Of a stretch of 64,000 bases of DNA, positions 1 to 64,000 are shown piece by piece. How positions within the stretch are numbered: position 1 is the stretch's first letter; every line of letters begins with the position of its first letter. The notes under the pieces were generated by a model. That model was given only the letters and a program-made list of their open reading frames with translations. It was not told the origin of the DNA and searched no databases. The translations under genes were made by a program, and so were the position numbers. The stretch is from a phage: the sequence record NC_129898.1. One strand, given 5' to 3'.

Positions 1-27
1 GTAAAAAGAGGGGCCCAAGCCCCTCTC
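1..27 (-). terminator. intrinsic terminator-like hairpin
   Basis: Stem AGAGGGG (7-13) / CCCCTCT (20-26); on the minus strand the hairpin is followed by a T-run (complement of 1-6); lies 3' of minus-strand ORF 35..340. Confidence 0.5.
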
Positions 28-34
28 TTTGTCA

Positions 35-340
35 TTATTCTACAGAGCGTTTGAACAGAATGTCTGCCTCGGACATGTGTTCAACCTCTTCTTCGATTTT
101 AGCTCGACGTTTTTCAGCCTCATAGCGAATATCGAACTCGGTAGCCACTAGAGATTTGATGAATTTAGGAGAATACAGATGATCCTGCTTCTCAACAAGA
201 ATGATATCCTTGATGGCATCTTTCAGATCTTTAATCTGAAGCTGGAGTTCCACCAGTTCTTCGATTGTTTTGCGAAGGCGATCACGTTCTGCAGTGTCAG
301 AAGGAAGAGAGGTGAACAGTTCAACTTTAGATTTAGCCAT
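35..340 (-). CDS. hypothetical protein (charged, coiled-coil-like)
   Basis: 101-aa ORF in co-oriented dense gene array; no recognisable motif. Confidence 0.5.
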   Translation of the reverse strand: MAKSKVELFTSLPSDTAERDRLRKTIEELVELQLQIKDLKDAIKDIILVEKQDHLYSPKFIKSLVATEFDIRYEAEKRRAKIEEEVEHMSEADILFKRSVE

Positions 341-368
341 AGTAAGAGTCTCCTTATGTTGTTTTAAA

Positions 369-686
369 TTAACGTTCTACAAAAATACCGTTCAGTTCAA
401 TAACCAGGAATTTCTGGTCTTCACTATCGTCACGAGCCAGCACCTCGCAGACGTAGCGGTCATCTCCGTCATCATCACAGTCAAATACAAGGCTGAGGAC
501 TTTATCATGATAAATCTTCGACACTACTGCCTCGTAAGTATTGCCGATTGTGAATCCAAGATAATCCCCGATGCATTTGACAACAACATGGTCGCCAGCA
601 TTTAAGTCAATCTTCGTCATTACTGTGCTCCTTGGGTGATAATATGGTATGTAAAACTTTAACCAGAGATGTGAATAACGCCCCAA
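369..686 (-). CDS. hypothetical protein
   Basis: 105-aa ORF, co-oriented array. Confidence 0.5.
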   Translation of the reverse strand: MGRYSHLWLKFYIPYYHPRSTVMTKIDLNAGDHVVVKCIGDYLGFTIGNTYEAVVSKIYHDKVLSLVFDCDDDGDDRYVCEVLARDDSEDQKFLVIELNGIFVER

Positions 687-775
687 AACACACAGATAGC
701 GCTAAAACGGATAAGGCCATCATTAAAGCTTCAGTAAAATCAGTCCTTCCTCACCTCTTGTTAGTAACTATACTA

Positions 776-1039
776 TCATTTATCTTCGCCGTCAAGAACT
801 TTTTTAAATCTCTCAGGAATATCTCCTGTTCTTAGATAGCTCATGACCTCCCAAGGTTTCCACTTGAACTTCTTGCACAGTAAGGCAGCCGAGATCGTCT
901 CGTTGCGAAAAGAAAGGATATTAATATCCCACTCTGAGAACCCCAATTTCCGAAGAGTGGCTATAGAAATCCTCACAGCAACCCAACAAGAGAGGCACGC
1001 AACAAACGCCACTGCCACAACCCACATCAGGATGTTCAT
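776..1039 (-). CDS. hypothetical small membrane protein
   Basis: 87-aa ORF with N-terminal hydrophobic helix ILMWVVAVAFVACLSCWVAV. Confidence 0.45.
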   Translation of the reverse strand: MNILMWVVAVAFVACLSCWVAVRISIATLRKLGFSEWDINILSFRNETISAALLCKKFKWKPWEVMSYLRTGDIPERFKKVLDGEDK

Positions 1040-1128
1040 ACAGCCCCCTTAATGAAATACAAGGCATAGTGTTAAGGTTGCTACCCAGCAAATAATTAAC
1101 AGTGCCGTTGCAACCTTGGCAAGATTTA

Positions 1129-1416
1129 TCATAGTGTCTCTAAAATTTCATACCCTTCGGGTCGGAAAACAAGCCACTCAGGTGCTCCATTTGGTCGATA
1201 CGCTTTATACAGAACAACCTGATCTCGGCACATGCACATGGCTACATAGTTTTCATCAACACCTGCCTCCTGCATTGCATCTTCTTCTCCGGCAACAGCC
1301 TTGCTTACAACTTCCTTGGTAGGCAGGTGGGCGATCAGCTCGTCACCATCGTTAATTCCAAAATGACTGAGTTCTCCATTGGTATCTTTAATCTTGATCT
1401 TAACCAAATCTTTCAT
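1129..1416 (-). CDS. hypothetical protein (MK-I/V-K... small protein family)
   Basis: 95-aa ORF; start overlaps upstream stop; acidic C-terminus EGYEILETL. Confidence 0.5.
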   Translation of the reverse strand: MKDLVKIKIKDTNGELSHFGINDGDELIAHLPTKEVVSKAVAGEEDAMQEAGVDENYVAMCMCRDQVVLYKAYRPNGAPEWLVFRPEGYEILETL

Positions 1417-1745
1417 TAGTCTTCCTCCAGGTTCAAAGGTCCTAAGATTTCATATGCTAGATTAGAAGTTACCAGAGGGTCTTCTGCATCTTTAGTATTA
1501 TACCATCCGTGAATAACCAGAGTCCCACTTTGCTTCATGTCTAACTGGAACTGTTCTGCCGTTTCCTCATCCATCTCCAAGATCTCCATGAGGTATTTGA
1601 TGTTAGGAAGGTATGCAGCTGTTACAGTCCCCTCTACCAGGCCTTCAGGCCAACCTACATCCGGATGACAAGTAGGGACCAGAGAGGTCAGCTTGATAGT
1701 GTATGCTTTTTCTGCACGAGCCTTCAGTAACGGATCAATTTTCAT
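1416..1745 (-). CDS. hypothetical protein
   Basis: 109-aa ORF; stop/start coupled to neighbours. Confidence 0.5.
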   Translation of the reverse strand: MKIDPLLKARAEKAYTIKLTSLVPTCHPDVGWPEGLVEGTVTAAYLPNIKYLMEILEMDEETAEQFQLDMKQSGTLVIHGWYNTKDAEDPLVTSNLAYEILGPLNLEED

Positions 1746-2095
1746 TATTCTTCCTCCTCTTCGGTGCCTGCTTCCAGTAGTAAGTTAAGAACATCTTCAG
1801 CAGAAGGTTCGTAGAACTCTTGGCCTTCGTTGTCGATGATGCGATAGTCATCACCCCGAATAATCAGAGGATCGTCATCAAAACCTTCAAGACCTTTAAC
1901 AACGACAACACGGTCGATTGCCATCATTGTAAGAACTTTATCGACATCTTCCTCTGCTACACCATACTGCAGCAGAATGTCTTTGGTAGGAGGGACAGCA
2001 TCCACCACAACACCGTTACCAAAACCTTCCGGAAGTTTAGCTAAAATATCTTCCGGAACCACATTCATATCAAAACCTGTGATCTCTACTTTCAT
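1745..2095 (-). CDS. hypothetical protein (MKV-family, poly-E C-terminus)
   Basis: 116-aa ORF starting MKVEITGF, ending EEEEE. Confidence 0.5.
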   Translation of the reverse strand: MKVEITGFDMNVVPEDILAKLPEGFGNGVVVDAVPPTKDILLQYGVAEEDVDKVLTMMAIDRVVVVKGLEGFDDDPLIIRGDDYRIIDNEGQEFYEPSAEDVLNLLLEAGTEEEEE

Positions 2096-2356
2096 TTACA
2101 GAACCTCTTCGTCAACTACTTCATAAAAATGGCTTGGGATTGCAATGGCGTTCTCGCCTTCACCTAAGAACACTGTCCCACTAACGATTAACATTAGAAG
2201 AACGTCTGCGATACCTTCCTCGGGGACGTTGCCAAAACCTTTAATCAGCTCGTAGGTTGGAAGATTTACCTCTAAGATGTCACCATCTTTGGAGCGGAAA
2301 TCAACACCATCCTGAATCTCTGCCGTTTCAAGGTTTTTCAATTTAATCTTCATCAA
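2096..2356 (-). CDS. hypothetical protein (MK-I/V-K family)
   Basis: 86-aa ORF, MMKIKLKNLE..., C-terminal VVDEEVL. Confidence 0.5.
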   Translation of the reverse strand: MMKIKLKNLETAEIQDGVDFRSKDGDILEVNLPTYELIKGFGNVPEEGIADVLLMLIVSGTVFLGEGENAIAIPSHFYEVVDEEVL

Positions 2357-2432
2357 TCAGTCTCCTGTCTTGTTAAGATGAAGGTATTATTGCACACAGG
2401 GTTGGTGTTGTCAACACCTGTGTGGAATAAAA

Positions 2433-2828
2433 TTACTGAAACAGTGCAGATAAATTACCTTCTGGTGGGAACTTATCTGCCAAGAACGGAGTCAGAACAG
2501 TGGCCTTCTGAAGATCTGGAGTCCACTCGTTGTTCAGAACATCCCAGTAGTACGCAATGTTGCTGTGTGGGTGCCGCATTACGAACTTTTTCCCTTCGTA
2601 GTCAGTTGAAACCTCTACAGAAGAAATAACAACAGAATCTTCAAGAGTTTCTTCATAGAAAGATCCACCCTCGAATTTCCAACGAGATGCAAGAGCTCCT
2701 GCCTTAAACGCTGCAGATAACGGACTGTCGGCAAGAACATACATTTCTTGCACTCTGTCGCTACGATCTTTGCTTCTTACGTTGTATACAGTATCTGAGC
2801 TATACTCAACACGGTATAGACTTACCAT
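2433..2828 (-). CDS. hypothetical protein, paralog of 4644..5042
   Basis: 131 aa; shares H-P-x-S-x-(6)-YW-(5)-W-T-P motif with 4644..5042. Confidence 0.55.
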   Translation of the reverse strand: MVSLYRVEYSSDTVYNVRSKDRSDRVQEMYVLADSPLSAAFKAGALASRWKFEGGSFYEETLEDSVVISSVEVSTDYEGKKFVMRHPHSNIAYYWDVLNNEWTPDLQKATVLTPFLADKFPPEGNLSALFQ

Positions 2829-3187
2829 TACCGCACCTCCTCAATAACTTCCACATCTGAACCTACCACAAATGCAAAAGGGCAGGTTTCATGAAAGACA
2901 TCCGGATCGCCGCCAAGCTTGCTAACTATTTCTCCACCACTAATAAACACAAGCTCACCGATATTCATCAGATTGCTGAAATAGTATCCATAATGATTAA
3001 AGAATGCAGCAGGGTCAGGCAGACTGGTAGCCTCAAGCTCTACATCGGTTGAGATTACTTTCTTATCATACCCTCTGGCCTTTTGAGATGCAAGATCTGC
3101 AGAATCCTCAGGCGACCGGAGATGCACAGGAATTGTTTCACCAATAAAGCGTACTTTCATATTCTCACCCAACAACCATAGCTTCAA
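2828..3187 (-). CDS. hypothetical protein (VEIVE-tail family)
   Basis: 119 aa; contains MKVRFIGE and C-terminal DVEVIEEVR. Confidence 0.5.
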   Translation of the reverse strand: MKLWLLGENMKVRFIGETIPVHLRSPEDSADLASQKARGYDKKVISTDVELEATSLPDPAAFFNHYGYYFSNLMNIGELVFISGGEIVSKLGGDPDVFHETCPFAFVVGSDVEVIEEVR

Positions 3188-3428
3188 AAGGGGTCATAAA
3201 CGAATAAACAGCATTATCATCTGCTTCAGGAAATGCCCCCAAAGACTTCATGTCTGAGCCCTTGACAAATACAAGGTTCTGATCAAAAGCTTCTTGTGGA
3301 TCAATCCGATACATATTTCGTAGGGTATCACTTACCTCCTCATCAAGAGGTGAGTATGCTGTGCACGTTTTTCCGATCAAGCTTTGAGAATCAGGATATC
3401 CACCTGAAGTTTTAAAATAAACAATCAT
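3165..3428 (-). CDS. hypothetical protein
   Basis: 87-aa ORF, co-oriented. Confidence 0.45.
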   Translation of the reverse strand: MIVYFKTSGGYPDSQSLIGKTCTAYSPLDEEVSDTLRNMYRIDPQEAFDQNLVFVKGSDMKSLGAFPEADDNAVYSFMTPFEAMVVG

Positions 3429-3523
3429 ATAGTATCACCTCTAGTAAGAGATTGGGATTCCTTTCCCACAAATAATTACAAACTTTTCTTTTTATTGAGA
3501 GAAGTATGCTAATCCAAGCAGGA

Positions 3524-3793
3524 TTACTCTTCTACAATCTCATACACATCAGGAGTTACAATCAACTCTTCTCCGTTACCCGGTGCAACAAACACCACCA
3601 AGCCTTCAGGTGTGTGCTTTTTAGCCATCTCGATAACATCTTCTCGCAGAGCTGGCTCCATCAGATCAAAGCCTTCACCCAAGGCATCACGAACTACCTT
3701 CATGTAGTCCACTGGTTGTGCTTCAACGATCATGCCTTCAACCAGTCCGCAGTTTTTGTCTTCCAGCTCAGTTTTGAATAATTTAATTTTCAT
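3524..3793 (-). CDS. hypothetical protein (MK-I/V-K family)
   Basis: 89 aa; MKIKLFKTE..., C-terminal DVYEIVEE. Confidence 0.5.
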   Translation of the reverse strand: MKIKLFKTELEDKNCGLVEGMIVEAQPVDYMKVVRDALGEGFDLMEPALREDVIEMAKKHTPEGLVVFVAPGNGEELIVTPDVYEIVEE

Positions 3794-3930
3794 TTAGAGG
3801 TCTCCTCAATTATTTGATATTAATAGCCGTAACCTAACACATTAACTACAACTGCGATTGCAAACATAATTTCAAAGCATGCAATCTCTACATTTGGGAC
3901 TAATTTCTTAATCACGCCCATTGTAGCACC

Positions 3931-4248
3931 TCATTCTCCAAAGTAAATCTTTACTTTGCCTTTCCCTTTACCTTTCTTTCCACCGCATTTAGCCAACTGA
4001 CGTGCTGCAACATCTACCATACGGTCAGTTGCCTCGTAAGCGTCACTGCCTTTAGCTTTGGCAATAACTTCTTTTCCGGAAGTGTCAAAAATGAACGCCA
4101 TGACTTCCTGGTGATCATTTTCAACTTTTACACTCACACGTGCATAGTTGGCAGAGGGGTGCAAACGCTCCAGCTTAGACATTTTGTGGGAAATGAAAGA
4201 CACCATACCTTCAGTGATTTCTACGTTGCCAGTGATTTCAATTTGCAT
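3931..4248 (-). CDS. hpf: ribosome hibernation promoting factor / YfiA-RaiA family homolog
   Basis: N-terminal MQIEITGNVEITEG matches the HPF/S30EA signature (E. coli HPF begins MQLNITGNNVEITEA); KLE, VKVE and RQLxK elements conserved; 105 aa. Confidence 0.8.
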   Translation of the reverse strand: MQIEITGNVEITEGMVSFISHKMSKLERLHPSANYARVSVKVENDHQEVMAFIFDTSGKEVIAKAKGSDAYEATDRMVDVAARQLAKCGGKKGKGKGKVKIYFGE

Positions 4249-4335
4249 AACGTGCTCCTTTTAAGGAAGAGAGAATAACAACCATCTCTCTTTGAAAACA
4301 ATAATACTATAGCTGAAGCGTTGTGTCAACAGTTT

Positions 4336-4626
4336 TTACAACTTATTATCGATAGTATCTAAAATATCTACAGCAAGATCTGCCATTTTTCGAACATACT
4401 CTGCAAACTCAACAGGATCCTTGATCAAAGAATTCACAGGGTCGTACCCTAGAGCGTTCAAAATGGCTGCAGCATCTACAACCTTCTCATCATTTGCGAA
4501 GATCTCTCCGTCAAACTTGTGGGTCCATTTTGAGTCAATCTTGGCAGAGCATGGTTGGTCAATGCTTGTTACACCATCGTCTTTAAACTCTCCTGCGTTA
4601 TCAATATTCAGAACTAAATCCATCAT
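4336..4626 (-). CDS. hypothetical protein
   Basis: 96-aa ORF. Confidence 0.5.
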   Translation of the reverse strand: MMDLVLNIDNAGEFKDDGVTSIDQPCSAKIDSKWTHKFDGEIFANDEKVVDAAAILNALGYDPVNSLIKDPVEFAEYVRKMADLAVDILDTIDNKL

Positions 4627-4643
4627 AGTGGCACCTCACTGTT

Positions 4644-5042
4644 TCAGTCTAGCTTTTCTTCAACAACCCCGTAGCTCGGGGCAGAGTCAAGAGCTTTTTG
4701 GTTTAAAAGTGGTGTAGCAGAATCTGCAAACGGTGTCCAAGTTTTTGTTCTGGCATTCCAGTAATGCTTCACTCTGGAATCTGGATGCACTATAACAAAA
4801 ACTTTTTCACTTGTCAACACATTAATTTCTTCTACACCCTTGCTGATAATTTCTCCGTCATAGCCCCCAGTCTGGTATCCTTCGTACCAGGTTCTTGCAT
4901 AGGCATAGCCAGCCTGCCAGCATGCAGCCTCCTCCGAGGTGGAGACTACGTAGAAGTCTTTCTCAAATTCTGGGATACGTCCTTGCTTTACGCTCCAAGC
5001 TCCGCGAATTTTCATTGTTACTTTGAAAAGCTTGTTCTTCAT
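4644..5042 (-). CDS. hypothetical protein, paralog of 2433..2828
   Basis: 132 aa; HPDSRVKHYWNARTKTWTP motif shared with 2433..2828. Confidence 0.55.
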   Translation of the reverse strand: MKNKLFKVTMKIRGAWSVKQGRIPEFEKDFYVVSTSEEAACWQAGYAYARTWYEGYQTGGYDGEIISKGVEEINVLTSEKVFVIVHPDSRVKHYWNARTKTWTPFADSATPLLNQKALDSAPSYGVVEEKLD

Positions 5043-5043
5043 A

Positions 5044-5298
5044 CTACCGCTCTACAATCTCTACGTCTGTTCCTACACCGAAGGCATAGTAATGTTCTTC
5101 CCCAAAGTAATACTTGGGGACACCAGCTTTGATCAGGTCTAACCCGCGAATAAATACCACACCGTGTGATACAGTGGAATGCTTCTGACGCACAGGATCG
5201 TTGTCAGGCAACCATTCAAAGTACACCGCAGGTACAACCTTCCCTTTAAGAAAGGATTGCCCCAAGTAGACGTTAGAATCAAGAATTTTGACCTTCAT
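5044..5298 (-). CDS. hypothetical protein (MKVK / VEIVE family)
   Basis: 84 aa; MKVKILDSNVYLGQ..., C-terminal DVEIVER. Confidence 0.55.
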   Translation of the reverse strand: MKVKILDSNVYLGQSFLKGKVVPAVYFEWLPDNDPVRQKHSTVSHGVVFIRGLDLIKAGVPKYYFGEEHYYAFGVGTDVEIVER

Positions 5299-5512
5299 GA
5301 TCGTCCTCCACTATCTCCACATCCTCCCCTAGGGCAAAGTTGTAGGTCCACTGACTGTCAAAGCAGTCCTGAGATGCTCCAGCGGCAATAAGATCTGCAC
5401 CCTTTATTTTTAAAAGGTCAGGATAATCTTCGTTAGGGACAGCGGTAAACACTTTACCCACTAAAGGCTCCTGACCAATATAGAAGTTTGAATCTAAAAC
5501 TTTAACTTTCAT
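5279..5512 (-). CDS. hypothetical protein (MKVK / VEIVE family)
   Basis: 77 aa; MKVKVLDSNFYIGQ..., EDVEIVEDD; clear paralog of 5044..5298. Confidence 0.55.
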   Translation of the reverse strand: MKVKVLDSNFYIGQEPLVGKVFTAVPNEDYPDLLKIKGADLIAAGASQDCFDSQWTYNFALGEDVEIVEDDHEGQNS

Positions 5513-5796
5513 CAGCGGTCTCCATCGGGCGGTTGTGGAACGTAAACACTGTTACGAATCTCGTCAGCAGTGTAGTAACAAGTTTTCCCCTCTCTGTCCC
5601 TGGCAGCAATGTATTCAGCTATACCAATAAGTGCCATAGCCTTGGTGGCGTATCTCTTAAGCTCGTTAGCTCCCCAGCAAAATCTCTGCCAAAACGGTAT
5701 GAAACCGAATAGGTACACCTTCTGTTTCACTATCCAATAAGTTCCTTTACAGATCACTTTAAACTCTGCAGCACTGTTACTGACACCATTGCTCAT
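5512..5796 (-). CDS. hypothetical protein
   Basis: 94-aa ORF. Confidence 0.5.
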   Translation of the reverse strand: MSNGVSNSAAEFKVICKGTYWIVKQKVYLFGFIPFWQRFCWGANELKRYATKAMALIGIAEYIAARDREGKTCYYTADEIRNSVYVPQPPDGDR

Positions 5797-5808
5797 TATC
5801 TTCTCCTT

Positions 5809-6093
5809 TTATTTTTCTGGGTTTGGCAGATATTGCACATTGGCAGGAGGAACACCGGATAGCTCCCAAACAACCATAGTGCTGTACCCTGGCACACTTC
5901 TAACATTTAAAAGAGTAGGAGCACCAACACATTTAAACTTCCTTTTCCCAAATCCGTTCTCCATCATAACCCAGTATCCTGTATCCTGATCACCTGGAAT
6001 TTGTGTTCCATCATCGTCCACCCAGCGGACGGTCCATTTCGATACAGCAACGGCTCGGTATTTAAACTTTTTAAACCACTCAAACAGTTTCAT
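5809..6093 (-). CDS. hypothetical protein
   Basis: 94-aa ORF. Confidence 0.5.
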   Translation of the reverse strand: MKLFEWFKKFKYRAVAVSKWTVRWVDDDGTQIPGDQDTGYWVMMENGFGKRKFKCVGAPTLLNVRSVPGYSTMVVWELSGVPPANVQYLPNPEK

Positions 6094-6096
6094 AAT

Positions 6097-6186
6097 TCAG
6101 CCTCGCATAGCCATAATAACTATAAACAGACAAATAATGAATCCGAATGCCACGCCACCCATAAACGTTAATATTGATGCGACCAT
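6097..6186 (-). CDS. small hydrophobic peptide (29 aa, single predicted TM helix)
   Basis: ATG at 6186-6184 preceded by GAGGA; translation MVASILTFMGGVAFGFIICLFIVIMAMRG; below the 60-aa ORF cutoff. Confidence 0.3.
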   Translation of the reverse strand: MVASILTFMGGVAFGFIICLFIVIMAMRG

Positions 6187-6188
6187 AA

Positions 6189-6374
6189 TCAATCATCCTC
6201 GTTTGGCAGCTCTTCCATTTTGACATACCGGAAAGTGTTGCCGTAATAGTTGATCCATGACATCAGCTCGCTTTCTTGCTCTTCCTCTGGGATTGACTCT
6301 CGTATGCTGACAAGTTTTAAGAAAATCCAATCACAATCTGCACCCATCCTACCAGACAGGCAATAGTGCTTCAT
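6189..6374 (-). CDS. hypothetical protein
   Basis: 61-aa ORF. Confidence 0.4.
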   Translation of the reverse strand: MKHYCLSGRMGADCDWIFLKLVSIRESIPEEEQESELMSWINYYGNTFRYVKMEELPNEDD

Positions 6375-6392
6375 AGAACCCTCCCGACCGGT

Positions 6393-6587
6393 TTAGAATA
6401 TTGCTTCTTCCATTGCACCTGAGAGCAATAAAGAGGTAATATGGCTAACATTCATCTCAGACTCTACTTCCTCCCCTTTGAAAGGTTCGCGGCAGAATAG
6501 GACTGTTTCAGGACTTTTACTTCGAACAATATAATACAAATCATTCAAAGTGTTGTAGTAATAAGTGTTAAAACGTAAGTTTTTCAT
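6393..6587 (-). CDS. hypothetical protein
   Basis: 64-aa ORF. Confidence 0.4.
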   Translation of the reverse strand: MKNLRFNTYYYNTLNDLYYIVRSKSPETVLFCREPFKGEEVESEMNVSHITSLLLSGAMEEAIF

Positions 6588-6871
6588 TTTCTAGTCCCCT
6601 TCTTAGATTTTTGTGAAGAAACGCTTTCTGCAATACGAGACAGGCGTTCTTCTGAAGCTTTACCTACCCCAGGTTTCTTGAGCGGGTTATCTTTATGACC
6701 GCAATCCAATTGGATGCTAGATACCTCCCCAACCTTGTAAGTCAATTCTAGCAAAAGGTTGTCGTCCTTGTCAAATGTTTTTACGATAAATTTTTTATCG
6801 TTCTCCTGAACTTCATATCTGGTACCTGCAGTATACAGCATGGTGCCATCAGCATAGGATATCCAGATCAT
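6584..6871 (-). CDS. hypothetical protein
   Basis: 95-aa ORF; overlapping stop/start with neighbours. Confidence 0.5.
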   Translation of the reverse strand: MIWISYADGTMLYTAGTRYEVQENDKKFIVKTFDKDDNLLLELTYKVGEVSSIQLDCGHKDNPLKKPGVGKASEERLSRIAESVSSQKSKKGTRK

Positions 6872-7215
6872 TGAGCCTCCTTCTGCTGCAACAGCATTAA
6901 CTCTTTGTTGGAAATCTTTACTGCTGTCTTTATTGTTCCATCTTCACGGAACCACGACCAGAATTCTACAGTGTCACCACTATCAAGCAAGGCATGACCA
7001 TGGTAAAAATCCTTGTCCTTAGACAGTTTCTCATCTATATCTGCATCGACACATTCGTGATCCATAGCATTTTGCCTGAATGCATCGGTTATGCCAATGC
7101 ATGCCTTGCTCTCAAGACTGGCATATCCGATATCTTTTAATTCAGTTTCCCAAACCCAGAACCCTATAAAAGCCACAACAGCTACCCACATTAATATCGA
7201 TTTAATCTTTGACAT
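6868..7215 (-). CDS. hypothetical signal-anchored / secreted protein
   Basis: 115 aa; N-terminal hydrophobic segment ILMWVAVVAFIGFWVW. Confidence 0.5.
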   Translation of the reverse strand: MSKIKSILMWVAVVAFIGFWVWETELKDIGYASLESKACIGITDAFRQNAMDHECVDADIDEKLSKDKDFYHGHALLDSGDTVEFWSWFREDGTIKTAVKISNKELMLLQQKEAQ

Positions 7216-7275
7216 TCTCTCTACCTCTTTCTTAATTTGTTTAATTATGGCACATCCTTTGTGCCTTGTTGCACA

Positions 7276-7746
7276 CTACTTAGACAACAGTTCAAAATAG
7301 TGCAAAATTAACAGAAGTTGAATTACGCCTAGCACAACGGCAAGTATGTTAATCTTAGAATCAAAAAACTTCTTAACTTTTACTCTAAAAGGTTCCTTAA
7401 TGTCCTTTACGATCCTATCTATAGATGACCTCATATCTCTGATTACCATCCTGAACATTAAAGACGGATGCTCCCCCATCTCTGTAACGGAATCGAAAAC
7501 ATACTCTCTTCGGTCATAAGGGCCGCCAGCTCTGCGTATTAACCTCTCCACAGAGACCTCGAACGTCACACCTGTAACGTAATCATCTATAACAAGTCGT
7601 GACGGGTCTTTACCTTTACTATCAAGAGGTATCAAAGTTATCTTTCCAGATTTTGTTAAAATTTCTCCTTTTTCAAGCAAGGTGTACCAATGCTCTCTAC
7701 CAAGATTGTTGAGGCACGTTTTTACATATTTAACAAACATCGTCAC
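7276..7746 (-). CDS. hypothetical protein with C-terminal TM anchor
   Basis: 156 aa; C-terminal ILAVVLGVIQLLLILHYF. Confidence 0.5.
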   Translation of the reverse strand: MTMFVKYVKTCLNNLGREHWYTLLEKGEILTKSGKITLIPLDSKGKDPSRLVIDDYVTGVTFEVSVERLIRRAGGPYDRREYVFDSVTEMGEHPSLMFRMVIRDMRSSIDRIVKDIKEPFRVKVKKFFDSKINILAVVLGVIQLLLILHYFELLSK

Positions 7747-7928
7747 CCCTTATCGCACGTCTGATATAACCATTCTATGAAATCTTGATACCACTCTCCC
7801 TCTGAGCGCTCCGTAGGCCAATAATCTTCCCCCTCTCTTGCATTAAAATCTGAGTATTCGACTTTCCACTCCTTTACCAGCTCGTGGAGAAGGTTTTCAG
7901 CCTGTTCTAAGGATTTATTTTTTGTCAT
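7743..7928 (-). CDS. hypothetical protein
   Basis: Track ORF 7743..7946 begins at TTG; first ATG at 7928 (MTKNKSLEQ) with AAGGGG RBS. Confidence 0.45.
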   Translation of the reverse strand: MTKNKSLEQAENLLHELVKEWKVEYSDFNAREGEDYWPTERSEGEWYQDFIEWLYQTCDKG

Positions 7929-8034
7929 TACTGTCCCCTTTTTCAAGATAATTATACATCAGTGCCGCGCCACCCAAAATGGCTACTAGCAGTAATACTC
8001 CAGAGAGCATTTCAATAAACATGGCTTGAAACAT
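7915..8034 (-). CDS. small hydrophobic peptide (39 aa)
   Basis: MFQAMFIEMLSGVLLLVAILGGAALMYNYLEKGDSNDKK; overlaps start of 7743..7928; below ORF cutoff. Confidence 0.25.
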   Translation of the reverse strand: MFQAMFIEMLSGVLLLVAILGGAALMYNYLEKGDSNDKK

Positions 8035-8148
8035 TAGAAGGCCCCCTCTAATTTCACGCACCATTTTAAATACATACTCTTTTCCCATGAAGATGCTAAA
8101 CTAAGGTCTGTATAGAATGCAATCTCCCTAAGAACAGCATAAACAGTT

Positions 8149-8385
8149 TCAGGCACTGTTACCATTCTTATCTGCCTCCTTCATTTTCCTGACGGTTTTA
8201 CAGTGATCTACCAAGCACATAACCACAATGAAGAGAACAACAGGCCAAAAAGGTGCGGCAGTGATTATAGTTATAAAGTCGTCAAACTTAATTTTTCTAC
8301 AAGATATGATGCAAAGAGTTGCTAAAACAACCATTGTCAGAAAGGTCAATGCGCAATACCAAACCAGCACAGTGTCTATAGTCAT
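8149..8385 (-). CDS. hypothetical membrane protein
   Basis: 78 aa; two hydrophobic helices. Confidence 0.45.
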   Translation of the reverse strand: MTIDTVLVWYCALTFLTMVVLATLCIISCRKIKFDDFITIITAAPFWPVVLFIVVMCLVDHCKTVRKMKEADKNGNSA

Positions 8386-8386
8386 A

Positions 8387-8914
8387 CTATATCTCCTGGT
8401 TCAAACTGTTAAGAAAGGATACCCTGTCTTCGCTATTTTTCTCTGTGATGTACCCTCCAAACATGGAAAGAATCACATGCTTCAAGTAATCTTTTTCTGG
8501 GTCGCTTAGATGATTGCGTGGCTTTATTTCCACATCATGGTAGTCATACAATCCACAATCATGATACCCCCAGTATCGACACACCTCAATACTGATCGGG
8601 AGTTTTTTGTCACACGAAACTTTCCAACGGGTTACGTTGTTACCAGGAGATAAATCCTCTCCCACCTTCACGAATGACAAATCATAATTCATAAACTTTT
8701 CGTACAGTTTAAGTACAAAACCTTCTACCTGTGGAGAAACACCAGCCACTAGCTGGGCGTATCTATATTTACTTTCAATAATTTTTCGGCGCTTTGCTGT
8801 AAGGTTTATTGCAGCAATTTGACTCTCCGAGTATCTCCAAGGCTTATATATAAATGCTTTCGGGTCTTTATCGCCATAAAAATCTTTCCAATCAACTAGC
8901 AGCATACCTGTCAC
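8387..8914 (-). CDS. hypothetical protein
   Basis: 175-aa ORF. Confidence 0.5.
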   Translation of the reverse strand: MTGMLLVDWKDFYGDKDPKAFIYKPWRYSESQIAAINLTAKRRKIIESKYRYAQLVAGVSPQVEGFVLKLYEKFMNYDLSFVKVGEDLSPGNNVTRWKVSCDKKLPISIEVCRYWGYHDCGLYDYHDVEIKPRNHLSDPEKDYLKHVILSMFGGYITEKNSEDRVSFLNSLNQEI

Positions 8915-9144
8915 TCCTCCACAACTTCAAGGCCTTTGCCGCCTCGTTCTGGTAGATTACTTAAAGACAGGTAATACGTATAGTCAGGAGAGATCCTACC
9001 AGACTCTGCACCTGCAGATAGTAAATCTTTTCCCTTAACCATGACAACATTATCGTTTGCAGATAGTCGTTTTGCTTCCACAATTTTACCAACGCAGTCA
9101 ACCAAGGAAGGGTACCCTAAATCTGTAAGAAATTTAACTTTCAT
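8911..9144 (-). CDS. hypothetical protein (MKVK family)
   Basis: 77 aa; MKVKFLTDLGYPSL..., C-terminal LEVVEE. Confidence 0.5.
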   Translation of the reverse strand: MKVKFLTDLGYPSLVDCVGKIVEAKRLSANDNVVMVKGKDLLSAGAESGRISPDYTYYLSLSNLPERGGKGLEVVEE

Positions 9145-9183
9145 GCTACCTCCTACTTCTACCGTCCCTAGTAAGATAAATTA

Positions 9184-9582
9184 TTACTGAACAAAGCGCG
9201 GAGCTGGGAAGGATAACTCTTCTAAAGAGAAGATTTCATTCCCCACAATCCATGTTGCAGGATCATCCGGGTTGACTGGATAGATGATCATCACCTCGTC
9301 AGTGTTACATACCCGCTTTTTACCTGTGGAGTCATCAGCAACCAGCATGCGCGGTTCTTCAGAAATGCACAGGTAGCCTCCTCGGCCCACTGTTCCTTCC
9401 ACAGGGTCTTGTCCTTTGATCACGATGATTATCTTCTCTCCTGAGGCGATATTACCTTGCACACTCACCGTTTGACCAACCTTGGATGTGCCAATCTTAG
9501 TGACTTCGAACATTACATCCCGAATTACCGTTGCATAATCGCCAGACACTTTCTTACCTTCTTTAGTGATCTCAATCTTCAT
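9184..9582 (-). CDS. hypothetical protein
   Basis: 132 aa, MKIEITKEG... Confidence 0.5.
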   Translation of the reverse strand: MKIEITKEGKKVSGDYATVIRDVMFEVTKIGTSKVGQTVSVQGNIASGEKIIIVIKGQDPVEGTVGRGGYLCISEEPRMLVADDSTGKKRVCNTDEVMIIYPVNPDDPATWIVGNEIFSLEELSFPAPRFVQ

Positions 9583-9818
9583 ACACTGGGCTCCTTAAAT
9601 GAATCTATGTAATCAATTAAATCCCAAGCATCCCTATGACCTGTCAGAGGGTATACTTCTTCAAGAGGGATCATAGCAGTAAGTCTATCAAAAACCCAAT
9701 CCGGACGCAACATCTTATGGTGATATTCCCACTCACCTTCTACAGACTTTTTCTGAGTGATCAGAATCTCTGTGTAGTGTTTTGCCTGTCTTGAGTAAAT
9801 TGAAAATGACTTATACAT
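9579..9818 (-). CDS. hypothetical protein
   Basis: 79-aa ORF. Confidence 0.45.
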   Translation of the reverse strand: MYKSFSIYSRQAKHYTEILITQKKSVEGEWEYHHKMLRPDWVFDRLTAMIPLEEVYPLTGHRDAWDLIDYIDSFKEPSV

Positions 9819-9855
9819 AGATGACCCTCCCTCTTGTTGAAAACAAAATACACTA

Positions 9856-10140
9856 CTACCAAGTCACTGTCAAGTAGGCAACCGTGTTATTTTTCTCCGG
9901 AGAGATGCCAACAACATCCACCTGCAGACCTCCTGCCCTCAAATCTCCAACGATGTGTGGAAAGTAGTCTGAGAGGTGTGATGGGAGATTTATCGAAAAT
10001 CCACATCCCAGAAAGCCTGCTAACGCTTTATTTTGTATATCCCCTACAATCGCATCATAAATAGAGTTAAGCTCGTCAGGAAGCGTTACAGGACGTTTTA
10101 GAGCTAACTGGTGCAACTTGTCCTTAGCACTCATTTTCAT
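9856..10140 (-). CDS. hypothetical protein
   Basis: Start moved to ATG at 10140 (MKMSAKDK) forming an ATGA overlap with the methyltransferase stop. Confidence 0.4.
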   Translation of the reverse strand: MKMSAKDKLHQLALKRPVTLPDELNSIYDAIVGDIQNKALAGFLGCGFSINLPSHLSDYFPHIVGDLRAGGLQVDVVGISPEKNNTVAYLTVTW

Positions 10141-10670
10141 TTCAAGTCTGCCTCTGGTGGTGCCAACCACATAAATGGCGGCAAGTCTAGACGGTTTTTC
10201 TTGTCCCATACAAAATATGCATATGCCTGCCCATCCGTTCTACCATTGGATTGGAATGACGGACGCTTAGATATTGTGATCACAGTGGTAGGTGCATTAT
10301 CAAGCCACCATTCAAATCTGGCCTTGCTTTCCAGAAAATTAAGACGCAAAAGCATAATAACTACATCGGCATCTTTCAACGCCTTGTCTACAAACTCACG
10401 AGCCAAGCTGTACGGTGGGTTGGTGATAATACAGTCAACATGGTTGTATTCTGTATTCAGATAGTCAACACCTTCTTGGATTTCTCCCCATGCAGATCCT
10501 AACGGCATACGGGAGTAGAACACACCTGAGGCACTATTCCTGCAAGGCTCTAAGTAAGTCCAGTCTTCTGGGAACGGAATAAGGTCATACAGCCCTTCTG
10601 CACACCACTCCGGTGTCACATACTCATCGTAAGCGTTACGTTGTTCATCAGGTTTTCTAGCACAAGTCAT
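10137..10670 (-). CDS. DNA N6-adenine methyltransferase (NPPY motif)
   Basis: DCIITNPPYSL catalytic motif; 177 aa; no adjacent restriction enzyme. Confidence 0.65.
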   Translation of the reverse strand: MTCARKPDEQRNAYDEYVTPEWCAEGLYDLIPFPEDWTYLEPCRNSASGVFYSRMPLGSAWGEIQEGVDYLNTEYNHVDCIITNPPYSLAREFVDKALKDADVVIMLLRLNFLESKARFEWWLDNAPTTVITISKRPSFQSNGRTDGQAYAYFVWDKKNRLDLPPFMWLAPPEADLK

Positions 10671-10688
10671 GCAAATCTCCAGATCATA

Positions 10689-10710
10689 AAAGCCCTCCGA
10701 AGAGGGCTTT
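10689..10710 (-). terminator. terminator-like hairpin
   Basis: AAAGCCCTC-CGAA-GAGGGCTTT perfect 9-bp stem with tetraloop 3' of 10722..11771; weak U-tract. Confidence 0.4.
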
Positions 10711-10721
10711 AGGATTAATGT

Positions 10722-11771
10722 TTAAGCTTCTTCGACAATTCCTGCGCCCAGGATTTTTTCATTGAGCTCTTTTGCTGTTTTAATAATATTGTCCACCAGA
10801 CGCTTACGAGTCTTATCTTTCACCTGAACTTCTTCTCCGCCGTTCAGGGTGGTTTTCAATTGGGACAAAATGTCCTGAAGCTCTACCACAGAGAATCGCT
10901 GCAGATCTTCCGAGGTAATCTCACCCAGTGCAATCTTAACGGTCTCACCACTCTCCATCTGCAGATTCAGGAACACAGTGTGAACATCACCTTTCATACC
11001 ATTTTCTTTTGCAGACTCAACAGCATGAACCAGCTCGTCCAAAGATGTGCATTGGTGAATCTCTGGCAGGCCTGCTTCGCCTAGCACACCTTCTTCATCA
11101 CTTTTTGCCAAAAGCTTTTTCGGTTTCTGTCCATTCTGAATGCGCTGAATGTTTTCATCGTCCAGAATAATAGCACCAGTTCGAGATGCCAGCTCTTCTC
11201 CATCTAACCACACTTCGCCGCCAGCTGTGATGGATGCGATCTCATCTTCTGTTAGCACTCCACCGTAGTATTTTTCGATCAGGCGTTCAAAACGTTTCTT
11301 CCAGTAGTTGACCTGGGTATTCATGTTCACACCGTTACCATAGGTGCCACCTTGATAATAGTGGAACATAAATTCTGTGTCCGGAGCCACAGTTCGTTCT
11401 TTGCAACCCATCCATAAGATTGTTCCTGCTGAACAGCACATCCCTTCAGCGTGTACAACAACGCTTGCCTGAGACTCGCGGAATGCCTGCAAATACGCCA
11501 TAGCAATGTGAACGCAACCACCAGGGCTGTTAATGATTACACGGATACTTTCTTCTGGCTGAGCCATACGAATCGTCTGTAGACGAGACATATGATCTTG
11601 CAGGTCGTCCAAATCGTCAATATAAAGAACGTGGTCAACAACAGGTGTTGGGTAGCTGTATGTTTCCATAATACCACCCGGCATACCAAACATTTTGTTA
11701 CTCATAGGTTCGAAACCGTTCTGTTTTTCTTTCATGCCGTGTACCATGGTGCTGCGAGGTGTTAAATTCAT
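10722..11771 (-). CDS. ClpP/S14-like serine peptidase with ~150-aa C-terminal extension
   Basis: INSPGGCVHIAMAYL and GMCCSAGT (ClpP-type oxyanion/Ser motifs); acidic, helix-rich C-terminal half. Confidence 0.5.
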   Translation of the reverse strand: MNLTPRSTMVHGMKEKQNGFEPMSNKMFGMPGGIMETYSYPTPVVDHVLYIDDLDDLQDHMSRLQTIRMAQPEESIRVIINSPGGCVHIAMAYLQAFRESQASVVVHAEGMCCSAGTILWMGCKERTVAPDTEFMFHYYQGGTYGNGVNMNTQVNYWKKRFERLIEKYYGGVLTEDEIASITAGGEVWLDGEELASRTGAIILDDENIQRIQNGQKPKKLLAKSDEEGVLGEAGLPEIHQCTSLDELVHAVESAKENGMKGDVHTVFLNLQMESGETVKIALGEITSEDLQRFSVVELQDILSQLKTTLNGGEEVQVKDKTRKRLVDNIIKTAKELNEKILGAGIVEEA

Positions 11772-11831
11772 GAGAAATCCTTAATATTGGAAGTTGAAAG
11801 CTATTTATTTAAACCTGATTCACATTTACCT

Positions 11832-12191
11832 TTATTTAGCAATCACTATAGAATACTTACGATTGTCAGAAGCATCACAGCTCAATGATTGCCAGTCTAC
11901 CACATACCACGTATCATTGTCAACAATTACTTTATCGCCTGTTCTGTAGCAGGTGCTGCTTTCAATAATCCTAGACTCGATAAAGAATCTGTGTCGGCGC
12001 TCACGTAGCAACGCTAAGTTGATTATATTACCACCACTGTCCTTGGTCCACACATTCTTGGATCCTTTATTTGCCAAAATTGTCTCGCCGTTATATACAA
12101 ACAGGCAGTATATTTTATTCAGTCTCTCTTGTATTGTAGCCATACTGTGTCCTTCTCCTTGTTTTGTCCAGTAATAATATCTAAAGCTCAC
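11832..12191 (-). CDS. hypothetical protein
   Basis: 119-aa ORF. Confidence 0.45.
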   Translation of the reverse strand: MSFRYYYWTKQGEGHSMATIQERLNKIYCLFVYNGETILANKGSKNVWTKDSGGNIINLALLRERRHRFFIESRIIESSTCYRTGDKVIVDNDTWYVVDWQSLSCDASDNRKYSIVIAK

Positions 12192-12246
12192 CTGTTTGTC
12201 AACAACTGTTTTAGATATTTAAGGGTGGAATAACCACCCTTCTGTA

Positions 12247-13035
12247 TTACTCGGAAACAGGAGTCCAAATATGATTTGCACGATCCTCAATAAGATTGAG
12301 TGCAATCTGACGGCCTAACCCGGAACGAACGACATCGTCTGGACTATCAAAGCTAATCATTCCAACCTCAGGATCTGGATGACGCGTAAAGAAATCTGTC
12401 ACCCATGCAAGGCCAGATTTACCAGGGATGTCACGTTGGCTGTTATCGCCCATAATTACAAGGGTGGCCTGATCAGAGATCCTTGTGATAATTGACAACA
12501 TTTCTTCAGGATTGGTTTGCTGTGCTTCATCAATAAGGACAAAGCATCGTTCATCAAAACTACGACCACGAATGCTTTCAACCTCACAAATCTCGATACG
12601 GCTGTTCTGACCGTCTCCAAGCATTGCTGCAAAAGCACCTTTGCCAACACGACGACAAATCGTGTCCATCATGCTTCTAAGATAGGGCCACAGTTTCTGC
12701 ATTGCATTTCCAGGTTTAAATCCTGAAGTCTTTCCTGTCTGAACGTAAGGGCGTGCAACAATGATCTTATCAATCTCGTTCTTGCGCAGAAGATCCCCTG
12801 CATATGCAGATGCCATGAATGTCTTACCGGATCCAAACACACCGTTTACAATGATAATCTTACGCGACCCTAGATAATCAAGATACTTTTGCTGCTTTTT
12901 ATTCATTGGTCGGAGAGCTGGAGCGGTGTGCTCTCGTTCGTCAGCAAATTTTTCAGCAGCCTTACGCAGGCGATCAGATTTGCGAGCCTCTCTAGCTTCA
13001 TCACGCATGCGTTTTGTTTCTTTAGCTCGACCCAT
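12247..13035 (-). CDS. phoH: PhoH-like ATPase
   Basis: Walker A GVFGSGKTF and Walker B VLIDEAQ in PhoH-like arrangement; 262 aa. Confidence 0.8.
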   Translation of the reverse strand: MGRAKETKRMRDEAREARKSDRLRKAAEKFADEREHTAPALRPMNKKQQKYLDYLGSRKIIIVNGVFGSGKTFMASAYAGDLLRKNEIDKIIVARPYVQTGKTSGFKPGNAMQKLWPYLRSMMDTICRRVGKGAFAAMLGDGQNSRIEICEVESIRGRSFDERCFVLIDEAQQTNPEEMLSIITRISDQATLVIMGDNSQRDIPGKSGLAWVTDFFTRHPDPEVGMISFDSPDDVVRSGLGRQIALNLIEDRANHIWTPVSE

Positions 13036-13073
13036 GTTGGGACTCCTTTCAGATTGAGATGTGCCAAGTACTT

Positions 13074-13424
13074 TTACTGCAATAGTTTTTCAATAGCCGC
13101 TTCCATGCTGCTTGCAACAGCCTGAACTCGGATATTCATCTCTTCTTGGTGGATCAGCTCCTTAAGCTCTTTAATGGTAAATTCTTTAGAGAAACCTTCT
13201 ACCATAATCTTGTGTAAGGCTTCTTGCGTGTCTACCTGCAAGAACTTTTCCAGTTTGTTGGCAGAGGCTTCTAAATCAGCCCGAATACGAGGGTCATCTG
13301 TGCGATTCAGCATCAGGCGTAAGCCATCAAGATTAGTAGAAATAGCGTCTGCATGTTGAGTAACTAATCGTGGCAAAATGAGATCTACAAACTTATTAGC
13401 CAAATCGATACGTTCTTGTGTCAC
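13074..13424 (-). CDS. hypothetical protein
   Basis: 116-aa ORF (GTG start). Confidence 0.5.
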   Translation of the reverse strand: MTQERIDLANKFVDLILPRLVTQHADAISTNLDGLRLMLNRTDDPRIRADLEASANKLEKFLQVDTQEALHKIMVEGFSKEFTIKELKELIHQEEMNIRVQAVASSMEAAIEKLLQ

Positions 13425-13596
13425 TGTTGCACCCCCTCTTCATCCTCATGATGTTTCTTTTCACGCTTGTGTTTTTTCTTAAGCTCAAGCGCAATCTCTT
13501 TTTTGTACGCCTTCTTCAAGGCCTTTTTAGCCATTTGGCACCTCCTCTGCTTTCATTACGCTAATTATAACCAACTTAACAAGACTTTGTCAACAA

Positions 13597-14070
13597 TTAG
13601 TCAACCTGAACCCAACCGCCTGCTACCTTTTTAAACATTCTTTGGTTATCACTGCCTCGGAATGGTTTCTTGGTTGGTAAATCTTTTACATACTTTCCAT
13701 CAATGACGATATCAGCCAGTTTAAGAACATCACTAGAGATATGCTCAAATGTGAACCCAGTATACACAAGAATAGTTTTCTTGTCACCAAACTTTTCCTT
13801 AATTCTCCTCATAAGGTTGATAATATCTGGCTCATTATAAGTAGCCAAAGGCTCTCCACCAAGTAAAGAAATACCGCATACAGATTCATTGTCTAAATCC
13901 AACAAAATTTTCTGCAAATCTTCTTCGGTGAACTCTCTTCCTTTATCTTTTGACCAAAATGCTTGATTAAAGCAACTGGGACAAGCGTGTGGGCACCCAG
14001 ATACCCACAAAGCTGTCCTAATACCTGGCCCCTCGGTGTAAGATATCTCTGTATACCCGACAATATTCAT
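13597..14070 (-). CDS. nrdG: anaerobic ribonucleotide reductase activating protein (radical SAM)
   Basis: CPHACPSC radical-SAM cysteine motif; start set to ATG at 14070 (MNIVGYTE) overlapping the upstream stop. Confidence 0.8.
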   Translation of the reverse strand: MNIVGYTEISYTEGPGIRTALWVSGCPHACPSCFNQAFWSKDKGREFTEEDLQKILLDLDNESVCGISLLGGEPLATYNEPDIINLMRRIKEKFGDKKTILVYTGFTFEHISSDVLKLADIVIDGKYVKDLPTKKPFRGSDNQRMFKKVAGGWVQVD

Positions 14071-14183
14071 ACATACTCCGCATCGCATTTAGGACAATGC
14101 CAAATAAAATCGTCCAGTGCCTTACACCAACGAAGATTGCAATGACAACCACACTTGCAAATTTTATAAATACCTGTAGACAT
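14067..14183 (-). CDS. small Cys-rich (zinc-ribbon-like) peptide, 38 aa
   Basis: GGAGG RBS 7 nt upstream of ATG 14183; MSTGIYKICKCGCHCNLRWCKALDDFIWHCPKCDAEYV; stop overlaps nrdG start (ATGA). Confidence 0.35.
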   Translation of the reverse strand: MSTGIYKICKCGCHCNLRWCKALDDFIWHCPKCDAEYV

Positions 14184-14246
14184 GCTGCACCTCCTAGTTT
14201 ACTGTGTGACAACAATATGCAACATCCTTGTGACTTTTGTCAAGTA

Positions 14247-15239
14247 TCAGCAACCACAACTTCCGTAGTGCTTAACCCGTTCTATAACCTCCGCTTGCTT
14301 ACCTTTATTGTAAGGACGGGAGTTTGGACTGGACAGATACCCGGATACACGTCTAATCACACTGATCGTTCCCTCTTCATGGTTTCCACACTCTGGGCAT
14401 ACAAAGCCTTTAGCTGTTGCACTGAACTCACCAGAGAATCCACACTTAAGACATTTATCCACAGGCTGGTTAATACCAAAATACATAATGTGTTTATATC
14501 CGAAATCAACAAGAGCTTCCAAAGCATCTAAGTTGTTTTTCAGATTTGGTGTCTCTATGTACCCAATGTTGCCACCAGAGGAGATCATAGCAAAACCTTC
14601 CTCATACTTCCACTTATCAAAAGGCGAGCTATTGATCCATACTGGCTGATGGAAACTGTTGGTGAGGTATTCATGCTCGTGCTTCAACACTTCTGGGTAT
14701 TCACGATCCAGACAGGTTGCAGCTTTATAGCATAAACTCTCAGAAGGTGTGCCGTACAAGCTAAATGCTAGTCCACTTTCCTTCTTGTATCGCTCACAAG
14801 CATCTTTCATGTGCTGAAGGATTCCAAGAGCTAAAGCCTTGTCACCCTCTCTGCCCAAAATCTGACAGGTTTCATACACACCAATATACCCAATACTGAT
14901 GGAAGCGTACCCGTCATAGAAGAGTTTATCGATACTCTCTTCAGGATCCAGGCTAGCAAGAGCTCCTTCACACCACATGATAGGGTTATGCCCTGCCTTT
15001 GTTCCTTTTAGACGGTTAACTCTTACAAGGTGAGCCTCATATGCCAAATCCAAATATTCGTCAAGAACTGCAAAGAAATCAACACCTTCCGTTTTAGCTT
15101 TTGCCGCAATCATTGGTAGGTTAAGGCTAACAACACCCAAGTTGAATCTGCCAAGGTATTTCTCCTCGCCTGTTACAGGGTCGCTATATTTCGATAAGAA
15201 ACTTCTACACATTATGTTCAAGGTGGTTCGCAAGGCCAC
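14247..15239 (-). CDS. nrdD: anaerobic ribonucleoside-triphosphate reductase, C-terminal part
   Basis: Glycyl-radical-type RVSGYL motif and C-terminal Cys cluster; reading frame remains open upstream of the GTG at 15239. Confidence 0.85.
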   Translation of the reverse strand: MALRTTLNIMCRSFLSKYSDPVTGEEKYLGRFNLGVVSLNLPMIAAKAKTEGVDFFAVLDEYLDLAYEAHLVRVNRLKGTKAGHNPIMWCEGALASLDPEESIDKLFYDGYASISIGYIGVYETCQILGREGDKALALGILQHMKDACERYKKESGLAFSLYGTPSESLCYKAATCLDREYPEVLKHEHEYLTNSFHQPVWINSSPFDKWKYEEGFAMISSGGNIGYIETPNLKNNLDALEALVDFGYKHIMYFGINQPVDKCLKCGFSGEFSATAKGFVCPECGNHEEGTISVIRRVSGYLSSPNSRPYNKGKQAEVIERVKHYGSCGC

Positions 15240-15962
15240 CCCCGCACCATTACGTGCTGCTGCATGTCCCCATGCAGATCAGACTATATCTTCACACTTA
15301 GTGTGTCTACCATTTCGAGTGTCATCAGCTTACACCCTACACCGCTACATTCATCACGGTTAGTCGTTAGGCATTTCGTAACAGAACTCGTAATCATAGT
15401 TATTAGGTGCACCACGTTTCAGGATAGCAGATATTCTTTTTCTATCTATTCCTAAAACATCAGCACAACATCTCAGACTCTTAAAGTGAATAACCACACC
15501 AGTTAATTTGTGGGTGGCTTTCACCCCGTGACATCTTGTGTAAAAAGCATAACAGTTGTTGTCGTATCCTTCTTGAGTATTGTCTGGGCAAGCTCCCCAC
15601 TCAAGGTTGTATACGCTGTTATCTTTCCTGTTGTCACCTTTGTGCTTAACATATGGTAAATTGTCTGGATTTGGTAAAAACGCTTCAGCAACAAGTCTGT
15701 GAACCCTTAGGCAAACAGTCTTTTTGTTCTTGCGTATCCTGACAAGACGGTAACCTGTGTTTATCTCTTCCCACGAATGAATAATTCTTTCATTTTCGTA
15801 TCGGGTGCAATAAACATTGCCCATCTCGTCAATTTCATAACCTTCAAAATCACGAATTTGTTTTCTCATTTCAGGACTCCTCTTAGTCAGGAGTTCTGTT
15901 ACGTTTAGCACGGGATTGTCCGTTCTGGAGTTTCCCCGTTTAGATAGATTTTACATGAGCAG
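15240..15962 (-). mobile_element. intervening sequence splitting nrdD (group I intron or free-standing homing-endonuclease insertion)
   Basis: About 720 bp between the two nrdD reading frames, containing an HNH endonuclease ORF on the same strand. Confidence 0.5.
15360..15869 (-). CDS. HNH homing endonuclease
   Basis: VHRLVAEAF...HKGDNRKDN...NLEW HNH core; ATG at 15869 preceded by AGGAG. Confidence 0.75.
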   Translation of the reverse strand: MRKQIRDFEGYEIDEMGNVYCTRYENERIIHSWEEINTGYRLVRIRKNKKTVCLRVHRLVAEAFLPNPDNLPYVKHKGDNRKDNSVYNLEWGACPDNTQEGYDNNCYAFYTRCHGVKATHKLTGVVIHFKSLRCCADVLGIDRKRISAILKRGAPNNYDYEFCYEMPND

Positions 15963-17132
15963 TTATAGTTTACCCATGCTTGTTACTTTGCCGTCTGTTG
16001 AACCTGTCACTTTACGATTTAGTGGAACAGAAACAAAGTCAGGATAAATCCGCTCTGCAGAGCATTCTAGAGCCAATCGTTTCAAATCGTAGTTAGGATC
16101 CCCAGGGTTCATGTTGACACCCTCCTCTAAGAAGAACAGCACTTTAGGAAACACAGGGGTGATCCGTTCTTCACCAAGACCCATTTTGTGGACTTTCAAG
16201 TAGTTTTTGGTAATCATTCTACCAAAGACCGAGGTATCCAGTCCTAAACTTAATGTGATGAATGGAGTTTGCCCGTTGACAGAAGTTAACGTATTGATTT
16301 GGTAGAGCAAAGTTTGCATACTATCAAACACGTCTTTATCTGTCATTTGCATTGCAACAGTCTCAGCATCTGGCAACCAATGCTCCTGACAAAATTTAAG
16401 GTTCTTCTCATAGGTTGCTTCAGCATACTGTGCCAGATAATGATCAATATGGCTCATGGTTTGACCACCATATTGAGCACTAGCTACTGCACTAGAGATT
16501 TGGCTAAGGATTGTTGTTGCAACCCCTATTGACTTCGGCTTACTGACATGGGCGTTGCCAATGTTGAATCCGTTTTCCAGCATATCCGGATAATTTACCA
16601 AACAACAGTTTGTTAACGGACTGATCAGGTAGTCAAGATCATGCACATGGATGAAGCCTTTGTTGTGCTCTTCGGAGACACGGTCTGGCAGGATCTGTGT
16701 TGATGCAAGATGTTTGCTAAGGATGCCTGCAAGCAGGTCACGATGAGTGTGTACATGATTAGTAGGCTTATTTGCGTTTTCTTTTGTAAATTCATCACAA
16801 GTACGATCCAAGAAGCCACTAATATCTGCAAGCAGTTTTCCACCTGCCTCTCTGTTATTATCTCTTGTCTGTCTATACTGGATGTATTCTCTGGCTGCAC
16901 ATTTTAAACCCATATCCATAAGAGCATCTTCAACAAGGATATGGATATTTTTTACAGAGATCGTGCACTGGTCGGTTGGCAGATTGTTGGCAACAACTTC
17001 ATTAACCGCACAGGCAATCCGGTAAGCTTCTTCTTCAGTATGTCCAGACTCAAGTAAGGCGGACTCTGCCGCCTTGATCACCTTAATTCCGTTATAAAAC
17101 TCTTCTCTACCGTCCCGTTTTACAACTTTCAC
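15963..17132 (-). CDS. nrdD: anaerobic ribonucleoside-triphosphate reductase, N-terminal part (ATP-cone)
   Basis: N-terminal VVKRDGREEFYNGIKV ATP-cone; terminates at a stop immediately 5' of the HNH region. Confidence 0.85.
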   Translation of the reverse strand: MKVVKRDGREEFYNGIKVIKAAESALLESGHTEEEAYRIACAVNEVVANNLPTDQCTISVKNIHILVEDALMDMGLKCAAREYIQYRQTRDNNREAGGKLLADISGFLDRTCDEFTKENANKPTNHVHTHRDLLAGILSKHLASTQILPDRVSEEHNKGFIHVHDLDYLISPLTNCCLVNYPDMLENGFNIGNAHVSKPKSIGVATTILSQISSAVASAQYGGQTMSHIDHYLAQYAEATYEKNLKFCQEHWLPDAETVAMQMTDKDVFDSMQTLLYQINTLTSVNGQTPFITLSLGLDTSVFGRMITKNYLKVHKMGLGEERITPVFPKVLFFLEEGVNMNPGDPNYDLKRLALECSAERIYPDFVSVPLNRKVTGSTDGKVTSMGKL

Positions 17133-17407
17133 TTTTTCTCTCCAAAACCATTCTTAACAAAAGAGATGAAATCGTCAGCACCACCTATGTGGATACTGTC
17201 AAGGTTGCTTTCCAAGAAGATCTGAGGCAACGTTCTGGGAACAAATGGGCTACACTTCTCGATAAGCTCTTCTTTTGTGTATCCCTCACCTAGCGTCTTG
17301 TATACGAAAGGTATGCCTTTGCTGACTGCAAATTCTTTTGCTCTTACACAATGTGGGCAGTTATCCTTGCCGTAAATGATGATGAAAAAAGATTTTTCGC
17401 AGCTCAT
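17129..17407 (-). CDS. nrdH: glutaredoxin-like protein (NrdH-like)
   Basis: CPHC redox motif near N-terminus; 92 aa; between nrdD and nrdB. Confidence 0.7.
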   Translation of the reverse strand: MSCEKSFFIIIYGKDNCPHCVRAKEFAVSKGIPFVYKTLGEGYTKEELIEKCSPFVPRTLPQIFLESNLDSIHIGGADDFISFVKNGFGEKK

Positions 17408-17410
17408 ATA

Positions 17411-18499
17411 TTAAAACTCCCAAATTTCTTCTTCAGCGTCGTTAACGGTTGTGTTGACGCGGTAGTCGGTGTTAGACATTTCCTGGTTAGCCGTCTGTTG
17501 CAGTGAAGGTTTCATCCACACCTGCATAAACGGTAGCGGGTCCTTTGTTGGCGGCACAAAGTCTTTGTCGATGTCGTAATAATCATAAATCGGTGAGCAG
17601 TTATAGTCAACCCATTCTTTAAGCAACGGGGAATTAAGACCTATAATCGCTCTTCCTTCGCTGAAAATATAGTCACTCCAACCGTACTCCTTGGTCCGCA
17701 CTTCGTCAAGAATTTCTTTTAACTCACCCTTAATCTCAAGAAAGCTTTGCTCCCATGCAGGATCATCAAGCAGGATATCGATGATAGCAAAATCACCTTT
17801 CGAATGCAGCATTTCATCAAGCATAATTTTTTGAACAAGTTGTGCCACTTGAACAAAAATACCTTGCTCAGCTACTGCGAACGTACATGCAAAACTTGCA
17901 ATAAACTCAATACTTTCTAGAGCTAAAAGTGCAAAAAGTGCTCTAAGGATACATTTCCGTACAACATCTTCTTCAACACTGGAAGGATCCAGTCGGTATT
18001 TTGCACCAATAACCTCAAGCTCTTGCATATATTTGACAATAACTCCAGATCTGCTCAGCACGTTCTGGTTTTCCTGAATCTCTTCTATAATCTCGCGAGC
18101 ATTAGGAAGGCATTGTCTAACAATCTCTGAGTAAGTTAGTGCATGAAGAACCTCAATCTCAGACTGCTTCATCAACAAGGTGAAAAGCTCACTGTTGGTG
18201 ATAAATGGTGAAAACAGACAAATGATAGATCTTGCTGCAACACTGTCTGCCTCCCATTGCCACATCAGTGTCTGCACCATCACATCGTAAGTTGACTTTG
18301 AGCATGTTACGAAATCAGAAATAGACTGTGACAAATCTACTTCGTCCTCTGCCCAATCTTGTTCTTTTTGTTTTTTGTATAGTTCAAACAGCTGTGGATA
18401 CTTTTTGTTAATAGAGTCGTACATCCCCATCTGCTGTCCTAGAAACAGCGGATAATCACCAGTTTTATGAGCAGTGTTCTCAGTATTAAATACGGACAT
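17411..18499 (-). CDS. nrdB: ribonucleotide reductase class I beta subunit
   Basis: 362 aa; di-iron ligand helices (E..H patterns); directly downstream of nrdA. Confidence 0.85.
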   Translation of the reverse strand: MSVFNTENTAHKTGDYPLFLGQQMGMYDSINKKYPQLFELYKKQKEQDWAEDEVDLSQSISDFVTCSKSTYDVMVQTLMWQWEADSVAARSIICLFSPFITNSELFTLLMKQSEIEVLHALTYSEIVRQCLPNAREIIEEIQENQNVLSRSGVIVKYMQELEVIGAKYRLDPSSVEEDVVRKCILRALFALLALESIEFIASFACTFAVAEQGIFVQVAQLVQKIMLDEMLHSKGDFAIIDILLDDPAWEQSFLEIKGELKEILDEVRTKEYGWSDYIFSEGRAIIGLNSPLLKEWVDYNCSPIYDYYDIDKDFVPPTKDPLPFMQVWMKPSLQQTANQEMSNTDYRVNTTVNDAEEEIWEF

Positions 18500-18516
18500 T
18501 ATTCTACCTCTAAAAT

Positions 18517-18530
18517 GGGGCCGAAGCCCC
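18517..18530 (-). terminator. intergenic hairpin between nrdA and nrdB (attenuator/terminator-like)
   Basis: GGGGC-CGAA-GCCCC flanked by A- and T-runs on both sides. Confidence 0.4.
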
Positions 18531-18537
18531 TTTTAAA

Positions 18538-20853
18538 TTACAGTGCACAACTTTCGCAATACGGATCTTCAACTGAACTATCTGCAATCAAAGGATAGTT
18601 CTTTCTGGTTTCATCTTCAGCCTGTTTCTTCGCGTGAAGCTCCTCTGTCAAAGAGTCACCAGCACCAACCCGAGAGTTTAAGTAATACCATGTCTTCATC
18701 CCGAATTTAGTAGCACGGATAAGATACCCAAGCTGCTCCTTCATTGAAATTTTACCATCTTTCAACTTGGTGTAATCAATATATAGGTCAGCACTGATTG
18801 CCTGTCCTGTGAATTTTTGAATCACAGCATACATATCAATCATGTCGTTAGTATCAACGTCCCAAGCCGAGGTATAATACTCTTTCAGTTCATCATATTC
18901 AGGAACGATAAACAGCACCTGCCCTTGTGGTGACTTTTTAAAGATAATGTGTTCACGGACAGGATAAACCCCGTTAGTGGTGTTTGTTGCCAACGAAGAG
19001 CTTTCATTAGGCATGTATGCTTCAAGAACGCTATTACGTAGTCCACCGTTTTCAATAATTTCTTTACGTAACCCTTCCCAATCCTGCTTAAGAGAAGGAT
19101 CTTTCACCACACTATCGACCTCTTTGTTATAAGTGTCGATTGGTAACCAACCATCTGGGTATTTTGTTTTATGCATCCACTCGCAGACACCACGCTCTTT
19201 TGCCAATCGTAAACTTGCCTTATGCAAGCTGTAGCTGTGGAGCTCTGCAAGATCGTGAACAAGCTGTTTACTTTCAGGAGATCCGTAAGCAACCTTGTGG
19301 CTGGCAATAAAATGTGCAACATTGGTAAGGCCAACCCCGATGGATCTGCGTTTTTTAACAGTGCTCTCCATATTTTCATACGGATATGTCATGATTTCCA
19401 TAACATTGTCAATCATAAGCACAGTGTAGTATGCAACATCCTCATACTCCTCTGGGGTAACCCTTCCCGCTACAAGAGATGACAGGAAGCACAATGCAAC
19501 TTCGCCATCATCAACATCGTACTTGAAGATATTACGCATATCTGAATAGCCTTTTGTCGGGAGGGCTATTTCTGCACACAGGTTACTTGAATAGATTACA
19601 TCTTTAAAAGGTGTATGTCTATTCATCTCATCTGTCCAGTACACATACAATCTGCCAACCTCGGTACGCTGAGTGATCAGTTCAACAGCAAGGTCTCTAG
19701 CACGGATCCATGTTTTAGGAATGCTGTCATCTTTAGCAATACGATCAACCTCTGCATCAAACTCCTCCATAGACATGGTGAAGATACCCTCGTGCAGTTG
19801 AGGCGCGTGCTTATAGGAAACAAGCATCCAATCTAAATTCTTAGCCACACGGTTGATAAATGACCTATTAATACCTATAGAGTAGTCCATGGTGTTGATT
19901 CTTTTTGAAGCAACAGTCATAGGGTTTCTCAAACGGATTAGCTCATCAATCTGTGGGTCTAGCGCAAGAAATGATACCGTTGCCGAACCTCCGCGTGATT
20001 GTTGTCTATTCTCCTTAACCCCAGCATCAATACCTCGATAATATGGAAGCTTACCCATATGTTTAATAGTGTTACCACGAACACCATCACCTGCAGATCT
20101 TGATGATAAATAGTAGCCAATACCTGCTTGGTTAACCGTCATTGTGTACGCAACTTCACGTGCCACACCAATAGATTTTGCTGTATCGTCAGCTTTTATT
20201 ACACAACAAGATGCATACCCTGTCTTACCTGTGCGTAGACCGTTTAAGTACGGTGTCGGGGCATTGATCTTTAAGTCTGACAGATAAGTGTATAATTTTA
20301 CAACATCGTCAATACGGCGTTCTTTCGGCATATTTTTCATGACAGCCATCGCTATCCCCATGAACATCATCTGTGGGGATTCGAACAGGGTGTCTTTAAG
20401 AGTATCCTTGATCCCGTATTTGTCTCGAAACTGTTTAAGGACTGCATAGCCATAACCAAGGTCTTTACTGTGATCAATAACAGTGTCTAAAGTGTTTAAC
20501 TCGGTAAAGCTATAACCCATATCCTCCCAATACCCTTTATCAACCATGGTGTTGTAAAATGATGGTAAGGAAGGGATCTTTGTAAATCCTCCAAAAGCCT
20601 CTTTATAAATCTGACCGATAAGAACACGACCAGCCATACGAGAATGTGCTTCGTCCTTACGGCTAACACAGGAGTCTATAATAGCTTGGTTAACTTCTTT
20701 GGTTGTGCATCCATCATACAGCCGTTTGTATGCATCAAGTGCAATATGTGACCAATTGCCGTTACCGTCGTCACCGAAAATAGCTGCCTTATTTAAACGT
20801 TCCGGATCGAATGCCACTTCACATCCGTTGCTTTTAATTACCTTGGTGATCAA
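18538..20853 (-). CDS. nrdA: ribonucleotide reductase class I alpha subunit
   Basis: 771 aa; N-terminal ATP-cone (VIKSNGCEVAFDPERL), catalytic NLCAEI and C-terminal CxxC tail. Confidence 0.9.
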   Translation of the reverse strand: MITKVIKSNGCEVAFDPERLNKAAIFGDDGNGNWSHIALDAYKRLYDGCTTKEVNQAIIDSCVSRKDEAHSRMAGRVLIGQIYKEAFGGFTKIPSLPSFYNTMVDKGYWEDMGYSFTELNTLDTVIDHSKDLGYGYAVLKQFRDKYGIKDTLKDTLFESPQMMFMGIAMAVMKNMPKERRIDDVVKLYTYLSDLKINAPTPYLNGLRTGKTGYASCCVIKADDTAKSIGVAREVAYTMTVNQAGIGYYLSSRSAGDGVRGNTIKHMGKLPYYRGIDAGVKENRQQSRGGSATVSFLALDPQIDELIRLRNPMTVASKRINTMDYSIGINRSFINRVAKNLDWMLVSYKHAPQLHEGIFTMSMEEFDAEVDRIAKDDSIPKTWIRARDLAVELITQRTEVGRLYVYWTDEMNRHTPFKDVIYSSNLCAEIALPTKGYSDMRNIFKYDVDDGEVALCFLSSLVAGRVTPEEYEDVAYYTVLMIDNVMEIMTYPYENMESTVKKRRSIGVGLTNVAHFIASHKVAYGSPESKQLVHDLAELHSYSLHKASLRLAKERGVCEWMHKTKYPDGWLPIDTYNKEVDSVVKDPSLKQDWEGLRKEIIENGGLRNSVLEAYMPNESSSLATNTTNGVYPVREHIIFKKSPQGQVLFIVPEYDELKEYYTSAWDVDTNDMIDMYAVIQKFTGQAISADLYIDYTKLKDGKISMKEQLGYLIRATKFGMKTWYYLNSRVGAGDSLTEELHAKKQAEDETRKNYPLIADSSVEDPYCESCAL

Positions 20854-21080
20854 TTTGCTTCCTCCACTTCATCAACGTATTTATCAAGGCAGGTATCAGT
20901 ATCTTGTTGGATAAAGGTATCCTCTTCTACGGAGATATTTATAATTTTACCTGTATACTCGTCATAATAAACATCATCATACATTTTAATATCATTTGTC
21001 AGGCCGTTGAACCAAAGCCAACCAACATACTCTGACCGACTTGCAAAACCAAGATCCTTCCACTTGGAGTTATGACTCAT
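20850..21080 (-). CDS. hypothetical protein
   Basis: Start set at ATG 21080 (MSHNSKW) with AAGGTGG RBS, after the stop of 21091..21591. Confidence 0.45.
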   Translation of the reverse strand: MSHNSKWKDLGFASRSEYVGWLWFNGLTNDIKMYDDVYYDEYTGKIINISVEEDTFIQQDTDTCLDKYVDEVEEAN

Positions 21081-21090
21081 CTTCACCACC

Positions 21091-21591
21091 TTAGCTTTCA
21101 ATACCGAATAATTTTTCCAGGCGATGCAGATCTTCAAAATTGAAAGGTTCATCAACAATATGAATATCTTCAGCCTTTTCAGATTGTTTTGTATACTTTC
21201 TTACATTAACACGATCTTCTACAGGGATATCATACGGAAGATCTTGAACAAGCATTGCCTCACCGGGTGCTTTATCTACATCTAAAATATCTACACCGTT
21301 ATACATTTGCGGGTATCTAAAGTCTGCACGCATGACACCAGCAAATACATCTGCCTTTCGATAATGGGTTGGCTTATTTTTGCATCGAACGTTTTTTCCA
21401 CGAAGAACATCAATATTTTTTAAATCAAACCCTACAGCAAAGAGTGCAGCTCGGAGACCGTTTCGTGTGCGAACGTTAAATCCGGGAACAGTAGATAGGA
21501 AATCTAAAGTAACTGAAATAAATGTCTTTTTAGGAATCATAACATTACTCATATCTGTCTCCATTTCTGGCTCACCAACAAAGTGAGCCAT
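21091..21591 (-). CDS. hypothetical protein
   Basis: 166-aa ORF. Confidence 0.5.
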   Translation of the reverse strand: MAHFVGEPEMETDMSNVMIPKKTFISVTLDFLSTVPGFNVRTRNGLRAALFAVGFDLKNIDVLRGKNVRCKNKPTHYRKADVFAGVMRADFRYPQMYNGVDILDVDKAPGEAMLVQDLPYDIPVEDRVNVRKYTKQSEKAEDIHIVDEPFNFEDLHRLEKLFGIES

Positions 21592-21650
21592 TATTATAGA
21601 TTATCTGATGCTATTAGTCAACACAAAAGTTACCTATCGCTGTGATAGGA

Positions 21651-22634
21651 TTAACCTTTCATGAAGTGGTTATTAAGCAGCTGTCTGTGCTGAACCCACC
21701 CACAAAAGTTGGCAGACCAGAATTTACCATCACGGTCTTGATGGGTTACACCTTCCTGCCAAACACAGCTGTCCTGTGTGATTTCACATGAAGACAGGTA
21801 GTAGTTTAAACGTTCCATTGCGTTATCGTGATCCATAGGTGTTGCCTGGTGCTCGTAGGGGCTTGCATGAATACGATCCCCACCAATCAATTTTTTAGCC
21901 ACACTGTCTGCCTTTTCAAACGTGCTGTCAATATTTCGATAAGATACTTGTGCACAGCAACTAGCACTAATAGACAGAGCTTCTTTAGTATCGAGAATGC
22001 AGAGCTTTCCTTCTGTGTCACGTACAGCGTAGTTAAACTCTCCGTCCAAATAAACATGCTCTACATATGGGGTGTGCCATTGACCCGGTTTAAGGATTTC
22101 AGGAGTGCTATTCATAATAGCATCCTGCATGCAATTAGCCAACATCTGAATCGTAGGATCCGCATCGTGCCAGCAACGTAGGTGGAAAAAATTATTCCAC
22201 TCGGTGCTTGTTACAACTGTTTTCATGCGCTGAAACGGCTCTACTAAGCGGTTACATACTTGCTTATGGTAACCAGCAAGGGCGAACTTCTCTGCATGCC
22301 AAGCGGCGTTTTTTGCAGCTTCTTTCCAAAACTCTTCAGGGGTCATCTCCATGTCAGTGTATTCTACACGGATCTTTTGATCGTGTTCCCCTCCATCTTC
22401 CATTCCTCGCTTATTTACACCGAAGCGAACTGGCATTGCCGGATTCTCAACAATCTGCTGCAGCATCTTGCTGACAGGCACTGCACGAGAAGACATGGCG
22501 TTTCGGCTGAACATTCGATGTGTCATAAGCTCTGAGTGAATAATTCGAGGATATTCTAGCTCAAAAGTAGTGATACGCTTACCTTTCTCGGAAATGCTGT
22601 CGGCAATAATCTTTGCAGTGCACAGTTTTAGCAT
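21651..22634 (-). CDS. thyX: ThyX-like flavin-dependent thymidylate synthase homolog (atypical length)
   Basis: TFELEYPRIIHSELMTHRMFSRNAMSSR aligns with the ThyX signature (F..P...HR..S.N..S.R) and NFFHLR second motif; 327 aa is longer than typical ThyX. Confidence 0.65.
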   Translation of the reverse strand: MLKLCTAKIIADSISEKGKRITTFELEYPRIIHSELMTHRMFSRNAMSSRAVPVSKMLQQIVENPAMPVRFGVNKRGMEDGGEHDQKIRVEYTDMEMTPEEFWKEAAKNAAWHAEKFALAGYHKQVCNRLVEPFQRMKTVVTSTEWNNFFHLRCWHDADPTIQMLANCMQDAIMNSTPEILKPGQWHTPYVEHVYLDGEFNYAVRDTEGKLCILDTKEALSISASCCAQVSYRNIDSTFEKADSVAKKLIGGDRIHASPYEHQATPMDHDNAMERLNYYLSSCEITQDSCVWQEGVTHQDRDGKFWSANFCGWVQHRQLLNNHFMKG

Positions 22635-22834
22635 TATTTAGCTCTCCTTGTTTTAATTTTGGAAATTTCGTCTGGGTTTATGTTGGCCTTAAATGCAAGG
22701 TATCTGTTAAACATATCGGAGCACATATCTTGGGTGATCCTAGAGGCATACACCAGCTTACCGCCCAGATCATACACCTCTATCCAGTCACCGTATCTGA
22801 CTACAGGATCGCCACCTTTAGAACATCTGCCCAT
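22634..22834 (-). CDS. hypothetical protein
   Basis: 66-aa ORF. Confidence 0.4.
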   Translation of the reverse strand: MGRCSKGGDPVVRYGDWIEVYDLGGKLVYASRITQDMCSDMFNRYLAFKANINPDEISKIKTRRAK

Positions 22835-22835
22835 T

Positions 22836-23429
22836 TCAAATACCTTCTAAAAACTTCCCTATTTTATACCAGCTGTTAGCGGTATAGTCAACACTAACCT
22901 TCAACTCCTCGAATTGCTCGTAAGGAGTGTCTTTTAAGATTTTAATAACTTCAGGACGTGAAGCGAATTGATTCAGGTATTCATGCCTGTCGTCAATTAT
23001 AACATCTACAGCCACATTACCTTTGAAATGTGTGGCGTAGAAGCCGTGACCCTGGGTGTGATCGTCCAGATCCATAAAATCGCTGGTCCAACGCTTTAAG
23101 AACCTTGATTTAGATGCAAGGTGACCTTTCTTACATACAGAGATAAATGCAAGCTTGTGACCACGAGCCACCAAATCTTTCATAACCTCAATAGCCCCCT
23201 CTTCAGGCTTAAGAAAGTCGTAGAGGAACGGGTCACTCCAGAAATCAAAAGGCCCTATGATGTTTTCTTTGGGGCGATCAGGCCAATACTTTGACAGATC
23301 GTAATACATCAGTCCGTTAGAAGGTTTAGCGACTGTCTTGCTGGCTGGGCCATACAAACGCTCTAGCCATTCCCACCATGCTGTTCCTGAGTCTACCAGT
23401 GTTAAATCTACATCAATTCCGATCAGCAT
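22836..23429 (-). CDS. HAD-superfamily 5'(3')-deoxyribonucleotidase-like hydrolase
   Basis: N-terminal IGIDVDLTLVDS (DxDxT) HAD motif I; DDR motif late. Confidence 0.6.
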   Translation of the reverse strand: MLIGIDVDLTLVDSGTAWWEWLERLYGPASKTVAKPSNGLMYYDLSKYWPDRPKENIIGPFDFWSDPFLYDFLKPEEGAIEVMKDLVARGHKLAFISVCKKGHLASKSRFLKRWTSDFMDLDDHTQGHGFYATHFKGNVAVDVIIDDRHEYLNQFASRPEVIKILKDTPYEQFEELKVSVDYTANSWYKIGKFLEGI

Positions 23430-23434
23430 TGTTC

Positions 23435-24037
23435 TCAGACCTCTTTAGCATCAATATACTTGCACACAATCTCAGATGCGCACTCCCAAGGAGCTCCCTC
23501 AGGGTTAACAACATCAAACTCGATACCTTTTATCCCGTTCTTCTCTAGGCTAAGGTAAGTTCTGGAATCATTTCCCCAATCATATCCTGCACGGTGGATA
23601 CGGAACAGTAGAAGATCGCCACCTGTGCTGTATGCGTACTCGCCAAGGCATGCCAGCTCCTCTTTGAAGCCACCATCGGAGTAAACAACAACCCCTTTAC
23701 CTTCAGGGAAATCTTTCTTCAAGGATGCGACTGCGGCCTTACCGAAAGCATCTTCACCAAAGATAGGTTTAATCAGATTTTCACTACAATGGATCATCCA
23801 TTCTCGCGGAGAAACATGCTTGCCGTCTATCATTAAGAACGGGCACGGTTCTTCTTTGTAGCGGCGATCATAAAGTGCATTCCACAACTGTGGTGAAATA
23901 CCAGCTGCCTTAATTGCCACACTGAATAGCATTTCCTTTACCTCGCGGTGATGCGAGTTTGGAATGGCTTCCAACAAAAGATCTGCGATATGGTCTTTTC
24001 CAGAACTTGGTGGAGCATTAAGAACAATAATATCCAT
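23435..24037 (-). CDS. deoxynucleoside monophosphate kinase-like P-loop kinase
   Basis: P-loop LNAPPSSGKDHIADLL resembles T4 gp1 dNMP kinase N-terminus. Confidence 0.55.
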   Translation of the reverse strand: MDIIVLNAPPSSGKDHIADLLLEAIPNSHHREVKEMLFSVAIKAAGISPQLWNALYDRRYKEEPCPFLMIDGKHVSPREWMIHCSENLIKPIFGEDAFGKAAVASLKKDFPEGKGVVVYSDGGFKEELACLGEYAYSTGGDLLLFRIHRAGYDWGNDSRTYLSLEKNGIKGIEFDVVNPEGAPWECASEIVCKYIDAKEV

Positions 24038-24240
24038 TAAAAACCTCCGTGGTATTCTTCAACTGCATCAATAATACTTTTACACTTATCTACCAGTTCG
24101 TTAGCTACTACGGCATCGTCTTCCCAAACAGCCTCCTCAATCTGATCAAGCAGTGATCGCATCTTATTCATCATTTCTGGAACAAAGCTTTCTGAAAAGC
24201 TGTCTGGGATTGTTAACTCTGGTGTCATTGCGGTCTCCAA
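24037..24240 (-). CDS. hypothetical acidic protein
   Basis: 67-aa ORF. Confidence 0.4.
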   Translation of the reverse strand: METAMTPELTIPDSFSESFVPEMMNKMRSLLDQIEEAVWEDDAVVANELVDKCKSIIDAVEEYHGGF

Positions 24241-24255
24241 TCATACTGTGCGTTA

Positions 24256-24714
24256 TTAGAAGTTTGTTTTTACACGTCCCTTTTCATCTACTTCGTTGTT
24301 AGCTAAAAGCGTTACAAAGTCTGTAAAACGAACATGAAGAACTCTTTTCTTATCCAGGTATCCTAAAGCCACACCTGAGAAATTTACCATCAAAGGTGCT
24401 AAAGAAGCTCTAGCACTGAAATGCTGCTGTTCCACTCTTCCAACACCCTTAGTATAAGAAGGGTTGAGATTGTAAGTTCTGAATCCAAGTTTTGTTGGAG
24501 CTTTAGAATTAAAAACAACTTTATAACGTTTCTTACTCAGCTTATGTTCCAGAATAAGCATGCCCTTTTCGCCACGGATAAGCTGAAAATCTGTAAAATG
24601 CTCTTTTAAGACAAAAGGTAGTGCCAGCCCCATAGCCTGCCCCCTTTGCACGGCTGTCTCACCAAAAGCTTTTGCATCAGTAAGCTCTTTAGTCAAGTCT
24701 ATACTTTTGATCAT
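24256..24714 (-). CDS. hypothetical protein
   Basis: 152-aa ORF. Confidence 0.5.
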   Translation of the reverse strand: MIKSIDLTKELTDAKAFGETAVQRGQAMGLALPFVLKEHFTDFQLIRGEKGMLILEHKLSKKRYKVVFNSKAPTKLGFRTYNLNPSYTKGVGRVEQQHFSARASLAPLMVNFSGVALGYLDKKRVLHVRFTDFVTLLANNEVDEKGRVKTNF

Positions 24715-25525
24715 ACCTGGTCTCCAAAATGTATTGTAGTTCTTTCTTGCCTATACTCTTCATTCCAGCAGTCTTACCTGCTTCTTCTTGAAAAGAAGAA
24801 TAGCATTCAGCAAACACTCTGTCAACACCATCAACTAAAGATTTTATGAAATATGTTGATTCTTCAGATTTTGGGTCATCCTTCCCCAATACTTTTCCAG
24901 CATTATACCCAACACGCCTTATGCAGAAGTCGTAGTCATCTGGTGTACTAAAAGAAAATAGCTTATTCTCCCCAATCTCTACAGGATCCCTATTGCACAC
25001 CTTTTTCTCCCAAATTTGGAAAACACATGGCACGTCATAAGGTTTGCCGTTGAGTAAAAACGAGTTCTTGGGGCACCTTTCGCTGTAAATAAGGTGCATC
25101 GACATGTCCAGTTTGTTTGCAAAAAATATTTTTTCAAATGTCCGTGGCAAGATGAAGGCTATAGCCCCACCAGGCTCTAGCAATGATGCACAGTGGTTAA
25201 AAAACTTGCAAGCTAAAGACGAATTTTTGCCGAATGGAGGATTACCTATGAAGACATCAGCTTTAGGGTACACCTCTAAGAAGTTTGCCTTAATACACGG
25301 TGTTGGGCCTTCAAATTCAGGATCTGGTACCAAATCGTACGACAGTATCTCTGAAAATAGTTTTGAAAAAGAACCCTTTCCAGCAGAAGGCTCAACGTAT
25401 GCACAACTCCCATACTTACCTTTTACTTTACCAACAAGATATTCTGCATACTCAGGGTCTGTGTAATATTTGTCGTTGGACTCTTTCTTGCTCAAGGTGC
25501 CTCCAAAATGAAAAGGGAGGCGCAA
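24689..25525 (-). CDS. DNA N6-adenine methyltransferase (NPPF motif)
   Basis: VFIGNPPFGKNSSLA catalytic motif; 278 aa. Confidence 0.65.
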   Translation of the reverse strand: MRLPFHFGGTLSKKESNDKYYTDPEYAEYLVGKVKGKYGSCAYVEPSAGKGSFSKLFSEILSYDLVPDPEFEGPTPCIKANFLEVYPKADVFIGNPPFGKNSSLACKFFNHCASLLEPGGAIAFILPRTFEKIFFANKLDMSMHLIYSERCPKNSFLLNGKPYDVPCVFQIWEKKVCNRDPVEIGENKLFSFSTPDDYDFCIRRVGYNAGKVLGKDDPKSEESTYFIKSLVDGVDRVFAECYSSFQEEAGKTAGMKSIGKKELQYILETRYDQKYRLD

Positions 25526-25533
25526 GCCTCCCT
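25505..25533 (-). terminator. intrinsic terminator
   Basis: AGGGAGGC-GCAA-GCCTCCCT; on the minus strand followed by TTTTCATTTT; 3' of 25541..26524. Confidence 0.6.
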
Positions 25534-25540
25534 CTACTTG

Positions 25541-26524
25541 TCAGATTATCTGAATCAGGGTGTTTTTCATCTCTTCTCGGGTACGGATGTTGTTACGATC
25601 ACGAACAACAGACCCACAACCTTCGCAGCGGTAGGTTTTAAATGCACTCAGTTGAGTATACGCCAAAGCCTCTTCCTCGTGAAGGTGTTCTCCACCACAA
25701 CGTGGGCAACGAACTTTTGACTCCTCATCTTGGTAGTACAACGACATGTTGGGGTGCTGCTTAGCAAACGGACGCGCCAGCAAATACAGTCCTTCCAGAG
25801 ACAAGATGTCCCCAACATTATACTCCCGCATCTGTTTAAACGCCTCAAGATCACCATGAACACACTTGATCCACATTTCAAATGTGTGGTCAATTAGTTT
25901 CTGTCTGGCCAGTTGGAAGTATTTACATGCATACTCTAACGTGTTTGCATTCAAACGGAATGCCTTTTTAATCATCTTGAGGGTGTCAACCTCTTTGTAT
26001 GGGCTTGTTGGCGGCAAACCGTGAAATGCAAATCGTTGGTTAGCCCACCCACAGTCAAAACCAGAGTTGTGTGCTACTGCGACATCACATTTATCCAAAT
26101 AATACCACAAATCTTGAATCAGCTCAAGATCGTTGTGGATATCCTCGCCCCACATTTTGTAATCAGGAAGAGCACAGTCAACCACGCTAGGGCTGTCTAA
26201 CCATTTACCTGCGAAAGTTAGCATATAGGGCATAATTTCAATACCGCAGGTTTGAATGTTGGTCTTATAATGCCCAAAGAACCAGCCGTTTGTTGGGGAT
26301 GTCTCTGTATCATACACCCAAACTTTAGCACCTTTGTGTTCTTCAAGGAAGCGCTCCGTTGCCTCTCCTACAATCTCTGACATATTCTCTTGTGCACGTT
26401 TAAGCTGTAGCCGGATCCAGCTCTCACGTGACTCACTACCTAAAAATTCACGAGCAATTTGTCTATTAGTGTATCCCTGTTGCTTCAGTGTTAAAATTTG
26501 CTCAAGAGTTAACTTTGTCATCAT
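25541..26524 (-). CDS. DEDD-family 3'-5' exonuclease with N-terminal HTH
   Basis: VWVYDTETS (Exo I), VAHNSGFDCGW (Exo II), H...D (Exo III); N-terminal GYTNRQIAREF HTH-like segment. Confidence 0.6.
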   Translation of the reverse strand: MMTKLTLEQILTLKQQGYTNRQIAREFLGSESRESWIRLQLKRAQENMSEIVGEATERFLEEHKGAKVWVYDTETSPTNGWFFGHYKTNIQTCGIEIMPYMLTFAGKWLDSPSVVDCALPDYKMWGEDIHNDLELIQDLWYYLDKCDVAVAHNSGFDCGWANQRFAFHGLPPTSPYKEVDTLKMIKKAFRLNANTLEYACKYFQLARQKLIDHTFEMWIKCVHGDLEAFKQMREYNVGDILSLEGLYLLARPFAKQHPNMSLYYQDEESKVRCPRCGGEHLHEEEALAYTQLSAFKTYRCEGCGSVVRDRNNIRTREEMKNTLIQII

Positions 26525-26536
26525 CGTTAAGATTCC

Positions 26537-26758
26537 TTAGTAAAACTGAAGAATGTCTTTTAAAGCGAAGTCACGATATTCGCCCTTGTCTACATCAAAT
26601 GCATGCATCAACCACTGCTCTTCTTTATGATACTCTGTAGATCCAAACCATAAACTAGGCTCAGTAACGCAGCGATCTGCAACAACACCTTTCCAGTTAC
26701 GGTATTTCATTCTGATCAGAACTGAATCGCAAGGATTGAATACCTTTTTCATCCCCAT
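26537..26758 (-). CDS. hypothetical protein
   Basis: 73-aa ORF overlapping the 3' end of 26697..27302; uncertain. Confidence 0.3.
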   Translation of the reverse strand: MGMKKVFNPCDSVLIRMKYRNWKGVVADRCVTEPSLWFGSTEYHKEEQWLMHAFDVDKGEYRDFALKDILQFY

Positions 26759-27302
26759 AGAAATCTCTCTCCTCAGTTTTCTTTATAAACTCCTGCATGT
26801 ATGCCTCAATAGCCTCATGCTTGGTGTACTCTGAATTAATGACAAGATCGAGATCCGATTCTGCCCGTGCAATAATCGTAGCCTTAGAGCATCTCCTCAA
26901 GAACTTTGTCATATCATCTCTGTAGTTTTTGTGGAGCGGGAAGTCGCTGTAGTCTTTCTCCAGATAGTCAGCCATCCGGCGCAACGCCTCTGATAAACTG
27001 CAATCTGTGTACTCGTTACAGTATTTCATCCAGTATTTAAGCACATACCCCTCGAAGGTATTAGTGCATTGGGACAAAACACCCCTGCAACGACCAGTCA
27101 GATGATCATGATCTAAACAAGGCTTACGAAGTGGTTCACACAAGATCGGATCAAGACCATCCTGCTCTTCTGACAATTCTTTTCGAAAGTTGGCTATGTC
27201 CTTAGAATCTTTTAGCCACCCGCTATGAACGGGGGCTTTGACAGCTTTCTTTCTTATTTTACGCTTTGCGATAATCCCTCCAGATGCGCCCTGCCTATCC
27301 AA
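26697..27302 (-). CDS. recombination endonuclease VII-like (His-Cys box)
   Basis: CEPLRKPCLDHDHLTGRCRGVLSQCTN matches the endonuclease VII Zn/HNH core. Confidence 0.7.
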   Translation of the reverse strand: MDRQGASGGIIAKRKIRKKAVKAPVHSGWLKDSKDIANFRKELSEEQDGLDPILCEPLRKPCLDHDHLTGRCRGVLSQCTNTFEGYVLKYWMKYCNEYTDCSLSEALRRMADYLEKDYSDFPLHKNYRDDMTKFLRRCSKATIIARAESDLDLVINSEYTKHEAIEAYMQEFIKKTEERDFYGDEKGIQSLRFSSDQNEIP

Positions 27303-27883
27303 TAAGCATCTGCAAGATCGGCCTTACCTTGTACCAAATTGATCCCATCCAGGAACCCCGGTTCAGATACTTCGCAGGCCTTAACCATCAACTTTTTATC
27401 CATCGTAACAGGTTTCTTCACAGTATGCTCTTTACCTGTCCTTTTGTCAAGCTTTTTCTTCTCCTCAAAAGCAAGTTCTTCAGGAAGATGACTACGAGCA
27501 AACTTTTTGGCAGTTGTTGGTGTCACTGTGTGGACCTTAAACAGGCCGTCATTTTCACAATCTGCTAAAGCATCCCAAAGCATAACTTCAAGACCATAAA
27601 ACAACCCAGCCAGTTCACGTGTGGCATCTCCTCGCGATCCGAAGGAGAGCCCTTCCATAACCACGGTGTCAACGCCGTGCGTGTGGATATAATATCTAAC
27701 CTGTTTGCAGATCCAGTCAATACGCTCAGCAGCTGTTGCAAAAGAAACCGTCCCTGGTTTCTTTTCTTTTGCAGACGAGCTTTGGGTTCGTAACACAACC
27801 TTATGAACAGGCCTACCATCGTCCCATACAACGCAGGCCGTGTGGGTAAGAGACTGGTCTATAGACAGCAGTCTTTCTCTCAT
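27254..27883 (-). CDS. RuvC-like Holliday junction resolvase
   Basis: N-terminal LSIDQSLTHTACVV (catalytic D), C-terminal DLADAYWIG resembling RuvC DAADA. Confidence 0.55.
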   Translation of the reverse strand: MRERLLSIDQSLTHTACVVWDDGRPVHKVVLRTQSSSAKEKKPGTVSFATAAERIDWICKQVRYYIHTHGVDTVVMEGLSFGSRGDATRELAGLFYGLEVMLWDALADCENDGLFKVHTVTPTTAKKFARSHLPEELAFEEKKKLDKRTGKEHTVKKPVTMDKKLMVKACEVSEPGFLDGINLVQGKADLADAYWIGRAHLEGLSQSVK

Positions 27884-28206
27884 GCTGTCTCCTCTTCATC
27901 TGGGGCATAAGCTTTGTCTTTGAACAACACAAGGGAGCAAAGCTTAACATCTGTTTCCACACTGGTAAACATGCATAACCGCTCGCCCTCGATCAGCTCA
28001 CAGTCCTCTTTTAAAACAGCAGACCATACACGATCATCTGCGTAATCATCAGTATACAAGATGTATGCAATAGTGTCATCTTCATACAACCGCCACATAC
28101 CTGTGGCAACAATAAATGTATTTTTTGTTTTAATGGTGCCTGTTGTATGGTCATCCTCAAAAACAGCTTCCATAATTGCATTATCTACAGAGTTTTTAGT
28201 CATCAA
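27880..28206 (-). CDS. hypothetical protein
   Basis: 108-aa ORF. Confidence 0.45.
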   Translation of the reverse strand: MMTKNSVDNAIMEAVFEDDHTTGTIKTKNTFIVATGMWRLYEDDTIAYILYTDDYADDRVWSAVLKEDCELIEGERLCMFTSVETDVKLCSLVLFKDKAYAPDEEETA

Positions 28207-29342
28207 ATTGCTCCAACATTTCTAAGAACATTAACAAGTTTTGTTTGGTCATTGAATGATCGCTTCATATACAAACAGTCGAAAATTATACTCATCCACT
28301 GACCTACGGAAATCCTACGGTCGATACCATTGAAATCAGTATACTTAACGGCACCTTTCGGAAACCATTTTTTATACTGATCAATGATTGCTAACCACAT
28401 CTCCTTCGGTGTGCTGCACTGAGACAGCAAGGAGAATGCAGATGCATCTCCAAACTTTCCTTTACCAATAAGCCCTTGGTAAGGCTTAATATTGTCAGCT
28501 GAGTCACCACATAGCATTTGATAACCGAAGAACAACATTCCATACCCACCAACATCTCCGTTTGGTTTCATGAATATGTTACCCATACCGTTATCAATAA
28601 GCATAGGAGTTTCTCTTACAAAATCACCTTTATCGTTCCTCATCGGATCGAATACAAGCCCAGGAAGTGTTCGCTGGTCCTTATCTATAGAGATAATAAA
28701 CTTGTTGAACTTACCTGTTTTCTGGTAGTGGTTCCAACCTTCAAATTGCTGGATAGCTAACCAGTCGTCAGCTTCAATACCGTTGATCACCTGAGCGTTA
28801 TACTGCTTTTGGAGATACTGTCTTGCATCTTCAAGCAACAGTGGTCGAAGAGTATTGTTACGGTTGGCTTTATATCGTTCCGGCATGGGAAGATCTAGTC
28901 TGAAATTACCTGTGCCTCCAAGCACTCCTACGCACCGATCTTCAGGAATACCAAGATAGTTAAGGACTGCGTTAGCTTTACACTTAATTGTGTGCAAGCA
29001 GTTCTCTACAGGATCAGGGGTTTGGATATCCAAGACATCGAAATCTTCACGTGTCCACGGAATAAACTCCTTGCCAGCTTTTTTACATGCAGCTTCACGG
29101 TTGGTGTTCTCAGCCTTTAACCAACCGCCAACTGCGTTCTTCTGCCTCCCCCAAAACTCTGTTCGTGTTTTGAACACCTTCTTACGTCCGGAGGCTTTAT
29201 GTGTTACCTCAATTGTCCTTTTTTCACAACTTGCTGCAGCTTGATATGCAACCTGATCGAAGTCATAATAAACTATAGCGTCAGGTTCAAGAAGATCAGC
29301 TAGACAATCTATGGACTCAATAAGTGGATATTCTCTACTCAA
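28203..29342 (-). CDS. FEN-family 5'-3' exonuclease / RNase H-like
   Basis: IVYYDFDQVAYQAA, GIEADDWLAIQQF and FIISIDKDQRTL match the three acidic motifs of Pol I 5' nuclease / T4 RNase H. Confidence 0.7.
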   Translation of the reverse strand: MSREYPLIESIDCLADLLEPDAIVYYDFDQVAYQAAASCEKRTIEVTHKASGRKKVFKTRTEFWGRQKNAVGGWLKAENTNREAACKKAGKEFIPWTREDFDVLDIQTPDPVENCLHTIKCKANAVLNYLGIPEDRCVGVLGGTGNFRLDLPMPERYKANRNNTLRPLLLEDARQYLQKQYNAQVINGIEADDWLAIQQFEGWNHYQKTGKFNKFIISIDKDQRTLPGLVFDPMRNDKGDFVRETPMLIDNGMGNIFMKPNGDVGGYGMLFFGYQMLCGDSADNIKPYQGLIGKGKFGDASAFSLLSQCSTPKEMWLAIIDQYKKWFPKGAVKYTDFNGIDRRISVGQWMSIIFDCLYMKRSFNDQTKLVNVLRNVGAI

Positions 29343-29643
29343 AGACCCTCCTGTTAGTTACTCTGCAAGATGGTTGGATGCTGTAATGGAATGCATCATC
29401 ACTCTCTGCAATAAGCGACTCAACATCCCAATATTTTTCAAAAAGGAACGGATTAGACCCCCAGTGGTGGGTTATTTTCATCAAGGAGTCTGGTATCAGA
29501 TAACCAGAGATCTTAACTACATCACCAGGTTGAATTGTGTTTTCATGAAGGTTGCTTGCCTTCTTCAGGATCATACCTTTATGATTCTCGTTTGCATACA
29601 ACTGGACAATATCTTTATCTTCAACAATAAAAATTTTAAGCAT
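29335..29643 (-). CDS. hypothetical protein
   Basis: 102-aa ORF. Confidence 0.45.
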   Translation of the reverse strand: MLKIFIVEDKDIVQLYANENHKGMILKKASNLHENTIQPGDVVKISGYLIPDSLMKITHHWGSNPFLFEKYWDVESLIAESDDAFHYSIQPSCRVTNRRVFE

Positions 29644-29702
29644 ACCTAGTTCTCCTAGTTTATAAATATCTGACTGATACTATCAGATTAATGACACTTT
29701 TG

Positions 29703-29996
29703 TCAAGACTTTTTAGTCTTCCTTGGAGAGCTTTTTGTTGATCTTTTCCGTTTGTGGTAGATTCCAAGTGCAGCGTTTTCTTGTGCGCACGTTTTAACAG
29801 TTCTCAGACAAGAACTTTCAGCTTTAGGCAGGTTTAACTCCCACCAACCAAGCCAGTAAAGTTCTGATTCAGACAACTGCTCAGATTCAGCCTTCCGATA
29901 CAATGATTGCATACCTCTAATAATGTCGTCCAGAGGCGTATCGAATACAAAAGCTGTCTTATCAAATTTCTCTTTTACAGGTTTCTTAGCCATCAA
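29703..29996 (-). CDS. hypothetical basic protein
   Basis: 97-aa ORF, Lys/Arg-rich C-terminus. Confidence 0.45.
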   Translation of the reverse strand: MMAKKPVKEKFDKTAFVFDTPLDDIIRGMQSLYRKAESEQLSESELYWLGWWELNLPKAESSCLRTVKTCAQENAALGIYHKRKRSTKSSPRKTKKS

Positions 29997-30450
29997 GGTA
30001 ACCCTCTATCCACGAAAAGTCAGTCTTCCATTCCGGAACTTTACTAAGCTCACGCCACTCTGCAAAGCAGTCTCGGTAATAGGCCTCTGCCATACCTTTA
30101 GTGATCTTATTCACCTTAGCCAACTGATTAACTGCCTGAGCATACTTCCCACGGATATTTGCTAACCCAGGGTGCACCGATGTGTGACAATCCGGGCACA
30201 GAGCTATCAGTCCGACAAGCCGGATCACCCCCTCTTCGAAGGTGTAAAGTTCATGACACTCCACAGGGTGTTTGCTACCTTTGCCGCCACACACCTCGCA
30301 AGTGTAGTTGGCCTCTCTGTAGCACTTCTTACGGATCTTATCCCACTCACTCTTCTTCACAGCGTTTCGGAGGTTATTATACCAAGCTGTTTCTGGGATC
30401 AGTTGTACAATAAGCCTGCGTTCAGACTTCATTAAACGTCCGTCTTCCAC
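29986..30450 (-). CDS. zinc-binding HNH-like nuclease candidate
   Basis: CEVCG...ECHELY...LCPDCHTSVH Cys/His pattern. Confidence 0.4.
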   Translation of the reverse strand: MEDGRLMKSERRLIVQLIPETAWYNNLRNAVKKSEWDKIRKKCYREANYTCEVCGGKGSKHPVECHELYTFEEGVIRLVGLIALCPDCHTSVHPGLANIRGKYAQAVNQLAKVNKITKGMAEAYYRDCFAEWRELSKVPEWKTDFSWIEGYLDG

Positions 30451-30459
30451 GTATCCTCC

Positions 30460-30666
30460 TCATTCAAAGAAATGGGTGCGAGGGCAGGAACCTGCCTCAC
30501 CTTGCTTCACAAGCTCATATAGCTCACCTTGGCTTGTCTCATAAAGGCAAATACGTTTACCATTGTCCCGATATACATCTACAAGGTACGCTGTCTCACC
30601 TGCAAACACGACACCACAGGCAAGGCATGCAGCCATGAACAAAATTGCCAACAGAAAATCTTTCAT
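30460..30666 (-). CDS. small secreted / lipoprotein-like protein next to endolysin
   Basis: 68 aa; signal peptide MKDFLLAILFMAACLACG with lipobox-like LAC. Confidence 0.45.
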   Translation of the reverse strand: MKDFLLAILFMAACLACGVVFAGETAYLVDVYRDNGKRICLYETSQGELYELVKQGEAGSCPRTHFFE

Positions 30667-30729
30667 AGTTAAATCCTCCTTAACATTCTATGAGGTAACA
30701 ATACCACGTCCGTGTGGTCATGTCAATGA

Positions 30730-31200
30730 TTAATCTAGGACAACACCGCCTGACTTTTTAAACACCTCGATCAACTTTTCGATCTTCTGTTCGTGCTGAC
30801 CGTACCCTGCACCTGGAAGGCTTGCCCATCGAGATCTGCAAAGATGGATGGCCTGGTGAATACGACCTTCATCAATATCATCGAGCGCCTTACACTCACG
30901 GATCAGTTGCAACGCAATCTTGTCCTGACTGGCAGGGCCAAAATCTGGTAATCCTAACTGTTTCATATAGTGTTTAGCAAACTTCTCCAGAATCTGGTAA
31001 CGCCCAGCAGCAGAGGAGGTAAGTTTAGCATTTAGCTTAACGTAAACACCTGGATGCTTACTGTAATCGCTAAACAGCTTGCCCCCGACTATGACATCGT
31101 AGCCCCGATCCTTGGTAGGTTGTCTACCATTATCTGTACCTTCTGAATATGCGATCATATCCAAGAAAGCTTTTCGTTGAACATTTTTATCAAGTTTCAT
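30730..31200 (-). CDS. endolysin, lambda R-like lytic transglycosylase family
   Basis: AYSEGTD...YDVIVGG...SAAGRYQIL motifs typical of lambda-lysozyme-like enzymes. Confidence 0.75.
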   Translation of the reverse strand: MKLDKNVQRKAFLDMIAYSEGTDNGRQPTKDRGYDVIVGGKLFSDYSKHPGVYVKLNAKLTSSAAGRYQILEKFAKHYMKQLGLPDFGPASQDKIALQLIRECKALDDIDEGRIHQAIHLCRSRWASLPGAGYGQHEQKIEKLIEVFKKSGGVVLD

Positions 31201-31341
31201 TTTTCATACTCTCCAGTTCACTCATAACGAGCCCTGATCAGCACGTGGCTAGGTTGCACAGTGCATACATCAGGGCATATGTAGGTGCCAATTGAAAACA
31301 CTCATTCAATTGGCTACCGTTATCTACTAAACATACCTACA

Positions 31342-32625
31342 CTATTCCAGAACATCCCAAGTGTCTGGATTAACATTTCGGACGCAGATACCGACAGGGA
31401 ATTGGTAGTTGTTGTCTTCTGTCCTTGCTTGATATTTAAAGGTGACAAACTTGCCGATCATTTCCTGCATCCTGCTATAGCTACGCTCCTCGTGCGTGCC
31501 TTTCATCTTCATTTTAACAACGATGCCTTCCTTGTCAACGCAGATAAGAACACCCTCATCATTCTTATCTTTCTCAACGTCAATAACTTTCACCTCTGCG
31601 TCGTTGAACTTTTTCCATTTCAATGCTTCAGATGTTCGCTGACCGTATTCGTATTTACCACAGAAGTTACGCATGATAGTACCTTCATACCCTTCGGACA
31701 TGAATACACCAACAGATTCTTCGCAATGATCAACTGTGTACGCAATCTCTGCGTCAACAACCTTGATATGGTCAAGCATCAGAGTGGTAATGGTATCTTC
31801 TGCATCCATAAGATCCTTGCAGCGTCCAGACTCTGTTTCTGGATCCCACCACACCTTGTCACTAGGGATATCAAAAATGTGATACTCTAAGTCATAGCTA
31901 CAGTACCCTCCGTAACGCAAATCATCACGAACAGGCTCAACATCAACAGGAATATCTACCTTATTGAAGTTTTTGTATGTTGATAAGCCTGCCTTAATTG
32001 CGGCATGACGGCGTTTTTTATCTGCCTCGTAGTCTTTATCGATCTCGGCCTGAATCTCTTCCTGTGTGCGCCACCGTTTAGCAAGAGACACTATTTTCTG
32101 CAGAGGCAGACCATGAATATAGATCTCTCCGTCGAGCTGTTTAATCCCGGTGGTGAAGTGGAAAGAACGAAGTTGCTCCAGAAGCTTTCCTTGAATAGGG
32201 TAGGACTTATTACCACGGGAAATAAATTTAGGCTCCCCATTTTGGAAAACAACAAGTAGACGAAGGCCATCTAACTTACGCAAGATCCAGCAAGGTAATT
32301 TAAGTGCCTTTCCACGCTTCAGGTAGTCATGCACCAGCATGGGTAAAAGGTCAACGCCCTGCTCGCAATCTTCCATATTTTCAACATACCCCAGACGGAC
32401 TTGTTTTTCCCACTTACTGATCGCTTCCAGCTCAGCCTGTTGCTCAGCTGTAGTTTCATTGGCACGACCAACGTTCTTAGGTGTGCAGATCGTCTCTTTG
32501 TATTGCAGTTTACCGTCAAGCTTGCCAAACTCTACGATAACCTTATCACCATCCGTGAATACTTTCCACTGTTGGTAGCTGCCATCTTTGTTCAGTGCGT
32601 ACAGTGTTGTTTTGATCTGATGCAT
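31342..32625 (-). CDS. ATP-dependent DNA ligase
   Basis: Motif I RKLDGLR (KxDGxR), motif IV EGTIMRN, motif V ALKWKKF; 427 aa. Confidence 0.7.
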   Translation of the reverse strand: MHQIKTTLYALNKDGSYQQWKVFTDGDKVIVEFGKLDGKLQYKETICTPKNVGRANETTAEQQAELEAISKWEKQVRLGYVENMEDCEQGVDLLPMLVHDYLKRGKALKLPCWILRKLDGLRLLVVFQNGEPKFISRGNKSYPIQGKLLEQLRSFHFTTGIKQLDGEIYIHGLPLQKIVSLAKRWRTQEEIQAEIDKDYEADKKRRHAAIKAGLSTYKNFNKVDIPVDVEPVRDDLRYGGYCSYDLEYHIFDIPSDKVWWDPETESGRCKDLMDAEDTITTLMLDHIKVVDAEIAYTVDHCEESVGVFMSEGYEGTIMRNFCGKYEYGQRTSEALKWKKFNDAEVKVIDVEKDKNDEGVLICVDKEGIVVKMKMKGTHEERSYSRMQEMIGKFVTFKYQARTEDNNYQFPVGICVRNVNPDTWDVLE

Positions 32626-32894
32626 TACTCAGCCTCTTCCTTAAAAATTTTAAACATCTCTTCTTTGCTCATTACCAACCAGTCTCCCATAAAGTCAACT
32701 AACCAATCCCCTTGGTACAAGACAAGGTTACCAAACGGCTCGACAAGCTCGCACATGCGAAGAATATCTCTGGTTCGAACAGGTGACGATGTAAACACAC
32801 CTGTATCAATCCACCGTTGCAGATCAGATACTGATGAAGAGCTTCCGTCAAACTGGTGTGCCTCTACAGGTTTAGCAAGATTAAATAACGGCAT
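32625..32894 (-). CDS. hypothetical protein
   Basis: 89-aa ORF. Confidence 0.45.
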   Translation of the reverse strand: MPLFNLAKPVEAHQFDGSSSSVSDLQRWIDTGVFTSSPVRTRDILRMCELVEPFGNLVLYQGDWLVDFMGDWLVMSKEEMFKIFKEEAE

Positions 32895-33189
32895 TGCAGT
32901 CCTCCTTCTCTAATAGGTCTTTTATCGGGTAAACAAGCAGGTGCGGATCGTAATAACTTATAGTCTTATTCTGCCACACTATGAACTTAATTACAACTAA
33001 ATTTACCACATCTTTATCCCCATGTAGTCCAACACACAAATTTGTCCATATTTTGTGGTTGAATACTTTGCTGTCGATGTAGATCTTAGTGTCAAACTTA
33101 TCCTCTATCCTACCTATAAGTTTAACCAATTCTTTCATCTGATCACCAAACACAGCATCGTTTTCAAGATCTCTGGAGTGCTTGTACAT
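32881..33189 (-). CDS. hypothetical protein
   Basis: 102-aa ORF. Confidence 0.45.
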   Translation of the reverse strand: MYKHSRDLENDAVFGDQMKELVKLIGRIEDKFDTKIYIDSKVFNHKIWTNLCVGLHGDKDVVNLVVIKFIVWQNKTISYYDPHLLVYPIKDLLEKEDCNAVI

Positions 33190-33228
33190 AACTTTCTACC
33201 TCACTTGCATACTTTCCGAAACAAGTAA

Positions 33229-33247
33229 AGCCGGGATCGCCCCGGCT
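33229..33247 (-). terminator. terminator-like hairpin
   Basis: AGCCGGG-ATCGC-CCCGGCT 3' of 33254..33967; weak U-tract. Confidence 0.35.
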
Positions 33248-33253
33248 ATGTTA

Positions 33254-33967
33254 TTAAATATATTCTGTTACATCCTTGAAGCTCGAAGGCTTCATAATCT
33301 TACCTTTACTGTCGAGGAATATGATAACTTTATTTCCGTTGTAGAATTCTTCTTTAGCAACAAAACCTTCATAGCGACCATCAAAGCGTCGCTCAAGATC
33401 TTTAATCTCCAACTCGATGAGTTGTTCAGCAGGCATATCTGCACTGGCACCGTGTGAATACCGCAGATGGTTGACGCGTGCAAACTTGCTGTCATTAGAT
33501 TTTAGAACCTTCCGCATCATCCCGCACACATCACCGCGAAGCTGGAACAGCAAAGCTGTTGACAACTCTGCTAAGCGGTAAGCAGACGCTCTTTGCTTAG
33601 AGGTATTTTTCGCAGCGATCAGTGTATCATAAAATTCACCGATCTTAAACTTAAGACCTCGCGGATTATCAAACAGGTTTGACCACTTTTCATGGTTATC
33701 GTTAACAAGATAAGCGGCATAACTTGTGACAACGTGAAGATCGCAGGCCTCTTTTAGGAGATGATCCCCACCATCACCTTTCTCCAACTCTTCCAAAACT
33801 TCATTGAACTCTTCCTCAATGAAACTCAGCTGAAGTTCGAATGGTGTGTATGATTTTTTCACTTTAGCTGCTACACGGTTCCAATTTTCCACCCAGTTGG
33901 CAGACCAAAGGTAGTTTTCAGGCTGAGACAGTTTTTCCAGGTTGTCGATCAGTTTAGTATTCAGCAT
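33254..33967 (-). CDS. MazG-like nucleotide pyrophosphohydrolase candidate
   Basis: IEEEFNEVLEELEK...KEACDL resembles the MazG/HisE EExxE helix; 237 aa; assignment tentative. Confidence 0.4.
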   Translation of the reverse strand: MLNTKLIDNLEKLSQPENYLWSANWVENWNRVAAKVKKSYTPFELQLSFIEEEFNEVLEELEKGDGGDHLLKEACDLHVVTSYAAYLVNDNHEKWSNLFDNPRGLKFKIGEFYDTLIAAKNTSKQRASAYRLAELSTALLFQLRGDVCGMMRKVLKSNDSKFARVNHLRYSHGASADMPAEQLIELEIKDLERRFDGRYEGFVAKEEFYNGNKVIIFLDSKGKIMKPSSFKDVTEYI

Positions 33968-33981
33968 TAAAAGGCCTCCGC

Positions 33982-34743
33982 TTACAGTTCCATAAAGTTT
34001 TCTACGATGTCAATGAATGTTTTATCAGAGAAAGCGTCAACCGCCCCGTTAAACCAAACTGGGATGCCGCGATCCTCATACTGGTAAATGTCACTACGTG
34101 AAATGCCATTCTCCCCTAAATGCTGTGAGTCGTATTTGTTAACGATCAGTAGTTTAGTCCCCTTATTACAGGCAGGGAATAGCTCCCAGTTAAAATTGAT
34201 AACTGTGTTGGAGCACCCTACAAGGATAACCATATCATTGCTCGTCAGAGAAGTCAACAGGTCATACATGTCTACATACTTTGGAGCTACTTCTCCGAAG
34301 AACACTACATTAGGCTTGACCCAAGTATACTCGCTTGCATCTACCTCAGAGTATCCAATGTCTTTAATGACGTCATTCCCTTCATCATCCTCGTAGACTA
34401 TTTCTGGCAAATATCCGTGGACATGTAAAATATCTTCATGTTTTACACCAGCACGCTCCAGCAAATCATCTACATTGGTGGTCAGGTTGATCACACGACC
34501 AGACCAGCGGGAATACCATTCAGCTATCCGGAGATGTGCAAGGTTAGGATCAACACTGCCCAGAGCTACACGCCGTGCATTATAAAAGTCATGCACCTTA
34601 TAGTAGTTCTTGGCAAAGGTGTGGATGTTACACACCTCATCGATGCTGAAATTCTCCCACATTGCAGTGCCACCAGATCGGAAAGTTGGGATACCAGATT
34701 CAGCGCTCAAACCAGCACCGGAGATAATGATCAGTCGTCGCAT
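33982..34743 (-). CDS. Sir2-family (sirtuin-like) NAD-binding protein lacking zinc-ribbon cysteines
   Basis: GAGLSAESGIPTFR, PNLAHxxIA, TTNVDDL and HG motifs in canonical order; no CxxC...CxxC after the HG. Confidence 0.7.
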   Translation of the reverse strand: MRRLIIISGAGLSAESGIPTFRSGGTAMWENFSIDEVCNIHTFAKNYYKVHDFYNARRVALGSVDPNLAHLRIAEWYSRWSGRVINLTTNVDDLLERAGVKHEDILHVHGYLPEIVYEDDEGNDVIKDIGYSEVDASEYTWVKPNVVFFGEVAPKYVDMYDLLTSLTSNDMVILVGCSNTVINFNWELFPACNKGTKLLIVNKYDSQHLGENGISRSDIYQYEDRGIPVWFNGAVDAFSDKTFIDIVENFMEL

Positions 34744-34751
34744 AAGTGTCC

Positions 34752-35102
34752 TCAGTAGATGTTTTGTTTAATTTCTATTCCAAACTTTTTAAACGAGTCA
34801 GCAGCAAGCATGAATTTACGAGCCGCTGATGGGTTAGAAGTATGCACGAAAATCTTCACGTTGTCAACTACAGGAGGCTTACCAAATACAAATTTTTCCT
34901 CCAGTATGCAGAAGCAATCGTATCCTTCAAAAATTTCTCCCAAGTCGCTGTCAAAATGCCACTCAGAAACGCGTCTATATAGCTTTCCCTTGTCATTAAT
35001 GAAATCCATGAACTCAGAAGAACTCTTTAGCCAAAGAGCGTCTGGGAGCCCATAATTTGACGGATCTCTCAAATCATCTAGCCACACAATCAGCTTCTTC
35101 AT
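34752..35102 (-). CDS. hypothetical protein
   Basis: 116-aa ORF. Confidence 0.45.
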   Translation of the reverse strand: MKKLIVWLDDLRDPSNYGLPDALWLKSSSEFMDFINDKGKLYRRVSEWHFDSDLGEIFEGYDCFCILEEKFVFGKPPVVDNVKIFVHTSNPSAARKFMLAADSFKKFGIEIKQNIY

Positions 35103-36034
35103 TGCATATAGTCCTCGTTGTGGAAATAGCAGTCAAGTATCTCACGGCGTTCCTGCTCCAGGAGGCAATTCCACACATCTTCTGTGTAGTTTCTACGAAT
35201 GAAGTTTACCATGCCGTAAAACTCTTCGTCAACACGTTTAAAGATATCATCATCCCAAATCTTCCAAGCTCTACCCCTCATTACGACCTTCCGTGCCAGA
35301 TAGTAGGGAGACTTGATCTTTAGTTGCAGGTCATAAGGGTAGTAAGGCTTACGGATCATATACCCTTCGCCCCTTGTTTCTGCAGCCAACTCTTTTGCAT
35401 AGCTGAACGGAATTTCACGCACAGTGTGAGGACGTTTTGCACCAAGGTATTTGGCAATACCGTCTAAAGCTGCTTCTGGTAGCATTATTCCAGAATCATT
35501 GTATCGGCAACCGATCAAATAGGCACCATGATCTTCCTGAACAATATGCGGGTCTGAAGGGTGACAAATTTCAAACATGAATGTCATGTTTTCATGGCCC
35601 ATAACCTTCTTGATAAGATCTAAATTACCACATTGCTCCTGGATTGTTTCCTTTGCGAGGTTACAATATGGAGAATCAAGAGACCCTGTTGTTGAGAACA
35701 ACAGTTCACCTTTGTGAGATGATACCACACCAAGGAATCCGTTCTTTTTCTCTACCGCCGTCACAAGTTTATTGTCAGGCAGGTTGGTGGAATTTTCTCC
35801 CAAGTTAAACACTTTTGTGAAGGGCCATGCCACAACATTTCCTTCATTACCGACAACAATTCCTCGGCACTCTAGTAAACGCGGAGACAAATGCCATAGA
35901 TTGTTGTAAAATACTTTTCTGGCATATTTATAGATCTTTAACCCAAGATCTGGATAATACCGACTGGTTACAAGACCTTTATTCACTAAATCATCTGCAT
36001 TAAAATACTTCATCATACATTCCTCGTTTGTCAT
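35099..36034 (-). CDS. ligase-family nucleotidyltransferase, probable RNA ligase
   Basis: Motif I VEKKNGF (KxNG, no Arg at +5), motif IV EGYMIRK, motif V LKIKSP; 311 aa; a separate DNA ligase exists at 31342..32625. Confidence 0.55.
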   Translation of the reverse strand: MTNEECMMKYFNADDLVNKGLVTSRYYPDLGLKIYKYARKVFYNNLWHLSPRLLECRGIVVGNEGNVVAWPFTKVFNLGENSTNLPDNKLVTAVEKKNGFLGVVSSHKGELLFSTTGSLDSPYCNLAKETIQEQCGNLDLIKKVMGHENMTFMFEICHPSDPHIVQEDHGAYLIGCRYNDSGIMLPEAALDGIAKYLGAKRPHTVREIPFSYAKELAAETRGEGYMIRKPYYPYDLQLKIKSPYYLARKVVMRGRAWKIWDDDIFKRVDEEFYGMVNFIRRNYTEDVWNCLLEQERREILDCYFHNEDYMQ

Positions 36035-36077
36035 TTTGTCACTCTATCTTGCCACACAAATAAACTAGTGTCAACAC

Positions 36078-36106
36078 TTGAAATGAACAAAAGAGTTATG
36101 TATACT
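36078..36106 (+). promoter_or_regulatory. sigma70-like promoter for the plus-strand kinase operon
   Basis: TTGAAA (36078-36083), 17-nt spacer, TATACT (36101-36106); RBS GGAGG before ATG 36135. Confidence 0.55.
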
Positions 36107-36134
36107 ACCATTAAAATTAAAACGGAGGATTACT

Positions 36135-36545
36135 ATGTCTAAAATGCTATATATCGTGCGTGGTCTACCAGGTTCTGGCAAATCAACACTGGCAAATGCA
36201 CTATCTTTAGAGGGGCTGTACCCACATTTTGAGAACGACATGTTCTGGTACGACGACGATGGAAATTACAACTGGGATGCAAGTAAAGTAACACTTGCAG
36301 CAAAATGGTGCAAAGATAACGTAGAAGATATGATGCGTATGGGATACGACCGTGTCGTGGTAAGTAATACGTTTACAAAAGAAAAACATGTGCAAGAATA
36401 TGTTGACATGGCAATCAGTCATGGGTATAGTTATACTGTGATCGTGGTTGAAAACCGCCACGGTAATAAGAGCATTCATGATGTTCCAGATAGGGTTGTG
36501 GACCGTATGGAGCGTGAGCTTAAAAACTGCATTAAACTAAAATGA
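36135..36545 (+). CDS. P-loop kinase (polynucleotide-kinase-like)
   Basis: Walker A GLPGSGKST near the N-terminus; 136 aa; operonic with a metallophosphoesterase. Confidence 0.6.
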   Translation: MSKMLYIVRGLPGSGKSTLANALSLEGLYPHFENDMFWYDDDGNYNWDASKVTLAAKWCKDNVEDMMRMGYDRVVVSNTFTKEKHVQEYVDMAISHGYSYTVIVVENRHGNKSIHDVPDRVVDRMERELKNCIKLK

Positions 36546-36552
36546 GGGATGT

Positions 36553-37107
36553 ATGAAATATTTTGTAACAAGCGATACACACTTTCTCCACCAGCGAGTC
36601 ATGGAGTTTGATTCATGTCAAAAACACAGATCTCAGTATGATCACAATCTTGACAGTATGAACGAAGGAATCATTGCAGAGTGGAACTCTGTTGTATCAC
36701 CAGAAGACACTGTGTTTCACTTGGGCGATATTGCATGCACTAAGGATAAGAATATCAACAACTTATTTCCAGATATTCTAAATATGTTGAACGGACATAT
36801 TATTCTTGTTCGTGGTAACCATGACACAAGGACGACTGTCAGAATTATGAAAGAGTTCGGTAATGAGGTTGTAGATTATTACGAGCTTCGCCACAACAAG
36901 AATTTGATCTGTATGAGCCATTACCAGTTTGCAAAGTGGAACAGAAAGCCTCACGGATCAGTCCAACTGTTCGGTCATGCTCACGGAACCACACAGCAGT
37001 TGTTTGGCAGGCAGTTTGATGTCGGTTGGGATGTGTGGGGGAGACTCTTACCATTAGAAGAGGCATACCGTATTGCAATGAGTCTTGCTATTGACAGCGG
37101 GGAGTAA
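36553..37107 (+). CDS. calcineurin-like metallophosphoesterase
   Basis: SDTHF (DxH), LGDI (GD), GNHD, GHAHG motifs in order. Confidence 0.75.
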   Translation: MKYFVTSDTHFLHQRVMEFDSCQKHRSQYDHNLDSMNEGIIAEWNSVVSPEDTVFHLGDIACTKDKNINNLFPDILNMLNGHIILVRGNHDTRTTVRIMKEFGNEVVDYYELRHNKNLICMSHYQFAKWNRKPHGSVQLFGHAHGTTQQLFGRQFDVGWDVWGRLLPLEEAYRIAMSLAIDSGE

Positions 37108-37154
37108 TCCCTGCTATTTTAAAGAAAATTGCCACACAAGGAGAATCAGGAGAT

Positions 37155-37505
37155 ATGAAAGAGGAGGATAAGCTGCCATACCTTAAAGTCCCATTTGGAA
37201 TACTGTCTATGTCAAAAGTTTTGAATGATACAACTGGAGAGGTTGTTGTTCTTGACTTGTATGACAAGATCGTATACTGCTACCTGCACAACTGGTATAA
37301 GCTTGGAGGAAATTCACGCTTCACACCCAGCACAAGGAAAATTGCAGCAGATGTTGGGATAAAGAAAACAAAAGCAGCAGCGTGCGTTAAAACTTTAGAA
37401 TGTGCAGGAGTGGTTGAAATATCCACACAAGGGAGAGGTAAAAGATGCACATTTTCCAAAGTTTTGCCACCAGAAGAGGTTATTCGAATGTCAACAACTG
37501 GTTAG
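37155..37505 (+). CDS. helix-turn-helix DNA-binding protein candidate
   Basis: STRKIAADVGIKKTKAAACVKTLECAGVVE HTH-like segment; 116 aa; immediately upstream of the palindrome array. Confidence 0.45.
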   Translation: MKEEDKLPYLKVPFGILSMSKVLNDTTGEVVVLDLYDKIVYCYLHNWYKLGGNSRFTPSTRKIAADVGIKKTKAAACVKTLECAGVVEISTQGRGKRCTFSKVLPPEEVIRMSTTG

Positions 37506-37580
37506 ACCAGTAAAAACTTAAATATCTGTACTATAAGGATTCGTATGTTTTATGTCCATCCAAGAGCAGAGGGTAGTAAC

Positions 37581-37661
37581 TGTCCGTGATACGGACACTA
37601 CTGTCCGTCACGCGGACACATCTGCCCGTAATACGGACACTAACTGTCCGCAATACGGACA
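37581..37661. repeat. array of four 17-bp palindromic operator-like sites at ~21-bp pitch
   Basis: TGTCCGTGATACGGACA (37581-37597), TGTCCGTCACGCGGACA (37602-37618), TGCCCGTAATACGGACA (37623-37639), TGTCCGCAATACGGACA (37645-37661); half-sites TGTCCGT/ACGGACA. Confidence 0.7.
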
Positions 37662-37800
37662 CATAAAGAATATAACTAAAATAACTAAATAATAAAAAAA
37701 AATAAAAGATCTAGTAATTATGGTACTAAAGTACATATACTTAACTTATGTAGAATATACTAGATCCTAAGTACCATGTTTTAAATTTATTACTTACTAT

Positions 37801-38160
37801 TGGTAGTGTCGGCCCTTCATTGGCACTCGCCTACGAGGGGCGAGATGCCGGGCCTCCATAGTGCACACAATGACAGGAGTGCATACATGCAGGACTGTTA
37901 ACATGTGTGGGAGCGAAGCTATAGCGCAGGCCAAAGGCCGAGCACTAATGTGGACCACCGACGAAAGCTTGCCAGCGCCGTAAGGAGTCGGTTGAGAGCC
38001 TCCCGCGCGAGTTTAGTTAAAGTTTATGTGTGGAAACGGACAGGAAGGCCCCTAAATCGCCACACAGCTGCGTAAACTATACCAAGTAAGGCAATCGCAC
38101 CAGTTTGATAGAAAAGCTCGTTACAAAGCGATACAGTGAGTTTTTCTATAACTTGAAGAG
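37801..38160 (+). ncRNA. GC-rich ORF-free structured block (candidate non-coding RNA or leader)
   Basis: No ORF >=60 aa on either strand; nested helix GGCCC/GGGCC, GGCA/TGCC, CTCGCC/GGCGAG at 37811-37854. Confidence 0.25.
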
Positions 38161-38169
38161 GAGGCAGTT

Positions 38170-38748
38170 ATGAGTTCACGCAAAGATGACCGCGAAAAGA
38201 TTGCAAAACGTTATCAGAATGAAGAACAGATGGAGAAAACTTTCAAGTGGAAGCCAGGTTTCCAGCGTAATCATTCTAACGCTCGTGATCGTAAGCATCC
38301 GGATAAGTGGCTAACACCGCCAAATGATGGCATGCAGGTTGGTGATGAGAAGGAGCTATCGCCTGGAAAAGATGGCAACTACATTCGCACTAAGGACGCT
38401 GGTCCAAAGGATGACAGCTATCTTGTAGATAAGGTTCTTGATGGTATTGATGTAGATGTTGACACCACACGGAACTTTTTTCTTGGGTGGTATCGCACAG
38501 GTTTTTTCGACATCAAGGCCATTCGTCGTGTTTGTGATATTAAAAAGTCTGCATATGATGACGACTCGTTACATCGCACCCTGAGGCAATATTCAGAAAG
38601 ATATGGTCATCCGGTTATCACTCTTGACGATGTTGACGAAGTGATGTATCATGCAGAGGTTGTTGCAGGCAGATTTGGTGATGCATATCTTGATATCCTT
38701 TCTGCAAACGATGAGGTAATGTTGAATAAGATTTACTACGAACGTTGA
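38170..38748 (+). CDS. hypothetical protein
   Basis: 192 aa; GAGGAGG RBS upstream. Confidence 0.55.
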   Translation: MSSRKDDREKIAKRYQNEEQMEKTFKWKPGFQRNHSNARDRKHPDKWLTPPNDGMQVGDEKELSPGKDGNYIRTKDAGPKDDSYLVDKVLDGIDVDVDTTRNFFLGWYRTGFFDIKAIRRVCDIKKSAYDDDSLHRTLRQYSERYGHPVITLDDVDEVMYHAEVVAGRFGDAYLDILSANDEVMLNKIYYER

Positions 38749-38758
38749 GGAGAGCTTA

Positions 38759-38947
38759 ATGAACAATCCGGTAGCAAAGAACTGTAATAAGTTCAACAAG
38801 TCTGCAATTCACACTGACAGGAAAAAGAGCTGGTCACCGGACATTGACGAGGAGCTTGAGAATTACTTTGAAGATCTGGTTACCAATGCAGGTGAGGTTG
38901 CGATTAAAGAATACGCAGACAGGAGGGATAAGGCCGGAATCTGTTGA
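38759..38947 (+). CDS. hypothetical protein
   Basis: 62-aa ORF. Confidence 0.4.
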   Translation: MNNPVAKNCNKFNKSAIHTDRKKSWSPDIDEELENYFEDLVTNAGEVAIKEYADRRDKAGIC

Positions 38948-39023
38948 CAAAAATAATGTTACCTGATAAGATCTGCAATATGATGTGATACAATTTTAAC
39001 TTACGAGGTCTACAGGTAATGCT

Positions 39024-39266
39024 ATGTTTAAGGTTAAGCTCGTTTTCCGTTCCATGAATGAGGATTATTTAGAAGATGAAGGTGAATTTCGTGCACTAGA
39101 TGATGCAATAGATTTTGCCAACGACTTAGCTTGTATGAACACGGGTTATGGGTTGTGTTGTTGGGACGGTGGTATTCAGATCGGTGATAGCAAAATCTTC
39201 TACTTCTACCCTGAGCCGGATAACAAACAAATTAAGTATGTTTTATTTATTTGTGCTTTACAATGA
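39024..39266 (+). CDS. hypothetical protein
   Basis: 80-aa ORF. Confidence 0.45.
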   Translation: MFKVKLVFRSMNEDYLEDEGEFRALDDAIDFANDLACMNTGYGLCCWDGGIQIGDSKIFYFYPEPDNKQIKYVLFICALQ

Positions 39267-39553
39267 GGTTGTTTTCGTGTATCATGATGAATATCCAATT
39301 TAAAGATGAATTTGATGGCTTTATCTCCGGATGCTTTGAAACAGGGTTCGGAGAATGCTGAGTTCCCATTAGAGGGCTTGATAGTGCACCACACTTAAAA
39401 TGGTAGGGGCAGCCAGCACATGACGATGTGACCCCAGCCAACCTGTAATAAGGTCGAGCCAAAGCGCGGTAATGGGTCTCTGGTAACCCACTTGTTGGGT
39501 CTTGTGGTCCAGGACGCTGGGCAAGTCGCAGGGAATACCACCCTGCGGCGAAC

Positions 39554-39599
39554 TTGACAATCAGTATTTGCCGTGATAAAATCCACCTATCACGTGATA
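39554..39599 (+). promoter_or_regulatory. sigma70-like promoter with overlapping 12-bp palindrome
   Basis: TTGACA (39554-39559), 17-nt spacer, TG-n-TAAAAT (39574-39582); perfect palindrome TATCACGTGATA (39588-39599). Confidence 0.55.
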
Positions 39600-39610
39600 A
39601 TGGAGGAAAC

Positions 39611-39949
39611 ATGGCGGATACAACTAAAAAGCGTCGCCGTAGAGGCAGACCTCTGAAAGAGGAGTCCAACGCCATTCAGCTAGAGAAGAACATTCTTGAT
39701 ATGAAGGAATCTTTTATAGCGATGGTTCCAGAAGCTCACAAAGTTTTAAGAGAGCTGATGTTGGATCCGAAAACCAAGCAAAATATTCGTCAAAGCATTG
39801 CAGAGTATGTTCTTGATAAGGCAGACCGAATGCAGGAAGAATATGATGAGATGTTTGGTGAAGAGGAAGAGGTGGTAGTAGAAGAGGCTGAAAAACCAGC
39901 ACCTTTTATGCCATTTACCACAGAAATACAGCCTGTTAGCAATAGCTAA
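39611..39949 (+). CDS. hypothetical protein with Arg-rich DNA-binding N-terminus
   Basis: ATG 39611 with GGAGG RBS; MADTTKKRRRRGRPLK then acidic C-terminus; possible small terminase or regulator. Confidence 0.5.
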   Translation: MADTTKKRRRRGRPLKEESNAIQLEKNILDMKESFIAMVPEAHKVLRELMLDPKTKQNIRQSIAEYVLDKADRMQEEYDEMFGEEEEVVVEEAEKPAPFMPFTTEIQPVSNS

Positions 39950-40045
39950 AATATTTTCTTGACAAACTTTGCTTAACAGTGTAATATTGTAAACATGGTC
40001 TCCCACCTTTTCTGGCGGCTAAGGTGTAAAAGAAAGCCACCCAGT

Positions 40046-40117
40046 GCCCTGTTAGCTTAGTGGATAAAGCAGCGGCCTTCTAAGCCGTTGACACTGGTTC
40101 GAGTCCAGTACGGGGTG
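40046..40117 (+). tRNA. tRNA-Arg (anticodon TCT)
   Basis: Acceptor GCCCTGT/ACGGGGT, D-stem GCTT/AAGC, anticodon loop CTTCTAA, T-loop TTCGAGT, CCA encoded. Confidence 0.8.
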
Positions 40118-40250
40118 CCAAGTTCTTTTTAATGTAGCTTACTTTAGCAGAGTAAATCTTCGGCAAGTGGCGGTAACCACTTTACCGATACCTCATAGTT
40201 AGTGGTGAGAACACTAGCTATTTTAAAAAGAATTTAAATATTAGTATTTA

Positions 40251-40335
40251 GGTGAGTTAATTCCGTAGGGGTAGCGGGGCAGACTGTAAATCTGTTATCA
40301 TTGCGATTCGGGTGGTTCGACTCCATCACTCACCA
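40251..40335 (+). tRNA. tRNA-Tyr (anticodon GTA), long variable arm
   Basis: Acceptor GGTGAGT/ACTCACC, anticodon loop CTGTAAA, T-loop TTCGACT, discriminator A, CCA encoded. Confidence 0.75.
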
Positions 40336-40452
40336 CCAAATTTATATTTTTAAATGCATAAATCATACAGATAATGGCATTGATATTTATCGTCGTTTAT
40401 ACTAGTCACTAACTGCTCGAAAATCAGTGTCATTATCAGTATTGTTTATAAA

Positions 40453-40540
40453 AGAGGGTAGGGAGCAATGGTGCTCAAGCGGTCTTGAAAACCGTCCCGT
40501 TGAGGATGACTCGATGATGGTTCGATTCCATTATCCTCTG
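40453..40540 (+). tRNA. tRNA-Ser (anticodon TGA), long variable arm
   Basis: Acceptor AGAGGGT/ATCCTCT, anticodon stem GCGGT/ACCGT with loop CTTGAAA, T-loop TTCGATT, discriminator G. Confidence 0.7.
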
Positions 40541-40640
40541 CCATATTGTTGACCTTGTAATTAAGCGAAAGCCGGAAGCAGAACCGGATTATCAAATGTT
40601 ACAGTCGTCATCGCCGACTAGCCACATGGTCAACATATTG

Positions 40641-40737
40641 CGCTAGGTAAGCCCTTTGGCAAGGGCGAGGATTTTTAATCCTGAAAATAGACGAGGTAGT
40701 CGTTGAATACATAGATGGTTCGATTCCATCACCTAGC
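40641..40737 (+). tRNA. atypical 97-nt tRNA-like element (anticodon loop TTTTTAA, possibly UUU)
   Basis: Perfect acceptor GCTAGGT/ACCTAGC, D-stem GCCC/GGGC, canonical T-arm GATGG-TTCGATT-CCATC, but ~30-nt variable region with ACGA-GGTAG-TCGT hairpin. Confidence 0.35.
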
Positions 40738-40743
40738 ACCTTT

Positions 40744-40816
40744 TGCTGATGTAGCACAATTGGCAGTGCAATTGATTTGTAATCAATAGGTTGCAGGTTC
40801 AAGTCCTGCCATCAGC
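40744..40816 (+). tRNA. tRNA-Thr (anticodon TGT)
   Basis: Acceptor GCTGATG/CATCAGC, D-stem GCAC/GTGC, anticodon stem ATTGA/TCAAT with loop TTTGTAA, T-loop TTCAAGT. Confidence 0.8.
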
Positions 40817-40820
40817 ACCA

Positions 40821-40892
40821 TGGCCCTGTAGCTGGAAGGTTCAAGCAAGCGACTCATAATCGCCAGACGGTGGTTCAATTCCACCCAGGGCC
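40821..40892 (+). tRNA. tRNA-Met or Ile2 (anticodon CAT), elongator-type
   Basis: Acceptor GGCCCTG/CAGGGCC with paired 1:72, anticodon loop CTCATAA, T-loop TTCAATT. Confidence 0.7.
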
Positions 40893-40907
40893 ACCAAATT
40901 ATAAATA

Positions 40908-40981
40908 CTCCGCGTAGCTCAGCTTGGTAGAGCGCCTGATTTGGGATCAGGAGGTCGAGTGTTCGAATCACTCCGTGGAGA
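40908..40981 (+). tRNA. tRNA-Pro (anticodon TGG)
   Basis: Acceptor CTCCGCG/CGTGGAG (C1:G72), D-arm GCTCAGCTTGGTAGAGC, anticodon stem CCTGA/TCAGG with loop TTTGGGA, T-loop TTCGAAT. Confidence 0.8.
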
Positions 40982-41030
40982 CCACCTTTAGTTATACTTT
41001 AAACATATACACACAAAAGGAACCTTTAAA

Positions 41031-41300
41031 ATGTATACACTTAAAATTGTAGAGCGTGTAAATCCAACCCATACTGTAGATTTTCGTGACGATTTCAATC
41101 CTCTGGCTGTAAATCTTCGAGAGTCATATCATGAACTCAGCTGCGATGCAGTGGTGGTCTTTTTTGAAGACAACTCTGAAGGGGCGGTAGCTTGTGTTGT
41201 TGATAGTGAGCAGAAGTTTTATATTTACAGAGATGTAGATGCATACTTGATGAATGAAAATGCAGTTACTGTTAGAATCATCCACCGAGTGCCTCGATAA
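41031..41300 (+). CDS. hypothetical protein
   Basis: 89-aa ORF with AAAGGAAC RBS-like upstream. Confidence 0.45.
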   Translation: MYTLKIVERVNPTHTVDFRDDFNPLAVNLRESYHELSCDAVVVFFEDNSEGAVACVVDSEQKFYIYRDVDAYLMNENAVTVRIIHRVPR

Positions 41301-41356
41301 GTATTAGTCTCCTTTTAGTTAGTTTCGATCTATTTAGGTTACTCAATTTTAACCCG

Positions 41357-41392
41357 CCCCGTTAGCTGTATAGCTGCGGGGTTTTTTCGTTT
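41357..41392 (+). terminator. intrinsic terminator
   Basis: CCCCG-TT-AGCT-GTAT-AGCT-G-CGGGG hairpin followed by TTTTTTCGTTT. Confidence 0.7.
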
Positions 41393-41405
41393 CTGGAGCC
41401 TTAAA

Positions 41406-41804
41406 ATGATTTCAGTTTTAACATGGCTAGGTAGGTATAGAGGGATCATAAAAGGTTTAGTTTTTGCAGCTGCTCTAGGCACAGCATACCTTGGGGCCGT
41501 GTATTGGTTTAACTCTAAGCTTAACGCTGCTTATCAGGAAGGTGTAACAGCAACAGAGTTGAAGTGGGAGCAGATCCTTGACCAGCAACAAAAGCGAGCC
41601 GACAGGATTAAAATGGGACATGCCGAGGAGGTGAAAAACCTTGAAAAATCCCTTTCTGACTTACAGGATAAGCTGGAGGCAGCTAAGATGGCAGGTAAAG
41701 AAAAGCAGATTATTTACCTCCAGTCACCTGAGGGTAAGAAGTCAACACTCCCTGACCAGCTTATAGATATCTATAACGAGAGCATCAATCAGGAGGGTAG
41801 ATGA
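41406..41804 (+). CDS. i-spanin (Rz-like) candidate
   Basis: N-terminal TM helix GLVFAAALGTAYLGAVYWF followed by a charged coiled-coil periplasmic domain; overlaps the next ORF by 4 nt. Confidence 0.55.
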   Translation: MISVLTWLGRYRGIIKGLVFAAALGTAYLGAVYWFNSKLNAAYQEGVTATELKWEQILDQQQKRADRIKMGHAEEVKNLEKSLSDLQDKLEAAKMAGKEKQIIYLQSPEGKKSTLPDQLIDIYNESINQEGR

Positions 41805-42088
41805 GAGCCACCGTATTATTAGTTGCTTGCTTGCTTCTGTGCGGATGCGCGACAAGTGTCGAAAAAGAATATAAGATTGATCCTCCGGATGTGGGAAGAT
41901 TGATTGTTAAACCGCCCGAAGGTGCTATGAAGCCTCCTGCTAAAGCTATACCTTTAAAGAAAGGTGCGCCTGATGCGGTGAATTCTGGCATTATGAGGGA
42001 TAATAACCTGTCTTGCAGTAATGATAGGGCTAAATTGATCATTTTGCAAGACTATATTAGAACACTGTTTCCAAAGGAGAGAGGTTAA
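41801..42088 (+). CDS. o-spanin (Rz1-like) lipoprotein candidate
   Basis: Signal peptide with Cys-containing lipobox-like LLLCGCAT, proline-rich mature region (DPPDVG, KPPEG, KPPAK). Confidence 0.55.
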   Translation: MRATVLLVACLLLCGCATSVEKEYKIDPPDVGRLIVKPPEGAMKPPAKAIPLKKGAPDAVNSGIMRDNNLSCSNDRAKLIILQDYIRTLFPKERG

Positions 42089-43635
42089 TGTCTAAGATTT
42101 ACGGACCGTGTTCTGAAAAGCAGAAGATGATCCTTGAAAACGATGCAGACATTCTTGTCATTGGTGGTGCGGCTGGTTCAGGTAAGTCGTTCCTCCTGCA
42201 GTTGATGCCGCTTAAAATTATTGATGATCCGCACAGCTCTGTGGTTATGTTCCGAAGAACAACTCCACAGTTGGAAGGTGAGGGTGGGCTATGGCCTAAA
42301 GCAGTAGCTATTTACAGTGATCTGCCTGAAAACATTAAACCAAAGTTCAGAGAGAAGGATCATAAGTTTATTTTTCCACGGTTTGATCCGAGCACTGGCA
42401 AGTGGGACAGGAGCAAAAAAGGGGCCGTTGTAAAATACTGCCACATGGAGTATGTCCAAGATAAGCTTAACCATCAAGGCCTTGAGTACACCATGGTTTG
42501 CTTCGATGAAGGCACGCAATTCGAATGGGAGCAGATAGACTATTTGATGTCTCGTCTGCGATCTCAGTCAAAGTATCCATCAAGAATGGTTATCAGTTGT
42601 AACCCCGACTCAGAACACATGCTTGCCAAACTGGTTAGGTGGTGGTTGGACGATGAAGGGTATCCAGATCCGGAGAAATGTGGTAAGAAAAGATATTTTA
42701 TCCGACGCGACGGTGAGTTTATCTGGGGAGACTCTAAAGAGGAGTTAATAGAGAAATACACCACGGTTAACGGACTGGGTGTGGAGATCAAGCCAAGACC
42801 GTTGTCATTCTCGTTTATAGGTGCAACAATTTTCGATAATCCTGTCTGCTTGAGAGACAACCCAGAATACCTTGCTTTCCTTGAAGGTCTACCAGAGCTT
42901 GAAAAAGCCCAGCTTCTTCATGGCAACTGGTTTGCCAAACCTGAGGGTGCAAACTATTTCCAAAGATCTTTCCTTCGTGATGCCGATAGAGTACCTCTTG
43001 GATCAGTATCTTGCAGGGCATGGGATAAGGCAGGAACCGAGAGAACTTCCGGTAATAAATTTCCTGACTTTACTGCCAGTGTTAAGGTAAGTAAAGATAG
43101 CGACGGTTTTTATTACCTGTCCGGGGATTATTGTCCTGAGAACGTGGATGACGGTAGGTATTCCACAGGTCTGGAAGGTAAGTTCTGTAAAAAGGCTGGG
43201 GAACGAGATGTGATCATCAGGAAACAGGCGCAGTTTGATGGAGATGATTGCATAATCGTATTTTCTGTGGACCCCGGTCAGGCAGGTAAGAGTGAGTTCT
43301 TAACCTCGTCCAGATCCTTGCTCGCCGAAGGGTTCAGGGTTGAAGAAGATCCGATGCCTTCCAACAAATCTAAACTGACAAGGTTCTCACCTTTTGCCAA
43401 TCTTGCCCAACAAGGAATGGTGAGGATTGTAAAATCCAGTTTCCATCCTGACACTCTGGAAGCATTTTTGACTGAACTTGAAAAGTTCAACGGGGAAAGA
43501 TCAACATTTAACAGAAAAGACGACTGGGCCGACTGTGTAGCTTCTGCGATTAATTTCCTGGAGAAAGAGGAGGTAGCGCTGCCTTGTGTTATTCCATCAA
43601 TCTCATCACCTTCTATGTTCAAGCGTTTTATCTAA
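42088..43635 (+). CDS. terL: terminase large subunit
   Basis: Walker A VIGGAAGSGKS and Walker B MVCFDEGTQ in the N-terminal ATPase; 515 aa; heads the structural module. Confidence 0.85.
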   Translation: MSKIYGPCSEKQKMILENDADILVIGGAAGSGKSFLLQLMPLKIIDDPHSSVVMFRRTTPQLEGEGGLWPKAVAIYSDLPENIKPKFREKDHKFIFPRFDPSTGKWDRSKKGAVVKYCHMEYVQDKLNHQGLEYTMVCFDEGTQFEWEQIDYLMSRLRSQSKYPSRMVISCNPDSEHMLAKLVRWWLDDEGYPDPEKCGKKRYFIRRDGEFIWGDSKEELIEKYTTVNGLGVEIKPRPLSFSFIGATIFDNPVCLRDNPEYLAFLEGLPELEKAQLLHGNWFAKPEGANYFQRSFLRDADRVPLGSVSCRAWDKAGTERTSGNKFPDFTASVKVSKDSDGFYYLSGDYCPENVDDGRYSTGLEGKFCKKAGERDVIIRKQAQFDGDDCIIVFSVDPGQAGKSEFLTSSRSLLAEGFRVEEDPMPSNKSKLTRFSPFANLAQQGMVRIVKSSFHPDTLEAFLTELEKFNGERSTFNRKDDWADCVASAINFLEKEEVALPCVIPSISSPSMFKRFI

Positions 43636-43685
43636 GTGTTGCCAATCTTAATTAGATGTGGTAGAATAGAGTAATCGGAGATACT

Positions 43686-43713
43686 AGCCCTCTGACACGA
43701 GGGCTATTTTGTT
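43686..43713 (+). terminator. intrinsic terminator
   Basis: AGCCCTC-TGACAC-GAGGGCT followed by ATTTTGTT. Confidence 0.6.
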
Positions 43714-43737
43714 ATACTGTTTTGAGGGGTAAAGCTT

Positions 43738-45294
43738 GTGTCCAAAAAGAACCGCAGGAAACACAACGCCACAGCCAAAACTGTGAATAAATCTGGGAAC
43801 GCAGGCGCACCAACTCATAATGTTCGTATGAGTGAGATCGGTTCTGGCGCACTTTCCCAAATTATGGCAGAATCACAATCTATGATGGTTGAGGAATTGC
43901 GTTGGCCTCAGCTGATTGCCACAGTGGAGACTATGAAATGTGATTCCACAGTTGCTACTGCCTTAGATACAAAATATGTTTTCATCACGAAAGCATTTAA
44001 TGATTTTAAGATCCTTTATAATGTTAAAAGTGAAGACTCTAAGAAAGCTGCCGAGCTTATAGAGTATTCTTTGCGTAATTTGGCAAACCAGCAAACTCTT
44101 CGAGATATTGCAAGAAGCGCAGCTACCTTTAACGAGTATGGTTTTTCACTGTTTGAGAAAGTATACCGCAGAGAGAAAGAAGGTAAATATGCCGGGATGC
44201 TTCTTATTGATAAAATTGCATTCCGACCTCAGGCCAGTTTGTCCAGATCAGAGCCGTTTGTCTTTGACAAGAATAGTAGAACACTGACAGGTATTTATCA
44301 ATCACCTAATGCATTTCTAAACACGCAGAATGCACGCTGGGCTGGTCCTCTTGCTGCAATGCCTTCAAAAGGCTTTAACGAGCCTGAAATTTTCATCCCT
44401 GCCAAGAAGCTTATGCTCATGACCTTGTCAGGAACAGAGTCTAATCCTGCAGGTGTGTCACCGATGATAGGTTGCTACAGATCTTTCCGTGAGAAAGTTC
44501 TGATTGAAAACCTTGAGGTTGTTGGCTGCTCCAAAGACCTTGGTGGTGTGCTTGAGCTGAAAATTCCTTCCAATATTCTGAACAAGGCCAGCATTGACCC
44601 GAATTCAATGGAAGGGAGAATGGTTGCAGATCTTATGCTTGACGCAGCAAATGCCCACAGTGGGGAGCAAAGTTTCTTTATACTTCCGTCTGATAGAGAT
44701 AAGTCTGGTAAAGAGCTTTACTCCATGACCCTGAAGGGTGTTGACGGCATGGGTAAGCAGTATTCAACTAAAGATTTGATTGATGCCCGTAAGAAGGCGA
44801 TTCTTGACCGTTTCGGTGCTGGATTTATTAACCTCGGTAACGATAACGTTGGATCCTTCTCCCTGTCTGAGTCAAAACAGTCTATCCATGGGCATTTTGT
44901 TCAGCGTGATATAGATATTATCACTGAGGCCTTCAATAAAGATCTTATTCCACAGCTTCTGGCATTGAATGGTATCATCCTTGAAGATGATGATATGCCT
45001 AAACTGAAACCTGGTCTGATTGAAGAAGTGGACATGGAGAGCTTCTCCAAGTTTGTCCAGAGGATCGGTGCTGTAGGTTATTTGCCAAAAACTCCTGCAG
45101 TAATTAATAAGATTCTTGAAGTAGGCGGGTTTGATGAAAGATTTGACGAGGACATGGATCAGGAAGAGCTAATGAAACTCTTGGGCCAGGACATCAGTAG
45201 AGCTGGTGATGGAATGGCTGCAGGATCCACTGGCAACGGCACTTCTAAGATGTCATCAACCAGAGATAACTCCATATCTAACATGGAAAATTAA
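43738..45294 (+). CDS. portal protein candidate
   Basis: 518-aa ORF immediately after the large terminase; size and position typical of portal. Confidence 0.6.
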   Translation: MSKKNRRKHNATAKTVNKSGNAGAPTHNVRMSEIGSGALSQIMAESQSMMVEELRWPQLIATVETMKCDSTVATALDTKYVFITKAFNDFKILYNVKSEDSKKAAELIEYSLRNLANQQTLRDIARSAATFNEYGFSLFEKVYRREKEGKYAGMLLIDKIAFRPQASLSRSEPFVFDKNSRTLTGIYQSPNAFLNTQNARWAGPLAAMPSKGFNEPEIFIPAKKLMLMTLSGTESNPAGVSPMIGCYRSFREKVLIENLEVVGCSKDLGGVLELKIPSNILNKASIDPNSMEGRMVADLMLDAANAHSGEQSFFILPSDRDKSGKELYSMTLKGVDGMGKQYSTKDLIDARKKAILDRFGAGFINLGNDNVGSFSLSESKQSIHGHFVQRDIDIITEAFNKDLIPQLLALNGIILEDDDMPKLKPGLIEEVDMESFSKFVQRIGAVGYLPKTPAVINKILEVGGFDERFDEDMDQEELMKLLGQDISRAGDGMAAGSTGNGTSKMSSTRDNSISNMEN

Positions 45295-45349
45295 AAATTA
45301 TCAACACAGGGGGTTGCAAAACCTCCTTTGGCGTGATAAAATAATCCAC

Positions 45350-45781
45350 ATGGGGAATAAGATGCCACAGGAAGAAATGATTTCCTACGAAATCATCTAC
45401 GAACCTGACACTAAAGATGCTCACGGTGAGTGGATGAGTAAAGACACCATCAAAAAGGCTAAAGATAACTGGGACGCAGCATACGCCGCAGGACTAGTTT
45501 CTGAAAACCTTTTTCACTTGACCTCTACAGATGCTTTCACTATTGAAAAGACGTGGATTCAAGAAGAGTTTGATGTTGTAGTAATTGGCACTGAGCAGGT
45601 CATCAAGGCTGGCTCTTGGGTTGCTAAAGTTAAATACAATAATCCTGAATTATGGGAAGCTAAGAAGGCTGGCATTGTTGGTGGCCTAAGCATTCAGGCA
45701 ACAGGTAATGTTGATGAAGAGACTGGTGAAATTACCAACGTAAACTTCGGGATCAGTGTTGTAGAAGAGGGCAATGAATAA
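45350..45781 (+). CDS. hypothetical head-module protein
   Basis: Track ORF 45206..45781 trimmed to the first ATG after the portal stop. Confidence 0.4.
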   Translation: MGNKMPQEEMISYEIIYEPDTKDAHGEWMSKDTIKKAKDNWDAAYAAGLVSENLFHLTSTDAFTIEKTWIQEEFDVVVIGTEQVIKAGSWVAKVKYNNPELWEAKKAGIVGGLSIQATGNVDEETGEITNVNFGISVVEEGNE

Positions 45782-46758
45782 TGTCTGAAAAAACGATTAC
45801 TATTAAAGAGAAGGGGATTGCCCTGTGCCATAAGGCGCAAGGCTATAGCGCTAACAACAGACCTGTATCTCTTTTGATGAAGAGTGATCTTCAGCCTGAG
45901 CAGTTAACAGACGATATTGTTAAGGCACTTCGCCAAGTTACTGTGGAGCTTAGTTTTGAAGAATACCTGCGTCGTTTCTTCGATATGTGGTATGATGATG
46001 CCAAAGCACTTGCACACATGCTTGGTTTTGAGATTGAAGAGGAAGCTTGGGCTAAAGAGCATCCTGATTGGGAATGGGCGCAAGCTGACGCAGAGTCTTG
46101 TATTGCATGGCTGGAAGAGCGTTGTGATAACGTGACCATTCATAAAGCTGCAAAAGAAGGCAAGCAGCTTAGTGTGGTAGATCAGTACAGCCTGCTAAAA
46201 ACACAACAGATTTTTGAACAAGTAACCGCTGATCTCTTCGATAAAGAAGGGAACCTGATCAAGGCGGTACAGGAACCTACTGAGGTAGATAAAACTACCG
46301 AGGTGGATGATGTTGCAAAATCCGCAAATACCGAGGAGAATCCGGTGGACGTAACCAAAACTAAAGAGTATCTGGATCTGCTGAAGCAAGTAGAAGAGCT
46401 GAAAGCAACCCAGAGTAAAGCTGAAGAAATCATCAAGGCTCAGGTTGAAGTTGAAAAAGCTAAAATGCTGACTAAAGCTCAAGCTTTAAGCTTTGTTGGT
46501 GAAGAAGATCATGCAACCCTGGTTGACTTCATGCTGGAAAAAGCTAACGAACCTATTGTAGCTATGCTGGAGAAAGCTCAAGCCAAAATTGAAGAGCTGG
46601 AAGCAGAGGTGCATAAAACCAAAGAAGAGTTTGCCACCACTGAACATGGTAATGATGGCGAACCTGTTGTGGATGATATTGCAAAATCCGCAGAAGAAAT
46701 TCTTGCTGAAAACGTTGCAAAAGCACTTGCTCGTGCACGTGCAGAATCTACTAAATAA
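45781..46758 (+). CDS. scaffolding protein candidate
   Basis: 325 aa, acidic, long predicted coiled-coil (KTKEYLDLLKQVEELKATQSKAEEIIKAQVEVEKAK); between portal and capsid. Confidence 0.5.
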   Translation: MSEKTITIKEKGIALCHKAQGYSANNRPVSLLMKSDLQPEQLTDDIVKALRQVTVELSFEEYLRRFFDMWYDDAKALAHMLGFEIEEEAWAKEHPDWEWAQADAESCIAWLEERCDNVTIHKAAKEGKQLSVVDQYSLLKTQQIFEQVTADLFDKEGNLIKAVQEPTEVDKTTEVDDVAKSANTEENPVDVTKTKEYLDLLKQVEELKATQSKAEEIIKAQVEVEKAKMLTKAQALSFVGEEDHATLVDFMLEKANEPIVAMLEKAQAKIEELEAEVHKTKEEFATTEHGNDGEPVVDDIAKSAEEILAENVAKALARARAESTK

Positions 46759-46778
46759 GACATTAACGGGGGAAATAA

Positions 46779-47168
46779 ATGATTACCGCTCAATATTCTG
46801 ATATCGTGCTCGGCAAAGTTGATTCTAGCGATGCTGGCTACAATTTTAAAGAGATGGAAATTACACTGACAGAGCACCATCATGCTGGTACTGTTGTAAC
46901 AAAAACTGGCACTATCGCTAACGATGATGGCTCAGATGTTTATGGTGTTATTGTAGACCGAGCTCTGGTAAAAGATGCAGGAAAAGTTCATCTCGCTGAG
47001 CCTCTGCAAACAGGCCAGAAATATAAACTGGTTGTTGCAGTTCACGGTGTTACCTTTGCAAAAGATAAGCTGCTGGGGTCTAACGGTGAAGCAGCTAAGC
47101 AGGCTGTTCTTGAAAAGCTTGAAGCTCTGGGTAACAAAGTTCACGTCCAGACTCTTGGTGAAGAGTAA
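46779..47168 (+). CDS. small head protein (decoration protein candidate)
   Basis: 129 aa directly upstream of the major capsid gene; biased codon usage. Confidence 0.35.
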   Translation: MITAQYSDIVLGKVDSSDAGYNFKEMEITLTEHHHAGTVVTKTGTIANDDGSDVYGVIVDRALVKDAGKVHLAEPLQTGQKYKLVVAVHGVTFAKDKLLGSNGEAAKQAVLEKLEALGNKVHVQTLGEE

Positions 47169-47216
47169 GCCCTAAATTGTTCGGGAAAATATTTAAGTTT
47201 TACTTTGGAGAAATAA

Positions 47217-48227
47217 ATGATTACTCGTAAAGATGAATTTGGCATTGTTGATTTAGGTGCTACTCTGGACCTTGTTCCGCGTCAATTTCGCCTGATCACC
47301 GGTATGGATCTGTTCGAAACTCGTCTTGGCACCTCAACAATTGCTCAGATCGAGCGTGTTGATGAAGTTGTAACCGACATTCCGGCACGCCGTCGTGGCG
47401 GTGAGCGTAACTACGTTGGTAGTGAACGTGCTCAGGTTAAAAACCTGAACATCCCGTTCTTCCCTCTGGACAAAGGCATCACTGCCGCAGATGTTCAGAA
47501 CTTCCGTCGTTACTTCACCCCTGACGCTCCGAAAACTGTTCAGGATGTAGTAACCCGCGTTGTTCGCCGTATCCGTGTTTCTCATGAAGCACTGCGTGAG
47601 AAAGCGCTGTTCCAGGCTATTCTGGGTAAATCCTATGCACCTGGTGACACCACCTGTCAGTATGATTACTACACTCTGTGGGGCGTGTCTCAGAAGTCTG
47701 TTGAGATTGACCCTGCAAAAGCAGATCAGGATCCTATGGAGGTTCTGGAAGAAGCTCGTCTGCACATCGCACTGCAAGCTGGTGATAACGCAGCTGGCTA
47801 CCGTATTGTAGCTCTGTGCTCACCAGAGTTCTTCAGTGCTATTACCCATCACCCGCTGGTAGAACTGGCATACACCTATTACGGCTCTGCTCAGGAACCT
47901 CTGCGTCGCCGTCTGGGTGCTGGCGGTCAGGACAGCGTATACCGTGTGTTTGAACATAAAGGTATCACCTTTATCGAAGATATCTCTGGCAATATTCCTA
48001 AGAAAGAAGCTCGCATTCTGCCGATGGGTATTGATCAGATGTTCCAGCTGCACTTTGCTCCGGCAGATGATGTTAACGAAGCAAACACTCCAGCACAGGA
48101 ACTGTACATGTGGTACAAACACTCTGCATACCTGCGTGAAGAGAAGATTGAATCTGAAACTTCTATGCTGGCAGTTAACACCCGTCCAGAGTTGGTTGTT
48201 AAAGTAACTCTGAAAAACGGTGGCTAA
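47217..48227 (+). CDS. major capsid protein candidate
   Basis: 336 aa; strongly biased codon usage (CTG, CGT, GGT); followed by the strongest terminator in the window. Confidence 0.6.
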   Translation: MITRKDEFGIVDLGATLDLVPRQFRLITGMDLFETRLGTSTIAQIERVDEVVTDIPARRRGGERNYVGSERAQVKNLNIPFFPLDKGITAADVQNFRRYFTPDAPKTVQDVVTRVVRRIRVSHEALREKALFQAILGKSYAPGDTTCQYDYYTLWGVSQKSVEIDPAKADQDPMEVLEEARLHIALQAGDNAAGYRIVALCSPEFFSAITHHPLVELAYTYYGSAQEPLRRRLGAGGQDSVYRVFEHKGITFIEDISGNIPKKEARILPMGIDQMFQLHFAPADDVNEANTPAQELYMWYKHSAYLREEKIESETSMLAVNTRPELVVKVTLKNGG

Positions 48228-48251
48228 TCACTAAGGTGATTCATCCCATAT

Positions 48252-48285
48252 GGGGAGGGGGTTCTCCCCTCCCCTTTTTATTTAT
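48252..48285 (+). terminator. intrinsic terminator
   Basis: GGGGAGGGG-GTTCT-CCCCTCCCC followed by TTTTTATTTATT. Confidence 0.8.
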
Positions 48286-48307
48286 TAGGGTTTAACAGGA
48301 GTGTCCC

Positions 48308-49123
48308 GTGAAGAGAGCCGTATATCCAGTTGAGTATGATCCTCTATTAAGAGTTTTCAACAATCAGTTAAGTTTCTATCAATTTTTAGCACAATATAAC
48401 CCAGAAATCAATGTTGGTTTATCAGCCCTGCTGCCACCAACAGAATTCGTTATTGGCAGTGTTCACTATCCGTGCAGAACGATTGTAGACTTCTTCGAGA
48501 AGATTGCAAAACACACAGGCCTGCCAATTGATACTGGTATTTCAACTATCCGTATGGGTGTTATTCTTCTGTTCTTCACAGAGAACCTTGATGAAAGCAC
48601 TTTAACACTGCAAAGCGGTGATGTCAATATCACACTCACCCCGTCAGTGTTTAAAGAGGTAGATGCCGCTTTCAAAGTTTCCGTGGCAGAGGGCCATCTG
48701 TGGGATCCTGCAGGGATGCCTAAAAAAGTGACCATAAACGATGAGCAATGCAGCATTGTTTATGAAGAAGATACCCAAACTTTCACCATCGAATGGCCTA
48801 AGAAACGCTCTCAGGTTGTAAATCTTGGACTGACCTCTACAGTGGCCCCAGAGCCTGAACCTGAAGTTCCGGAACCACCTCTTGAGGGTGACGGTGAAGG
48901 TCCTGTAGCAGATCCACAAGATGTGGCTGTAGCCTCTTTCGCATCTGCAGCTGTTGAGAATAAGGATGAAATCCTTAAACAGGCCGCAGCTCTTAACAAC
49001 GAAGATGACAAAAGTGGTTCAAAAGATGCACTCCAAACCTTTGCTAAAGAGTATGGTGTTACCTTAAGTAAGGCAAAAACTTTCCAAAATATGATGAAAG
49101 ATTTTGAGGCTGCACTGGCATAA
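48308..49123 (+). CDS. hypothetical structural protein with Pro/Glu-rich linker
   Basis: 271 aa; PEPEPEVPEPPLEGDGEGP linker. Confidence 0.5.
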   Translation: MKRAVYPVEYDPLLRVFNNQLSFYQFLAQYNPEINVGLSALLPPTEFVIGSVHYPCRTIVDFFEKIAKHTGLPIDTGISTIRMGVILLFFTENLDESTLTLQSGDVNITLTPSVFKEVDAAFKVSVAEGHLWDPAGMPKKVTINDEQCSIVYEEDTQTFTIEWPKKRSQVVNLGLTSTVAPEPEPEVPEPPLEGDGEGPVADPQDVAVASFASAAVENKDEILKQAAALNNEDDKSGSKDALQTFAKEYGVTLSKAKTFQNMMKDFEAALA

Positions 49124-49132
49124 TTTTGTTAA

Positions 49133-49170
49133 GGCCCCTTCCAAGTCAGGAATGGGGCTTTATTTTTACG
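49133..49170 (+). terminator. intrinsic terminator
   Basis: GCCCC...GGGGC hairpin with inner TTCC/GGAA pairing followed by TTTATTTTT. Confidence 0.6.
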
Positions 49171-49182
49171 AGGTATTTTCAA

Positions 49183-49803
49183 ATGGCATGGTATGAAGAT
49201 GAAGAGATTATCCCGTCCCCTCCTGACCATGATGGCGTAGTCGATACCCCAGAAGAACCACCAAAAGAAGATCCTGCACCTTCTGAACCTGATCCAGACC
49301 AACCTCTTATTGATATTATGAGGTTATTGCTTGGCAATGTTGATGAGGAAACACTTCCTGATGAGGTAATTAAAACATTCCTCGACATGGAGAAGCTGAA
49401 ACTAAATTACCCGGCAAATCCTGATAAGCTACCCCTGCTTAAGTACAATGTGCTTGTGCAGCTTGTGCGGTGGCTGATGATGCAGGAAGTGTCTAGCGGT
49501 AATGCAAGTATAACTTCCCGTCTGGAAAAAATAGGTGATGAGACCATAGAGATTCGTGGTGGATCTTCCTACGCCCAGTGGAAAGATTTCCTTGATTGGC
49601 TGCTGGCACACCCAGACTATGTAGACTCAGAGCTAGATGCTTATAGCAGAATGATTATCATTGGCGGTGTTCGTGTAGACGAGGGAATTCGGGTTAAATT
49701 CAATGAAAACAGTAACGGCCCGTTCGATGTTCAGGGGATTACACCTATCAGTGGTCTAAATAATCAACCTCCTCGCCACCCAAGACGCAAACGCAGTTTT
49801 TAA
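49183..49803 (+). CDS. hypothetical head-tail joining protein candidate
   Basis: ATG 49183 (MAWYEDEE); Pro/Glu/Asp-rich N-terminus. Confidence 0.45.
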   Translation: MAWYEDEEIIPSPPDHDGVVDTPEEPPKEDPAPSEPDPDQPLIDIMRLLLGNVDEETLPDEVIKTFLDMEKLKLNYPANPDKLPLLKYNVLVQLVRWLMMQEVSSGNASITSRLEKIGDETIEIRGGSSYAQWKDFLDWLLAHPDYVDSELDAYSRMIIIGGVRVDEGIRVKFNENSNGPFDVQGITPISGLNNQPPRHPRRKRSF

Positions 49804-49856
49804 AAATTGTTGCTTTTGATGTATCTTTGTGGTAAAATACATTAGTGAGGAATATA

Positions 49857-50321
49857 ATGCTAAAGGTTAAATGTCAAACTAGGTTCAACCTAAAGCGTTT
49901 AGATCGCTTTTACAAAGACCTTGTGAAACTAGAAAGCAAAACAATAACCTACGGCTTTTATGATGAACCTCACCCGTCAGGCTTAAATATGGCAACATTG
50001 GCAGCTATTCACAACTTCGGTTGGAACGGGCTGCCTGTTCGCAATTTCATGGAGACGGCCTTTGCATTTCACAGCACGCAACTGCAGACCTTGACAGAAA
50101 AATTGTTGAGAGCTATGGCTAGAGGATCAAGTGCAGAGGCTGTTCTTAAGCAGATGGGGGACACAGGGGCCAAAGCTATCCAGTTTGTTATTGAGGCTGG
50201 GCAGTTTAGTAACCCTACTGTTAGTGAGAAGTGGGCACAAGAGAAGGGCTTCAACGAGGCTATGCGGCATTACGATGTGCTGCTGGAATCTGCAACCTTT
50301 AAAATTGGACAGCAAAAATAA
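49857..50321 (+). CDS. hypothetical structural protein
   Basis: ATG 49857 with GAGG RBS. Confidence 0.5.
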   Translation: MLKVKCQTRFNLKRLDRFYKDLVKLESKTITYGFYDEPHPSGLNMATLAAIHNFGWNGLPVRNFMETAFAFHSTQLQTLTEKLLRAMARGSSAEAVLKQMGDTGAKAIQFVIEAGQFSNPTVSEKWAQEKGFNEAMRHYDVLLESATFKIGQQK

Positions 50322-50330
50322 GGGGGTTGA

Positions 50331-50756
50331 GTGGCAGCAGGTTATAAGCTGATAGGAAAGAACAGGCTAATACCCCGTAAAACATTCAAAGGTCGCCACA
50401 GAGTGTATAACAAAACAGTTGGTGGTCCTTTTGCTAACGAGGGGTTAGAACTTGAGTATGAAGAGTTTGATGTCTTAGAGTGTGTTGTGCAGCCGTTGAC
50501 AGGAAGGGCAGCTAAAGATTACTCCTCTCAAATAAATCCTGAAGGTGACAGACAGTACGAGGCTTTTACAGTTTACTCCTCAACCAAGTTGTACAGTCCA
50601 GATGAAGGAACATATGCAATGGCTGATCAAATTCAGCTGCCTGACATCCGTGGTGACTTGAAATGGTTTACCGTTTTAAAATGCGATGCATATGTAACGT
50701 CTGGTGGTGGAAGATATAGATTTTTTGTGGTAGAAGAGCCTGAAGGAGAAGATTGA
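50331..50756 (+). CDS. hypothetical structural protein
   Basis: GTG start with AGGGGG RBS. Confidence 0.5.
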   Translation: MAAGYKLIGKNRLIPRKTFKGRHRVYNKTVGGPFANEGLELEYEEFDVLECVVQPLTGRAAKDYSSQINPEGDRQYEAFTVYSSTKLYSPDEGTYAMADQIQLPDIRGDLKWFTVLKCDAYVTSGGGRYRFFVVEEPEGED

Positions 50757-51307
50757 TGGAAGCTTTCGAAAAAGTTTTTTCTGATCTTGAAACAACCATT
50801 GCTAAGCTTGTCAAGGTTGCCACAGGAAGAACTGTAGTTCTGGCAGAAAGCTCTACCATACCGAAGCCGGAAGGTGAGTTTGTACTTTTACAAACCTTGG
50901 CGATCAATCCAACCACTTGGGAAGATAACGAGTTTCAAGATGCGGAGGGTAATGCTTACGTAACACACAGTTACACTGTTACTTATCTGTTAACAGCTTA
51001 TCGTGGCAGGGCATATGCTGCACTTAGCAGAGTATTGCAAGCAATAAATCTTCCAATGTTTTATGACAAGTATTTCCCTCTGGGATCGTGCTTTGCTTAC
51101 TCTAACAATTCAACAATCTCCCCTCAAAGGGTGCCGTTGAATAAGCAGACGTATGAAAATAGAGCCACGGTAATGCTGACATTTAACGTAAGGTTTGTTG
51201 AGACAGACATTGGGGCTTTTGAGGATCTTCAGGGAATTAAGGCTGAAATAACCACACACTTCCCTTCACCCAATTCTGATAAATCGGTTACAGACAGTGG
51301 TCAGTAA
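50753..51307 (+). CDS. hypothetical structural protein
   Basis: 184 aa, start overlaps upstream stop. Confidence 0.5.
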   Translation: MMEAFEKVFSDLETTIAKLVKVATGRTVVLAESSTIPKPEGEFVLLQTLAINPTTWEDNEFQDAEGNAYVTHSYTVTYLLTAYRGRAYAALSRVLQAINLPMFYDKYFPLGSCFAYSNNSTISPQRVPLNKQTYENRATVMLTFNVRFVETDIGAFEDLQGIKAEITTHFPSPNSDKSVTDSGQ

Positions 51308-51379
51308 TCGTTATAATTGTGTAGTGTAATGATTACACTGCGTGTTTGATATCCGTGCACAGATATTAAGAGGAAACAA

Positions 51380-52756
51380 ATGCCATATTTAGATAAAGTG
51401 GTAGATGTTACAGTTAACCTCGGAACCCAGCCTATTGACACTGTAGGTTTCGAAACTCCGCTGTTCATCGCTATCCACAACAACTTCACTGAGCGAGCTC
51501 GCGTATATGCGGAGCTGGATCAGATGGTGGAAGACGGTTTCGCACAAGGCTCTGCAGCTTATGAGTTTGCAGCAAAAGCTTTCGGCGGTGTATTCCCTCC
51601 GCAGTATGTTATGATCGGCAGACAGGCAAAAGAAAAAACCACTGTAGATTTTAAAGGTATTGCTGCCGCAGCTGATACTGATGTCGTAATGACTATTGCA
51701 AAAGGTAGCTACAATACTTCTCTGATAGTGCCTATCTCTGGTGGAACAGGTGCAACTCAGATTGCAGAGTCAATGAAGACTAAAATTGAAGCAGATGATA
51801 GCTTGAACGATATCACTGTAGCGGCTGAAGACGGTGTTCTCACCATCACGGGTGACTGTACTGTTGGTTATCATACTGGTAACTATACAATCAAAAATAT
51901 CGCCAATGCTGAAAAACCTTCTACAGTAGTTGATAAGATCAATGCTGAGCGTGACAATTGGTACTTCCTGTGCCATGAAGACCACACCGACATTGAAGCA
52001 TGTGCTAAGTGGGCTCAGGCTAACTACAAGCTGCATGTCTACTCTACTGCAGAAGATGTGACTGGTAAAGATAATAACATCGCCACCAAACTAATGGCTG
52101 CACAATATGACAGTGTTGGCATGTACGATCCTCGTGCAGATAAGGACTTCCCGGAGGGTGGTATCATAGGTGCTATGGCATCCAACGATCCGTCCTATGG
52201 TGACAGTTTGCACTTAAAACAGATGCCGGGTGTGATTGCACCATCTTTGACTTTAACTCAGCGTATGGCGATTTGGGAAAACCACGTTAACTTCTATAGA
52301 ATGATTAACGGTGTCGGCGCTTTCTGGGAAGGTAAGTGTGCTTCAGGTCAGTATGCAGACGCTATTCGTTTTGCACACTGGATCAAGTTCAGATCTGAAG
52401 AATCCATGTTCGGGTACATGCATCGCCGCTCCAATATGGGTTTAAGCATGAAGATGTCTGATGATGATCTTCCGGTTATCAAGTCTGTTCTGATGAACAA
52501 CCCGATCAATACTGGCATTAAGAATGGTGCGATCCTGACAGGTTTTGACGAAGACAACAATGTGTTCTACGACCCGATCATCACAGTTCCTAAACGTGCA
52601 GAAATCCCAACCAATCAGTTGGCTGCTCGTGTTCTGGAAGGTGTGAAAGTAGAACTGGTGTATAACAACGCCCTGCACTTCGTTCGTATCCGGATCAACG
52701 TCCTCCTGGACAAAGTTGGTTCTAAATCCACCAATGCTGTTGCAATGACTGAATAA
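51380..52756 (+). CDS. tail sheath protein candidate
   Basis: 458-aa ORF directly upstream of a ~157-aa tube-sized ORF, chaperone and tape measure; biased codon usage. Confidence 0.55.
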   Translation: MPYLDKVVDVTVNLGTQPIDTVGFETPLFIAIHNNFTERARVYAELDQMVEDGFAQGSAAYEFAAKAFGGVFPPQYVMIGRQAKEKTTVDFKGIAAAADTDVVMTIAKGSYNTSLIVPISGGTGATQIAESMKTKIEADDSLNDITVAAEDGVLTITGDCTVGYHTGNYTIKNIANAEKPSTVVDKINAERDNWYFLCHEDHTDIEACAKWAQANYKLHVYSTAEDVTGKDNNIATKLMAAQYDSVGMYDPRADKDFPEGGIIGAMASNDPSYGDSLHLKQMPGVIAPSLTLTQRMAIWENHVNFYRMINGVGAFWEGKCASGQYADAIRFAHWIKFRSEESMFGYMHRRSNMGLSMKMSDDDLPVIKSVLMNNPINTGIKNGAILTGFDEDNNVFYDPIITVPKRAEIPTNQLAARVLEGVKVELVYNNALHFVRIRINVLLDKVGSKSTNAVAMTE

Positions 52757-52766
52757 GGAAGACTAG

Positions 52767-53240
52767 ATGGAAACTCAAATTTTAACTCCTTATGCATATG
52801 ACCCTAAAAAGGTCAAACTGTATCTGATGCAGCAGCGTGTCACTGGCTTCGCTGCTGACACCAAGATCGTTGTTTCAAGAAACGAAGACAACATCTACCC
52901 TCACGTCGGTGTGGATGGTGAAATGTCTGCAGCTCTGTCTCGTAACCAATCTGGTGTTATGACTGTGTCCTTGCAGAACACTTCTGTATGGAACGCTTAC
53001 CTTTCTGACTGGCAGAAACAGGCATCTATTACTGGTCTGGTATTCTTCCCGGTTCTGCTGGAAGGTAGCCAAGGTCCTGGTATTTCTACAATCGGTTGGA
53101 TCCAGAAACAGCCTGACCTGACTTATGGAACCGAAGTAGGTCAACTGGACTGGGATATCGGTATTCTGGATGCATGGCTCAACCGTGACAACATCACTGG
53201 TGCTCTCACTGGCCTCGCAGGTCTTGCAGGTATTATCTAA
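52767..53240 (+). CDS. tail tube protein candidate
   Basis: 157 aa between sheath-sized and chaperone ORFs; followed by a strong terminator. Confidence 0.55.
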   Translation: METQILTPYAYDPKKVKLYLMQQRVTGFAADTKIVVSRNEDNIYPHVGVDGEMSAALSRNQSGVMTVSLQNTSVWNAYLSDWQKQASITGLVFFPVLLEGSQGPGISTIGWIQKQPDLTYGTEVGQLDWDIGILDAWLNRDNITGALTGLAGLAGII

Positions 53241-53258
53241 GGGCACACTTTAGCATAG

Positions 53259-53290
53259 GCCTCACCTTCGGGTGGGGCTTTTTGCTTTTA
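53259..53290 (+). terminator. intrinsic terminator
   Basis: GCCTCACC-TTCG-GGTGGGGC followed by TTTTTGCTTTTA. Confidence 0.8.
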
Positions 53291-53402
53291 TGGTTTTGAC
53301 ACACGCTCTTGAATTGCTTGAAAGGTTAAATTGACAATGCACCGTAATCATGGTAAAATACACAAATATGGTGCACAACATGACTAATAAGGATGCTATA
53401 AA

Positions 53403-53876
53403 ATGGCTATAAACTTTAGACCTACAACAGAGATTGATTTAGCAGGGCACAACTTTGTGATCACCCACTGGGGTCCGATGAAAGCAATGAAAAACATGCC
53501 TAAAATCGGTAAGATTGTGGCTGTCCCGCTAGGTGCTATCGGTGGATCTATTCTCTCAGGCGGTCAGAATATGGCAGAGGTCCTTCCTACAGCCCTGGCT
53601 TACCTGTTCCAAGAACTTGATGATAACTCTATTGAAGAGTTATTTAAAATCTTGTTCGAAGATATTACCGTGGATGGTGTGGATAAGCTTAACCCTGATG
53701 TTGTGTTTGCAGGGCATCTGCTGGAGATGATTAAGCTGGCAGGTAAGGTTCTGGAGGTTAACTACGGCTGTTTTTTCACACAAGACGGTTTAGGAAGCCT
53801 TCTGGAGATGTTACAGCAGATGGGTATGATTCAGCAGGTGAACAATCTGGATCAGACTCCGGAAGAGCAGGAATAA
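53403..53876 (+). CDS. tail assembly chaperone (gpG-like)
   Basis: 157 aa upstream of tape measure; contains in-frame slippery heptamer T TTT TTC at 53771-53777. Confidence 0.55.
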   Translation: MAINFRPTTEIDLAGHNFVITHWGPMKAMKNMPKIGKIVAVPLGAIGGSILSGGQNMAEVLPTALAYLFQELDDNSIEELFKILFEDITVDGVDKLNPDVVFAGHLLEMIKLAGKVLEVNYGCFFTQDGLGSLLEMLQQMGMIQQVNNLDQTPEEQE

Positions 53877-54136
53877 GCAAGGTTGTTGTGAGGGCCAGTG
53901 AGTGGGCAGCCAAGAACAGTTCACTCAACTGGTTCGACTTTCTTTGGTGCAGGGTGCTCAAGAATTTCAAAGGGGAAAATTTTGAATCGCTAAATCTTGC
54001 AGATATGGCGTATTTCCTGAAGCTCTGTGAGTATCTTGATATCGAAGAATTCCTAGATACCGTCCAAAACAGGGAAATGGAGCGGGAGCAGAAGGCTGCC
54101 GCAGCTGCTGCGAAAGCTAAACGCAGGAGAGGATAA
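53777..54136 (+). CDS. tail assembly chaperone -1 frameshift extension (gpGT-like)
   Basis: The -1 frame is open from the slippery site through 54136. Confidence 0.5.
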   Translation, partial: HTRRFRKPSGDVTADGYDSAGEQSGSDSGRAGISKVVVRASEWAAKNSSLNWFDFLWCRVLKNFKGENFESLNLADMAYFLKLCEYLDIEEFLDTVQNREMEREQKAAAAAAKAKRRRG

Positions 54137-54141
54137 TCTAA

Positions 54142-54180
54142 GGGCCGGATTCCTTTTCTGGGATCTGGCCCTTTTTATTA
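54142..54180 (+). terminator. intrinsic terminator
   Basis: GGGCCGGAT...ATCTGGCCC hairpin followed by TTTTTATTA. Confidence 0.7.
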
Positions 54181-54190
54181 TGAGGAAAGC

Positions 54191-56530
54191 ATGGCTACAA
54201 ACAAAATAGTTGCCACAACAGTCAACAAGATTGGCTTTGAGATAGAGAACTCCTCCTACAAAAAAGCTGTAGAGAAAATTCGCAGTATTGGGAGGGAGTT
54301 CAGGAAACTGGGCGAGGATTTTAACTCAGCCAACCCAATGAGTAGATGGCAGGCAGTGGCTGTTAAAACCCAGCAAACAATGCAGCGGGTTGCCAGACAG
54401 CAATCTCAGGCAAATGCTAAACTTCACAGGGAGAGCGTAGCACAAGCCAAGAAAGAGGCTGCAGTAAGGGCTGCAATAGAACGTAGGGAAAACGCAAGAC
54501 GTAAACAGGCTGTAGGTAATCTTACCGCTAAAAATCCAGAAATGGCCAGGATGCGTAAGTTCTACCAGCAGCAAGCTAAAGAGGCCAAAAAGGCTGCCAA
54601 ATCTACACCAGTGTCTTACGGCGGTTATAAGGCACCAAAGGCAAGAGTTTTGGCTAATGCCAAATCTTTCAAGTATATCCCAGGTAACCCTAATATGGGT
54701 GGTGTGGCTTCCGACCCTAACCTTGTGAAAGCTCAGACAGCCGCTATGAATCGTTATCATAGACAGCTAAGAAGAGACAGTAAAGCTGGTATGGATAATA
54801 AGCTTATGTCTGATCGTGAGGCAAGGAGAACCCACCTCTACAACTCTGCGATAAGACTTTCTGCCAAGTATGGGGCCGGATTCCGTGGAAGCTTGGCAGG
54901 ATACTCAGAGTTAGAGTCCAGGTTTGCTCGCGGGGAGATGAAAAAGTCAACCTTTAACGCCCACCTGTCAGCTCTGCAGTCTGGATTTAAAAGCGCCACC
55001 AGCCAAACGCTTACACTAGGTGATGCCATGAGGGACTTACGTAGGTCTGTTATTAATGCAACAGCTGCGTATACTGCTTTCTCTGGATTTACTGCTGTGA
55101 ACAGATCTGGTCACATGATGGAGGGGGCAAGTGCTGCTCTTACTGCTGTTACTGGAGATCCAAACAAAGCCAACAGTGAGGTTGCGTTTGTCCAGCAAGA
55201 GGCTATGCGTCTTGGTTTTGATCTCAAATCTGGTCTTCAAGGTTACGCCCAGATGGCGGTAAACGCCAAAAACCAGATGACAAATCAAGAGGTGCATGAG
55301 CTATTCTCTGCATACTCACAGTATGCTGCTGCTTACGGTGCCGATGAGGTAAAATACCAGCGTGGCATCATGGCAATCCAGCAAATGCTCGGTAAAGGAC
55401 AGGTAATGTCCGAAGAACTGAAGCAACAACTTGCTGAAGCATTGCCTGGTGCATACGAACCTTTTATCAAAGCCACCAAAGAGGCTTTTGGTCTTTCTGA
55501 ACTATCCATGGATCAGTTCATGGACATGATGAAGAAAGGTGAGGTTAAAACAGCCAAGATCATGAAGTATGTGGCTAAGTACATGAACGAGGCATCTGCA
55601 GCTGGTTATGAAAGAATGCAGAAGTCTAACGTACTGGCAGAAAACAGGCTGAAAACCTTCATCGAACTATCTCGTCAGAAGCTGTTCACCCGTTGGGCTG
55701 ATGAATTAACAGAGTTCTATTATACACTGATTCGCACAGGTGAGACTTTGCAATTTGTGTGGGATGCCTCTGGTGATTTTGTTAGCGGGTTTGTGAGAGG
55801 CCTCAACTGGGTAGTTGGTGAACTAAACAATACCATAGTCAAGATCCGCATGTTTTTCCTTGAATGGGGGATTAAATGGGGATTCATAACAGCTAAGACG
55901 AAGGAATATTCTGAAGAGCTTAATGACACCTTTAGCTATGCTAAATGGGCAGGGTTTGCTGCTGCCATCATGCTGGTAGTGAACGCCCTGACAAAAGGTT
56001 TTGTCATGGCATCTATGCTTGTAAAAACCTTCAAATTCCTTAGTTCTATAAGAGGCGCAGCTGGAGCAGCAGGTGCAGGTGCAGCTACCACAGAAGGATC
56101 TGGTGGTGGTGCGGCAGGAAAAGGGGGAGGTGGCCTCAAGACACCTGGCGGTAAAGTTGGCCTGCTTGGGAAGCTTGGTATTATCGGTACAATATTAAGT
56201 GCCGGGGAGTTATTTAATGACCGTTTCAACCCGCTGAGTGAGAGAAATCAGCAACTGGATACTATCAGCGATATGATTCGCAAAGATATCATATCGGGAG
56301 GTAACGGGTTTGTTGATCCTTTGGACACCTTACCGGGAGGGACTCTTCCGTTGCCGGGTGGTCCTGGTTTTGCTTCTCAATTAAGAACTATGGAAATGCT
56401 ACCTTTAGAGATCAGTGATGGCAAAATCACGATTTCAATAGATGAGGGGGAGTTTAGCAAAATACTTGATGCAAAACTTGAGTGGGAGAATAACAAAGAT
56501 ATTAACTTTATGTCAACAGATCTTTGGTAA
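54191..56530 (+). CDS. tail tape measure protein
   Basis: 779 aa, Ala/Gln/Lys-rich helical N-terminal half, hydrophobic segment and Gly-rich tract (GAAGAAGAGAATTEGSGGGAAGKGGGG); follows the chaperone pair. Confidence 0.75.
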   Translation: MATNKIVATTVNKIGFEIENSSYKKAVEKIRSIGREFRKLGEDFNSANPMSRWQAVAVKTQQTMQRVARQQSQANAKLHRESVAQAKKEAAVRAAIERRENARRKQAVGNLTAKNPEMARMRKFYQQQAKEAKKAAKSTPVSYGGYKAPKARVLANAKSFKYIPGNPNMGGVASDPNLVKAQTAAMNRYHRQLRRDSKAGMDNKLMSDREARRTHLYNSAIRLSAKYGAGFRGSLAGYSELESRFARGEMKKSTFNAHLSALQSGFKSATSQTLTLGDAMRDLRRSVINATAAYTAFSGFTAVNRSGHMMEGASAALTAVTGDPNKANSEVAFVQQEAMRLGFDLKSGLQGYAQMAVNAKNQMTNQEVHELFSAYSQYAAAYGADEVKYQRGIMAIQQMLGKGQVMSEELKQQLAEALPGAYEPFIKATKEAFGLSELSMDQFMDMMKKGEVKTAKIMKYVAKYMNEASAAGYERMQKSNVLAENRLKTFIELSRQKLFTRWADELTEFYYTLIRTGETLQFVWDASGDFVSGFVRGLNWVVGELNNTIVKIRMFFLEWGIKWGFITAKTKEYSEELNDTFSYAKWAGFAAAIMLVVNALTKGFVMASMLVKTFKFLSSIRGAAGAAGAGAATTEGSGGGAAGKGGGGLKTPGGKVGLLGKLGIIGTILSAGELFNDRFNPLSERNQQLDTISDMIRKDIISGGNGFVDPLDTLPGGTLPLPGGPGFASQLRTMEMLPLEISDGKITISIDEGEFSKILDAKLEWENNKDINFMSTDLW

Positions 56531-56543
56531 TAAACAGCACACA

Positions 56544-56569
56544 GGGGGCTCCGGCCCCCTTTATTTTAT
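56544..56569 (+). terminator. intrinsic terminator
   Basis: GGGGGC-TCCG-GCCCCC followed by TTTATTTTA. Confidence 0.8.
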
Positions 56570-56636
56570 CGGTGTTGTAAAAACGGCTATTTTATGATAC
56601 AATATTTAGATGGTATCGGAGTGTCCTGGAGAGGTT

Positions 56637-57521
56637 ATGCCAAGCAATATAGTTGATGAAAAAGACCTGTACAAGCCTCAAGAGGTTAAATCTCCAAAGG
56701 CTGAAAAGGCAGAACAGCAAACTGAAAGCGATGTAAAGTACACTATGTTTGTCAGCGGTCTTAACTATGGTGGTCGCAATACGGAGATGAAGGGTAAAAA
56801 CTTTACTAACGATCTTGCCATCATCTTCGATCAGATTGAGAACTACTCTTTCAAACATACTGTTGATAAGACTGATTTTGCGGTGGAAGATAAATCTACC
56901 CTGTCAGACCACGCTGTAATTAAAGATGGTGTATTTTCTTTTACTGGTAGGGTAAATACATCACCACATATAATCTATGAGCAAAACTACATTGACAGGA
57001 ATACTGACTCTAAAAACCCTGCAGCATCTATGCGACCGGGCGCTGCACTGGAGGCTTTGACTGAGATCATTAATAAGCGCCAGTTGGTTTCTTTGGTTAC
57101 CGAGGAAAGACTCCTTGAGAACTACATCATAACCAGCCTTTCTGCCAACAAGTCTGTTGGTGAAGGTGCTGCGATGGTGTTTGATGTAGAACTTACAGAG
57201 TTCCGCACATTCTACTTGAACAAGGTTGTTAATGCAACTGTATACAGCAACCCTAAGAAAGTAGGCAAGACCCAGCAAAAAGGTGCTGTCAACGACTGTA
57301 AGAATGGCAGTAACGTAGGTAACAAGAGGGACACAGGGGCATTTGCAGACACTGCCTCCACAAATGCCGCAGAAGAGTGGCAGCCATACAAATCTATGAT
57401 GTGGACGGATGAAAACGGTGTTACCCAATCCGCAGCAGATTGGTATTATCAGGAATATGGAAGACCTTCTACCATAGTCCCATCTGAGCAGGGAAACTAC
57501 AACAAAGTTAACGGAAAATAA
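56637..57521 (+). CDS. tail/baseplate protein candidate
   Basis: ATG 56637 with GGAGAGG RBS; first gene after tape measure. Confidence 0.5.
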   Translation: MPSNIVDEKDLYKPQEVKSPKAEKAEQQTESDVKYTMFVSGLNYGGRNTEMKGKNFTNDLAIIFDQIENYSFKHTVDKTDFAVEDKSTLSDHAVIKDGVFSFTGRVNTSPHIIYEQNYIDRNTDSKNPAASMRPGAALEALTEIINKRQLVSLVTEERLLENYIITSLSANKSVGEGAAMVFDVELTEFRTFYLNKVVNATVYSNPKKVGKTQQKGAVNDCKNGSNVGNKRDTGAFADTASTNAAEEWQPYKSMMWTDENGVTQSAADWYYQEYGRPSTIVPSEQGNYNKVNGK

Positions 57522-57533
57522 GGGGAGCGTGTA

Positions 57534-57914
57534 ATGGAACTTAAAGATTGGTGCATAATCACCTTTGTGTGGGACATTGACGGCTTTCCTGATCAAACCA
57601 TGCGTGTTGTTTTAGACAATGAGACGTATGAAATGCGTATGCAATGGAATGAGAGGGATGAGTCCTGGTGGTTATCTCTTGGTCCGGTAGGTGACAGCCC
57701 TTTAGTAACTAGAAAAGTAACAGCTTGTCAAGATATTCTAGACGGACTGCATTACAGAGACGATTTACCGAAAGGTAGATTGATGGTGCTGTCGTTTAAA
57801 GACGATCAATATTGGGGAAGGGTTGGAAGATACAACCTTGGAGCAAGGTCTGAGCTGCAACTTGTATACGGTACCCCAGTTGATCTTTACAAGGAACAGC
57901 AAGGGTTAGAATAA
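57534..57914 (+). CDS. tail/baseplate protein candidate
   Basis: 126-aa ORF. Confidence 0.5.
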   Translation: MELKDWCIITFVWDIDGFPDQTMRVVLDNETYEMRMQWNERDESWWLSLGPVGDSPLVTRKVTACQDILDGLHYRDDLPKGRLMVLSFKDDQYWGRVGRYNLGARSELQLVYGTPVDLYKEQQGLE

Positions 57915-58912
57915 TGGCAGAGTACAGACGTAGAACATGGCGACTGTTGTTTGGTCGTCCTGTAGAGCATGGCGGTAAATCAAAAACCAATATCCCAAAA
58001 TCTGTTGAAAAGAAAGGAGAGAGTGATTCCGGAGTTTATGAGATTAGTTCGGACACTGGTGCTGCCAATATAGAGTTTGACATACAAAAGGACAATACCA
58101 AAGAGCCAAACAAAGGCTATGTGACAGTTTACAACCTGTCTGACGATACAGTTAACTATCTAGATATGCATCAAGCTGATGCTCTTGCAGTTATGTTTGA
58201 GGCTGGCTATGATAATGAGAACCAGTTGATATTCTCTGGAACTGTAGAGTTTGTTGAGGACAGATGGGAAGGCCCGACCAGAAAAACTAAGTTCATCTTT
58301 GGGGATGGCACTGAGAACATCATTAAGTGCCAAAGCACAAGATCTTATCAGAAAGGTACACCTCTGAACTCTGTGCTTAATGACCTACTGAAGGATATGA
58401 ACTTGCCAAAAGGTAGGGTTGTTGGTTTTGGAAACCAGACTTTGCAATACTCTATGGCTTTCTCTGGAAACACTGCAGAGAACCTCCGCAGGTTTGCAAG
58501 GCTGACCAACTCGACGTTTAGCGTTCAGGATGGGGCTTTGTATTGGACCAAGGTTGGAAAAAGGTTCAAGGATTCTGTGTTTGAAATAAGTGCAGAATCT
58601 GGGATGCACGGATCACCTACTCCTAAAAACCCAGAACCTGCTAAAAAACGAAAAGCTAAAGCTGCTGCGAAAGGTGGCACAAGTAAGAAAAAGAAAAACC
58701 CGAGAGAGGATGTTGGTCTTACTGTAACCACATGTCTCAACGGAGCTATCCTCCCAGAGTCCACCATTTATCTTAAAAGCAGGCAGTACACAGGCTTCTA
58801 TAAGGTGATCACAGTGCATCATAAGGGCACCATAGAAGGTGGTGATTACACTACAGAGCTTGGCCTTGGGGAAACAGTGGGTGGAGTTGTTGACAAAACT
58901 GAGGAGGTATAA
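57914..58912 (+). CDS. baseplate protein candidate
   Basis: 332 aa; overlapping stop/start with neighbours. Confidence 0.45.
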   Translation: MAEYRRRTWRLLFGRPVEHGGKSKTNIPKSVEKKGESDSGVYEISSDTGAANIEFDIQKDNTKEPNKGYVTVYNLSDDTVNYLDMHQADALAVMFEAGYDNENQLIFSGTVEFVEDRWEGPTRKTKFIFGDGTENIIKCQSTRSYQKGTPLNSVLNDLLKDMNLPKGRVVGFGNQTLQYSMAFSGNTAENLRRFARLTNSTFSVQDGALYWTKVGKRFKDSVFEISAESGMHGSPTPKNPEPAKKRKAKAAAKGGTSKKKKNPREDVGLTVTTCLNGAILPESTIYLKSRQYTGFYKVITVHHKGTIEGGDYTTELGLGETVGGVVDKTEEV

Positions 58913-59589
58913 TGGCAATAAATAGGAAAGATGCTGCTGTAAGATCCTTTATAGAAAAAATAATGAGGGACTACCACACCAGTATCAGGGCCAGAGTTGT
59001 CAGTGTAGATTACAGTATCCCCTCCGCAGCAGTGCAGCCAATAGCTGAAACCACGTTTGATGACGGAGATGTTGAGAGATACCCTCTTATCTATGATGTG
59101 CCAATCCAGGTGATGTCTGCAAACAGTGGGAAGGCAAGGTTAACACTTCCTATTAAGGCTGGAGATGTTGTAGGATTGCAGTTTTCAGAGAGAAATGAAA
59201 ACAATAATGATGATCAACAAACTCACGGCCTGTTTCCAGGGTGGGCAATAACCTCTGTTCATTCAGACTCTAACGCTCTGCAGATCGATCCTGATAATGT
59301 AGAGTTATGGAATGATAGGGTTTATTTTAAGCTTACACCTTCTGGTGATTTTGAGCTTCAAACACCCGGTGGGACATTACGGTGCGACAGCAGCGGGGAG
59401 TTTTCTTTCACCAACGGAGCTGCCAATTTACGAGCTGCTGTGGACGGAAATATTAGAATGAATGGTGCCACAATAGACCCATCGGGCAGAATCATAACTG
59501 CTGCTGGTGTGGATTTGGACTCATTCTATGCAGAATATAAAGGTCATACCCACTCTTGCCCTGATGGTGAGACAAGTGGACCGCACTAA
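58912..59589 (+). CDS. baseplate protein candidate
   Basis: 225-aa ORF. Confidence 0.45.
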   Translation: MAINRKDAAVRSFIEKIMRDYHTSIRARVVSVDYSIPSAAVQPIAETTFDDGDVERYPLIYDVPIQVMSANSGKARLTLPIKAGDVVGLQFSERNENNNDDQQTHGLFPGWAITSVHSDSNALQIDPDNVELWNDRVYFKLTPSGDFELQTPGGTLRCDSSGEFSFTNGAANLRAAVDGNIRMNGATIDPSGRIITAAGVDLDSFYAEYKGHTHSCPDGETSGPH

Positions 59590-59601
59590 TAGAGGGCTTG
59601 C

Positions 59602-60318
59602 ATGGCTACGCTTTATAGTGATATATTGATGGACCCACAGACAGGCGATTTGGCGATAGACAAAGGTCTTAAGTTGATAGACTCGAACCAAGTAAGTCTG
59701 CGCCAGCGCCTGTGGATGAGGTTTAATACCTGGAAAGGGAGCTGGTACTTTGACGAATTGTTTGGCTTCCCTTATATGGACTTTCTTAGCAAGAAAGTCA
59801 TGAAGACTGTTCTTGATAACAAGATTATGGAAGTGGCAAGACAAGAGCCGGATGTGCTAAACATCATAAACTTCCAATCTACCATGGATCGAAGATCGAG
59901 AACATATCAAGCGTTCTTTGAGGTTGTTACCAAGGAGAACGAGATTGTAAGACTTGCTTTCGTAGGTCTTGATCAGTTTACCTATCCACAACCTGATTCT
60001 GGGACAACCTCTCTATGTGATGATGAAGGTTGGATTAAGTGGGCTAATAAACTGTATTACCTGATCAACTTCAGGTTGCCTAGAACCGGGGATGCCACAT
60101 GGTGGAACCAGTATGCTGGTCCTGAGATGGAAAACCCGATCCCTGTAGGATCTCTGTTGACTCAGGATAAAGATCTGCTGATGACCGAGGCAGAACAAAC
60201 CATTAACCGCAATACCTGGACGCTTGCTCCAGATGAGCGCGAATACTCTGGTGTTATTGCTACCTCTAATGATGAGGCTATTGCCAACCAGTCTGGTCGT
60301 GCTATTGATGTTAACTAA
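59602..60318 (+). CDS. baseplate protein candidate
   Basis: 238-aa ORF. Confidence 0.45.
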   Translation: MATLYSDILMDPQTGDLAIDKGLKLIDSNQVSLRQRLWMRFNTWKGSWYFDELFGFPYMDFLSKKVMKTVLDNKIMEVARQEPDVLNIINFQSTMDRRSRTYQAFFEVVTKENEIVRLAFVGLDQFTYPQPDSGTTSLCDDEGWIKWANKLYYLINFRLPRTGDATWWNQYAGPEMENPIPVGSLLTQDKDLLMTEAEQTINRNTWTLAPDEREYSGVIATSNDEAIANQSGRAIDVN

Positions 60319-60327
60319 GGAGAAATC

Positions 60328-60996
60328 ATGGCTGTAGCTTATCCTACAATACCAATTCCAGATCTTGAAGATGCAGAAACAGTCCTGAGTGATGACTTCT
60401 TGGTTGTCAATCAGACTGATGGGACAAGAAAGGCTAAGATTGACGATGTTGTCAACGATCTCAGCATTACCAAAATAGTCTATTTCACAGAGGGTGGTTA
60501 TCTTAAGAGCAAGAAGGACTTTGCTTATGACCCAGAGACCAAGCGCTACTACACGTGGAACGGGGATTATCCTAAAATAATCCTTCCAGACTCTACTGTA
60601 GAGGGTGCTGGAGGTGTGTCTGCAAAAGCCTGGTCTGTTTTTGGGGAGCTTGCTGCAACTTCTTCTGGCAGAATAGTTGATTACGGATCTATTGGTGGTC
60701 AGCTTGATATGGATCTTGAAGTTGCGGACACTTTTAAAGTTCGACTAACTTCAAATACCACAATCTCTTTTGAAAATCAAACAGAAGGCCTTGAAGGGGT
60801 GGCGAGAACTATAACCGTATGCATTACTCAGACCTCTGGAGGCAACAAAGTCTATTGGCCTGATAATGTTAAATGGGCATACGGAAGAGATCCTATCCTA
60901 ACATTTACAGCTGGTGCAACAGATATTTTCAAGTTAGAAACCTACGACAACGGGCTAACTTGGTACGGGGCACTGATTATAGCAGGAGCTATCTAA
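60328..60996 (+). CDS. fibre/adaptor protein sharing an N-terminal domain with the ORF at 63631
   Basis: N-terminal DDFLVVNQTDGTRKAKIDDVV ... FTEGGYL ... DFAY ... WNGDYP recurs in the ORF starting at 63631. Confidence 0.45.
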   Translation: MAVAYPTIPIPDLEDAETVLSDDFLVVNQTDGTRKAKIDDVVNDLSITKIVYFTEGGYLKSKKDFAYDPETKRYYTWNGDYPKIILPDSTVEGAGGVSAKAWSVFGELAATSSGRIVDYGSIGGQLDMDLEVADTFKVRLTSNTTISFENQTEGLEGVARTITVCITQTSGGNKVYWPDNVKWAYGRDPILTFTAGATDIFKLETYDNGLTWYGALIIAGAI

Positions 60997-60997
60997 G

Positions 60998-63595
60998 ATG
61001 CGTATTCAACACAACATTGATAACGTATTTCAGATGATTGAGGGGCACAGGAAGTGCCTCGATAACAACACAGGCATTACCAATCTCCCCACGCAGAACA
61101 AACTGGTAAACCAGGATGGACTTATAGCGTCAGGTTGGTCAGGGAGTAAGATAAATAATGATTGGGCAATGCATGAAGCTCAGGCTGTGTTGATTCTGGG
61201 GTACATTGAGGCATACAGGGCATCAAAAAGCGATTTTTACCTAGATAGGGCCAAAGAAGCTTGGGAAGCCTACAACAGTCATCTTCTGGGTGCCTATGCA
61301 GTAGAAAGTAAAATGCAAAGATTGTCCCACTACCCATTATCCACAGATGGGGTTCCATCACATGGTGGATTTAAAGATGTAGTGGTGTCTTTTACCAATG
61401 GTAGAGGAAAAATCCCAGCTGGATCTCCGACATGGGGGGAATACTTAGACAAGGCATTCCAAGCGTATAACGGTGTGCTAGGAAGAAACACTGTAGACTC
61501 TGATGTTTACGGCGGCACAGATGCTAACCCAAATTGGACAACATCTGGATTAAGTTGGTGGGTTGAGTGGTATATAGCATGGGATGGTAACCGCTATTGG
61601 GCCAACGGTAGCATAGCCGACAGTGGTCATACGTCTGTAGAGTTCGGCACAATCCAACTGCAGGATAAGGGTGTTACAGGCAGCCACAAGGTAACCTACT
61701 GTGTAAGATTGCCACAAGAGCAGGGTGGATCGGTGATACCTGCTGGATCCCCTGTAATTGTAAATCCTATAAATGTGGTTGCAGACAATCAAGCCCCAGA
61801 GTTGGATGGGGAAGAAATGTGGTGTGACGCTTGTTATCAACTCTACACCTTGACAGGTGAGGAAAAGTATTACACAGCGTTTAAGCAGTCTTACAACAAG
61901 CTGCTTAATTTCAGCGATATAAATGCCTACGACAAACTGTTTAGAAAGACCACGTTAATTAAGGCACCGTTCACAGATGGTACTTGTCTAGTCGCAGGAA
62001 CAGTTCCTGTCATGAGCAGGGACAGCGACGGGTATATCAATTTTAGAATGAACGCACGTCAGCCTTGCGAAATAATTCAAAAAGGGACTACATACAAGAT
62101 AGGCAGAGATGCTGAAATTGTTATGAATTTCGGAGGAGAAGGGGTTCTGTTCCAGCCACACTTCATCCTTAACGATGGCAACAATAACAAAAAACAGTAT
62201 AGGATAGGTGTCCCTTTTGGAGGGGCAGAGGTAACAGAGACAGTTGCCAAGGTTACTGATTTCGTAGAGGTGGTTGGTAAAGATGGTAACCCGTATCTCT
62301 TACCAAAAGAGGAAAACATTGTCGTAAGCGGTGGCGCTAGTGTTAGTATGCAGTATGATACCGACATTTATAACCACTCCGACAACTTCACCCGTTGCAA
62401 CATAGCAAGAGGCAAGGTAACTTTCAATTTTGGAAGAGAGATTTCTTTAAACTCAGTAACTTATCGATCAGATGATGAGATGATAAGGGTCAAATTTCTT
62501 GACAAAGACCGTTGGTTATGGTATGCTGATCTATATGCCACTAATGGACAATGGATAACAGAAACTCTTACCCTAGGTGATTTTAAACTAGACCCAACAC
62601 AACCTCATCACACAGAAGATGAGATTAAACCTTTCTTTGCTAACCCTAAAGGAATTACCTCTGTAGATTTCAGTCTGAGCGACAGGCAGATAGGCAATGG
62701 CTTGTTCGATCTGTATTGCGTCAACACGCTGCCACAATTTTATGTTGCAGATAGGGATGCTTATCTGATCTGGTTTAGTGTATGGATGGCAAGCAAGACA
62801 GAATCAACAGCCAAGGTTGGTGATTGCTATGTCAGAAACTACAAGCAAGGTGCCTACAGGCACACCCCAGGTGTGTTCCCTGCCGGAAAGGTGATAGACA
62901 AGGAAAATTATCTCTTAGAGGAAAGGCCAAATTGGCCCTATCCTGGAATGCAATATCCGGTAGTCTACTGTATGGGTGCGGAAAACATAGATCGCCAAAG
63001 ATTGGCAAATACCATTGGATTTATGTACGACTCCCAAGTTTGGTATAACAACACATTTAAAACAGAAGGGCCAGTTGCATCTCGCTATGTATGGCAGAGG
63101 GGTAATGAGGGGTTGACTGGTTGGTGGGAGATGGTAGATAACTCTAAACTCCAATCAAGAGCCTTTGTTGCTGCGTGTCGCACACTATATGAGCTTAAGA
63201 AACATAAAGAACCTGTTGATGAAAGACTGTTCCTGTTCTGCCAGAAATGGGCATGGTTCCTCAACAGATTCCAGTCATCTCATTCCGGAAATCTTCCTAC
63301 AGACTTCAACACCTCAGGAGGATATTCTTATCAAGACAGAGGTGACAGGATGTGGGTGGTAGGTGAATGGCTTGCAGGTTGCTGCTGGCTAGGCCTTTGT
63401 GGGTATTCAGAGACAATACCTCAAATAGATATTGTTGTAGAAGCCTGTGTGAAGTTACTGCAAAAGCACCACTTCATTAACGGGGATAATGTTTTAAACG
63501 GCTGCTGGGCAGTTTCTGATCCGGTAGGCTATCACTCTGGCGAAATCCTTCGCGGTCTGGGACTTTATGCTCAATACCGTGGATTGTACCTTTAA
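60998..63595 (+). CDS. large Trp/Gly/Tyr-rich tail protein (possible receptor-binding or depolymerase-like protein)
   Basis: 865-aa ORF between two paralogous fibre-like ORFs; no catalytic motif recognised. Confidence 0.45.
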   Translation: MRIQHNIDNVFQMIEGHRKCLDNNTGITNLPTQNKLVNQDGLIASGWSGSKINNDWAMHEAQAVLILGYIEAYRASKSDFYLDRAKEAWEAYNSHLLGAYAVESKMQRLSHYPLSTDGVPSHGGFKDVVVSFTNGRGKIPAGSPTWGEYLDKAFQAYNGVLGRNTVDSDVYGGTDANPNWTTSGLSWWVEWYIAWDGNRYWANGSIADSGHTSVEFGTIQLQDKGVTGSHKVTYCVRLPQEQGGSVIPAGSPVIVNPINVVADNQAPELDGEEMWCDACYQLYTLTGEEKYYTAFKQSYNKLLNFSDINAYDKLFRKTTLIKAPFTDGTCLVAGTVPVMSRDSDGYINFRMNARQPCEIIQKGTTYKIGRDAEIVMNFGGEGVLFQPHFILNDGNNNKKQYRIGVPFGGAEVTETVAKVTDFVEVVGKDGNPYLLPKEENIVVSGGASVSMQYDTDIYNHSDNFTRCNIARGKVTFNFGREISLNSVTYRSDDEMIRVKFLDKDRWLWYADLYATNGQWITETLTLGDFKLDPTQPHHTEDEIKPFFANPKGITSVDFSLSDRQIGNGLFDLYCVNTLPQFYVADRDAYLIWFSVWMASKTESTAKVGDCYVRNYKQGAYRHTPGVFPAGKVIDKENYLLEERPNWPYPGMQYPVVYCMGAENIDRQRLANTIGFMYDSQVWYNNTFKTEGPVASRYVWQRGNEGLTGWWEMVDNSKLQSRAFVAACRTLYELKKHKEPVDERLFLFCQKWAWFLNRFQSSHSGNLPTDFNTSGGYSYQDRGDRMWVVGEWLAGCCWLGLCGYSETIPQIDIVVEACVKLLQKHHFINGDNVLNGCWAVSDPVGYHSGEILRGLGLYAQYRGLYL

Positions 63596-63599
63596 CATA

Positions 63600-63620
63600 G
63601 GGGGCTGTTTGCCCCCTTTC
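63600..63620 (+). terminator. terminator-like hairpin
   Basis: GGGGGC-TGTTT-GCCCCC followed by TTTC (short U-tract). Confidence 0.4.
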
Positions 63621-63630
63621 AGGAGAAAGA

Positions 63631-64000
63631 ATGGCTGATATTAAAGTTGTCAGAATTGAATCTCTTCCTGCCACTACCGCAGTGGCAGAGGATGATTACC
63701 TGGTTGTTCAACAACCAGACCTGACCCGTCGTGTAAAAATTGGCGATGTTGTCCATATAGATGGGACTGTTTCTCATGTAATCTCCTTTAAGGAAGGTGG
63801 TAAGTTAAACGGCCCAATGGATTTTGCCTACTTCGAAGAGGAAGACCTCTACCTGCGTTGGAAAGGCGAATTTCCGCACACTGTTCCTGCACTGTCTTCA
63901 CCGTACGCCGATGGTGGGATTACCGATGCTGCATGGATGGTATATACAGACCCGTCCTTAAGAGAGGAGCTGGAGTCTACCATTGGCGCATCTATGATCA
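63631..64000 (+). CDS. fibre-like protein (5' part; runs off the window)
   Basis: ATG 63631 with GGAGA RBS; N-terminus EDDYLVVQQPDLTRRVKIGDVV ... FKEGGKL ... DFAY paralogous to 60328..60996. Confidence 0.5.
   Translation, partial: MADIKVVRIESLPATTAVAEDDYLVVQQPDLTRRVKIGDVVHIDGTVSHVISFKEGGKLNGPMDFAYFEEEDLYLRWKGEFPHTVPALSSPYADGGITDAAWMVYTDPSLREELESTIGASMI

Follow-up and report, generated by a model that had tools for sequence, protein, structure and literature searches.

Several described systems repair RNA breaks by healing both ends and then sealing them. According to database annotation, PrrC is countered by phage T4 Pnkp together with Rnl1. In bacteria, the metallophosphoesterase domain of Clostridium thermocellum Pnkp (CthPnkp) is a 2',3'-cyclic phosphodiesterase (PMC2190708), and in fungi the Mucorales, with their split 'sealing-only' Trl1, assign sealing and healing to different proteins (PMC10946435). 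The closest relative of the locus described here is a predicted NAD-utilizing, sirtuin-centered RNA-repair neighborhood reported in 'Escherichia phage V5 and Proteus phage Mydo' (Iyer, Burroughs, Anantharaman and Aravind 2022, Viruses 14:1977, section 3.7.3, Fig. 5f; PMC9503650), in which a MazG-like gene is also named. An equivalent RNA-repair reading is in print for phage V5 (PMC9503650) and for Pakpunavirus Adele (PMC12846349).

The window analyzed here (64,000 nucleotides of sequence record NC_129898.1) comes from a Vequintavirus and is 96.8% identical to phage FV3. All six genes of the published V5-type neighborhood are co-located at 33254-37107, and the locus, real and intact, is the set of genes predicted to repair RNA breaks in an rV5-like E. 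coli phage. The genes likely form a phage system for heal-and-seal RNA repair, with expression driven by two putative back-to-back promoters where the genome has its main strand switch, and tRNAs cut by host defenses are the probable targets of its repair.

Layout and expression of the locus

An earlier note, made from the letters of the window, had described a split module of three genes encoding a ligase-family enzyme, a kinase and a metallophosphoesterase. The three ORFs and every motif it listed are present at exactly its coordinates (Table 1), and the motifs are not chance matches, since their Pfam and phrog scores are significant and the conserved motif residues are invariant in 46-51 homologues of each of the three proteins. 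The extent of the module was drawn too narrowly, however: cREC, Sir2 and MazG-like genes, which lie downstream of the ligase on the same strand in a run that ends at a terminator-like hairpin, also belong to it. The divergent arrangement named in the note is no more than a consequence of the strand switch of the whole genome at about 36.0-36.1 kb, which the module straddles.

Table 1. Coordinates of the module, its putative expression signals and other features of the window
Feature	Coordinates	Strand	Length or detail
dNMP kinase, separate from the module	23435-24037		
ATP-dependent DNA ligase, separate from the module	31342-32625		
Terminator-like GC-rich hairpin plus T run, closing the ligase-cREC-Sir2-MazG operon	33229-33247	-	
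MazG-like nucleotide pyrophosphohydrolase, last gene of the minus-strand operon	33254-33967	-	237 aa
Sirtuin (Sir2 family) without Cys4 zinc module	33982-34743	-	253 aa
cREC (cyclic-phosphate-processing receiver domain)	34752-35102	-	116 aa; start overlaps ligase stop by 4 nt
Rnl1-family ATP-dependent RNA ligase (predicted sealing enzyme)	35099-36034	-	311 aa
Putative ligase-operon promoter	36046-36074	-	-35 TTGACA (36074-36069), 17-nt spacer, extended -10 TGgCAAGAT (36054-36046)
Sigma-70-like promoter, kinase and phosphoesterase	36078-36106	+	TTGAAA-17-TATACT; consensus match only, 10/12
Stand-alone Pnk-type polynucleotide 5'-OH kinase (predicted 5'-end healing enzyme)	36135-36545	+	136 aa
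Binuclear metallophosphoesterase, aq_1665 clade	36553-37107	+	184 aa
tRNA cluster	40046-40984		

The plus-strand promoter and the downstream tRNA cluster reported in the note are likewise present. A scan of 5.3 kb yielded 20 promoter-like sites against 11.6 expected from shuffles, and TTGAAA-17-TATACT carries weight mainly because it lies within the 100-bp divergent intergenic region, a stretch in which promoters are annotated in the GenBank records of relatives. The putative ligase-operon promoter falls under the scan threshold because its -10 element matches at only 3/6 positions, and was read by eye; a transcript starting near 36039 would have a leader of ~25 nt carrying a GAGGA for translation from Met7/8. 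Translation of the ligase probably begins at Met7 (36016) or Met8 (36013): the GAGGA Shine-Dalgarno sequence precedes these codons, homologue alignments start there, and residues 1-7 of the ligase model have pLDDT below 50. At the other end of the operon, the hairpin comprises an 8-pair stem with 6 GC pairs followed by TTACTTGTTT, and lies 7 nt past the stop codon of the MazG-like gene; no other terminator-like hairpin was detected in 33000-38300, where the scan lists this one once per strand. The nearness of the tRNA cluster by itself proves nothing.

Core enzymes of the module

The analysis establishes family membership and intact catalytic residues, together with predicted folds, gene linkage and fusion. 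Profile searches and the predicted fold support assignment of the ligase to the Rnl1 family of RNA ligases, and not as a second DNA ligase. It matches the whole Pfam model PF09511 RNA_lig_T4_1 over residues 55-245 (55.7 bits, cut-off 28.3) as well as phrog_562 (E 8e-66), and a profile of 51 homologues has T4 Rnl1 as its sole PDB match (E 3e-14). The ligase motifs are VEKKNGF (residues 94-100), EGYMIRK (223-229) and LKIK (238-241). The residues aligned with T4 Rnl1 are K96 (T4 K99), R57 (R54), K74/F76 (K75/F77), E155 (E159), E223-G224 (E227-G228) and K239/K241 (K240/K242), and the aligned catalytic residues (motifs I, III, IV and V and the upstream Arg/Lys/Phe) are invariant among the 51 homologues. 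The AF2 model (pLDDT 90.4) finds Trl1-LIG, T4 Rnl1 and Rnl3 as its best Foldseek matches (E about 1e-12), whereas no DNA ligase does better than E 1.5e-5.

The protein is a member of the Rnl1 family and no equivalog of T4 RnlA: it scores 38.4 bits with NCBIfam TIGR02308, whose cut-off is 242. The profile match to T4 Rnl1 ends at T4 residue 249, and residues 243-305 of the model contain helices only, spanning about half the length of the T4 domain (T4 residues ~255-374). Where T4 Rnl1 has a 120-residue tRNA-specificity domain, this ligase has a helical tail of ~65 residues, and tRNA is therefore only a candidate substrate. A further point against the repair reading is the replacement of T4 Rnl1 Lys119 by Thr116.

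The inherited GenBank name of the protein, 'RNA ligase 1 and tail attachment protein', and likewise its PHROG name, raises the second activity of T4 gp63, in which it would act mainly as a tail-fiber attachment factor. The name was transferred from T4, however, and the catalytic residues of a ligase are all invariant. The gene shares an early-type operon with healing enzymes and does not lie among tail genes, and in some phages it is fused to the kinase; attachment as the main function is barely credible.

The kinase carries GLPGSGKST at residues 10-18 and matches AAA_33 (E 5e-11) and phrog_505 'polynucleotide kinase' (E 4e-10). The best PDB matches of its profile are the Rhizopus kinase 9d8a, Pnkp1 4xrp, T4 Pnk, PSTK and the CthPnkp kinase, with two fungal stand-alone kinases among the top matches beside polynucleotide and tRNA kinases. 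In Foldseek comparisons, its AF2 model (pLDDT 91) reaches TM 0.72-0.78 with T4 Pnk, the CthPnkp kinase and PSTK, against TM 0.44-0.60 with UMP-CMP, gluconate, shikimate and adenylate kinases. By HMM alignment, K16 corresponds to T4 K15 and D35 to the general base D35 of T4, and G10-T18 and D35 are invariant among homologues. Arg38 of T4 Pnk is Trp38 here, and the T4 lid arginines (Arg126) are unaligned by HMM, both points against; equally unaligned is the invariant ENRH (R108, H109) of this kinase, located in loop 106-118 after the last strand. Profiles and model together support a grouping with polynucleotide and tRNA kinases, apart from dNMP kinases.

The phage encodes its own dNMP kinase (phrog_139, E 3e-43) and a separate canonical DNA ligase (DNA_ligase_A_M plus OB_2; phrog_114, E 1.6e-82), and the module enzymes are therefore no duplicates of DNA-metabolism roles. 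The DNA ligase had been pointed out in the earlier note, and its conclusion that the second ligase is unlikely to be a redundant DNA ligase agrees with the RNA-ligase family and fold found here. The note would also have abandoned its reading for a dNMP kinase and a protein phosphatase; the profiles place the kinase with polynucleotide and tRNA kinases, and the phosphoesterase falls outside the protein-phosphatase type.

The phosphoesterase is predicted to be a 2',3'-cyclic phosphodiesterase/3'-phosphatase, the 3'-end healing enzyme. Its motifs are D8-x-H10, G58-D59, G88-N89-H90-D91 and G141-H142-x-H144, and the metal ligands D8, H10, D59, N89, H90, H123, H142 and H144 are all invariant in 46 homologues. 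It matches Metallophos (E 1.6e-6; 29.1 bits, cut-off 21.5) and phrog_547 (E 1.6e-52). The best match of its profile is 1xm7 (E 5.7e-32), followed by the phosphodiesterases GpdQ, MJ0936, Rv0805 and YfcE; lambda-phosphatase and CthPnkp are absent from the matches of this search. Motif II reads GDIACTK, unlike the GDxxDRG of lambda-phosphatase and Pnkp. The nearest solved relative, aq_1665, is uncharacterized, and these comparisons place the enzyme in its clade, outside the lambda-phosphatase/Pnkp clade proven to heal RNA ends, two points against a healing role; the complete binuclear site in a phosphodiesterase-like clade counts for it.

Linkage, accessory genes and proposed pathway

Linkage was assessed in 80 IMG/VR viral loci whose ligases are 36-88% identical, with neighbors sought within 8 kb by tblastn. 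The kinase is found near the ligase in 71/80 loci and the phosphoesterase in 62/80, counts that do not represent independent events because many of the loci are mutually related. The three genes are mostly adjacent and co-directional, in at least four gene orders. Kinase and ligase are fused in 11 loci (a single reading frame of 421-432 aa that encodes both AAA_33 and RNA_lig_T4_1), and no phosphoesterase homologue lies within 8 kb of these fusions. Kinase homologues picked without reference to the ligase have the same phosphoesterase clade directly 3', and one such lineage has an Rnl5-type ligase (OB domain plus PF09414) 1.8 kb away; the kinase-phosphoesterase pair is seen beside a second, different RNA ligase family. 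In a phage database of 50,697 records, the ligase occurs in 763 and the kinase in 621, with nearly identical genus distributions.

Processing of DNA ends in replication, recombination or repair of the phage DNA, instead of RNA repair, would be compatible with the adjoining replication and nucleotide-metabolism genes, with the activity of T4 Pnk on DNA, and with a weak NCBIfam match of the phosphoesterase to ligase-associated PdeM (E 2.5e-4). This reading is very improbable, given a ligase that matches RNA ligases in fold and profile well ahead of DNA ligases, the dedicated DNA ligase of the phage, and the association of the kinase-phosphoesterase pair with two RNA-ligase families.

The distribution of the phosphoesterase bears on another alternative, in which ligase and kinase alone repair RNA and the remaining enzymes are counter-defense proteins that share an early-gene neighborhood. 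Phosphoesterase, cREC, sirtuin and MazG-like protein would then destroy nucleotides used in host immunity (cyclic oligonucleotides, ADP-ribose derivatives, alarmones), roles ascribed in the literature to phage cREC, Nudix and MazG enzymes. The nearest characterized relatives of the phosphoesterase, named above, are small-molecule phosphodiesterases. The phosphoesterase is also far commoner than the ligase (1355 phage records), occurs in phages of Staphylococcus, Listeria and Enterococcus, hosts absent from the ten most frequent genera listed for the ligase, and is missing from the kinase-ligase fusion loci. Yet it directly adjoins kinase or ligase in many gene orders, often with overlapping stop and start codons, and still comes after the kinase in loci with another ligase family. 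If it were removed, the triad would be left with nothing to heal 3' ends, and a scan of genes surrounding the module turned up no HAD, 2H or HD domain. We regard separate counter-defense roles as doubtful.

The accessory genes encode three recognizable families. The cREC protein, predicted to be a metal-independent cyclic phosphodiesterase, matches Pfam PF20274 cREC_REC (E 2.3e-13; 51.1 bits, cut-off 27) and phrog_1479 (E 2e-32). W-DD-RDP, HFDxDLGE, VH(T/S)SNPSA and K(F/Y)MLA are invariant in 11 homologues, and the receiver-like residues DD (9-10), D51/D53, T88-S89 and K96 are retained; sequence search returned no relative of solved structure. The sirtuin matches Pfam SIR2 (E 1.7e-26) and phrog_2162 (E 3e-108), with CobB 1s5p and Sirt5 as the nearest solved structures (E 3e-21). 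Its GAGxS motif and the catalytic His of 'HVHG' align, and the Zn-ribbon region has no cysteines. The MazG-like protein matches phrog_671 'nucleotide pyrophosphohydrolase' (E 5.4e-22), and Pfam PRA-PH at sub-threshold level only.

These genes are central to the proposal of Iyer et al. 2022 (PMC9503650), whose main route is a Trl1/Tpt1-like pathway that depends on NAD. Here, cREC would open the cyclic phosphate to leave 3'-OH/2'-phosphate ends and the ligase would seal a 2'-phosphate junction; the sirtuin would move the 2'-phosphate to NAD+ in the manner of KptA/Tpt1, and cREC, phosphoesterase or MazG would clear the resulting ADP-ribose cyclic phosphate. A single operon indeed holds ligase, cREC, Sir2 and MazG, and the same four genes remain together with the kinase in related ~145-kb phages. 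Motif I of the ligase is KxNG with an invariant Asn98, that of fungal Trl1 is KANG, and the Trl1 ligase domain is the best Foldseek match. In related Pakpunavirus and Otagovirus loci, genes for a Poa1p-like Macro domain, Nudix and NAD salvage also lie close to the ligase-kinase pair. In sequence, however, the ligase resembles T4 Rnl1 rather than Trl1, and T4 Rnl1 has no need of a 2'-phosphate; moreover, no sirtuin known to us has RNA 2'-phosphotransferase activity. The census also points away from this pathway: cREC, Sir2 or MazG is present in only 10-13/80 ligase loci, although divergent cREC or Sir2 genes may have escaped the tblastn screen. Against 62/80 for the phosphoesterase, these counts imply that the core works without the sirtuin. 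Ligase, kinase and phosphoesterase form a widespread core, and cREC, sirtuin and MazG-like protein are accessories in ~145-kb enterobacterial phages; a sirtuin-dependent main route is unlikely.

Heal-and-seal repair by the core enzymes is thus the preferred reading, for which we infer what the enzymes act on, in which order they act and what sets the repair off. A metal-independent host ribonuclease (a PrrC or RloC anticodon nuclease, or another HEPN-type effector) would cut tRNA or other RNA. The Pnk-type kinase would phosphorylate the 5'-OH, and the aq_1665-type metallophosphoesterase would open and remove the cyclic phosphate to give a 3'-OH, a step to which cREC may contribute. The Rnl1-family ligase would then self-adenylylate on Lys96, pass AMP to the 5'-phosphate and seal the break. 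The accessories cREC, sirtuin and MazG-like protein may give an NAD-dependent side route for 2'-phosphate ends. A point against this scheme is that we know of no cognate host nuclease for rV5-like phages.

Comparison with known repair systems

The earlier note had combined a functional reading, heal-and-seal RNA repair, with the claim that the module is unusual. The former is supported by the Rnl1-type ligase, the Pnk-like kinase, and tight linkage or fusion in many phages, as judged from sequences and models; the latter is not supported. Three separate polypeptides are the commonest phage arrangement (69/80 ligase loci lack the kinase fusion), and a healing phosphatase of the calcineurin type is the rule in bacterial Pnkp (PMC2190708). 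The names RNA ligase, polynucleotide kinase, phosphoesterase and cREC were already given in GenBank, and the exact V5 neighborhood is in section 3.7.3 of PMC9503650. The gene set is ordinary because it is common in phages, previously annotated and previously in print; novelty is unsupported, and the repair function itself is assigned by inference. A literature search found no biochemical or experimental paper on any of the module's proteins.

The V5 set of Iyer et al. comprises the same genes (T4-like tRNA ligase, cREC, nucleotide kinase, sirtuin, MazG pyrophosphatase and calcineurin-like phosphoesterase) in the same phage genus, with no substantive difference from the locus here. The emphasis differs: the published description treats the phosphoesterase as occasional and the sirtuin as central, whereas the census identifies ligase, kinase and phosphoesterase as the core and sirtuin, cREC and MazG as a restricted add-on. 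T4 Pnkp (PseT) and Rnl1 (gp63) share with this locus the ligase family and its catalytic residues, the kinase fold with matching P-loop and Asp35, and the logic of healing both ends before sealing. In T4, however, the kinase is fused to a HAD (DxDxT) phosphatase, whereas here it stands alone, with the metallophosphoesterase as candidate 3'-end healer and cREC as second candidate, and the ligase is only 26% identical to T4 Rnl1 over the N-terminal ~175 residues.

Bacterial Pnkp (Clostridium thermocellum Pnkp/Hen1; Capnocytophaga Pnkp1-Rnl-Hen1) likewise combines a kinase, followed by a binuclear metallophosphoesterase end healer, with an adenylyltransferase ligase (PMC2190708). It is one trifunctional polypeptide, in contrast to three ORFs on two strands here, and the ligase here is of the Rnl1 type. 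Fungal tRNA splicing by Trl1 and Tpt1 follows a heal-and-seal course too, and its ligase has a similar fold; the separated enzymes of the Mucorales offer a further likeness, the stand-alone Rhizopus kinase 9d8a being the best PDB match of the kinase profile. In Trl1 a 2H enzyme serves as the cyclic phosphodiesterase, and Tpt1 takes away the 2'-phosphate, whereas the cluster here is without 2H or Tpt1; the sirtuin and cREC are the proposed analogues that may fill these roles.

Core enzymes and the ligase operon

By sequence, the ligase is assigned to the Rnl1 family but is not an orthologue of T4 RnlA, since it scores 38 bits against the NCBIfam T4 RnlA equivalog, whose cut-off is 242. The motifs VEKKNGF (residues 94 to 100), EGYMIRK (223 to 229), and LKIK (238 to 241) are all confirmed in the 311-residue product, as is the separate DNA ligase. 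The protein exceeds the Pfam RNA_lig_T4_1 cut-off (55.7 versus 28.3 bits) and matches T4 Rnl1 by BLASTP (E = 4e-10). A single-sequence PDB search gave nothing useful and a homologue-built profile was needed; T4 Rnl1 is the sole PDB match of the 51-homologue profile (E = 3e-14). The T4 residues K99, R54, K75/F77, E159, E227/G228, and K240/K242 have invariant counterparts in K96, R57, K74/F76, E155, E223/G224, and K239/K241, whereas T4 K119 is replaced by Thr116. Structurally, the AlphaFold model (pLDDT 90.4) is nearest in Foldseek to fungal Trl1 ligase domains, T4 Rnl1, and archaeal Rnl3 (E ∼1e-12, TM ∼0.6), with DNA ligases first appearing at E = 1.5e-5; DNA-end processing is an unlikely function for the module, as is tail-fibre attachment. 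Beyond residue 245, the phage enzyme carries a helical tail of ∼65 residues, unlike the ∼120-residue domain of T4 Rnl1. Translation probably starts at Met7 or Met8 (36016 or 36013), because GAGGA lies upstream, homologues start there, and residues 1 to 7 are disordered in the model.

The 136-residue kinase carries GLPGSGKST at residues 10 to 18, as first read, and matches AAA_33 (E = 5e-11) and the PHROG family 'polynucleotide kinase' (E = 4e-10). Here too, a single-sequence PDB search gave nothing useful and a homologue-built profile was needed; the top PDB matches of a 48-sequence profile are two fungal stand-alone kinases, Capnocytophaga Pnkp1, T4 Pnk, PSTK, and the CthPnkp kinase domain. 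The model (pLDDT 91) superimposes on T4 Pnk and the CthPnkp kinase with TM scores of 0.72 to 0.78, versus 0.44 to 0.60 for small-molecule kinases. K16 aligns with T4 K15 and D35 with the T4 general base D35, whereas T4 R38 is not conserved. The possibility that this protein is the phage's dNMP kinase, which would have undermined the proposed repair role, is ruled out by a separate dNMP kinase gene (phrog_139, E = 3e-43). In a PADLOC scan of the module proteins, the kinase showed only weak P-loop similarities, and the others had no match.

The 184-residue phosphoesterase contains the expected DxH, GD, GNHD, and GHxH motifs, and all ligands of its binuclear site are invariant in the homologue alignment. 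Its profile best matches Aquifex aq_1665 (1xm7, E = 5.7e-32), followed by the phosphodiesterases GpdQ, MJ0936, Rv0805, and YfcE; lambda phosphatase and CthPnkp are absent from its PDB matches. The earlier note considered a calcineurin-type healing enzyme unusual. Such an enzyme has a precedent in CthPnkp, where it serves as a 2',3'-cyclic phosphodiesterase (PMC2190708), and so is not remarkable as such; the phage protein belongs to a different clade, that of aq_1665.

The three genes first described stand as a module, but a four-gene minus-strand operon headed by the ligase had been overlooked. It adds cREC, a sirtuin, and a MazG-like protein. The receiver-like DD, D, T/S, and K residues are kept in cREC homologues; a single-sequence PDB search with cREC gave nothing useful.

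Features of the RNA-repair region and of other loci discussed in the text
Feature	Coordinates	Strand	Remarks
Anaerobic ribonucleotide reductase, large subunit	14247-17132	-	ORFs 14247-15239 and 15963-17132
dNMP kinase	23435-24037		
Lysozyme	30730-31200		
DNA ligase	31342-32625		
Terminator-like hairpin	33229-33247		closes ligase operon
MazG-like pyrophosphohydrolase	33254-33967	-	in ligase operon
Sirtuin, no zinc module	33982-34743	-	closest to CobB and Sirt5
cREC	34752-35102	-	PF20274, E = 2e-13; overlaps ligase stop codon
Rnl1-family ligase	35099-36034	-	
Divergent intergenic region	∼36035-36134		
Plausible second promoter	36074-36069, 36054-46		TTGACA, TGgCAAGAT
Promoter-like site TTGAAA-17-TATACT	36078-36106		
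Kinase	36135-36545	+	
Phosphoesterase	36553-37107	+	
tRNA cluster	40046-40984		
Probable tRNA-Tyr	40251-40335	+	
97-nt tRNA-like element	40642-40738		
Terminase large subunit	42088-43635		intact

Linkage across phages

Genomic neighborhoods were compared for 80 viral contigs encoding a ligase 36-88% identical to the phage enzyme. The kinase lies within 8 kb of the ligase in 71 of these loci and the phosphoesterase in 62. The triad is mostly contiguous and co-directional, in the orders phosphoesterase-ligase-kinase, kinase-ligase-phosphoesterase, and ligase-phosphoesterase-kinase, and 11 of the 80 loci encode kinase and ligase as a single ORF of 421-432 residues. Directly after kinase homologues chosen without regard to the ligase comes a phosphoesterase of the same clade (BLASTP, 2e-18; hhalign, 6e-41), and one freshwater phage lineage has an Rnl5-type ligase 1.8 kb downstream. 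Although the 80 loci are phylogenetically non-independent, the triad is most simply read as functionally coupled: the gene order is shuffled, kinase and ligase can be fused, and the pairing extends to a second ligase family. In the phage database, ligase (763 records) and kinase (621) have nearly identical genus distributions, and the phosphoesterase is broader (1355).

Around the kinase-ligase fusions, and likewise at other kinase-phosphoesterase loci, Pfam scans of neighboring genes turned up no further phosphoesterase or ligase. The two fusion loci examined are without a phosphoesterase homologue; in both, a conserved 229-236-residue protein with no Pfam match is encoded upstream of the fusion (L038, 6283-6993; L050, 6398-7087) and may supply the 3'-end healing activity that these loci lack.

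In Pakpunavirus and Otagovirus (Pseudomonas phage EM, L006, 7444-9651; phiPsa300, L005, 3735-4771 and 6910-10824), the ligase-kinase pair has NAD-salvage genes (NAMPT/NAPRT and PRPP synthase) close by, along with genes for a Poa1p-like Macro domain, a Nudix protein, and an HD hydrolase. This link between RNA repair and NAD/ADP-ribose metabolism recurs beyond sirtuin-bearing phages.

Genome layout and other genes

The site proposed as the promoter of the kinase and phosphoesterase genes is present and matches 10 of 12 consensus positions. Promoter-like sites are only about twice as common as in shuffled sequence (20 observed versus 11.6), and the weight of this match comes chiefly from where it lies, inside the 100-bp intergenic region between the divergent genes. 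A second promoter, back to back with the first, is plausible from a by-eye reading that falls under the scan threshold. From 10.7 to 36.0 kb, the minus strand carries all ORFs of at least 200 residues except one overlapping the DNA-ligase gene; from 42 kb on almost all are on the plus strand, and GC skew changes sign at 36 kb. The divergent arrangement is confined to rV5-like phages, the genes being co-directional in every other lineage. A regulatory peculiarity is ruled out on both counts: the module just happens to span the main point of divergence in the genome. The intergenic region, the segment's major strand switch, may mark a divergence point of replication or transcription.

The tRNA cluster reported downstream is confirmed. 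One of its members, unreported by ARAGORN, scores 39 bits with Rfam and is probably a tRNA-Tyr, as its anticodon region reads GTA; the counterpart in phage FV3 is annotated tRNA-Tyr. ARAGORN assigns the 97-nt element a four-base anticodon, and tRNA-Ser(UGA) scores best with the tRNA-Sec model, under its threshold; these side observations also cover 40453-40539. Splicing of the 97-nt tRNA-like gene was considered as the ligase's purpose, and no evidence for it was found.

An HNH endonuclease gene of 684-717 nt adjoins the lysozyme gene, upstream of the DNA ligase, in both FV3 and HMD-6 (L001, 1297-2643; L002, 1327-2643). It is absent between the window's lysozyme and DNA ligase, and by this comparison of gene content is a presence/absence polymorphism of a homing endonuclease. 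The HMD-6 annotation (L093, 13512-16397) shows the large subunit of the anaerobic ribonucleotide reductase as two pieces with an HNH homing endonuclease between them; two ORFs in the window match these pieces, so an intron or intein probably interrupts the gene. The terminase large subunit is split in HMD-6 but intact here. Also annotated in HMD-6 are a 'sigma 54 modulation factor' and a 'RaiA' gene, both resembling ribosome hibernation factors (2507-3231, a stretch that corresponds to roughly 2500-3250 of the window).

Proposed repair pathway and comparison with known systems

Defences that cleave tRNA, among them PrrC, RloC, Cas13, retron, and PARIS effectors, have come to be seen as common, and few ways of undoing the damage are known besides RNA repair by phages. 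The module most likely performs T4-like heal-and-seal repair of RNA, probably tRNA, with cleavage by metal-independent host nucleases as the inferred trigger. In the predicted order of steps, the kinase would act on the 5'-OH end, the 2',3'-cyclic phosphate would be processed by the phosphoesterase, possibly with help from cREC, and the Rnl1-type ligase would then seal the break. What the analysis itself establishes is family membership, intact active sites, folds, and gene linkage.

cREC, Sir2, and MazG lie within 8 kb of the ligase in 10, 11, and 13 of the 80 loci. They may provide the NAD-dependent, Tpt1-like removal of a 2'-phosphate proposed by Iyer et al., but it is doubtful that this is the main route. 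It is likewise improbable that the operon encodes a second, NAD-dependent 3'-end healing route, in which cREC would be a metal-independent 2',3'-cyclic phosphodiesterase of a new kind and the sirtuin, lacking zinc, would serve as an RNA 2'-phosphotransferase functionally analogous to Tpt1/KptA. On this reading, the metallophosphoesterase route beside it would belong to a portable kinase-phosphoesterase cassette, which pairs with two or more RNA-ligase families. The NAD-dependent route is already published as a prediction (Iyer et al., PMC9503650); if it were true, no earlier sirtuin would have had an RNA-repair chemistry, and the cREC and aq_1665 families would each gain a first activity. Targeting of immune nucleotides by the sirtuin, cREC, MazG, and phosphoesterase, which is compatible with heal-and-seal repair, also seems unlikely.

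The region is 98.7% identical to Escherichia phage EPFV3-03/2025 and 96.8% to FV3 (Vequintavirus, rV5-like), and a nucleotide database search finds more than 100 related genomes, in which GenBank names include 'RNA ligase', '3'-phosphatase 5'-polynucleotide kinase', 'phosphoesterase', and 'cyclic-phosphate processing receiver domain-containing protein'. About 20 'Campylobacter phage' records (host given as C. jejuni; e.g. MG065652, MG065644, MG065690) are also 94-99% identical to this rV5-like coliphage region, which suggests contamination or wrong host assignment.

The earlier note's observation is real and its interpretation correct in outline, though the module was incompletely delimited and is not new. 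Both gene set and interpretation are already known from annotations and literature; a 2025 Pakpunavirus paper reads the neighboring kinase and ligase in the same way (PMC12846349). The literature on rV5/Vequintavirus RNA repair, cREC, and phage sirtuins yielded no biochemical or genetic test of the module. Its value lies not in discovery but in offering a ready, well-conserved target for biochemistry, with the aq_1665-type phosphoesterase, cREC, and sirtuin as predicted healing enzymes. The ligase-kinase-metallophosphoesterase triad is a widespread, probable repair kit of phages, distinct from the textbook T4 enzymes.

Follow-up and report, generated by a model that had tools for sequence, protein, structure and literature searches.

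What is the function of four tandem palindromes that lie between two genes of a large coliphage? The window analysed here is a stretch of 64,000 nucleotides (NC_129898.1), and the palindromes follow closely on a small gene whose product has a helix-turn-helix (HTH)-like segment. The initial annotation, made from the sequence, described them as phased binding sites, either operators or replication iterons, and named the adjacent protein as the candidate binder. The phage belongs to Vequintavirus (rV5/FV3-like coliphages), a group widely used in O157 typing and biocontrol and represented in the BASEL collection, and the replication origin of rV5-like phages is so far unmapped. The sole mapping attempt that we found in the literature, a skew analysis in the rV5 genome paper, failed: its only conclusion was that the skew switches follow the direction of transcription, and the origin was not located (PMC3606486).

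Organisation of the locus

The 1.1 kb around the array matches 118 phage records at 90–99% identity, all of them Vequintavirus (rV5, FV3, slur16, Murica and others). Escherichia phage EPFV3-03/2025 is closest, with 99.1%. At this locus, ~95% identity to E. coli Vequintavirus genomes is also found in eighteen records that carry the label 'Campylobacter phage' (MG0656xx), which makes this host label doubtful. A further record, CP057073.1, is filed as an E. coli plasmid; its length of 137.5 kb is that of a Vequintavirus genome, and it matches the GC-rich block described below at 93.9%.

Transcription diverges near the array. To the left of ~36050, genes are read from the minus strand, and to the right from the plus strand, which places the switch 1.1–1.6 kb left of the array locus. 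Computed over the window, cumulative GC skew falls to a clean V-shaped minimum at 36077, ~1.5 kb from the array. In order along the plus strand, the locus consists of a predicted sigma-70-like promoter, TTGACA-18-TATTTT (37091–37120; 10 of 12 consensus matches), at the position equivalent to promoter P76 of the rV5 annotation; the gene for a 116-aa winged-helix protein (37155–37505); the array; an AT-rich tract; and a GC-rich block. An invariant inverted repeat with 12-nt arms (38108–38149), contained in a segment (38101–38169) with a pairwise difference of 0.029, lies in the leader of a gene for a 192-aa protein (38170–38748, plus strand; phrog_12226). This gene is genus-restricted and is given here as context downstream of the module.

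The surroundings have several features of their own. An RNA-repair-like gene set, comprising an Rnl1-type RNA ligase (minus strand), an AAA_33 kinase-like protein and a metallophosphoesterase, is found beside the candidate origin at 35099–37107, and a Sir2-like gene at 33982–34743. A second GC-rich (up to 60%) non-coding block occupies 39350–39560, upstream of ORF 39554–39949; it has no Rfam match and a weak folding z-score of −1.1. In the tRNA cluster at 40046–40984, ARAGORN and Rfam differ on two members, 40251–40335 being called by Rfam only and 40453–40543 by ARAGORN only. The predicted tRNA at 40642–40740 is called with a four-base anticodon loop, and an irregular 'tRNA-OTHER' is annotated in the equivalent cluster of phage naam. 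A tRNA-Tyr, annotated in naam and FV3, is not called in the window.

The repeat array and the AT-rich tract

The array (37577–37662) consists of four tandem units repeating at 21, 21 and 22 bp, each with a 17-bp dyad; we propose that they are iterons. It begins 75 nt past the TAG stop codon (37503–37505) of the winged-helix gene. The dyads had been described as four copies of TGTCCGT-N3-ACGGACA. All four are present, but only unit 1 (TGTCCGTGATACGGACA, 37581–37597) is exact; unit 2 (TGTCCGTCACGCGGACA, 37602–37618), unit 3 (TGCCCGTAATACGGACA, 37623–37639) and unit 4 (TGTCCGCAATACGGACA, 37645–37661) have one mismatch each. The units are dyad-symmetric, and their 3-bp spacers (GAT, CAC, AAT and AAT in units 1 to 4) contain no poly-A tract. 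The measured distances between dyad centres, 21, 21 and 22 bp, agree with those first reported and correspond to 2.03 helical turns per step, so that all four sites lie on one face of the helix. Within each dyad the half-site centres are 10 bp, or one helical turn, apart. The array thus has the form expected of an initiator site, namely at least three direct repeats of ~17–23 bp that are helically phased.

The observation that nothing in the window is comparable holds well. Tandem Repeats Finder gives the array a score of 103; the second score, 54, belongs to the adjoining AT-rich tract, and the rest of the 64 kb scores 39 or less. A scan of the window for the motif with up to two mismatches returned 4 matches against 0.04 expected, a number reached by none of 100 shuffles. 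An additional ACGGACA half-site had been pointed out at 38036–38042. It exists, but at chance frequency: outside the array the heptamer occurs 6 times, against 4.2 expected for the entire window, and the position reads ACTGACA or ACTGGCA in five of nine relatives. It was rejected as an extra binding site on the basis of this frequency and non-conservation, and attributed to chance.

Directly after unit 4 comes a tract of ~140 bp with 19% GC (~37661–37800), which we propose to be a DNA unwinding element, as expected beside the initiator sites of an origin. In its first half the top strand is A-rich, with ATAACTAAA repeats at 37672–37697, and there are two GATC sites, at 37708 and 37763. By nearest-neighbour stability, this is the least stable DNA in the 64 kb, whether windows of 60, 100 or 140 bp are used. 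At 100 bp its value is −100.4 kcal/mol, compared to a mean of −133.0 (sd 5.7) and a runner-up of −112.2.

The array and the AT-rich tract have no match across 5,426 E. coli genomes. Searches for DnaA-box and IHF consensus sequences found none in the locus, and the window-wide counts are at chance level. Scanning IMG/VR with a single unit gave scattered lone palindromes in unrelated contigs and was uninformative. A two-unit pattern scan of genome contigs gave nine matches, all non-enterobacterial and mostly from high-GC-type bacteria and metagenome-assembled genomes (MAGs), of which two are real arrays at 22-bp spacing. An Alphaproteobacteria MAG (L122, 3729–3820) has four TGTCC-N7-GGACA units at the 3′ end of an HTH_36 gene and an integrase-like ORF close by, and a Gemmatimonadaceae MAG (L121, 2924–2985) has three, one of them identical to unit 4 of the window. 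Since these lineages are unrelated, the analogy is weak.

Conservation and non-coding status

A motif search in related phages, as the initial annotation had suggested, found the palindromes at the homologous loci. All 11 full-length copies examined in Vequintavirus have four units with identical spacing; the four-unit copies include 8 other Vequintavirus genomes, at the same relative positions, and the metagenomic contigs L134 and L209. A twelfth copy, L181, sits at the end of its locus, with three units visible. In an alignment of nine genomes, the mean pairwise difference is 0.026 for the array and 0.035 for the AT-rich tract, compared to 0.053–0.094 for third codon positions of three neighbouring genes. 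The array therefore evolves 2–3.6 times more slowly than these positions, and purifying selection acts on both array and tract. The outer hexamers TGTCCG/CGGACA are nearly invariant, variation being found at the innermost arm position and in the spacer. A 22-bp spacer directly 5′ of the array (37555–37576) is hypervariable: among phages otherwise 96% identical, the mean pairwise difference here reaches 0.295, or three to five times the value for third codon positions.

The probability that the array is a chance or coding repeat, such as a tandem peptide repeat in ORF 37552–37692, is negligible. This ORF would yield a VRDTDT-like repeat, and one record annotates a small CDS at the array. However, it has an in-frame stop in seven of the nine genomes, which already refutes a coding function; unit 4, offset by 22 bp, which is no multiple of three, breaks the peptide repeat; and the N-terminus of the ORF falls in the hypervariable spacer. 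Chance is opposed by the 0.04 matches expected. The small ORFs of the GC-rich block, including rV5 gp074, are broken in some genomes or poorly conserved. The entire interval of 660 bp after the winged-helix gene is non-coding.

The winged-helix protein

The 116-aa protein is a candidate origin binder. It is annotated as 'putative transcriptional regulator' in GenBank and as a replication initiation protein in RefSeq, and it matches phrog_12838, 'replication initiation protein', with an E-value of 4e-76. Its scores are just below the Pfam thresholds for DUF6945 (27.1 bits, cutoff 28) and HTH_36 (23.1 bits, cutoff 25), and at E ≤ 1 Pfam gives no match to PF06970 (RepA_N) or Phage_rep_O. The family is isolated: there are five close relatives among 5.8 billion proteins, an exhaustive HMMER scan gave 11 hits, and neither tblastn nor the search of those 5.8 billion returned relatives below 86% identity.

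The best match among PDB sequences is 4RO3 (E 1.8e-6), which is the closest solved structure as well as the closest sequence relative, at ~30% identity. According to Barth et al., 4RO3 is the N-terminal domain of RepA from the Vibrio cholerae PLE (PMC7145576). PLE RepA is a RepA_N-type initiator whose binding sites are semi-palindromic iterons and which PLE needs for its replication (PMC7145576, PMC8263062). The N-terminal dimeric winged-helix domain with a DnaD-NTD-like fold, by which RepA_N initiators are recognised, is matched by the 116-aa protein. There are many winged helix-turn-helix (wHTH) repressors among its structural neighbours; the closest relatives by sequence and by full-length fold are, however, initiator domains and not repressors.

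The resemblance is limited to the N-terminal domain. The protein ends just past the wing and a short helix, and the C-terminal host- or replisome-specific domain of RepA_N proteins is absent. A full-length homologue was not found in the window. The downstream 192-aa protein was considered as the missing C-terminal domain of a split Rep and rejected, having no similarity to the plasmid C-terminal domains.

In the loci of more distant homologues (L112–L116), AGGTACA repeats accompany an AT-rich patch between divergent genes, with no tandem array; these loci are only suggestive. Several distant wHTH homologues (P0012, P0014, P0017–P0019), and the 303-aa protein of the plasmid L126 (10592–11503) treated below, end in acidic tails, such as ...DAPF, ...EPF, ...NPPF or ...SAIPY, that resemble the C-terminal tail of SSB. 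In another, P0011, the wHTH domain is fused to a GIY-YIG nuclease, as in ICP1 Odn.

Exchange of protein and repeats

One relative is a divergent Vequintavirus-like metagenomic contig of 137,418 bp (L131, identical to L135; IMGVR_UViG_3300010279_000001). Its flanks are retained, the phosphoesterase gene being 91% and the GC-rich block 87% identical to the window at the DNA level. Between them, both protein and repeats are different. The protein has 143 residues and is 27% identical to that of the window (pairwise E 2e-8; profile probability 97%). The repeats are five 18-bp dyads, TGATRCA-N4-TGYATCA, which start at the stop codon of the protein and are spaced at 33, 21, 34 and 22 bp, and a 22% GC tract separates them from the GC-rich block. 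This allele is missing from all 50,697 phage records searched.

In this contig the protein and the repeats have been exchanged as one cassette, which supports the view that they are a cognate binding pair, and hence the proposal that the adjacent HTH protein is the probable binder of the array. The initial annotation had counted absence of the motif from homologous loci as evidence against such binding. The motif is indeed lost in L131, but because the protein changes together with it, the loss supports binding instead. An initiator gene that is linked to its sites and co-varies with them in specificity is expected at an origin, and here the gene is 75 nt upstream of the array and is co-replaced with it. 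By itself, however, the cassette swap does not separate an origin from an operator.

The GC-rich block

The AT-rich tract is followed by a GC-rich (~57%) non-coding block on the plus strand (37801–38011), which is structured. A hairpin at 37822–37849 has 2 compensatory pairs relative to the plasmid NZ_CP020521.1, described below. A second stem, in which 37957–37962 pairs with 37987–37992, encloses an invariant loop of ~24 nt, GAAAGCTTGCCAGCGCCGKAAGGA. This stem reads ACCGAC/GTCGGT in the phages and GCTGCC/GGCAGC in the plasmids; three of the six pairs are compensatory and 100% are paired, whereas slid controls have no compensatory changes and far lower pairing. In one phage, a G-U intermediate is present on the plus strand; this favours an RNA read from that strand.

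Rfam 15 contains no family that matches the block or its plasmid copy at gathering thresholds, and relaxing the limit to E ≤ 5 brings up nothing but noise (rli43, with 18.8 bits where gathering requires 100). Single-sequence folding gives weak z-scores of −1.9 (plus strand) and −1.5 (minus strand). RNAalifold on nine near-identical phages found no compensatory pair, covariation being seen only after the plasmid copies are added. A scan of metagenomes with an 18-mer of the loop gave 110 matches, of which only 7 are real elements (Vequintavirus contigs and contigs of 13.9 and 15.5 kb), with no added diversity. TGTGTGG(G) motifs occur at 37905 and 38028, and in the plasmid copies many repeats of this motif precede hairpins. 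The block could be a leader or primer RNA, a former of R-loops or a single-strand initiation site; a packaging signal common to phage and satellite is a weaker alternative.

Related plasmids

Partial matches to the GC-rich block, at ~85%, are found in circular E. coli plasmids of 13.2–13.7 kb from five strains, and in two metagenomic contigs. The plasmids are NZ_CP020521.1 (L126), NZ_CP035869.1, NZ_CP178698.1, CP148565.1 and NZ_CP043822.1, which is trimer-sized; L126–L130, L150 and L158 are entries of this group. On one strand of NZ_CP020521.1, six 23-bp units with the dyad CGGAAATATTTACCG are followed by an AT-rich stretch with three 36-nt (~40-bp) repeats, a homologue of the GC-rich block, small ORFs and a 303-aa HTH protein. 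Plasmid pE275a_13 has five 23-bp units with a different dyad.

The HTH proteins of four plasmids (288–306 aa), together with a 121-aa protein, have an N-terminal domain of ~100 residues that is homologous to the protein family of the window (hhalign 95%, E 3e-8), and some of the plasmid proteins reach the HTH_36 threshold. The 121-aa protein is an NTD-only paralogue encoded by pE275a_13 separately from its 306-aa protein. The 303-aa protein of NZ_CP020521.1 is divergent, and is linked to the others only by weak similarity to the HTH proteins of the other plasmids. As a caveat, L126 and L127 have a repeat type in common, yet their HTH proteins align over part of the length, with an identity of only ~29%.

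The annotation of NZ_CP020521.1 has no other recognisable replication gene, and we therefore infer that the module is its only visible replicon. The plasmids also encode a major capsid protein, a baseplate-like protein 50% identical to window ORF 56610–57521, a hypothetical protein 44% identical to ORF 49845–50321 and a tape measure protein 25% identical to ORF 54191–56530. They may be satellites or miniaturised phage-plasmids. A literature search found no description of them.

Function of the locus

We hypothesise that the array is the initiator-binding (iteron) part of an rV5-like replication origin, with the 116-aa protein as its binder. We assign this reading, which is drawn from sequence comparison, a probability of about 0.68. 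It is suggested by the four phased dyads with their cognate, initiator-like winged-helix protein, by the extreme unwinding element that abuts the array, by the adjoining divergence of transcription, and by the occurrence of the homologous module in plasmids. The initial proposal of phased sites had left open whether they are operators or iterons. Iterons are favoured because the closest characterised relative of the protein is the iteron-binding domain of PLE RepA, because the DNA bordering the array is the most easily melted of the window, and because the homologous modules sit in plasmids without another candidate replicon.

Initiation could proceed as follows. The 116-aa protein would dimerise like its RepA_N-type relatives, as homology suggests, and each dimer would bind one 17-bp dyad, in keeping with the cognate pairing supported by the co-replacement in L131. 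Four dimers, placed on one face of the helix by the geometry of the sites, would bend or wrap the DNA, and the strain would open the adjoining 140-bp, 19% GC tract, which is readily melted. The phage's own helicase-primase and DNA polymerase would then be loaded; rV5-like phages encode a DNA polymerase, a primase-helicase and a PIF1/RecD-like helicase (PMC3606486). Because the protein lacks the C-terminal recruiting domain of its plasmid and PLE relatives, recruitment must come from elsewhere, and we speculate that another phage factor may be involved, or else the GC-rich block, which might serve as a primer or leader RNA or as a single-strand initiation site.

An operator array, to which the 116-aa protein would bind cooperatively as a transcription factor, is in our view unlikely. 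The protein might halt read-through transcription that starts at its own promoter, or regulate a promoter within the AT-rich tract, and thereby time expression of the GC-block RNA and the downstream early genes. Such a function would fit the GenBank label, the bare winged-helix domain with no recruiting domain, the wHTH repressors among the structural neighbours, and the position of the array between co-directional genes and upstream of a structured, leader-like RNA; cassette swapping of the L131 type is also typical of immunity modules. Operators should, however, overlap or flank the promoter that they control. A scan of the plus strand from 37560 to 37800 found no sigma-70-like promoter in or beside the array, phage-specific promoters being outside the reach of such a scan. 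The sole weak sigma-70-like site near the array is on the minus strand (37558–37530), with a non-conserved −35 hexamer, and the motif has no copy at the promoter of the winged-helix gene. The nearest relatives of the protein are initiator domains, as noted above, and operators would leave unexplained both the extreme AT-rich tract and the presence of the module in plasmids that have no other replicon.

It is also conceivable, but distinctly unlikely, that the locus is an origin activated by something other than the 116-aa protein. The latter, a paralogue that has only the NTD of full-length Rep proteins, would then be a negative or competitive origin binder, acting in copy or timing control, handcuffing or the exclusion of related plasmids or satellites, while initiation would depend on transcription, an R-loop or another factor via the GC-rich block. 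The phage protein has no C-terminal domain, and pE275a_13 encodes both a 306-aa protein and an NTD-only paralogue; in ICP1 Odn the fold of the RepA NTD has been turned to antagonism (PMC8263062), and the plus-strand G-U pairing in the GC-rich block is that expected of RNA. But with no full-length homologue found in the window there is no obvious activator to compete with, and the phage dyads are absent from the plasmids and from E. coli genomes. A site for some other protein, such as a packaging (pac) site, a partition centromere or a host-factor site, is very improbable. Phased repeats are known in centromere-like and pac sites too, and in principle a packaging signal might account for a non-coding block that a phage has in common with satellite-like plasmids; it is, however, the GC-rich block that is shared and not the array, the plasmid repeats being different, and neither terminase genes nor partition ATPase genes are near the array, whose adjacent protein resembles initiators.

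Within the origin reading, we tentatively suggest, as a possibility that is still rather doubtful, that Vequintavirus and the ~13-kb plasmids with capsid and tail genes have one replicon design in common. It would combine an exchangeable cassette with a conserved structured element that provides the priming or replisome-entry site, the phage initiator being reduced to a bare DNA-binding domain. The cassette may be a RepA_N-like winged-helix domain with its own dyad iterons, and the element may be a previously undescribed RNA or single-strand element beside the unwinding region.

The label 'replication initiation protein' and one 'repeat_region' annotation (in the record of phage naam) are already in the databases. 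In the literature searched, we found no description of an rV5-like origin, of its iterons, of the cassette swap or of the structured block. The bare-domain initiator, the conserved structured element and the plasmid relatives could be new. The locus narrows the origin hypothesis to a 600-bp fragment and one 116-aa protein. If the hypothesis is true, a large lytic coliphage uses RepA_N-type, PLE-like initiation, initiator and iterons move together as an exchangeable cassette, and the protein is a natural minimal origin-binding domain with a simple 17-bp dyad. The novel structured element links the phage to small phage-related plasmids, and may open up an unstudied helper-satellite or phage-plasmid relationship.

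Comparison with known systems

The lambda origin consists of four imperfect 19-bp inverted-repeat iterons beside an AT-rich tract (PMC7466680). The phage locus is similar, with four tandem imperfect-dyad iterons (17–19 bp in the two systems) and a flanking AT-rich tract, which unwinds in lambda (PMC7466680) and is proposed to do so in the phage. Lambda O is, like the 116-aa protein, phage-encoded with an N-terminal winged helix (PMC7466680), DNA binding by the 116-aa protein being inferred. There are also clear differences. The lambda origin is inside the O gene, whereas the phage array begins 75 nt after its gene; O has two domains and recruits P-DnaB, whereas the phage protein has only 116 residues; and there is no Phage_rep_O match, the fold being closest to RepA_N-type N-terminal domains in a comparison that did not include O. 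The conserved structured GC-rich block after the AT-rich tract is a feature of the phage locus, unlike the lambda origin.

In PLE, RepA alleles and origins are exchanged as modules, which is reminiscent of the swap in L131. PLE RepA presumably dimerises to bind its iterons, without which there is no replication (PMC7145576, PMC8263062). To replicate, PLE relies on the SF1B helicase of its helper phage (PMC7145576), and rV5 likewise encodes a helicase, of the PIF1/RecD-like kind (PMC3606486). PLE RepA has the C-terminal domain that the phage protein lacks, and the PLE iterons are three ~30-bp repeats converging on a poly-A tract, unlike the phage array. Moreover, PLE is a chromosomal satellite, whereas the window is from a lytic phage.

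The staphylococcal RepA_N initiators (pSK41, pTZ2162; 4PQL, 4PT7, 4PTA, 5KBJ) give no significant sequence match to the phage protein (E ~1), which has neither their C-terminal domain nor a Pfam RepA_N match. In the staphylococcal RepA_N plasmids, the iterons are inside the rep gene. RK2 oriV combines, like the phage locus, iterons with an unwinding element, and in RK2 it is Rep that opens this element (PMC4980987). RK2-type origins differ in their Rep family, and DnaA boxes and IHF sites are absent from the phage locus. The iterons of such plasmids are asymmetric and bound by monomers, whereas the phage units are dyad-symmetric, implying binding by a dimer.

Finally, the ~13-kb plasmids differ from the phage in encoding 288–306-aa proteins with a C-terminal domain, in their repeat sequences, and in their order, which is repeats, GC-rich block, gene; a long AT-rich tract between repeats and GC-rich block is seen in L126 only. 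They resemble the phage in combining a wHTH N-terminal domain, tandem dyads at a spacing of about two turns, and a structured GC-rich block.

What the first reader, a model, noticed from the sequence alone, without database searches (positions are those of the whole stretch)
37662..37800. AT-rich interval with tandem direct and inverted repeats (possible DNA unwinding element or promoter cluster)
Immediately after the palindrome array: tandem ATAACTAAA x2 (37672-37689), an A-tract (37693-37706), inverted repeat AGATCTAGTA / TACTAGATC (about 37708-37717 and 37768-37776) and palindrome GTACTAAAGTAC (37723-37734). Operator-like sites next to an AT-rich repeat-bearing stretch is the classic layout of a replication origin, though it could also be a regulated promoter region.
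Basis: partly seen in the sequence, partly recalled or inferred. Interest (0 to 1): 0.45.

Follow-up and report, generated by a model that had tools for sequence, protein, structure and literature searches.

The report
Candidate replication origin of rV5-like phage
The AT-rich stretch is most likely the easily melted half of this E. coli phage's replication origin, next to four binding-site repeats and the gene for a small protein related to a proven replication initiator; this is a familiar kind of origin, but none had been located in this phage group.

Summary
The window is a Vequintavirus (rV5/FV3-like E. coli myophage). The finding lies in a 664-bp gap between a 116-aa winged-helix gene and a 192-aa gene. 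The AT-rich interval is real: 81% A+T, and the least stable duplex in the window and in the rest of a 99.6%-identical genome (z about 6, next best about 3.9). Across 9-17 genomes it is as conserved as codon positions 1+2. To the left lie four 21-22-bp semi-palindromic iterons, found nowhere else in the genome, with copy number 3, 4 or 6 between isolates. The neighbouring protein matches, by sequence and by fold, the N-terminal domain of Vibrio PLE RepA (PDB 4RO3), an experimentally proven RepA_N initiator that binds iterons. Four other lineages keep the same trio of small wHTH gene, iterons and locally least stable AT block, with different iteron sequences and gene orientations. No credible sigma-70 promoter lies in the block. 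Best reading: the DNA-unwinding half of an iteron-type origin (confidence about 0.6, computational only). Rivals are a regulatory leader and a pac site. A conserved 350-nt GC-rich non-coding element lies to the right.

The parts
37091..37120 (+). Sigma-70-type promoter-like site (TTGACA-18-TATTTT, with TG before the -10) upstream of the wHTH gene. Transcription from it would run through the gene, the iterons and the AT block.
   Evidence: The homologous site is annotated as promoter P76 in the rV5 record. Its activity is predicted, not shown.
37155..37505 (+). Gene for a 116-aa winged-helix protein (rV5 gp075 type): a stand-alone homologue of the RepA_N-type initiator N-terminal, iteron-binding domain.
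37577..37662 (.). Array of four 21-22-bp iterons, each with the palindrome TGTCCG-N5-CGGACA (37581-97, 37602-18, 37623-39, 37645-61); the presumed binding sites of the wHTH protein.
   Evidence: There is no other copy in the window or in the remaining 72 kb of the genome, allowing 2 mismatches. Copy number is 3 (nomine), 4 (most) or 6 (typing phage 14).
37662..37800 (.). AT-rich block (the finding): candidate DNA-unwinding element. It contains ATAACTAAA x2 (37672-89), A9-T-A4 (37694-707), a match to the oriC 13-mer consensus GATCTTTTATTTT on the minus strand (37711-37699), GATC sites at 37708 and 37763, and the inverted pairs 37708-16/37758-66 and 37720-27/37770-77.
   Evidence: It aligns collinearly with the AT block next to the iterons of a distant relative, L146 (score 37; 1 of 500 shuffles reaches it).
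37805..38105 (+). Adjacent conserved GC-rich non-coding element, a candidate structured RNA. Whether it belongs to the origin is uncertain.
   Evidence: No Rfam match. The + strand MFE is -120.6 kcal/mol with z -2.6, against z -1.7 for the - strand. RNAalifold finds 94 pairs, no compensatory change and several G-U-compatible one-sided changes. 23% of columns vary.

Best explanation
The interval is the easily melted, AT-rich half of the phage's replication origin.

Proposed mechanism:
1. The early sigma-70-type promoter at 37091-37120 expresses the 116-aa winged-helix protein.
2. Dimers of this protein, a stand-alone version of the DNA-binding N-terminal domain of RepA_N-type initiators, occupy the four semi-palindromic iterons at 37577-37662. 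These are spaced two helical turns apart, so the dimers sit on one face of the DNA.
3. The resulting nucleoprotein array stresses the adjoining 140 bp, which is the least stable duplex in the genome and contains phased A-tracts and a GATCT-plus-T-run 13-mer like those of oriC. Read-through transcription may help.
4. The block opens, and the phage's own replisome loads there: a T7-like helicase-primase, a PolA-type polymerase and an SF1B/RecD-like helicase.
5. Forks leave in both directions, co-oriented with the two divergent transcription blocks that meet about 1.6 kb to the left.

Shown here: the anatomy, the uniqueness in the genome, the duplex instability, the conservation, the homology of the protein to a proven initiator domain, and the conservation of the three-part module in other lineages.

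Inferred, not shown: binding of the protein to the iterons, unwinding of the block, replisome loading, and the use of this site as the origin.
For: 1. It is the least stable duplex in the window: -1.004 kcal/mol per step over 100 bp, z 5.7-6.1. The same holds for the remaining 72 kb of a 99.6%-identical genome, where the next best site is -1.117.
2. It directly abuts four 21-22-bp iterons with the palindromic core TGTCCG-N5-CGGACA. These occur nowhere else in the genome. Copy number is 3, 4 or 6 between isolates, as is typical of iteron arrays.
4. 4RO3 is the N-terminal domain of V. cholerae PLE RepA. That protein was shown by deletion, complementation and EMSA to be the initiator that binds semi-palindromic iterons at the PLE origin. 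It depends on the helper phage's T7-like replisome and an SF1B helicase (PMC7145576).
5. rV5-like phages encode the same kinds of replisome parts (annotations).
6. The module is conserved. In Mydovirus, Seunavirus, Henunavirus and two metagenomic contigs, the small wHTH homologue always sits next to 2-4 iterons of 22-23 bp with a palindromic core, and next to the locally least stable AT block. The iteron sequences differ, and the gene has different orientations relative to the iterons and AT block.
7. The AT block of L146, whose protein is only about 30% identical, aligns collinearly with the window's block (1 of 500 shuffles reaches the score).
8. Purifying selection is evident: 9.8% variable columns, against 26-31% at third codon positions and 31-73% in the flanking linkers.
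9. The oriC 13-mer consensus GATCTnTTnTTTT has its only match in the 64 kb here, against 0.09 expected.
10. The minimum of cumulative GC skew and the divergence of transcription lie 1.6 kb away.
11. No credible promoter lies in the block, and rV5's published promoter list has none here.
Against: - There is no direct evidence of initiation: no marker-frequency data, origin mapping or binding data exist for this genus in the literature I could search.
- The protein is only 116 aa. It lacks the C-terminal domain that RepA_N initiators are thought to use for recruiting host or phage factors.
- Its Pfam DUF6945 score is just under the curated cutoff (27.1 against 28), and it does not hit Pfam RepA_N itself.
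- In the sister genera the iterons lie between a conserved promoter and the wHTH start codon. That is also the classic layout of an autorepressor.
- The strong sequence conservation of the block is more than a plain unwinding element would need.
- GC skew follows the direction of transcription here and cannot locate the origin (PMC3606486).
- AGATCT/GATC is common in this genome, so it carries no weight by itself. The 13-mer match was noticed after the fact.
- The genome holds another 1.7-kb non-coding, repeat-bearing region that could be an origin.
Confidence: 0.6

Rival explanations
1. It is a transcriptional control region. The wHTH protein would be an ordinary repressor or activator. The four palindromes would be its operators, or a roadblock to read-through from the upstream promoter. 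The AT block would be a leader, an UP-like element or a non-canonical promoter. That promoter would control the GC-rich RNA, the 192-aa gene and the tRNA and late genes downstream.
For: - GenBank records often call the protein 'putative transcriptional regulator'.
- In Mydo-, Seuna- and Henunavirus the two iterons lie between a conserved TTGACA-17-GATAAT promoter and the wHTH start codon, which is an autorepressor-like layout.
- The AT block is conserved in sequence, not merely in composition.
- It lies at the head of a long rightward gene block that leads to tRNAs, lysis genes and terminase.
Against: - No credible sigma-70 promoter lies in or just after the block. The best + strand score is 6.4. 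The strongest sites in the window score up to 15.6, and rV5's listed promoters are near-consensus.
- The palindrome and the block's 12-mers occur nowhere else in the genome, so there is no regulon or promoter class.
- In this genus the sites lie downstream of the regulator gene, and the gene's own promoter carries none.
- The position of the AT block relative to the gene differs between lineages, while its adjacency to the iterons is constant.
- The closest characterised homologue is an initiator, not a regulator.
- The two readings are not mutually exclusive, because initiators often autoregulate.
Confidence: 0.22
2. It is a packaging-initiation (pac) site. The repeats would be recognition sites for a small-terminase-like DNA-binding protein, and the AT block would be the bent or cut region where headful packaging series begin.
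For: - Vequintaviruses are reported as headful-packaged and circularly permuted, in one report only partially permuted, so a pac site should exist somewhere (PMC8407724 and PMC13211470).
- Repeated protein-binding sites next to bendable AT-rich DNA, about 3 kb upstream of the large terminase gene, resemble cosB/pac layouts. This resemblance rests on my background knowledge.
Against: - The adjacent protein is a homologue of the RepA_N/DnaD N-terminal domain, not of a small terminase.
- Six tRNA matches, several ORFs and the spanin genes separate the site from terL.
- In the sister genera the same module sits next to PRPP synthetase and NAMPT genes, far from the packaging genes.
- No record shows ends mapped here. 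The one GenBank record that starts at the iterons (H60) comes from a set with arbitrary start points.
Confidence: 0.06
3. The block has no DNA-level function of its own. It would be either the 5' part or leader of a longer RNA that includes the GC-rich element, or merely a conserved spacer.
For: - It lies between two constrained elements and is probably transcribed from the upstream promoter, since no terminator-like site was found.
- The GC-rich element to the right folds better than shuffles on the + strand, with z -2.6.
Against: - A variable linker at 37796-37806 (73-82% variable columns) separates the AT block from the GC-rich element, so they behave as separate units.
- The GC-rich element and the 192-aa gene are confined to this genus, whereas the pairing of AT block and iterons is conserved in other lineages that lack them.
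- The block itself has no unusual fold, with z -0.08 for DNA.
- A neutral spacer would not be conserved as strongly as first and second codon positions.
Confidence: 0.08

Closest known systems
Origin and RepA initiator of the Vibrio cholerae phage satellite PLE (RepA_N family; N-terminal domain structure PDB 4RO3; Barth et al., NAR 2020, PMC7145576)
   Same: - The window's 116-aa protein is a detectable sequence and fold homologue of the PLE RepA N-terminal domain.
- Both lie next to a non-coding region with semi-palindromic direct repeats.
- Both are associated with a phage replisome of the T7 type plus an SF1B helicase.
   Different: - PLE RepA has a C-terminal domain, while the window's protein is the N-terminal domain alone.
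- PLE is a satellite that borrows a helper phage's replisome, whereas this is a 136-kb lytic phage with its own replisome.
- The iteron sequences are unrelated.
- Function is shown experimentally for PLE and only inferred here.
Staphylococcal multiresistance plasmid RepA_N initiators and their iterons (pSK41 and pTZ2162; PDB 4PQL, 4PT7, 4PTA, 5KBJ)
   Same: - Iterons that are direct repeats containing inverted sub-repeats around an A/T-rich centre (PMC7145576).
   Different: - There is no significant sequence match to Pfam RepA_N.
- According to my background knowledge, the plasmid origins lie inside the rep gene, and the initiators carry host-specific C-terminal domains.
Bacteriophage lambda ori with O protein (my background knowledge, not tested here)
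   Same: - Four roughly 19-21-bp iterons, each with internal dyad symmetry, spaced about two helical turns apart.
- They are followed directly by an AT-rich region that is unwound.
- Initiation is helped by transcription through or near the origin.
   Different: - Lambda ori lies inside the O gene.
- O has a C-terminal domain that recruits P-DnaB.
- No sequence match to O-family profiles beyond weak PHROG links through the sister-genus protein.
- Two actinophage contigs with the very same TGTCCG-N5-CGGACA palindrome array inside O-like genes show no protein similarity to the window's protein.
E. coli oriC AT-rich 13-mer region (my background knowledge)
   Same: - One exact match to the 13-mer consensus GATCTnTTnTTTT lies in the block. 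It is the only match in the 64 kb.
- GATC sites lie within the AT-rich DNA.
- Similar GATCT-plus-T-run elements occur in the sister genera's AT blocks.
   Different: - No DnaA R-boxes lie within reach; the nearest TTATNCACA is kilobases away.
- There is a single 13-mer, not three.
- AGATCT is common in this genome.

Membership tests
Iteron-type theta replication origin (iterons + AT-rich DUE + cognate initiator gene) | Array of at least 3 directly repeated initiator-binding sites of about 17-22 bp at helical-repeat spacing | tested here: met
   Four copies at spacings of 21, 21 and 22 bp, 77-100% identical to each other. Copy number is 3, 4 or 6 in related genomes.
Iteron-type theta replication origin (iterons + AT-rich DUE + cognate initiator gene) | Adjacent AT-rich region of low helical stability | tested here: met
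   81% A+T. It is the global minimum of nearest-neighbour stability in the window and in the rest of the genome, with z about 6. Only a nearest-neighbour model was used, not a superhelical-stress (SIDD) calculation.
Iteron-type theta replication origin (iterons + AT-rich DUE + cognate initiator gene) | A cognate initiator protein encoded nearby that binds the iterons | tested here: inconclusive
   The adjacent gene encodes a homologue of the iteron-binding N-terminal domain of a proven initiator. Iteron sequence co-varies with the protein between lineages. Binding itself cannot be tested here.
Iteron-type theta replication origin (iterons + AT-rich DUE + cognate initiator gene) | Replication actually starts here | not testable with these tools
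   This needs marker-frequency sequencing, 2D gels or a cloned-origin assay. No such data were found in the library.
RepA_N family of initiators (protein partner) | Significant match to the Pfam RepA_N model (PF06970) | tested here: not met
   No RepA_N hit at E up to 0.1. PLE RepA, which its authors accept as RepA_N on structural grounds, also lacks BLASTP-level similarity to the family.
RepA_N family of initiators (protein partner) | Fold of the RepA_N/DnaD-type N-terminal domain (winged helix with an N-terminal helix/beta extension) | tested here: met
   [not shown]
RepA_N family of initiators (protein partner) | Two-domain architecture: DNA-binding N-terminal domain plus a lineage-specific C-terminal domain | tested here: not met
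   The protein is 116 aa and ends about 15 residues after the wing. The sister-genus homologues are 105-114 aa. Longer relatives with C-terminal extensions do exist (P0012 at 217 aa, P0011 at 228 aa).
Pfam DUF6945 (the family that most members of the protein alignment match) | Score at or above the curated gathering threshold | tested here: inconclusive
   27.1 bits against a cutoff of 28 for the window's protein. 13 of 14 aligned relatives match DUF6945 at E up to 0.01, with a best E of 1.1e-7.
Sigma-70 promoter cluster | -35/-10 hexamers with 16-18-bp spacing, comparable to the phage's known promoters | tested here: not met
   The consensus scan finds none on the + strand in 37560-38170. The best PWM score in the block is 6.4 on the + strand and about 8 on the - strand, against a window maximum of 15.6. 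rV5's published list has no promoter here.
oriC-type DnaA-dependent origin | Cluster of DnaA boxes (TTATNCACA) next to the AT-rich 13-mers | tested here: not met
   Five boxes in 64 kb against 3.2 expected, none within kilobases of the block. There is one 13-mer consensus match.

The most novel reading that the evidence does not exclude
Vequintavirinae may start replication with a minimal initiator: a stand-alone RepA_N-type DNA-binding domain with no recruitment domain. Bound to two-to-six iterons, it would merely restructure an adjacent sequence-specific unwinding element. The phage's SF1B helicase and T7-like helicase-primase would then load themselves, which is the 'back-door' model proposed but untested for PLE. 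In the rV5 genus the origin may also have acquired a neighbouring conserved structured RNA of about 350 nt. That RNA could take part in initiation, as a primer or R-loop, or in controlling it.
Probability: 0.15. Interest if true: 0.65.

Novelty: new member of a known kind. Interest (0 to 1): 0.4.

Why it matters
rV5-like phages are widely isolated and used in E. coli O157 biocontrol and phage-therapy cocktails, yet their replication origin has not been located. The original rV5 genome paper tried GC and AT skew and found only switches in transcription direction.

A concrete candidate of about 230 bp, with a named binding protein, makes the question directly testable. It would also help in building replicons or engineered phages.

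The result also extends the RepA_N/PLE-RepA type of initiator domain, described as rare in Gram-negative systems, to a whole subfamily of large lytic coliphages, in a truncated form. That bears on the open question of how RepA_N proteins actually trigger initiation.

Tried and rejected
**RNA families.** Rfam at gathering threshold over the whole window, and at E up to 10 over 37450-38250, returned only tRNAs and chance hits.

**Promoters and terminators.**
- The sigma-70 consensus scan and my own PWM scan found nothing credible in the block.
- A good minus-strand site at 37558-37530 is not conserved, because its -35 changes in most genomes.
- No intrinsic terminator-like site was found in 35800-39400.

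**Origin motifs.**
- DnaA boxes: none nearby.
- AGATCT/GATC enrichment: rejected, because AGATCT occurs 40 times in 64 kb.

**Hairpin or cruciform potential of the block as ssDNA:** ordinary, z = -0.08.

**Recurrence of the block's 12-mers elsewhere in the genome as a promoter class:** none.

**A protein-coding reading of the ORF through the iterons (37552-37692, 46 aa).** Rejected for three reasons:
- its start lies in the most variable linker;
- the 22-bp fourth spacing breaks the 7-codon repeat;
- iteron copy number varies.

**Homologues of the wHTH protein.**
- The word-based search and tblastn found only the genus itself.
- The exhaustive HMMER search gave a few weak relatives.
- IMG/VR held no relatives.

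**Wasted or uninformative scans.**
- An IMG/VR scan with the low-complexity pattern ATAACTAAAATAACTAAA returned only unrelated AT-rich noise.
- A scan with an RNA-element pattern found nothing.

**Structure prediction.** The single-sequence AF2 model was unusable at pLDDT 38. The alignment-based model worked.

**Comparison of AT blocks.** Aligning the window's block to the Mydovirus block gave a score only about 2.8 sd above shuffles, which I treat as not significant.

**Actinophage contigs with the identical palindrome inside O-like initiator genes.** There is no protein similarity, so this is an analogy only.

**The 192-aa downstream protein.** No Pfam, NCBIfam or PDB match.

**Literature.** No origin mapping, iteron description or transcriptome for the genus was found.

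Full report
**Context.** The window is part of a Vequintavirus genome, an rV5/FV3-like E. coli myophage. Positions 36000-39000 are 99.6% identical to Escherichia phage EPFV3-03/2025 and 98.2% to FV3. 119 GenBank phage records match at 80-99%.

The finding lies inside a 664-bp gap (37506-38169). On its left is a 116-aa gene (37155-37505, + strand), annotated either 'replication initiation protein' or 'putative transcriptional regulator'. On its right is a 192-aa gene of unknown function (38170-38748). About 1.6 kb to the left, the two large transcription blocks of the genome diverge and the GC skew changes sign. The rV5 genome paper noted such skew switches and concluded that they follow the direction of transcription, so the origin was left undefined (PMC3606486).

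**The observation.**
- The tandem ATAACTAAA x2 (37672-37689) and the A-tract (A9-T-A4, 37694-37707) are as described.
- The inverted repeat is GATCTAGTA (37708-16) with TACTAGATC at 37758-66.
- The 'palindrome' GTACTAAAGTAC (37723-34) is only GTAC-N4-GTAC, and its length is polymorphic.
- Each of these repeats is within chance for a sequence of this composition. Among dinucleotide shuffles, an inverted repeat of at least 9 nt occurs in 18%, two of at least 8 nt in 19%, and a tandem 9-mer in 11.5%.
- The strand has no unusual hairpin potential, with z = -0.08.

The interval as a whole is what stands out. It is 81% A+T and is the least stable duplex in the 64-kb window (-1.004 kcal/mol per step over 100 bp, z about 5.7-6.1). 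I fetched the other 72 kb of the 99.6%-identical genome. Nothing there comes close either, the next best site being -1.117.

**Anatomy of the gap.** A 17-genome alignment divides the gap into blocks.

| Block | Coordinates | Variable columns (9-genome / 17-genome alignment) |
|---|---|---|
| Variable linker | 37506-37576 | 31% / 34% |
| Four iterons | 37577-37662 | variation mostly from copy-number gaps |
| AT block | 37663-37795 | 9.8% / 13.5% |
| Second variable linker | 37796-37806 | 73% / 82% |
| GC-rich conserved block | 37807-38105 | 23% / 27% |
| Conserved hairpin and the RBS of the next gene | 38106-38169 | 9.4% / 12.5% |

For comparison, codon positions 1+2 of the flanking genes vary at 8% of columns and position 3 at 26-31%. 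The AT block is therefore under purifying selection on its sequence, not merely on its composition.

The iterons are 21-22 bp apart, and each contains the palindrome TGTCCG-N5-CGGACA. That palindrome occurs nowhere else in the genome, even allowing two mismatches. Copy number is 3 in phage nomine, 4 in most genomes and 6 in O157 typing phage 14.

**Promoter test.**
- The consensus scan finds no sigma-70-like site on the + strand between 37560 and 38170.
- My PWM scan gives at most 6.4 on the + strand in the block and about 8 on the - strand. The window maximum is 15.6.
- The published rV5 promoter list, made of near-consensus TTGACA promoters, has none here.
- None of the block's 12-mers recurs elsewhere in the genome, so it does not belong to a phage-specific promoter class.
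- A promoter-like site does precede the 116-aa gene (37091-37120, annotated P76 in rV5). No terminator-like site was found, so the iterons and the AT block are probably transcribed from it.

**The protein partner.**
- Sequence searches show the 116-aa protein is confined to the genus at BLAST level. An exhaustive HMMER search found only a few weak relatives.
- It matches PHROG 12838 ('replication initiation protein') and, more weakly, PHROG 8102. It falls just under the Pfam thresholds for DUF6945 (27.1 against 28 bits) and HTH_36.
- Against the PDB, the only significant sequence match is 4RO3, at E 1.8e-6. A profile of the family gives E 3e-6.
- An AlphaFold model built on an alignment of 14 relatives reached pLDDT 80. 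It shows a winged helix preceded by a short helix and a beta-hairpin.
- The library paper that cites 4RO3 identifies it as the N-terminal domain of RepA of the V. cholerae phage satellite PLE. That paper shows by deletion, complementation, a minimal replicon and EMSA that RepA is the initiator. It binds a semi-palindromic iteron in the PLE origin. PLE replication also needs the helper phage's T7-like replisome and an SF1B helicase (PMC7145576).
- rV5-like phages encode a PolA-type polymerase, a DnaB/primase-type helicase and a RecD/PIF1-type helicase (annotations).
- The window's protein is therefore a stand-alone homologue of a proven iteron-binding initiator domain. It lacks any C-terminal domain.

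**Comparative evidence.**
- A distant homologue of 105-114 aa, also annotated 'replication initiation protein', is conserved in other Vequintavirinae genera: Mydovirus, Seunavirus and Henunavirus.
- In all three genera, the region beside the gene holds two 23-bp-spaced repeats with the palindromic core TCAATTTGA(G). These are immediately flanked by a conserved AT-rich block with a T-tract and GATCT-plus-T-run elements. A conserved TTGACA-17-GATAAT promoter lies about 190 bp upstream, so the block and the repeats sit in a transcribed leader.
- A metagenomic contig, L146, encodes the closest non-genus homologue (P0014, about 30% identical). It has three 23-bp repeats of yet another sequence, then an AT block, then a fourth repeat. 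That AT block aligns collinearly with the window's block, starting right after the iterons; only 1 of 500 dinucleotide shuffles reaches the score.
- In every one of these loci, the least stable 100 bp is the AT block beside the iterons.
- The order is gene, iterons, AT block in the window; AT block, iterons, gene in the sister genera; and iterons, AT block, iteron, gene in L146.
- Adjacency of iterons and AT block is thus constant. The iteron sequence changes with the protein, and the position relative to the gene's transcription is free. This fits a self-contained origin module better than it fits an operator-promoter pair.

**Weaker observations.**
- The block holds the only exact match in the 64 kb to the oriC 13-mer consensus GATCTnTTnTTTT (minus strand 37711-37699; 0.09 expected). 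I noticed this after the fact.
- No DnaA boxes lie nearby.
- AGATCT is too common in this genome to count as evidence.
- Two actinophage contigs carry arrays of the very same TGTCCG-N5-CGGACA palindrome inside O-like initiator genes, in the lambda arrangement. Their proteins show no similarity to the window's protein, so this is only an analogy.

**Conclusion.** The most likely reading is that 37662-37800 is the unwinding half of an iteron-type origin whose other half is 37577-37662. The 116-aa RepA_N-type domain would act as the iteron binder. I put this at about 0.6, because every step from binding onward is inferred.

**Rivals.**
- The main rival (about 0.22) is a transcriptional control region. 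The sister-genus layout also fits an autorepressor, the protein is small, and the sequence conservation exceeds what simple melting needs. The two roles can coexist.
- A pac site (about 0.06) is conceivable, since the genus packages by headful. However, the protein is not terminase-like, and in the sister genera the module is far from the packaging genes.
- A role only as part of a longer RNA (about 0.08) is disfavoured by the variable linker that separates the block from the GC-rich element. It is also disfavoured because the GC-rich element is confined to this genus.

**The GC-rich neighbour.** The element at 37805-38105 is conserved and non-coding. Single-base indels in several genomes break the annotated small ORFs. 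It folds better than shuffles on the + strand (z -2.6, against -1.7 on the - strand). It has no Rfam match. With 17 sequences at 90% mean identity there are no compensatory changes, only several one-sided G-U-compatible ones. It remains an untested candidate structured RNA.

**Novelty.** This is a familiar kind of origin architecture, so the finding is a new member of a known kind. Two points make it worth a bench test. No origin has been described for this widely used phage group. And the putative initiator is a truncated, DNA-binding-only form of a family whose initiation mechanism is still open.

Noticed in passing
window 37805-38105 (+): A conserved GC-rich non-coding element of about 300-350 nt with several GC-rich stem-loops. 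It has no Rfam match. The + strand folds with z -2.6. Among 17 genomes there are only G-U-compatible one-sided changes and no compensatory pairs. The small ORFs annotated here in some records are broken by single-base indels in others. It is a candidate novel structured RNA, confined to the genus.
   Followed up: partly
window 38108-38149 (+): A nearly invariant 12-bp stem with an 18-nt loop (ATAGAAAAGCTC...GAGTTTTTCTAT) lies immediately upstream of the Shine-Dalgarno sequence of the 192-aa gene. It may be a translational or processing signal.
   Followed up: no
window 37577-37662 and loci L004, L006: Iteron copy number is polymorphic between isolates: 3 in phage nomine, 4 in most genomes and 6 in O157 typing phage 14. 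Some GenBank records annotate the array only as 'repeat_region' or as a small hypothetical ORF.
   Followed up: yes
L010 31627-33373 (PV435126 72126-73872; outside the window): A second non-coding region of 1.7 kb in the same genome, probably the 'non-coding' box of the rV5 paper. It has a perfect 18-nt inverted repeat 116 nt apart, a perfect 15-nt inverted repeat and several direct repeats. It has no Rfam match. It is an alternative candidate for an origin or a pac site.
   Followed up: partly
L013 4900-5040 and L014 3470-3600 (IMG/VR high-GC viral contigs): Arrays of 5-6 copies of the same palindrome, TGTCCG-N5-CGGACA, lie inside genes whose N-termini are HTH domains. One of these genes matches PHROG 'replication initiation O-like'. 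This is the lambda-style arrangement of an origin inside the initiator gene. There is no protein similarity to the window's wHTH protein.
   Followed up: partly
window 35099-37107: An RNA-repair-like gene set sits directly left of the wHTH gene. It comprises RNA ligase 1 (35099-36034, - strand), a P-loop kinase of the polynucleotide-kinase type (36135-36545) and a metallophosphoesterase (36553-37107). Rfam finds six tRNA matches at 40046-40981, to the right.
   Followed up: no
search results: Eighteen GenBank records named 'Campylobacter phage' (host C. jejuni) are 93-95% identical to E. coli Vequintavirus across this locus. They may be mislabelled or derived from contaminating coliphage.
   Followed up: no
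L146 251-1075 (metagenomic contig carrying the wHTH homologue P0014): The gene divergent from the wHTH/iteron/AT module carries precomputed Pfam hits to TROVE (the Ro60-type RNA-binding module) and to NAPRTase. In the sister genera the same neighbourhood holds PRPP synthetase and NAMPT genes.
   Followed up: no
window 37558-37530 (-): A good sigma-70-like site (TGGACA-17-TATAGT) points leftward into the 3' end of the wHTH gene. Its -35 is altered in most other genomes, so it is probably fortuitous.
   Followed up: yes
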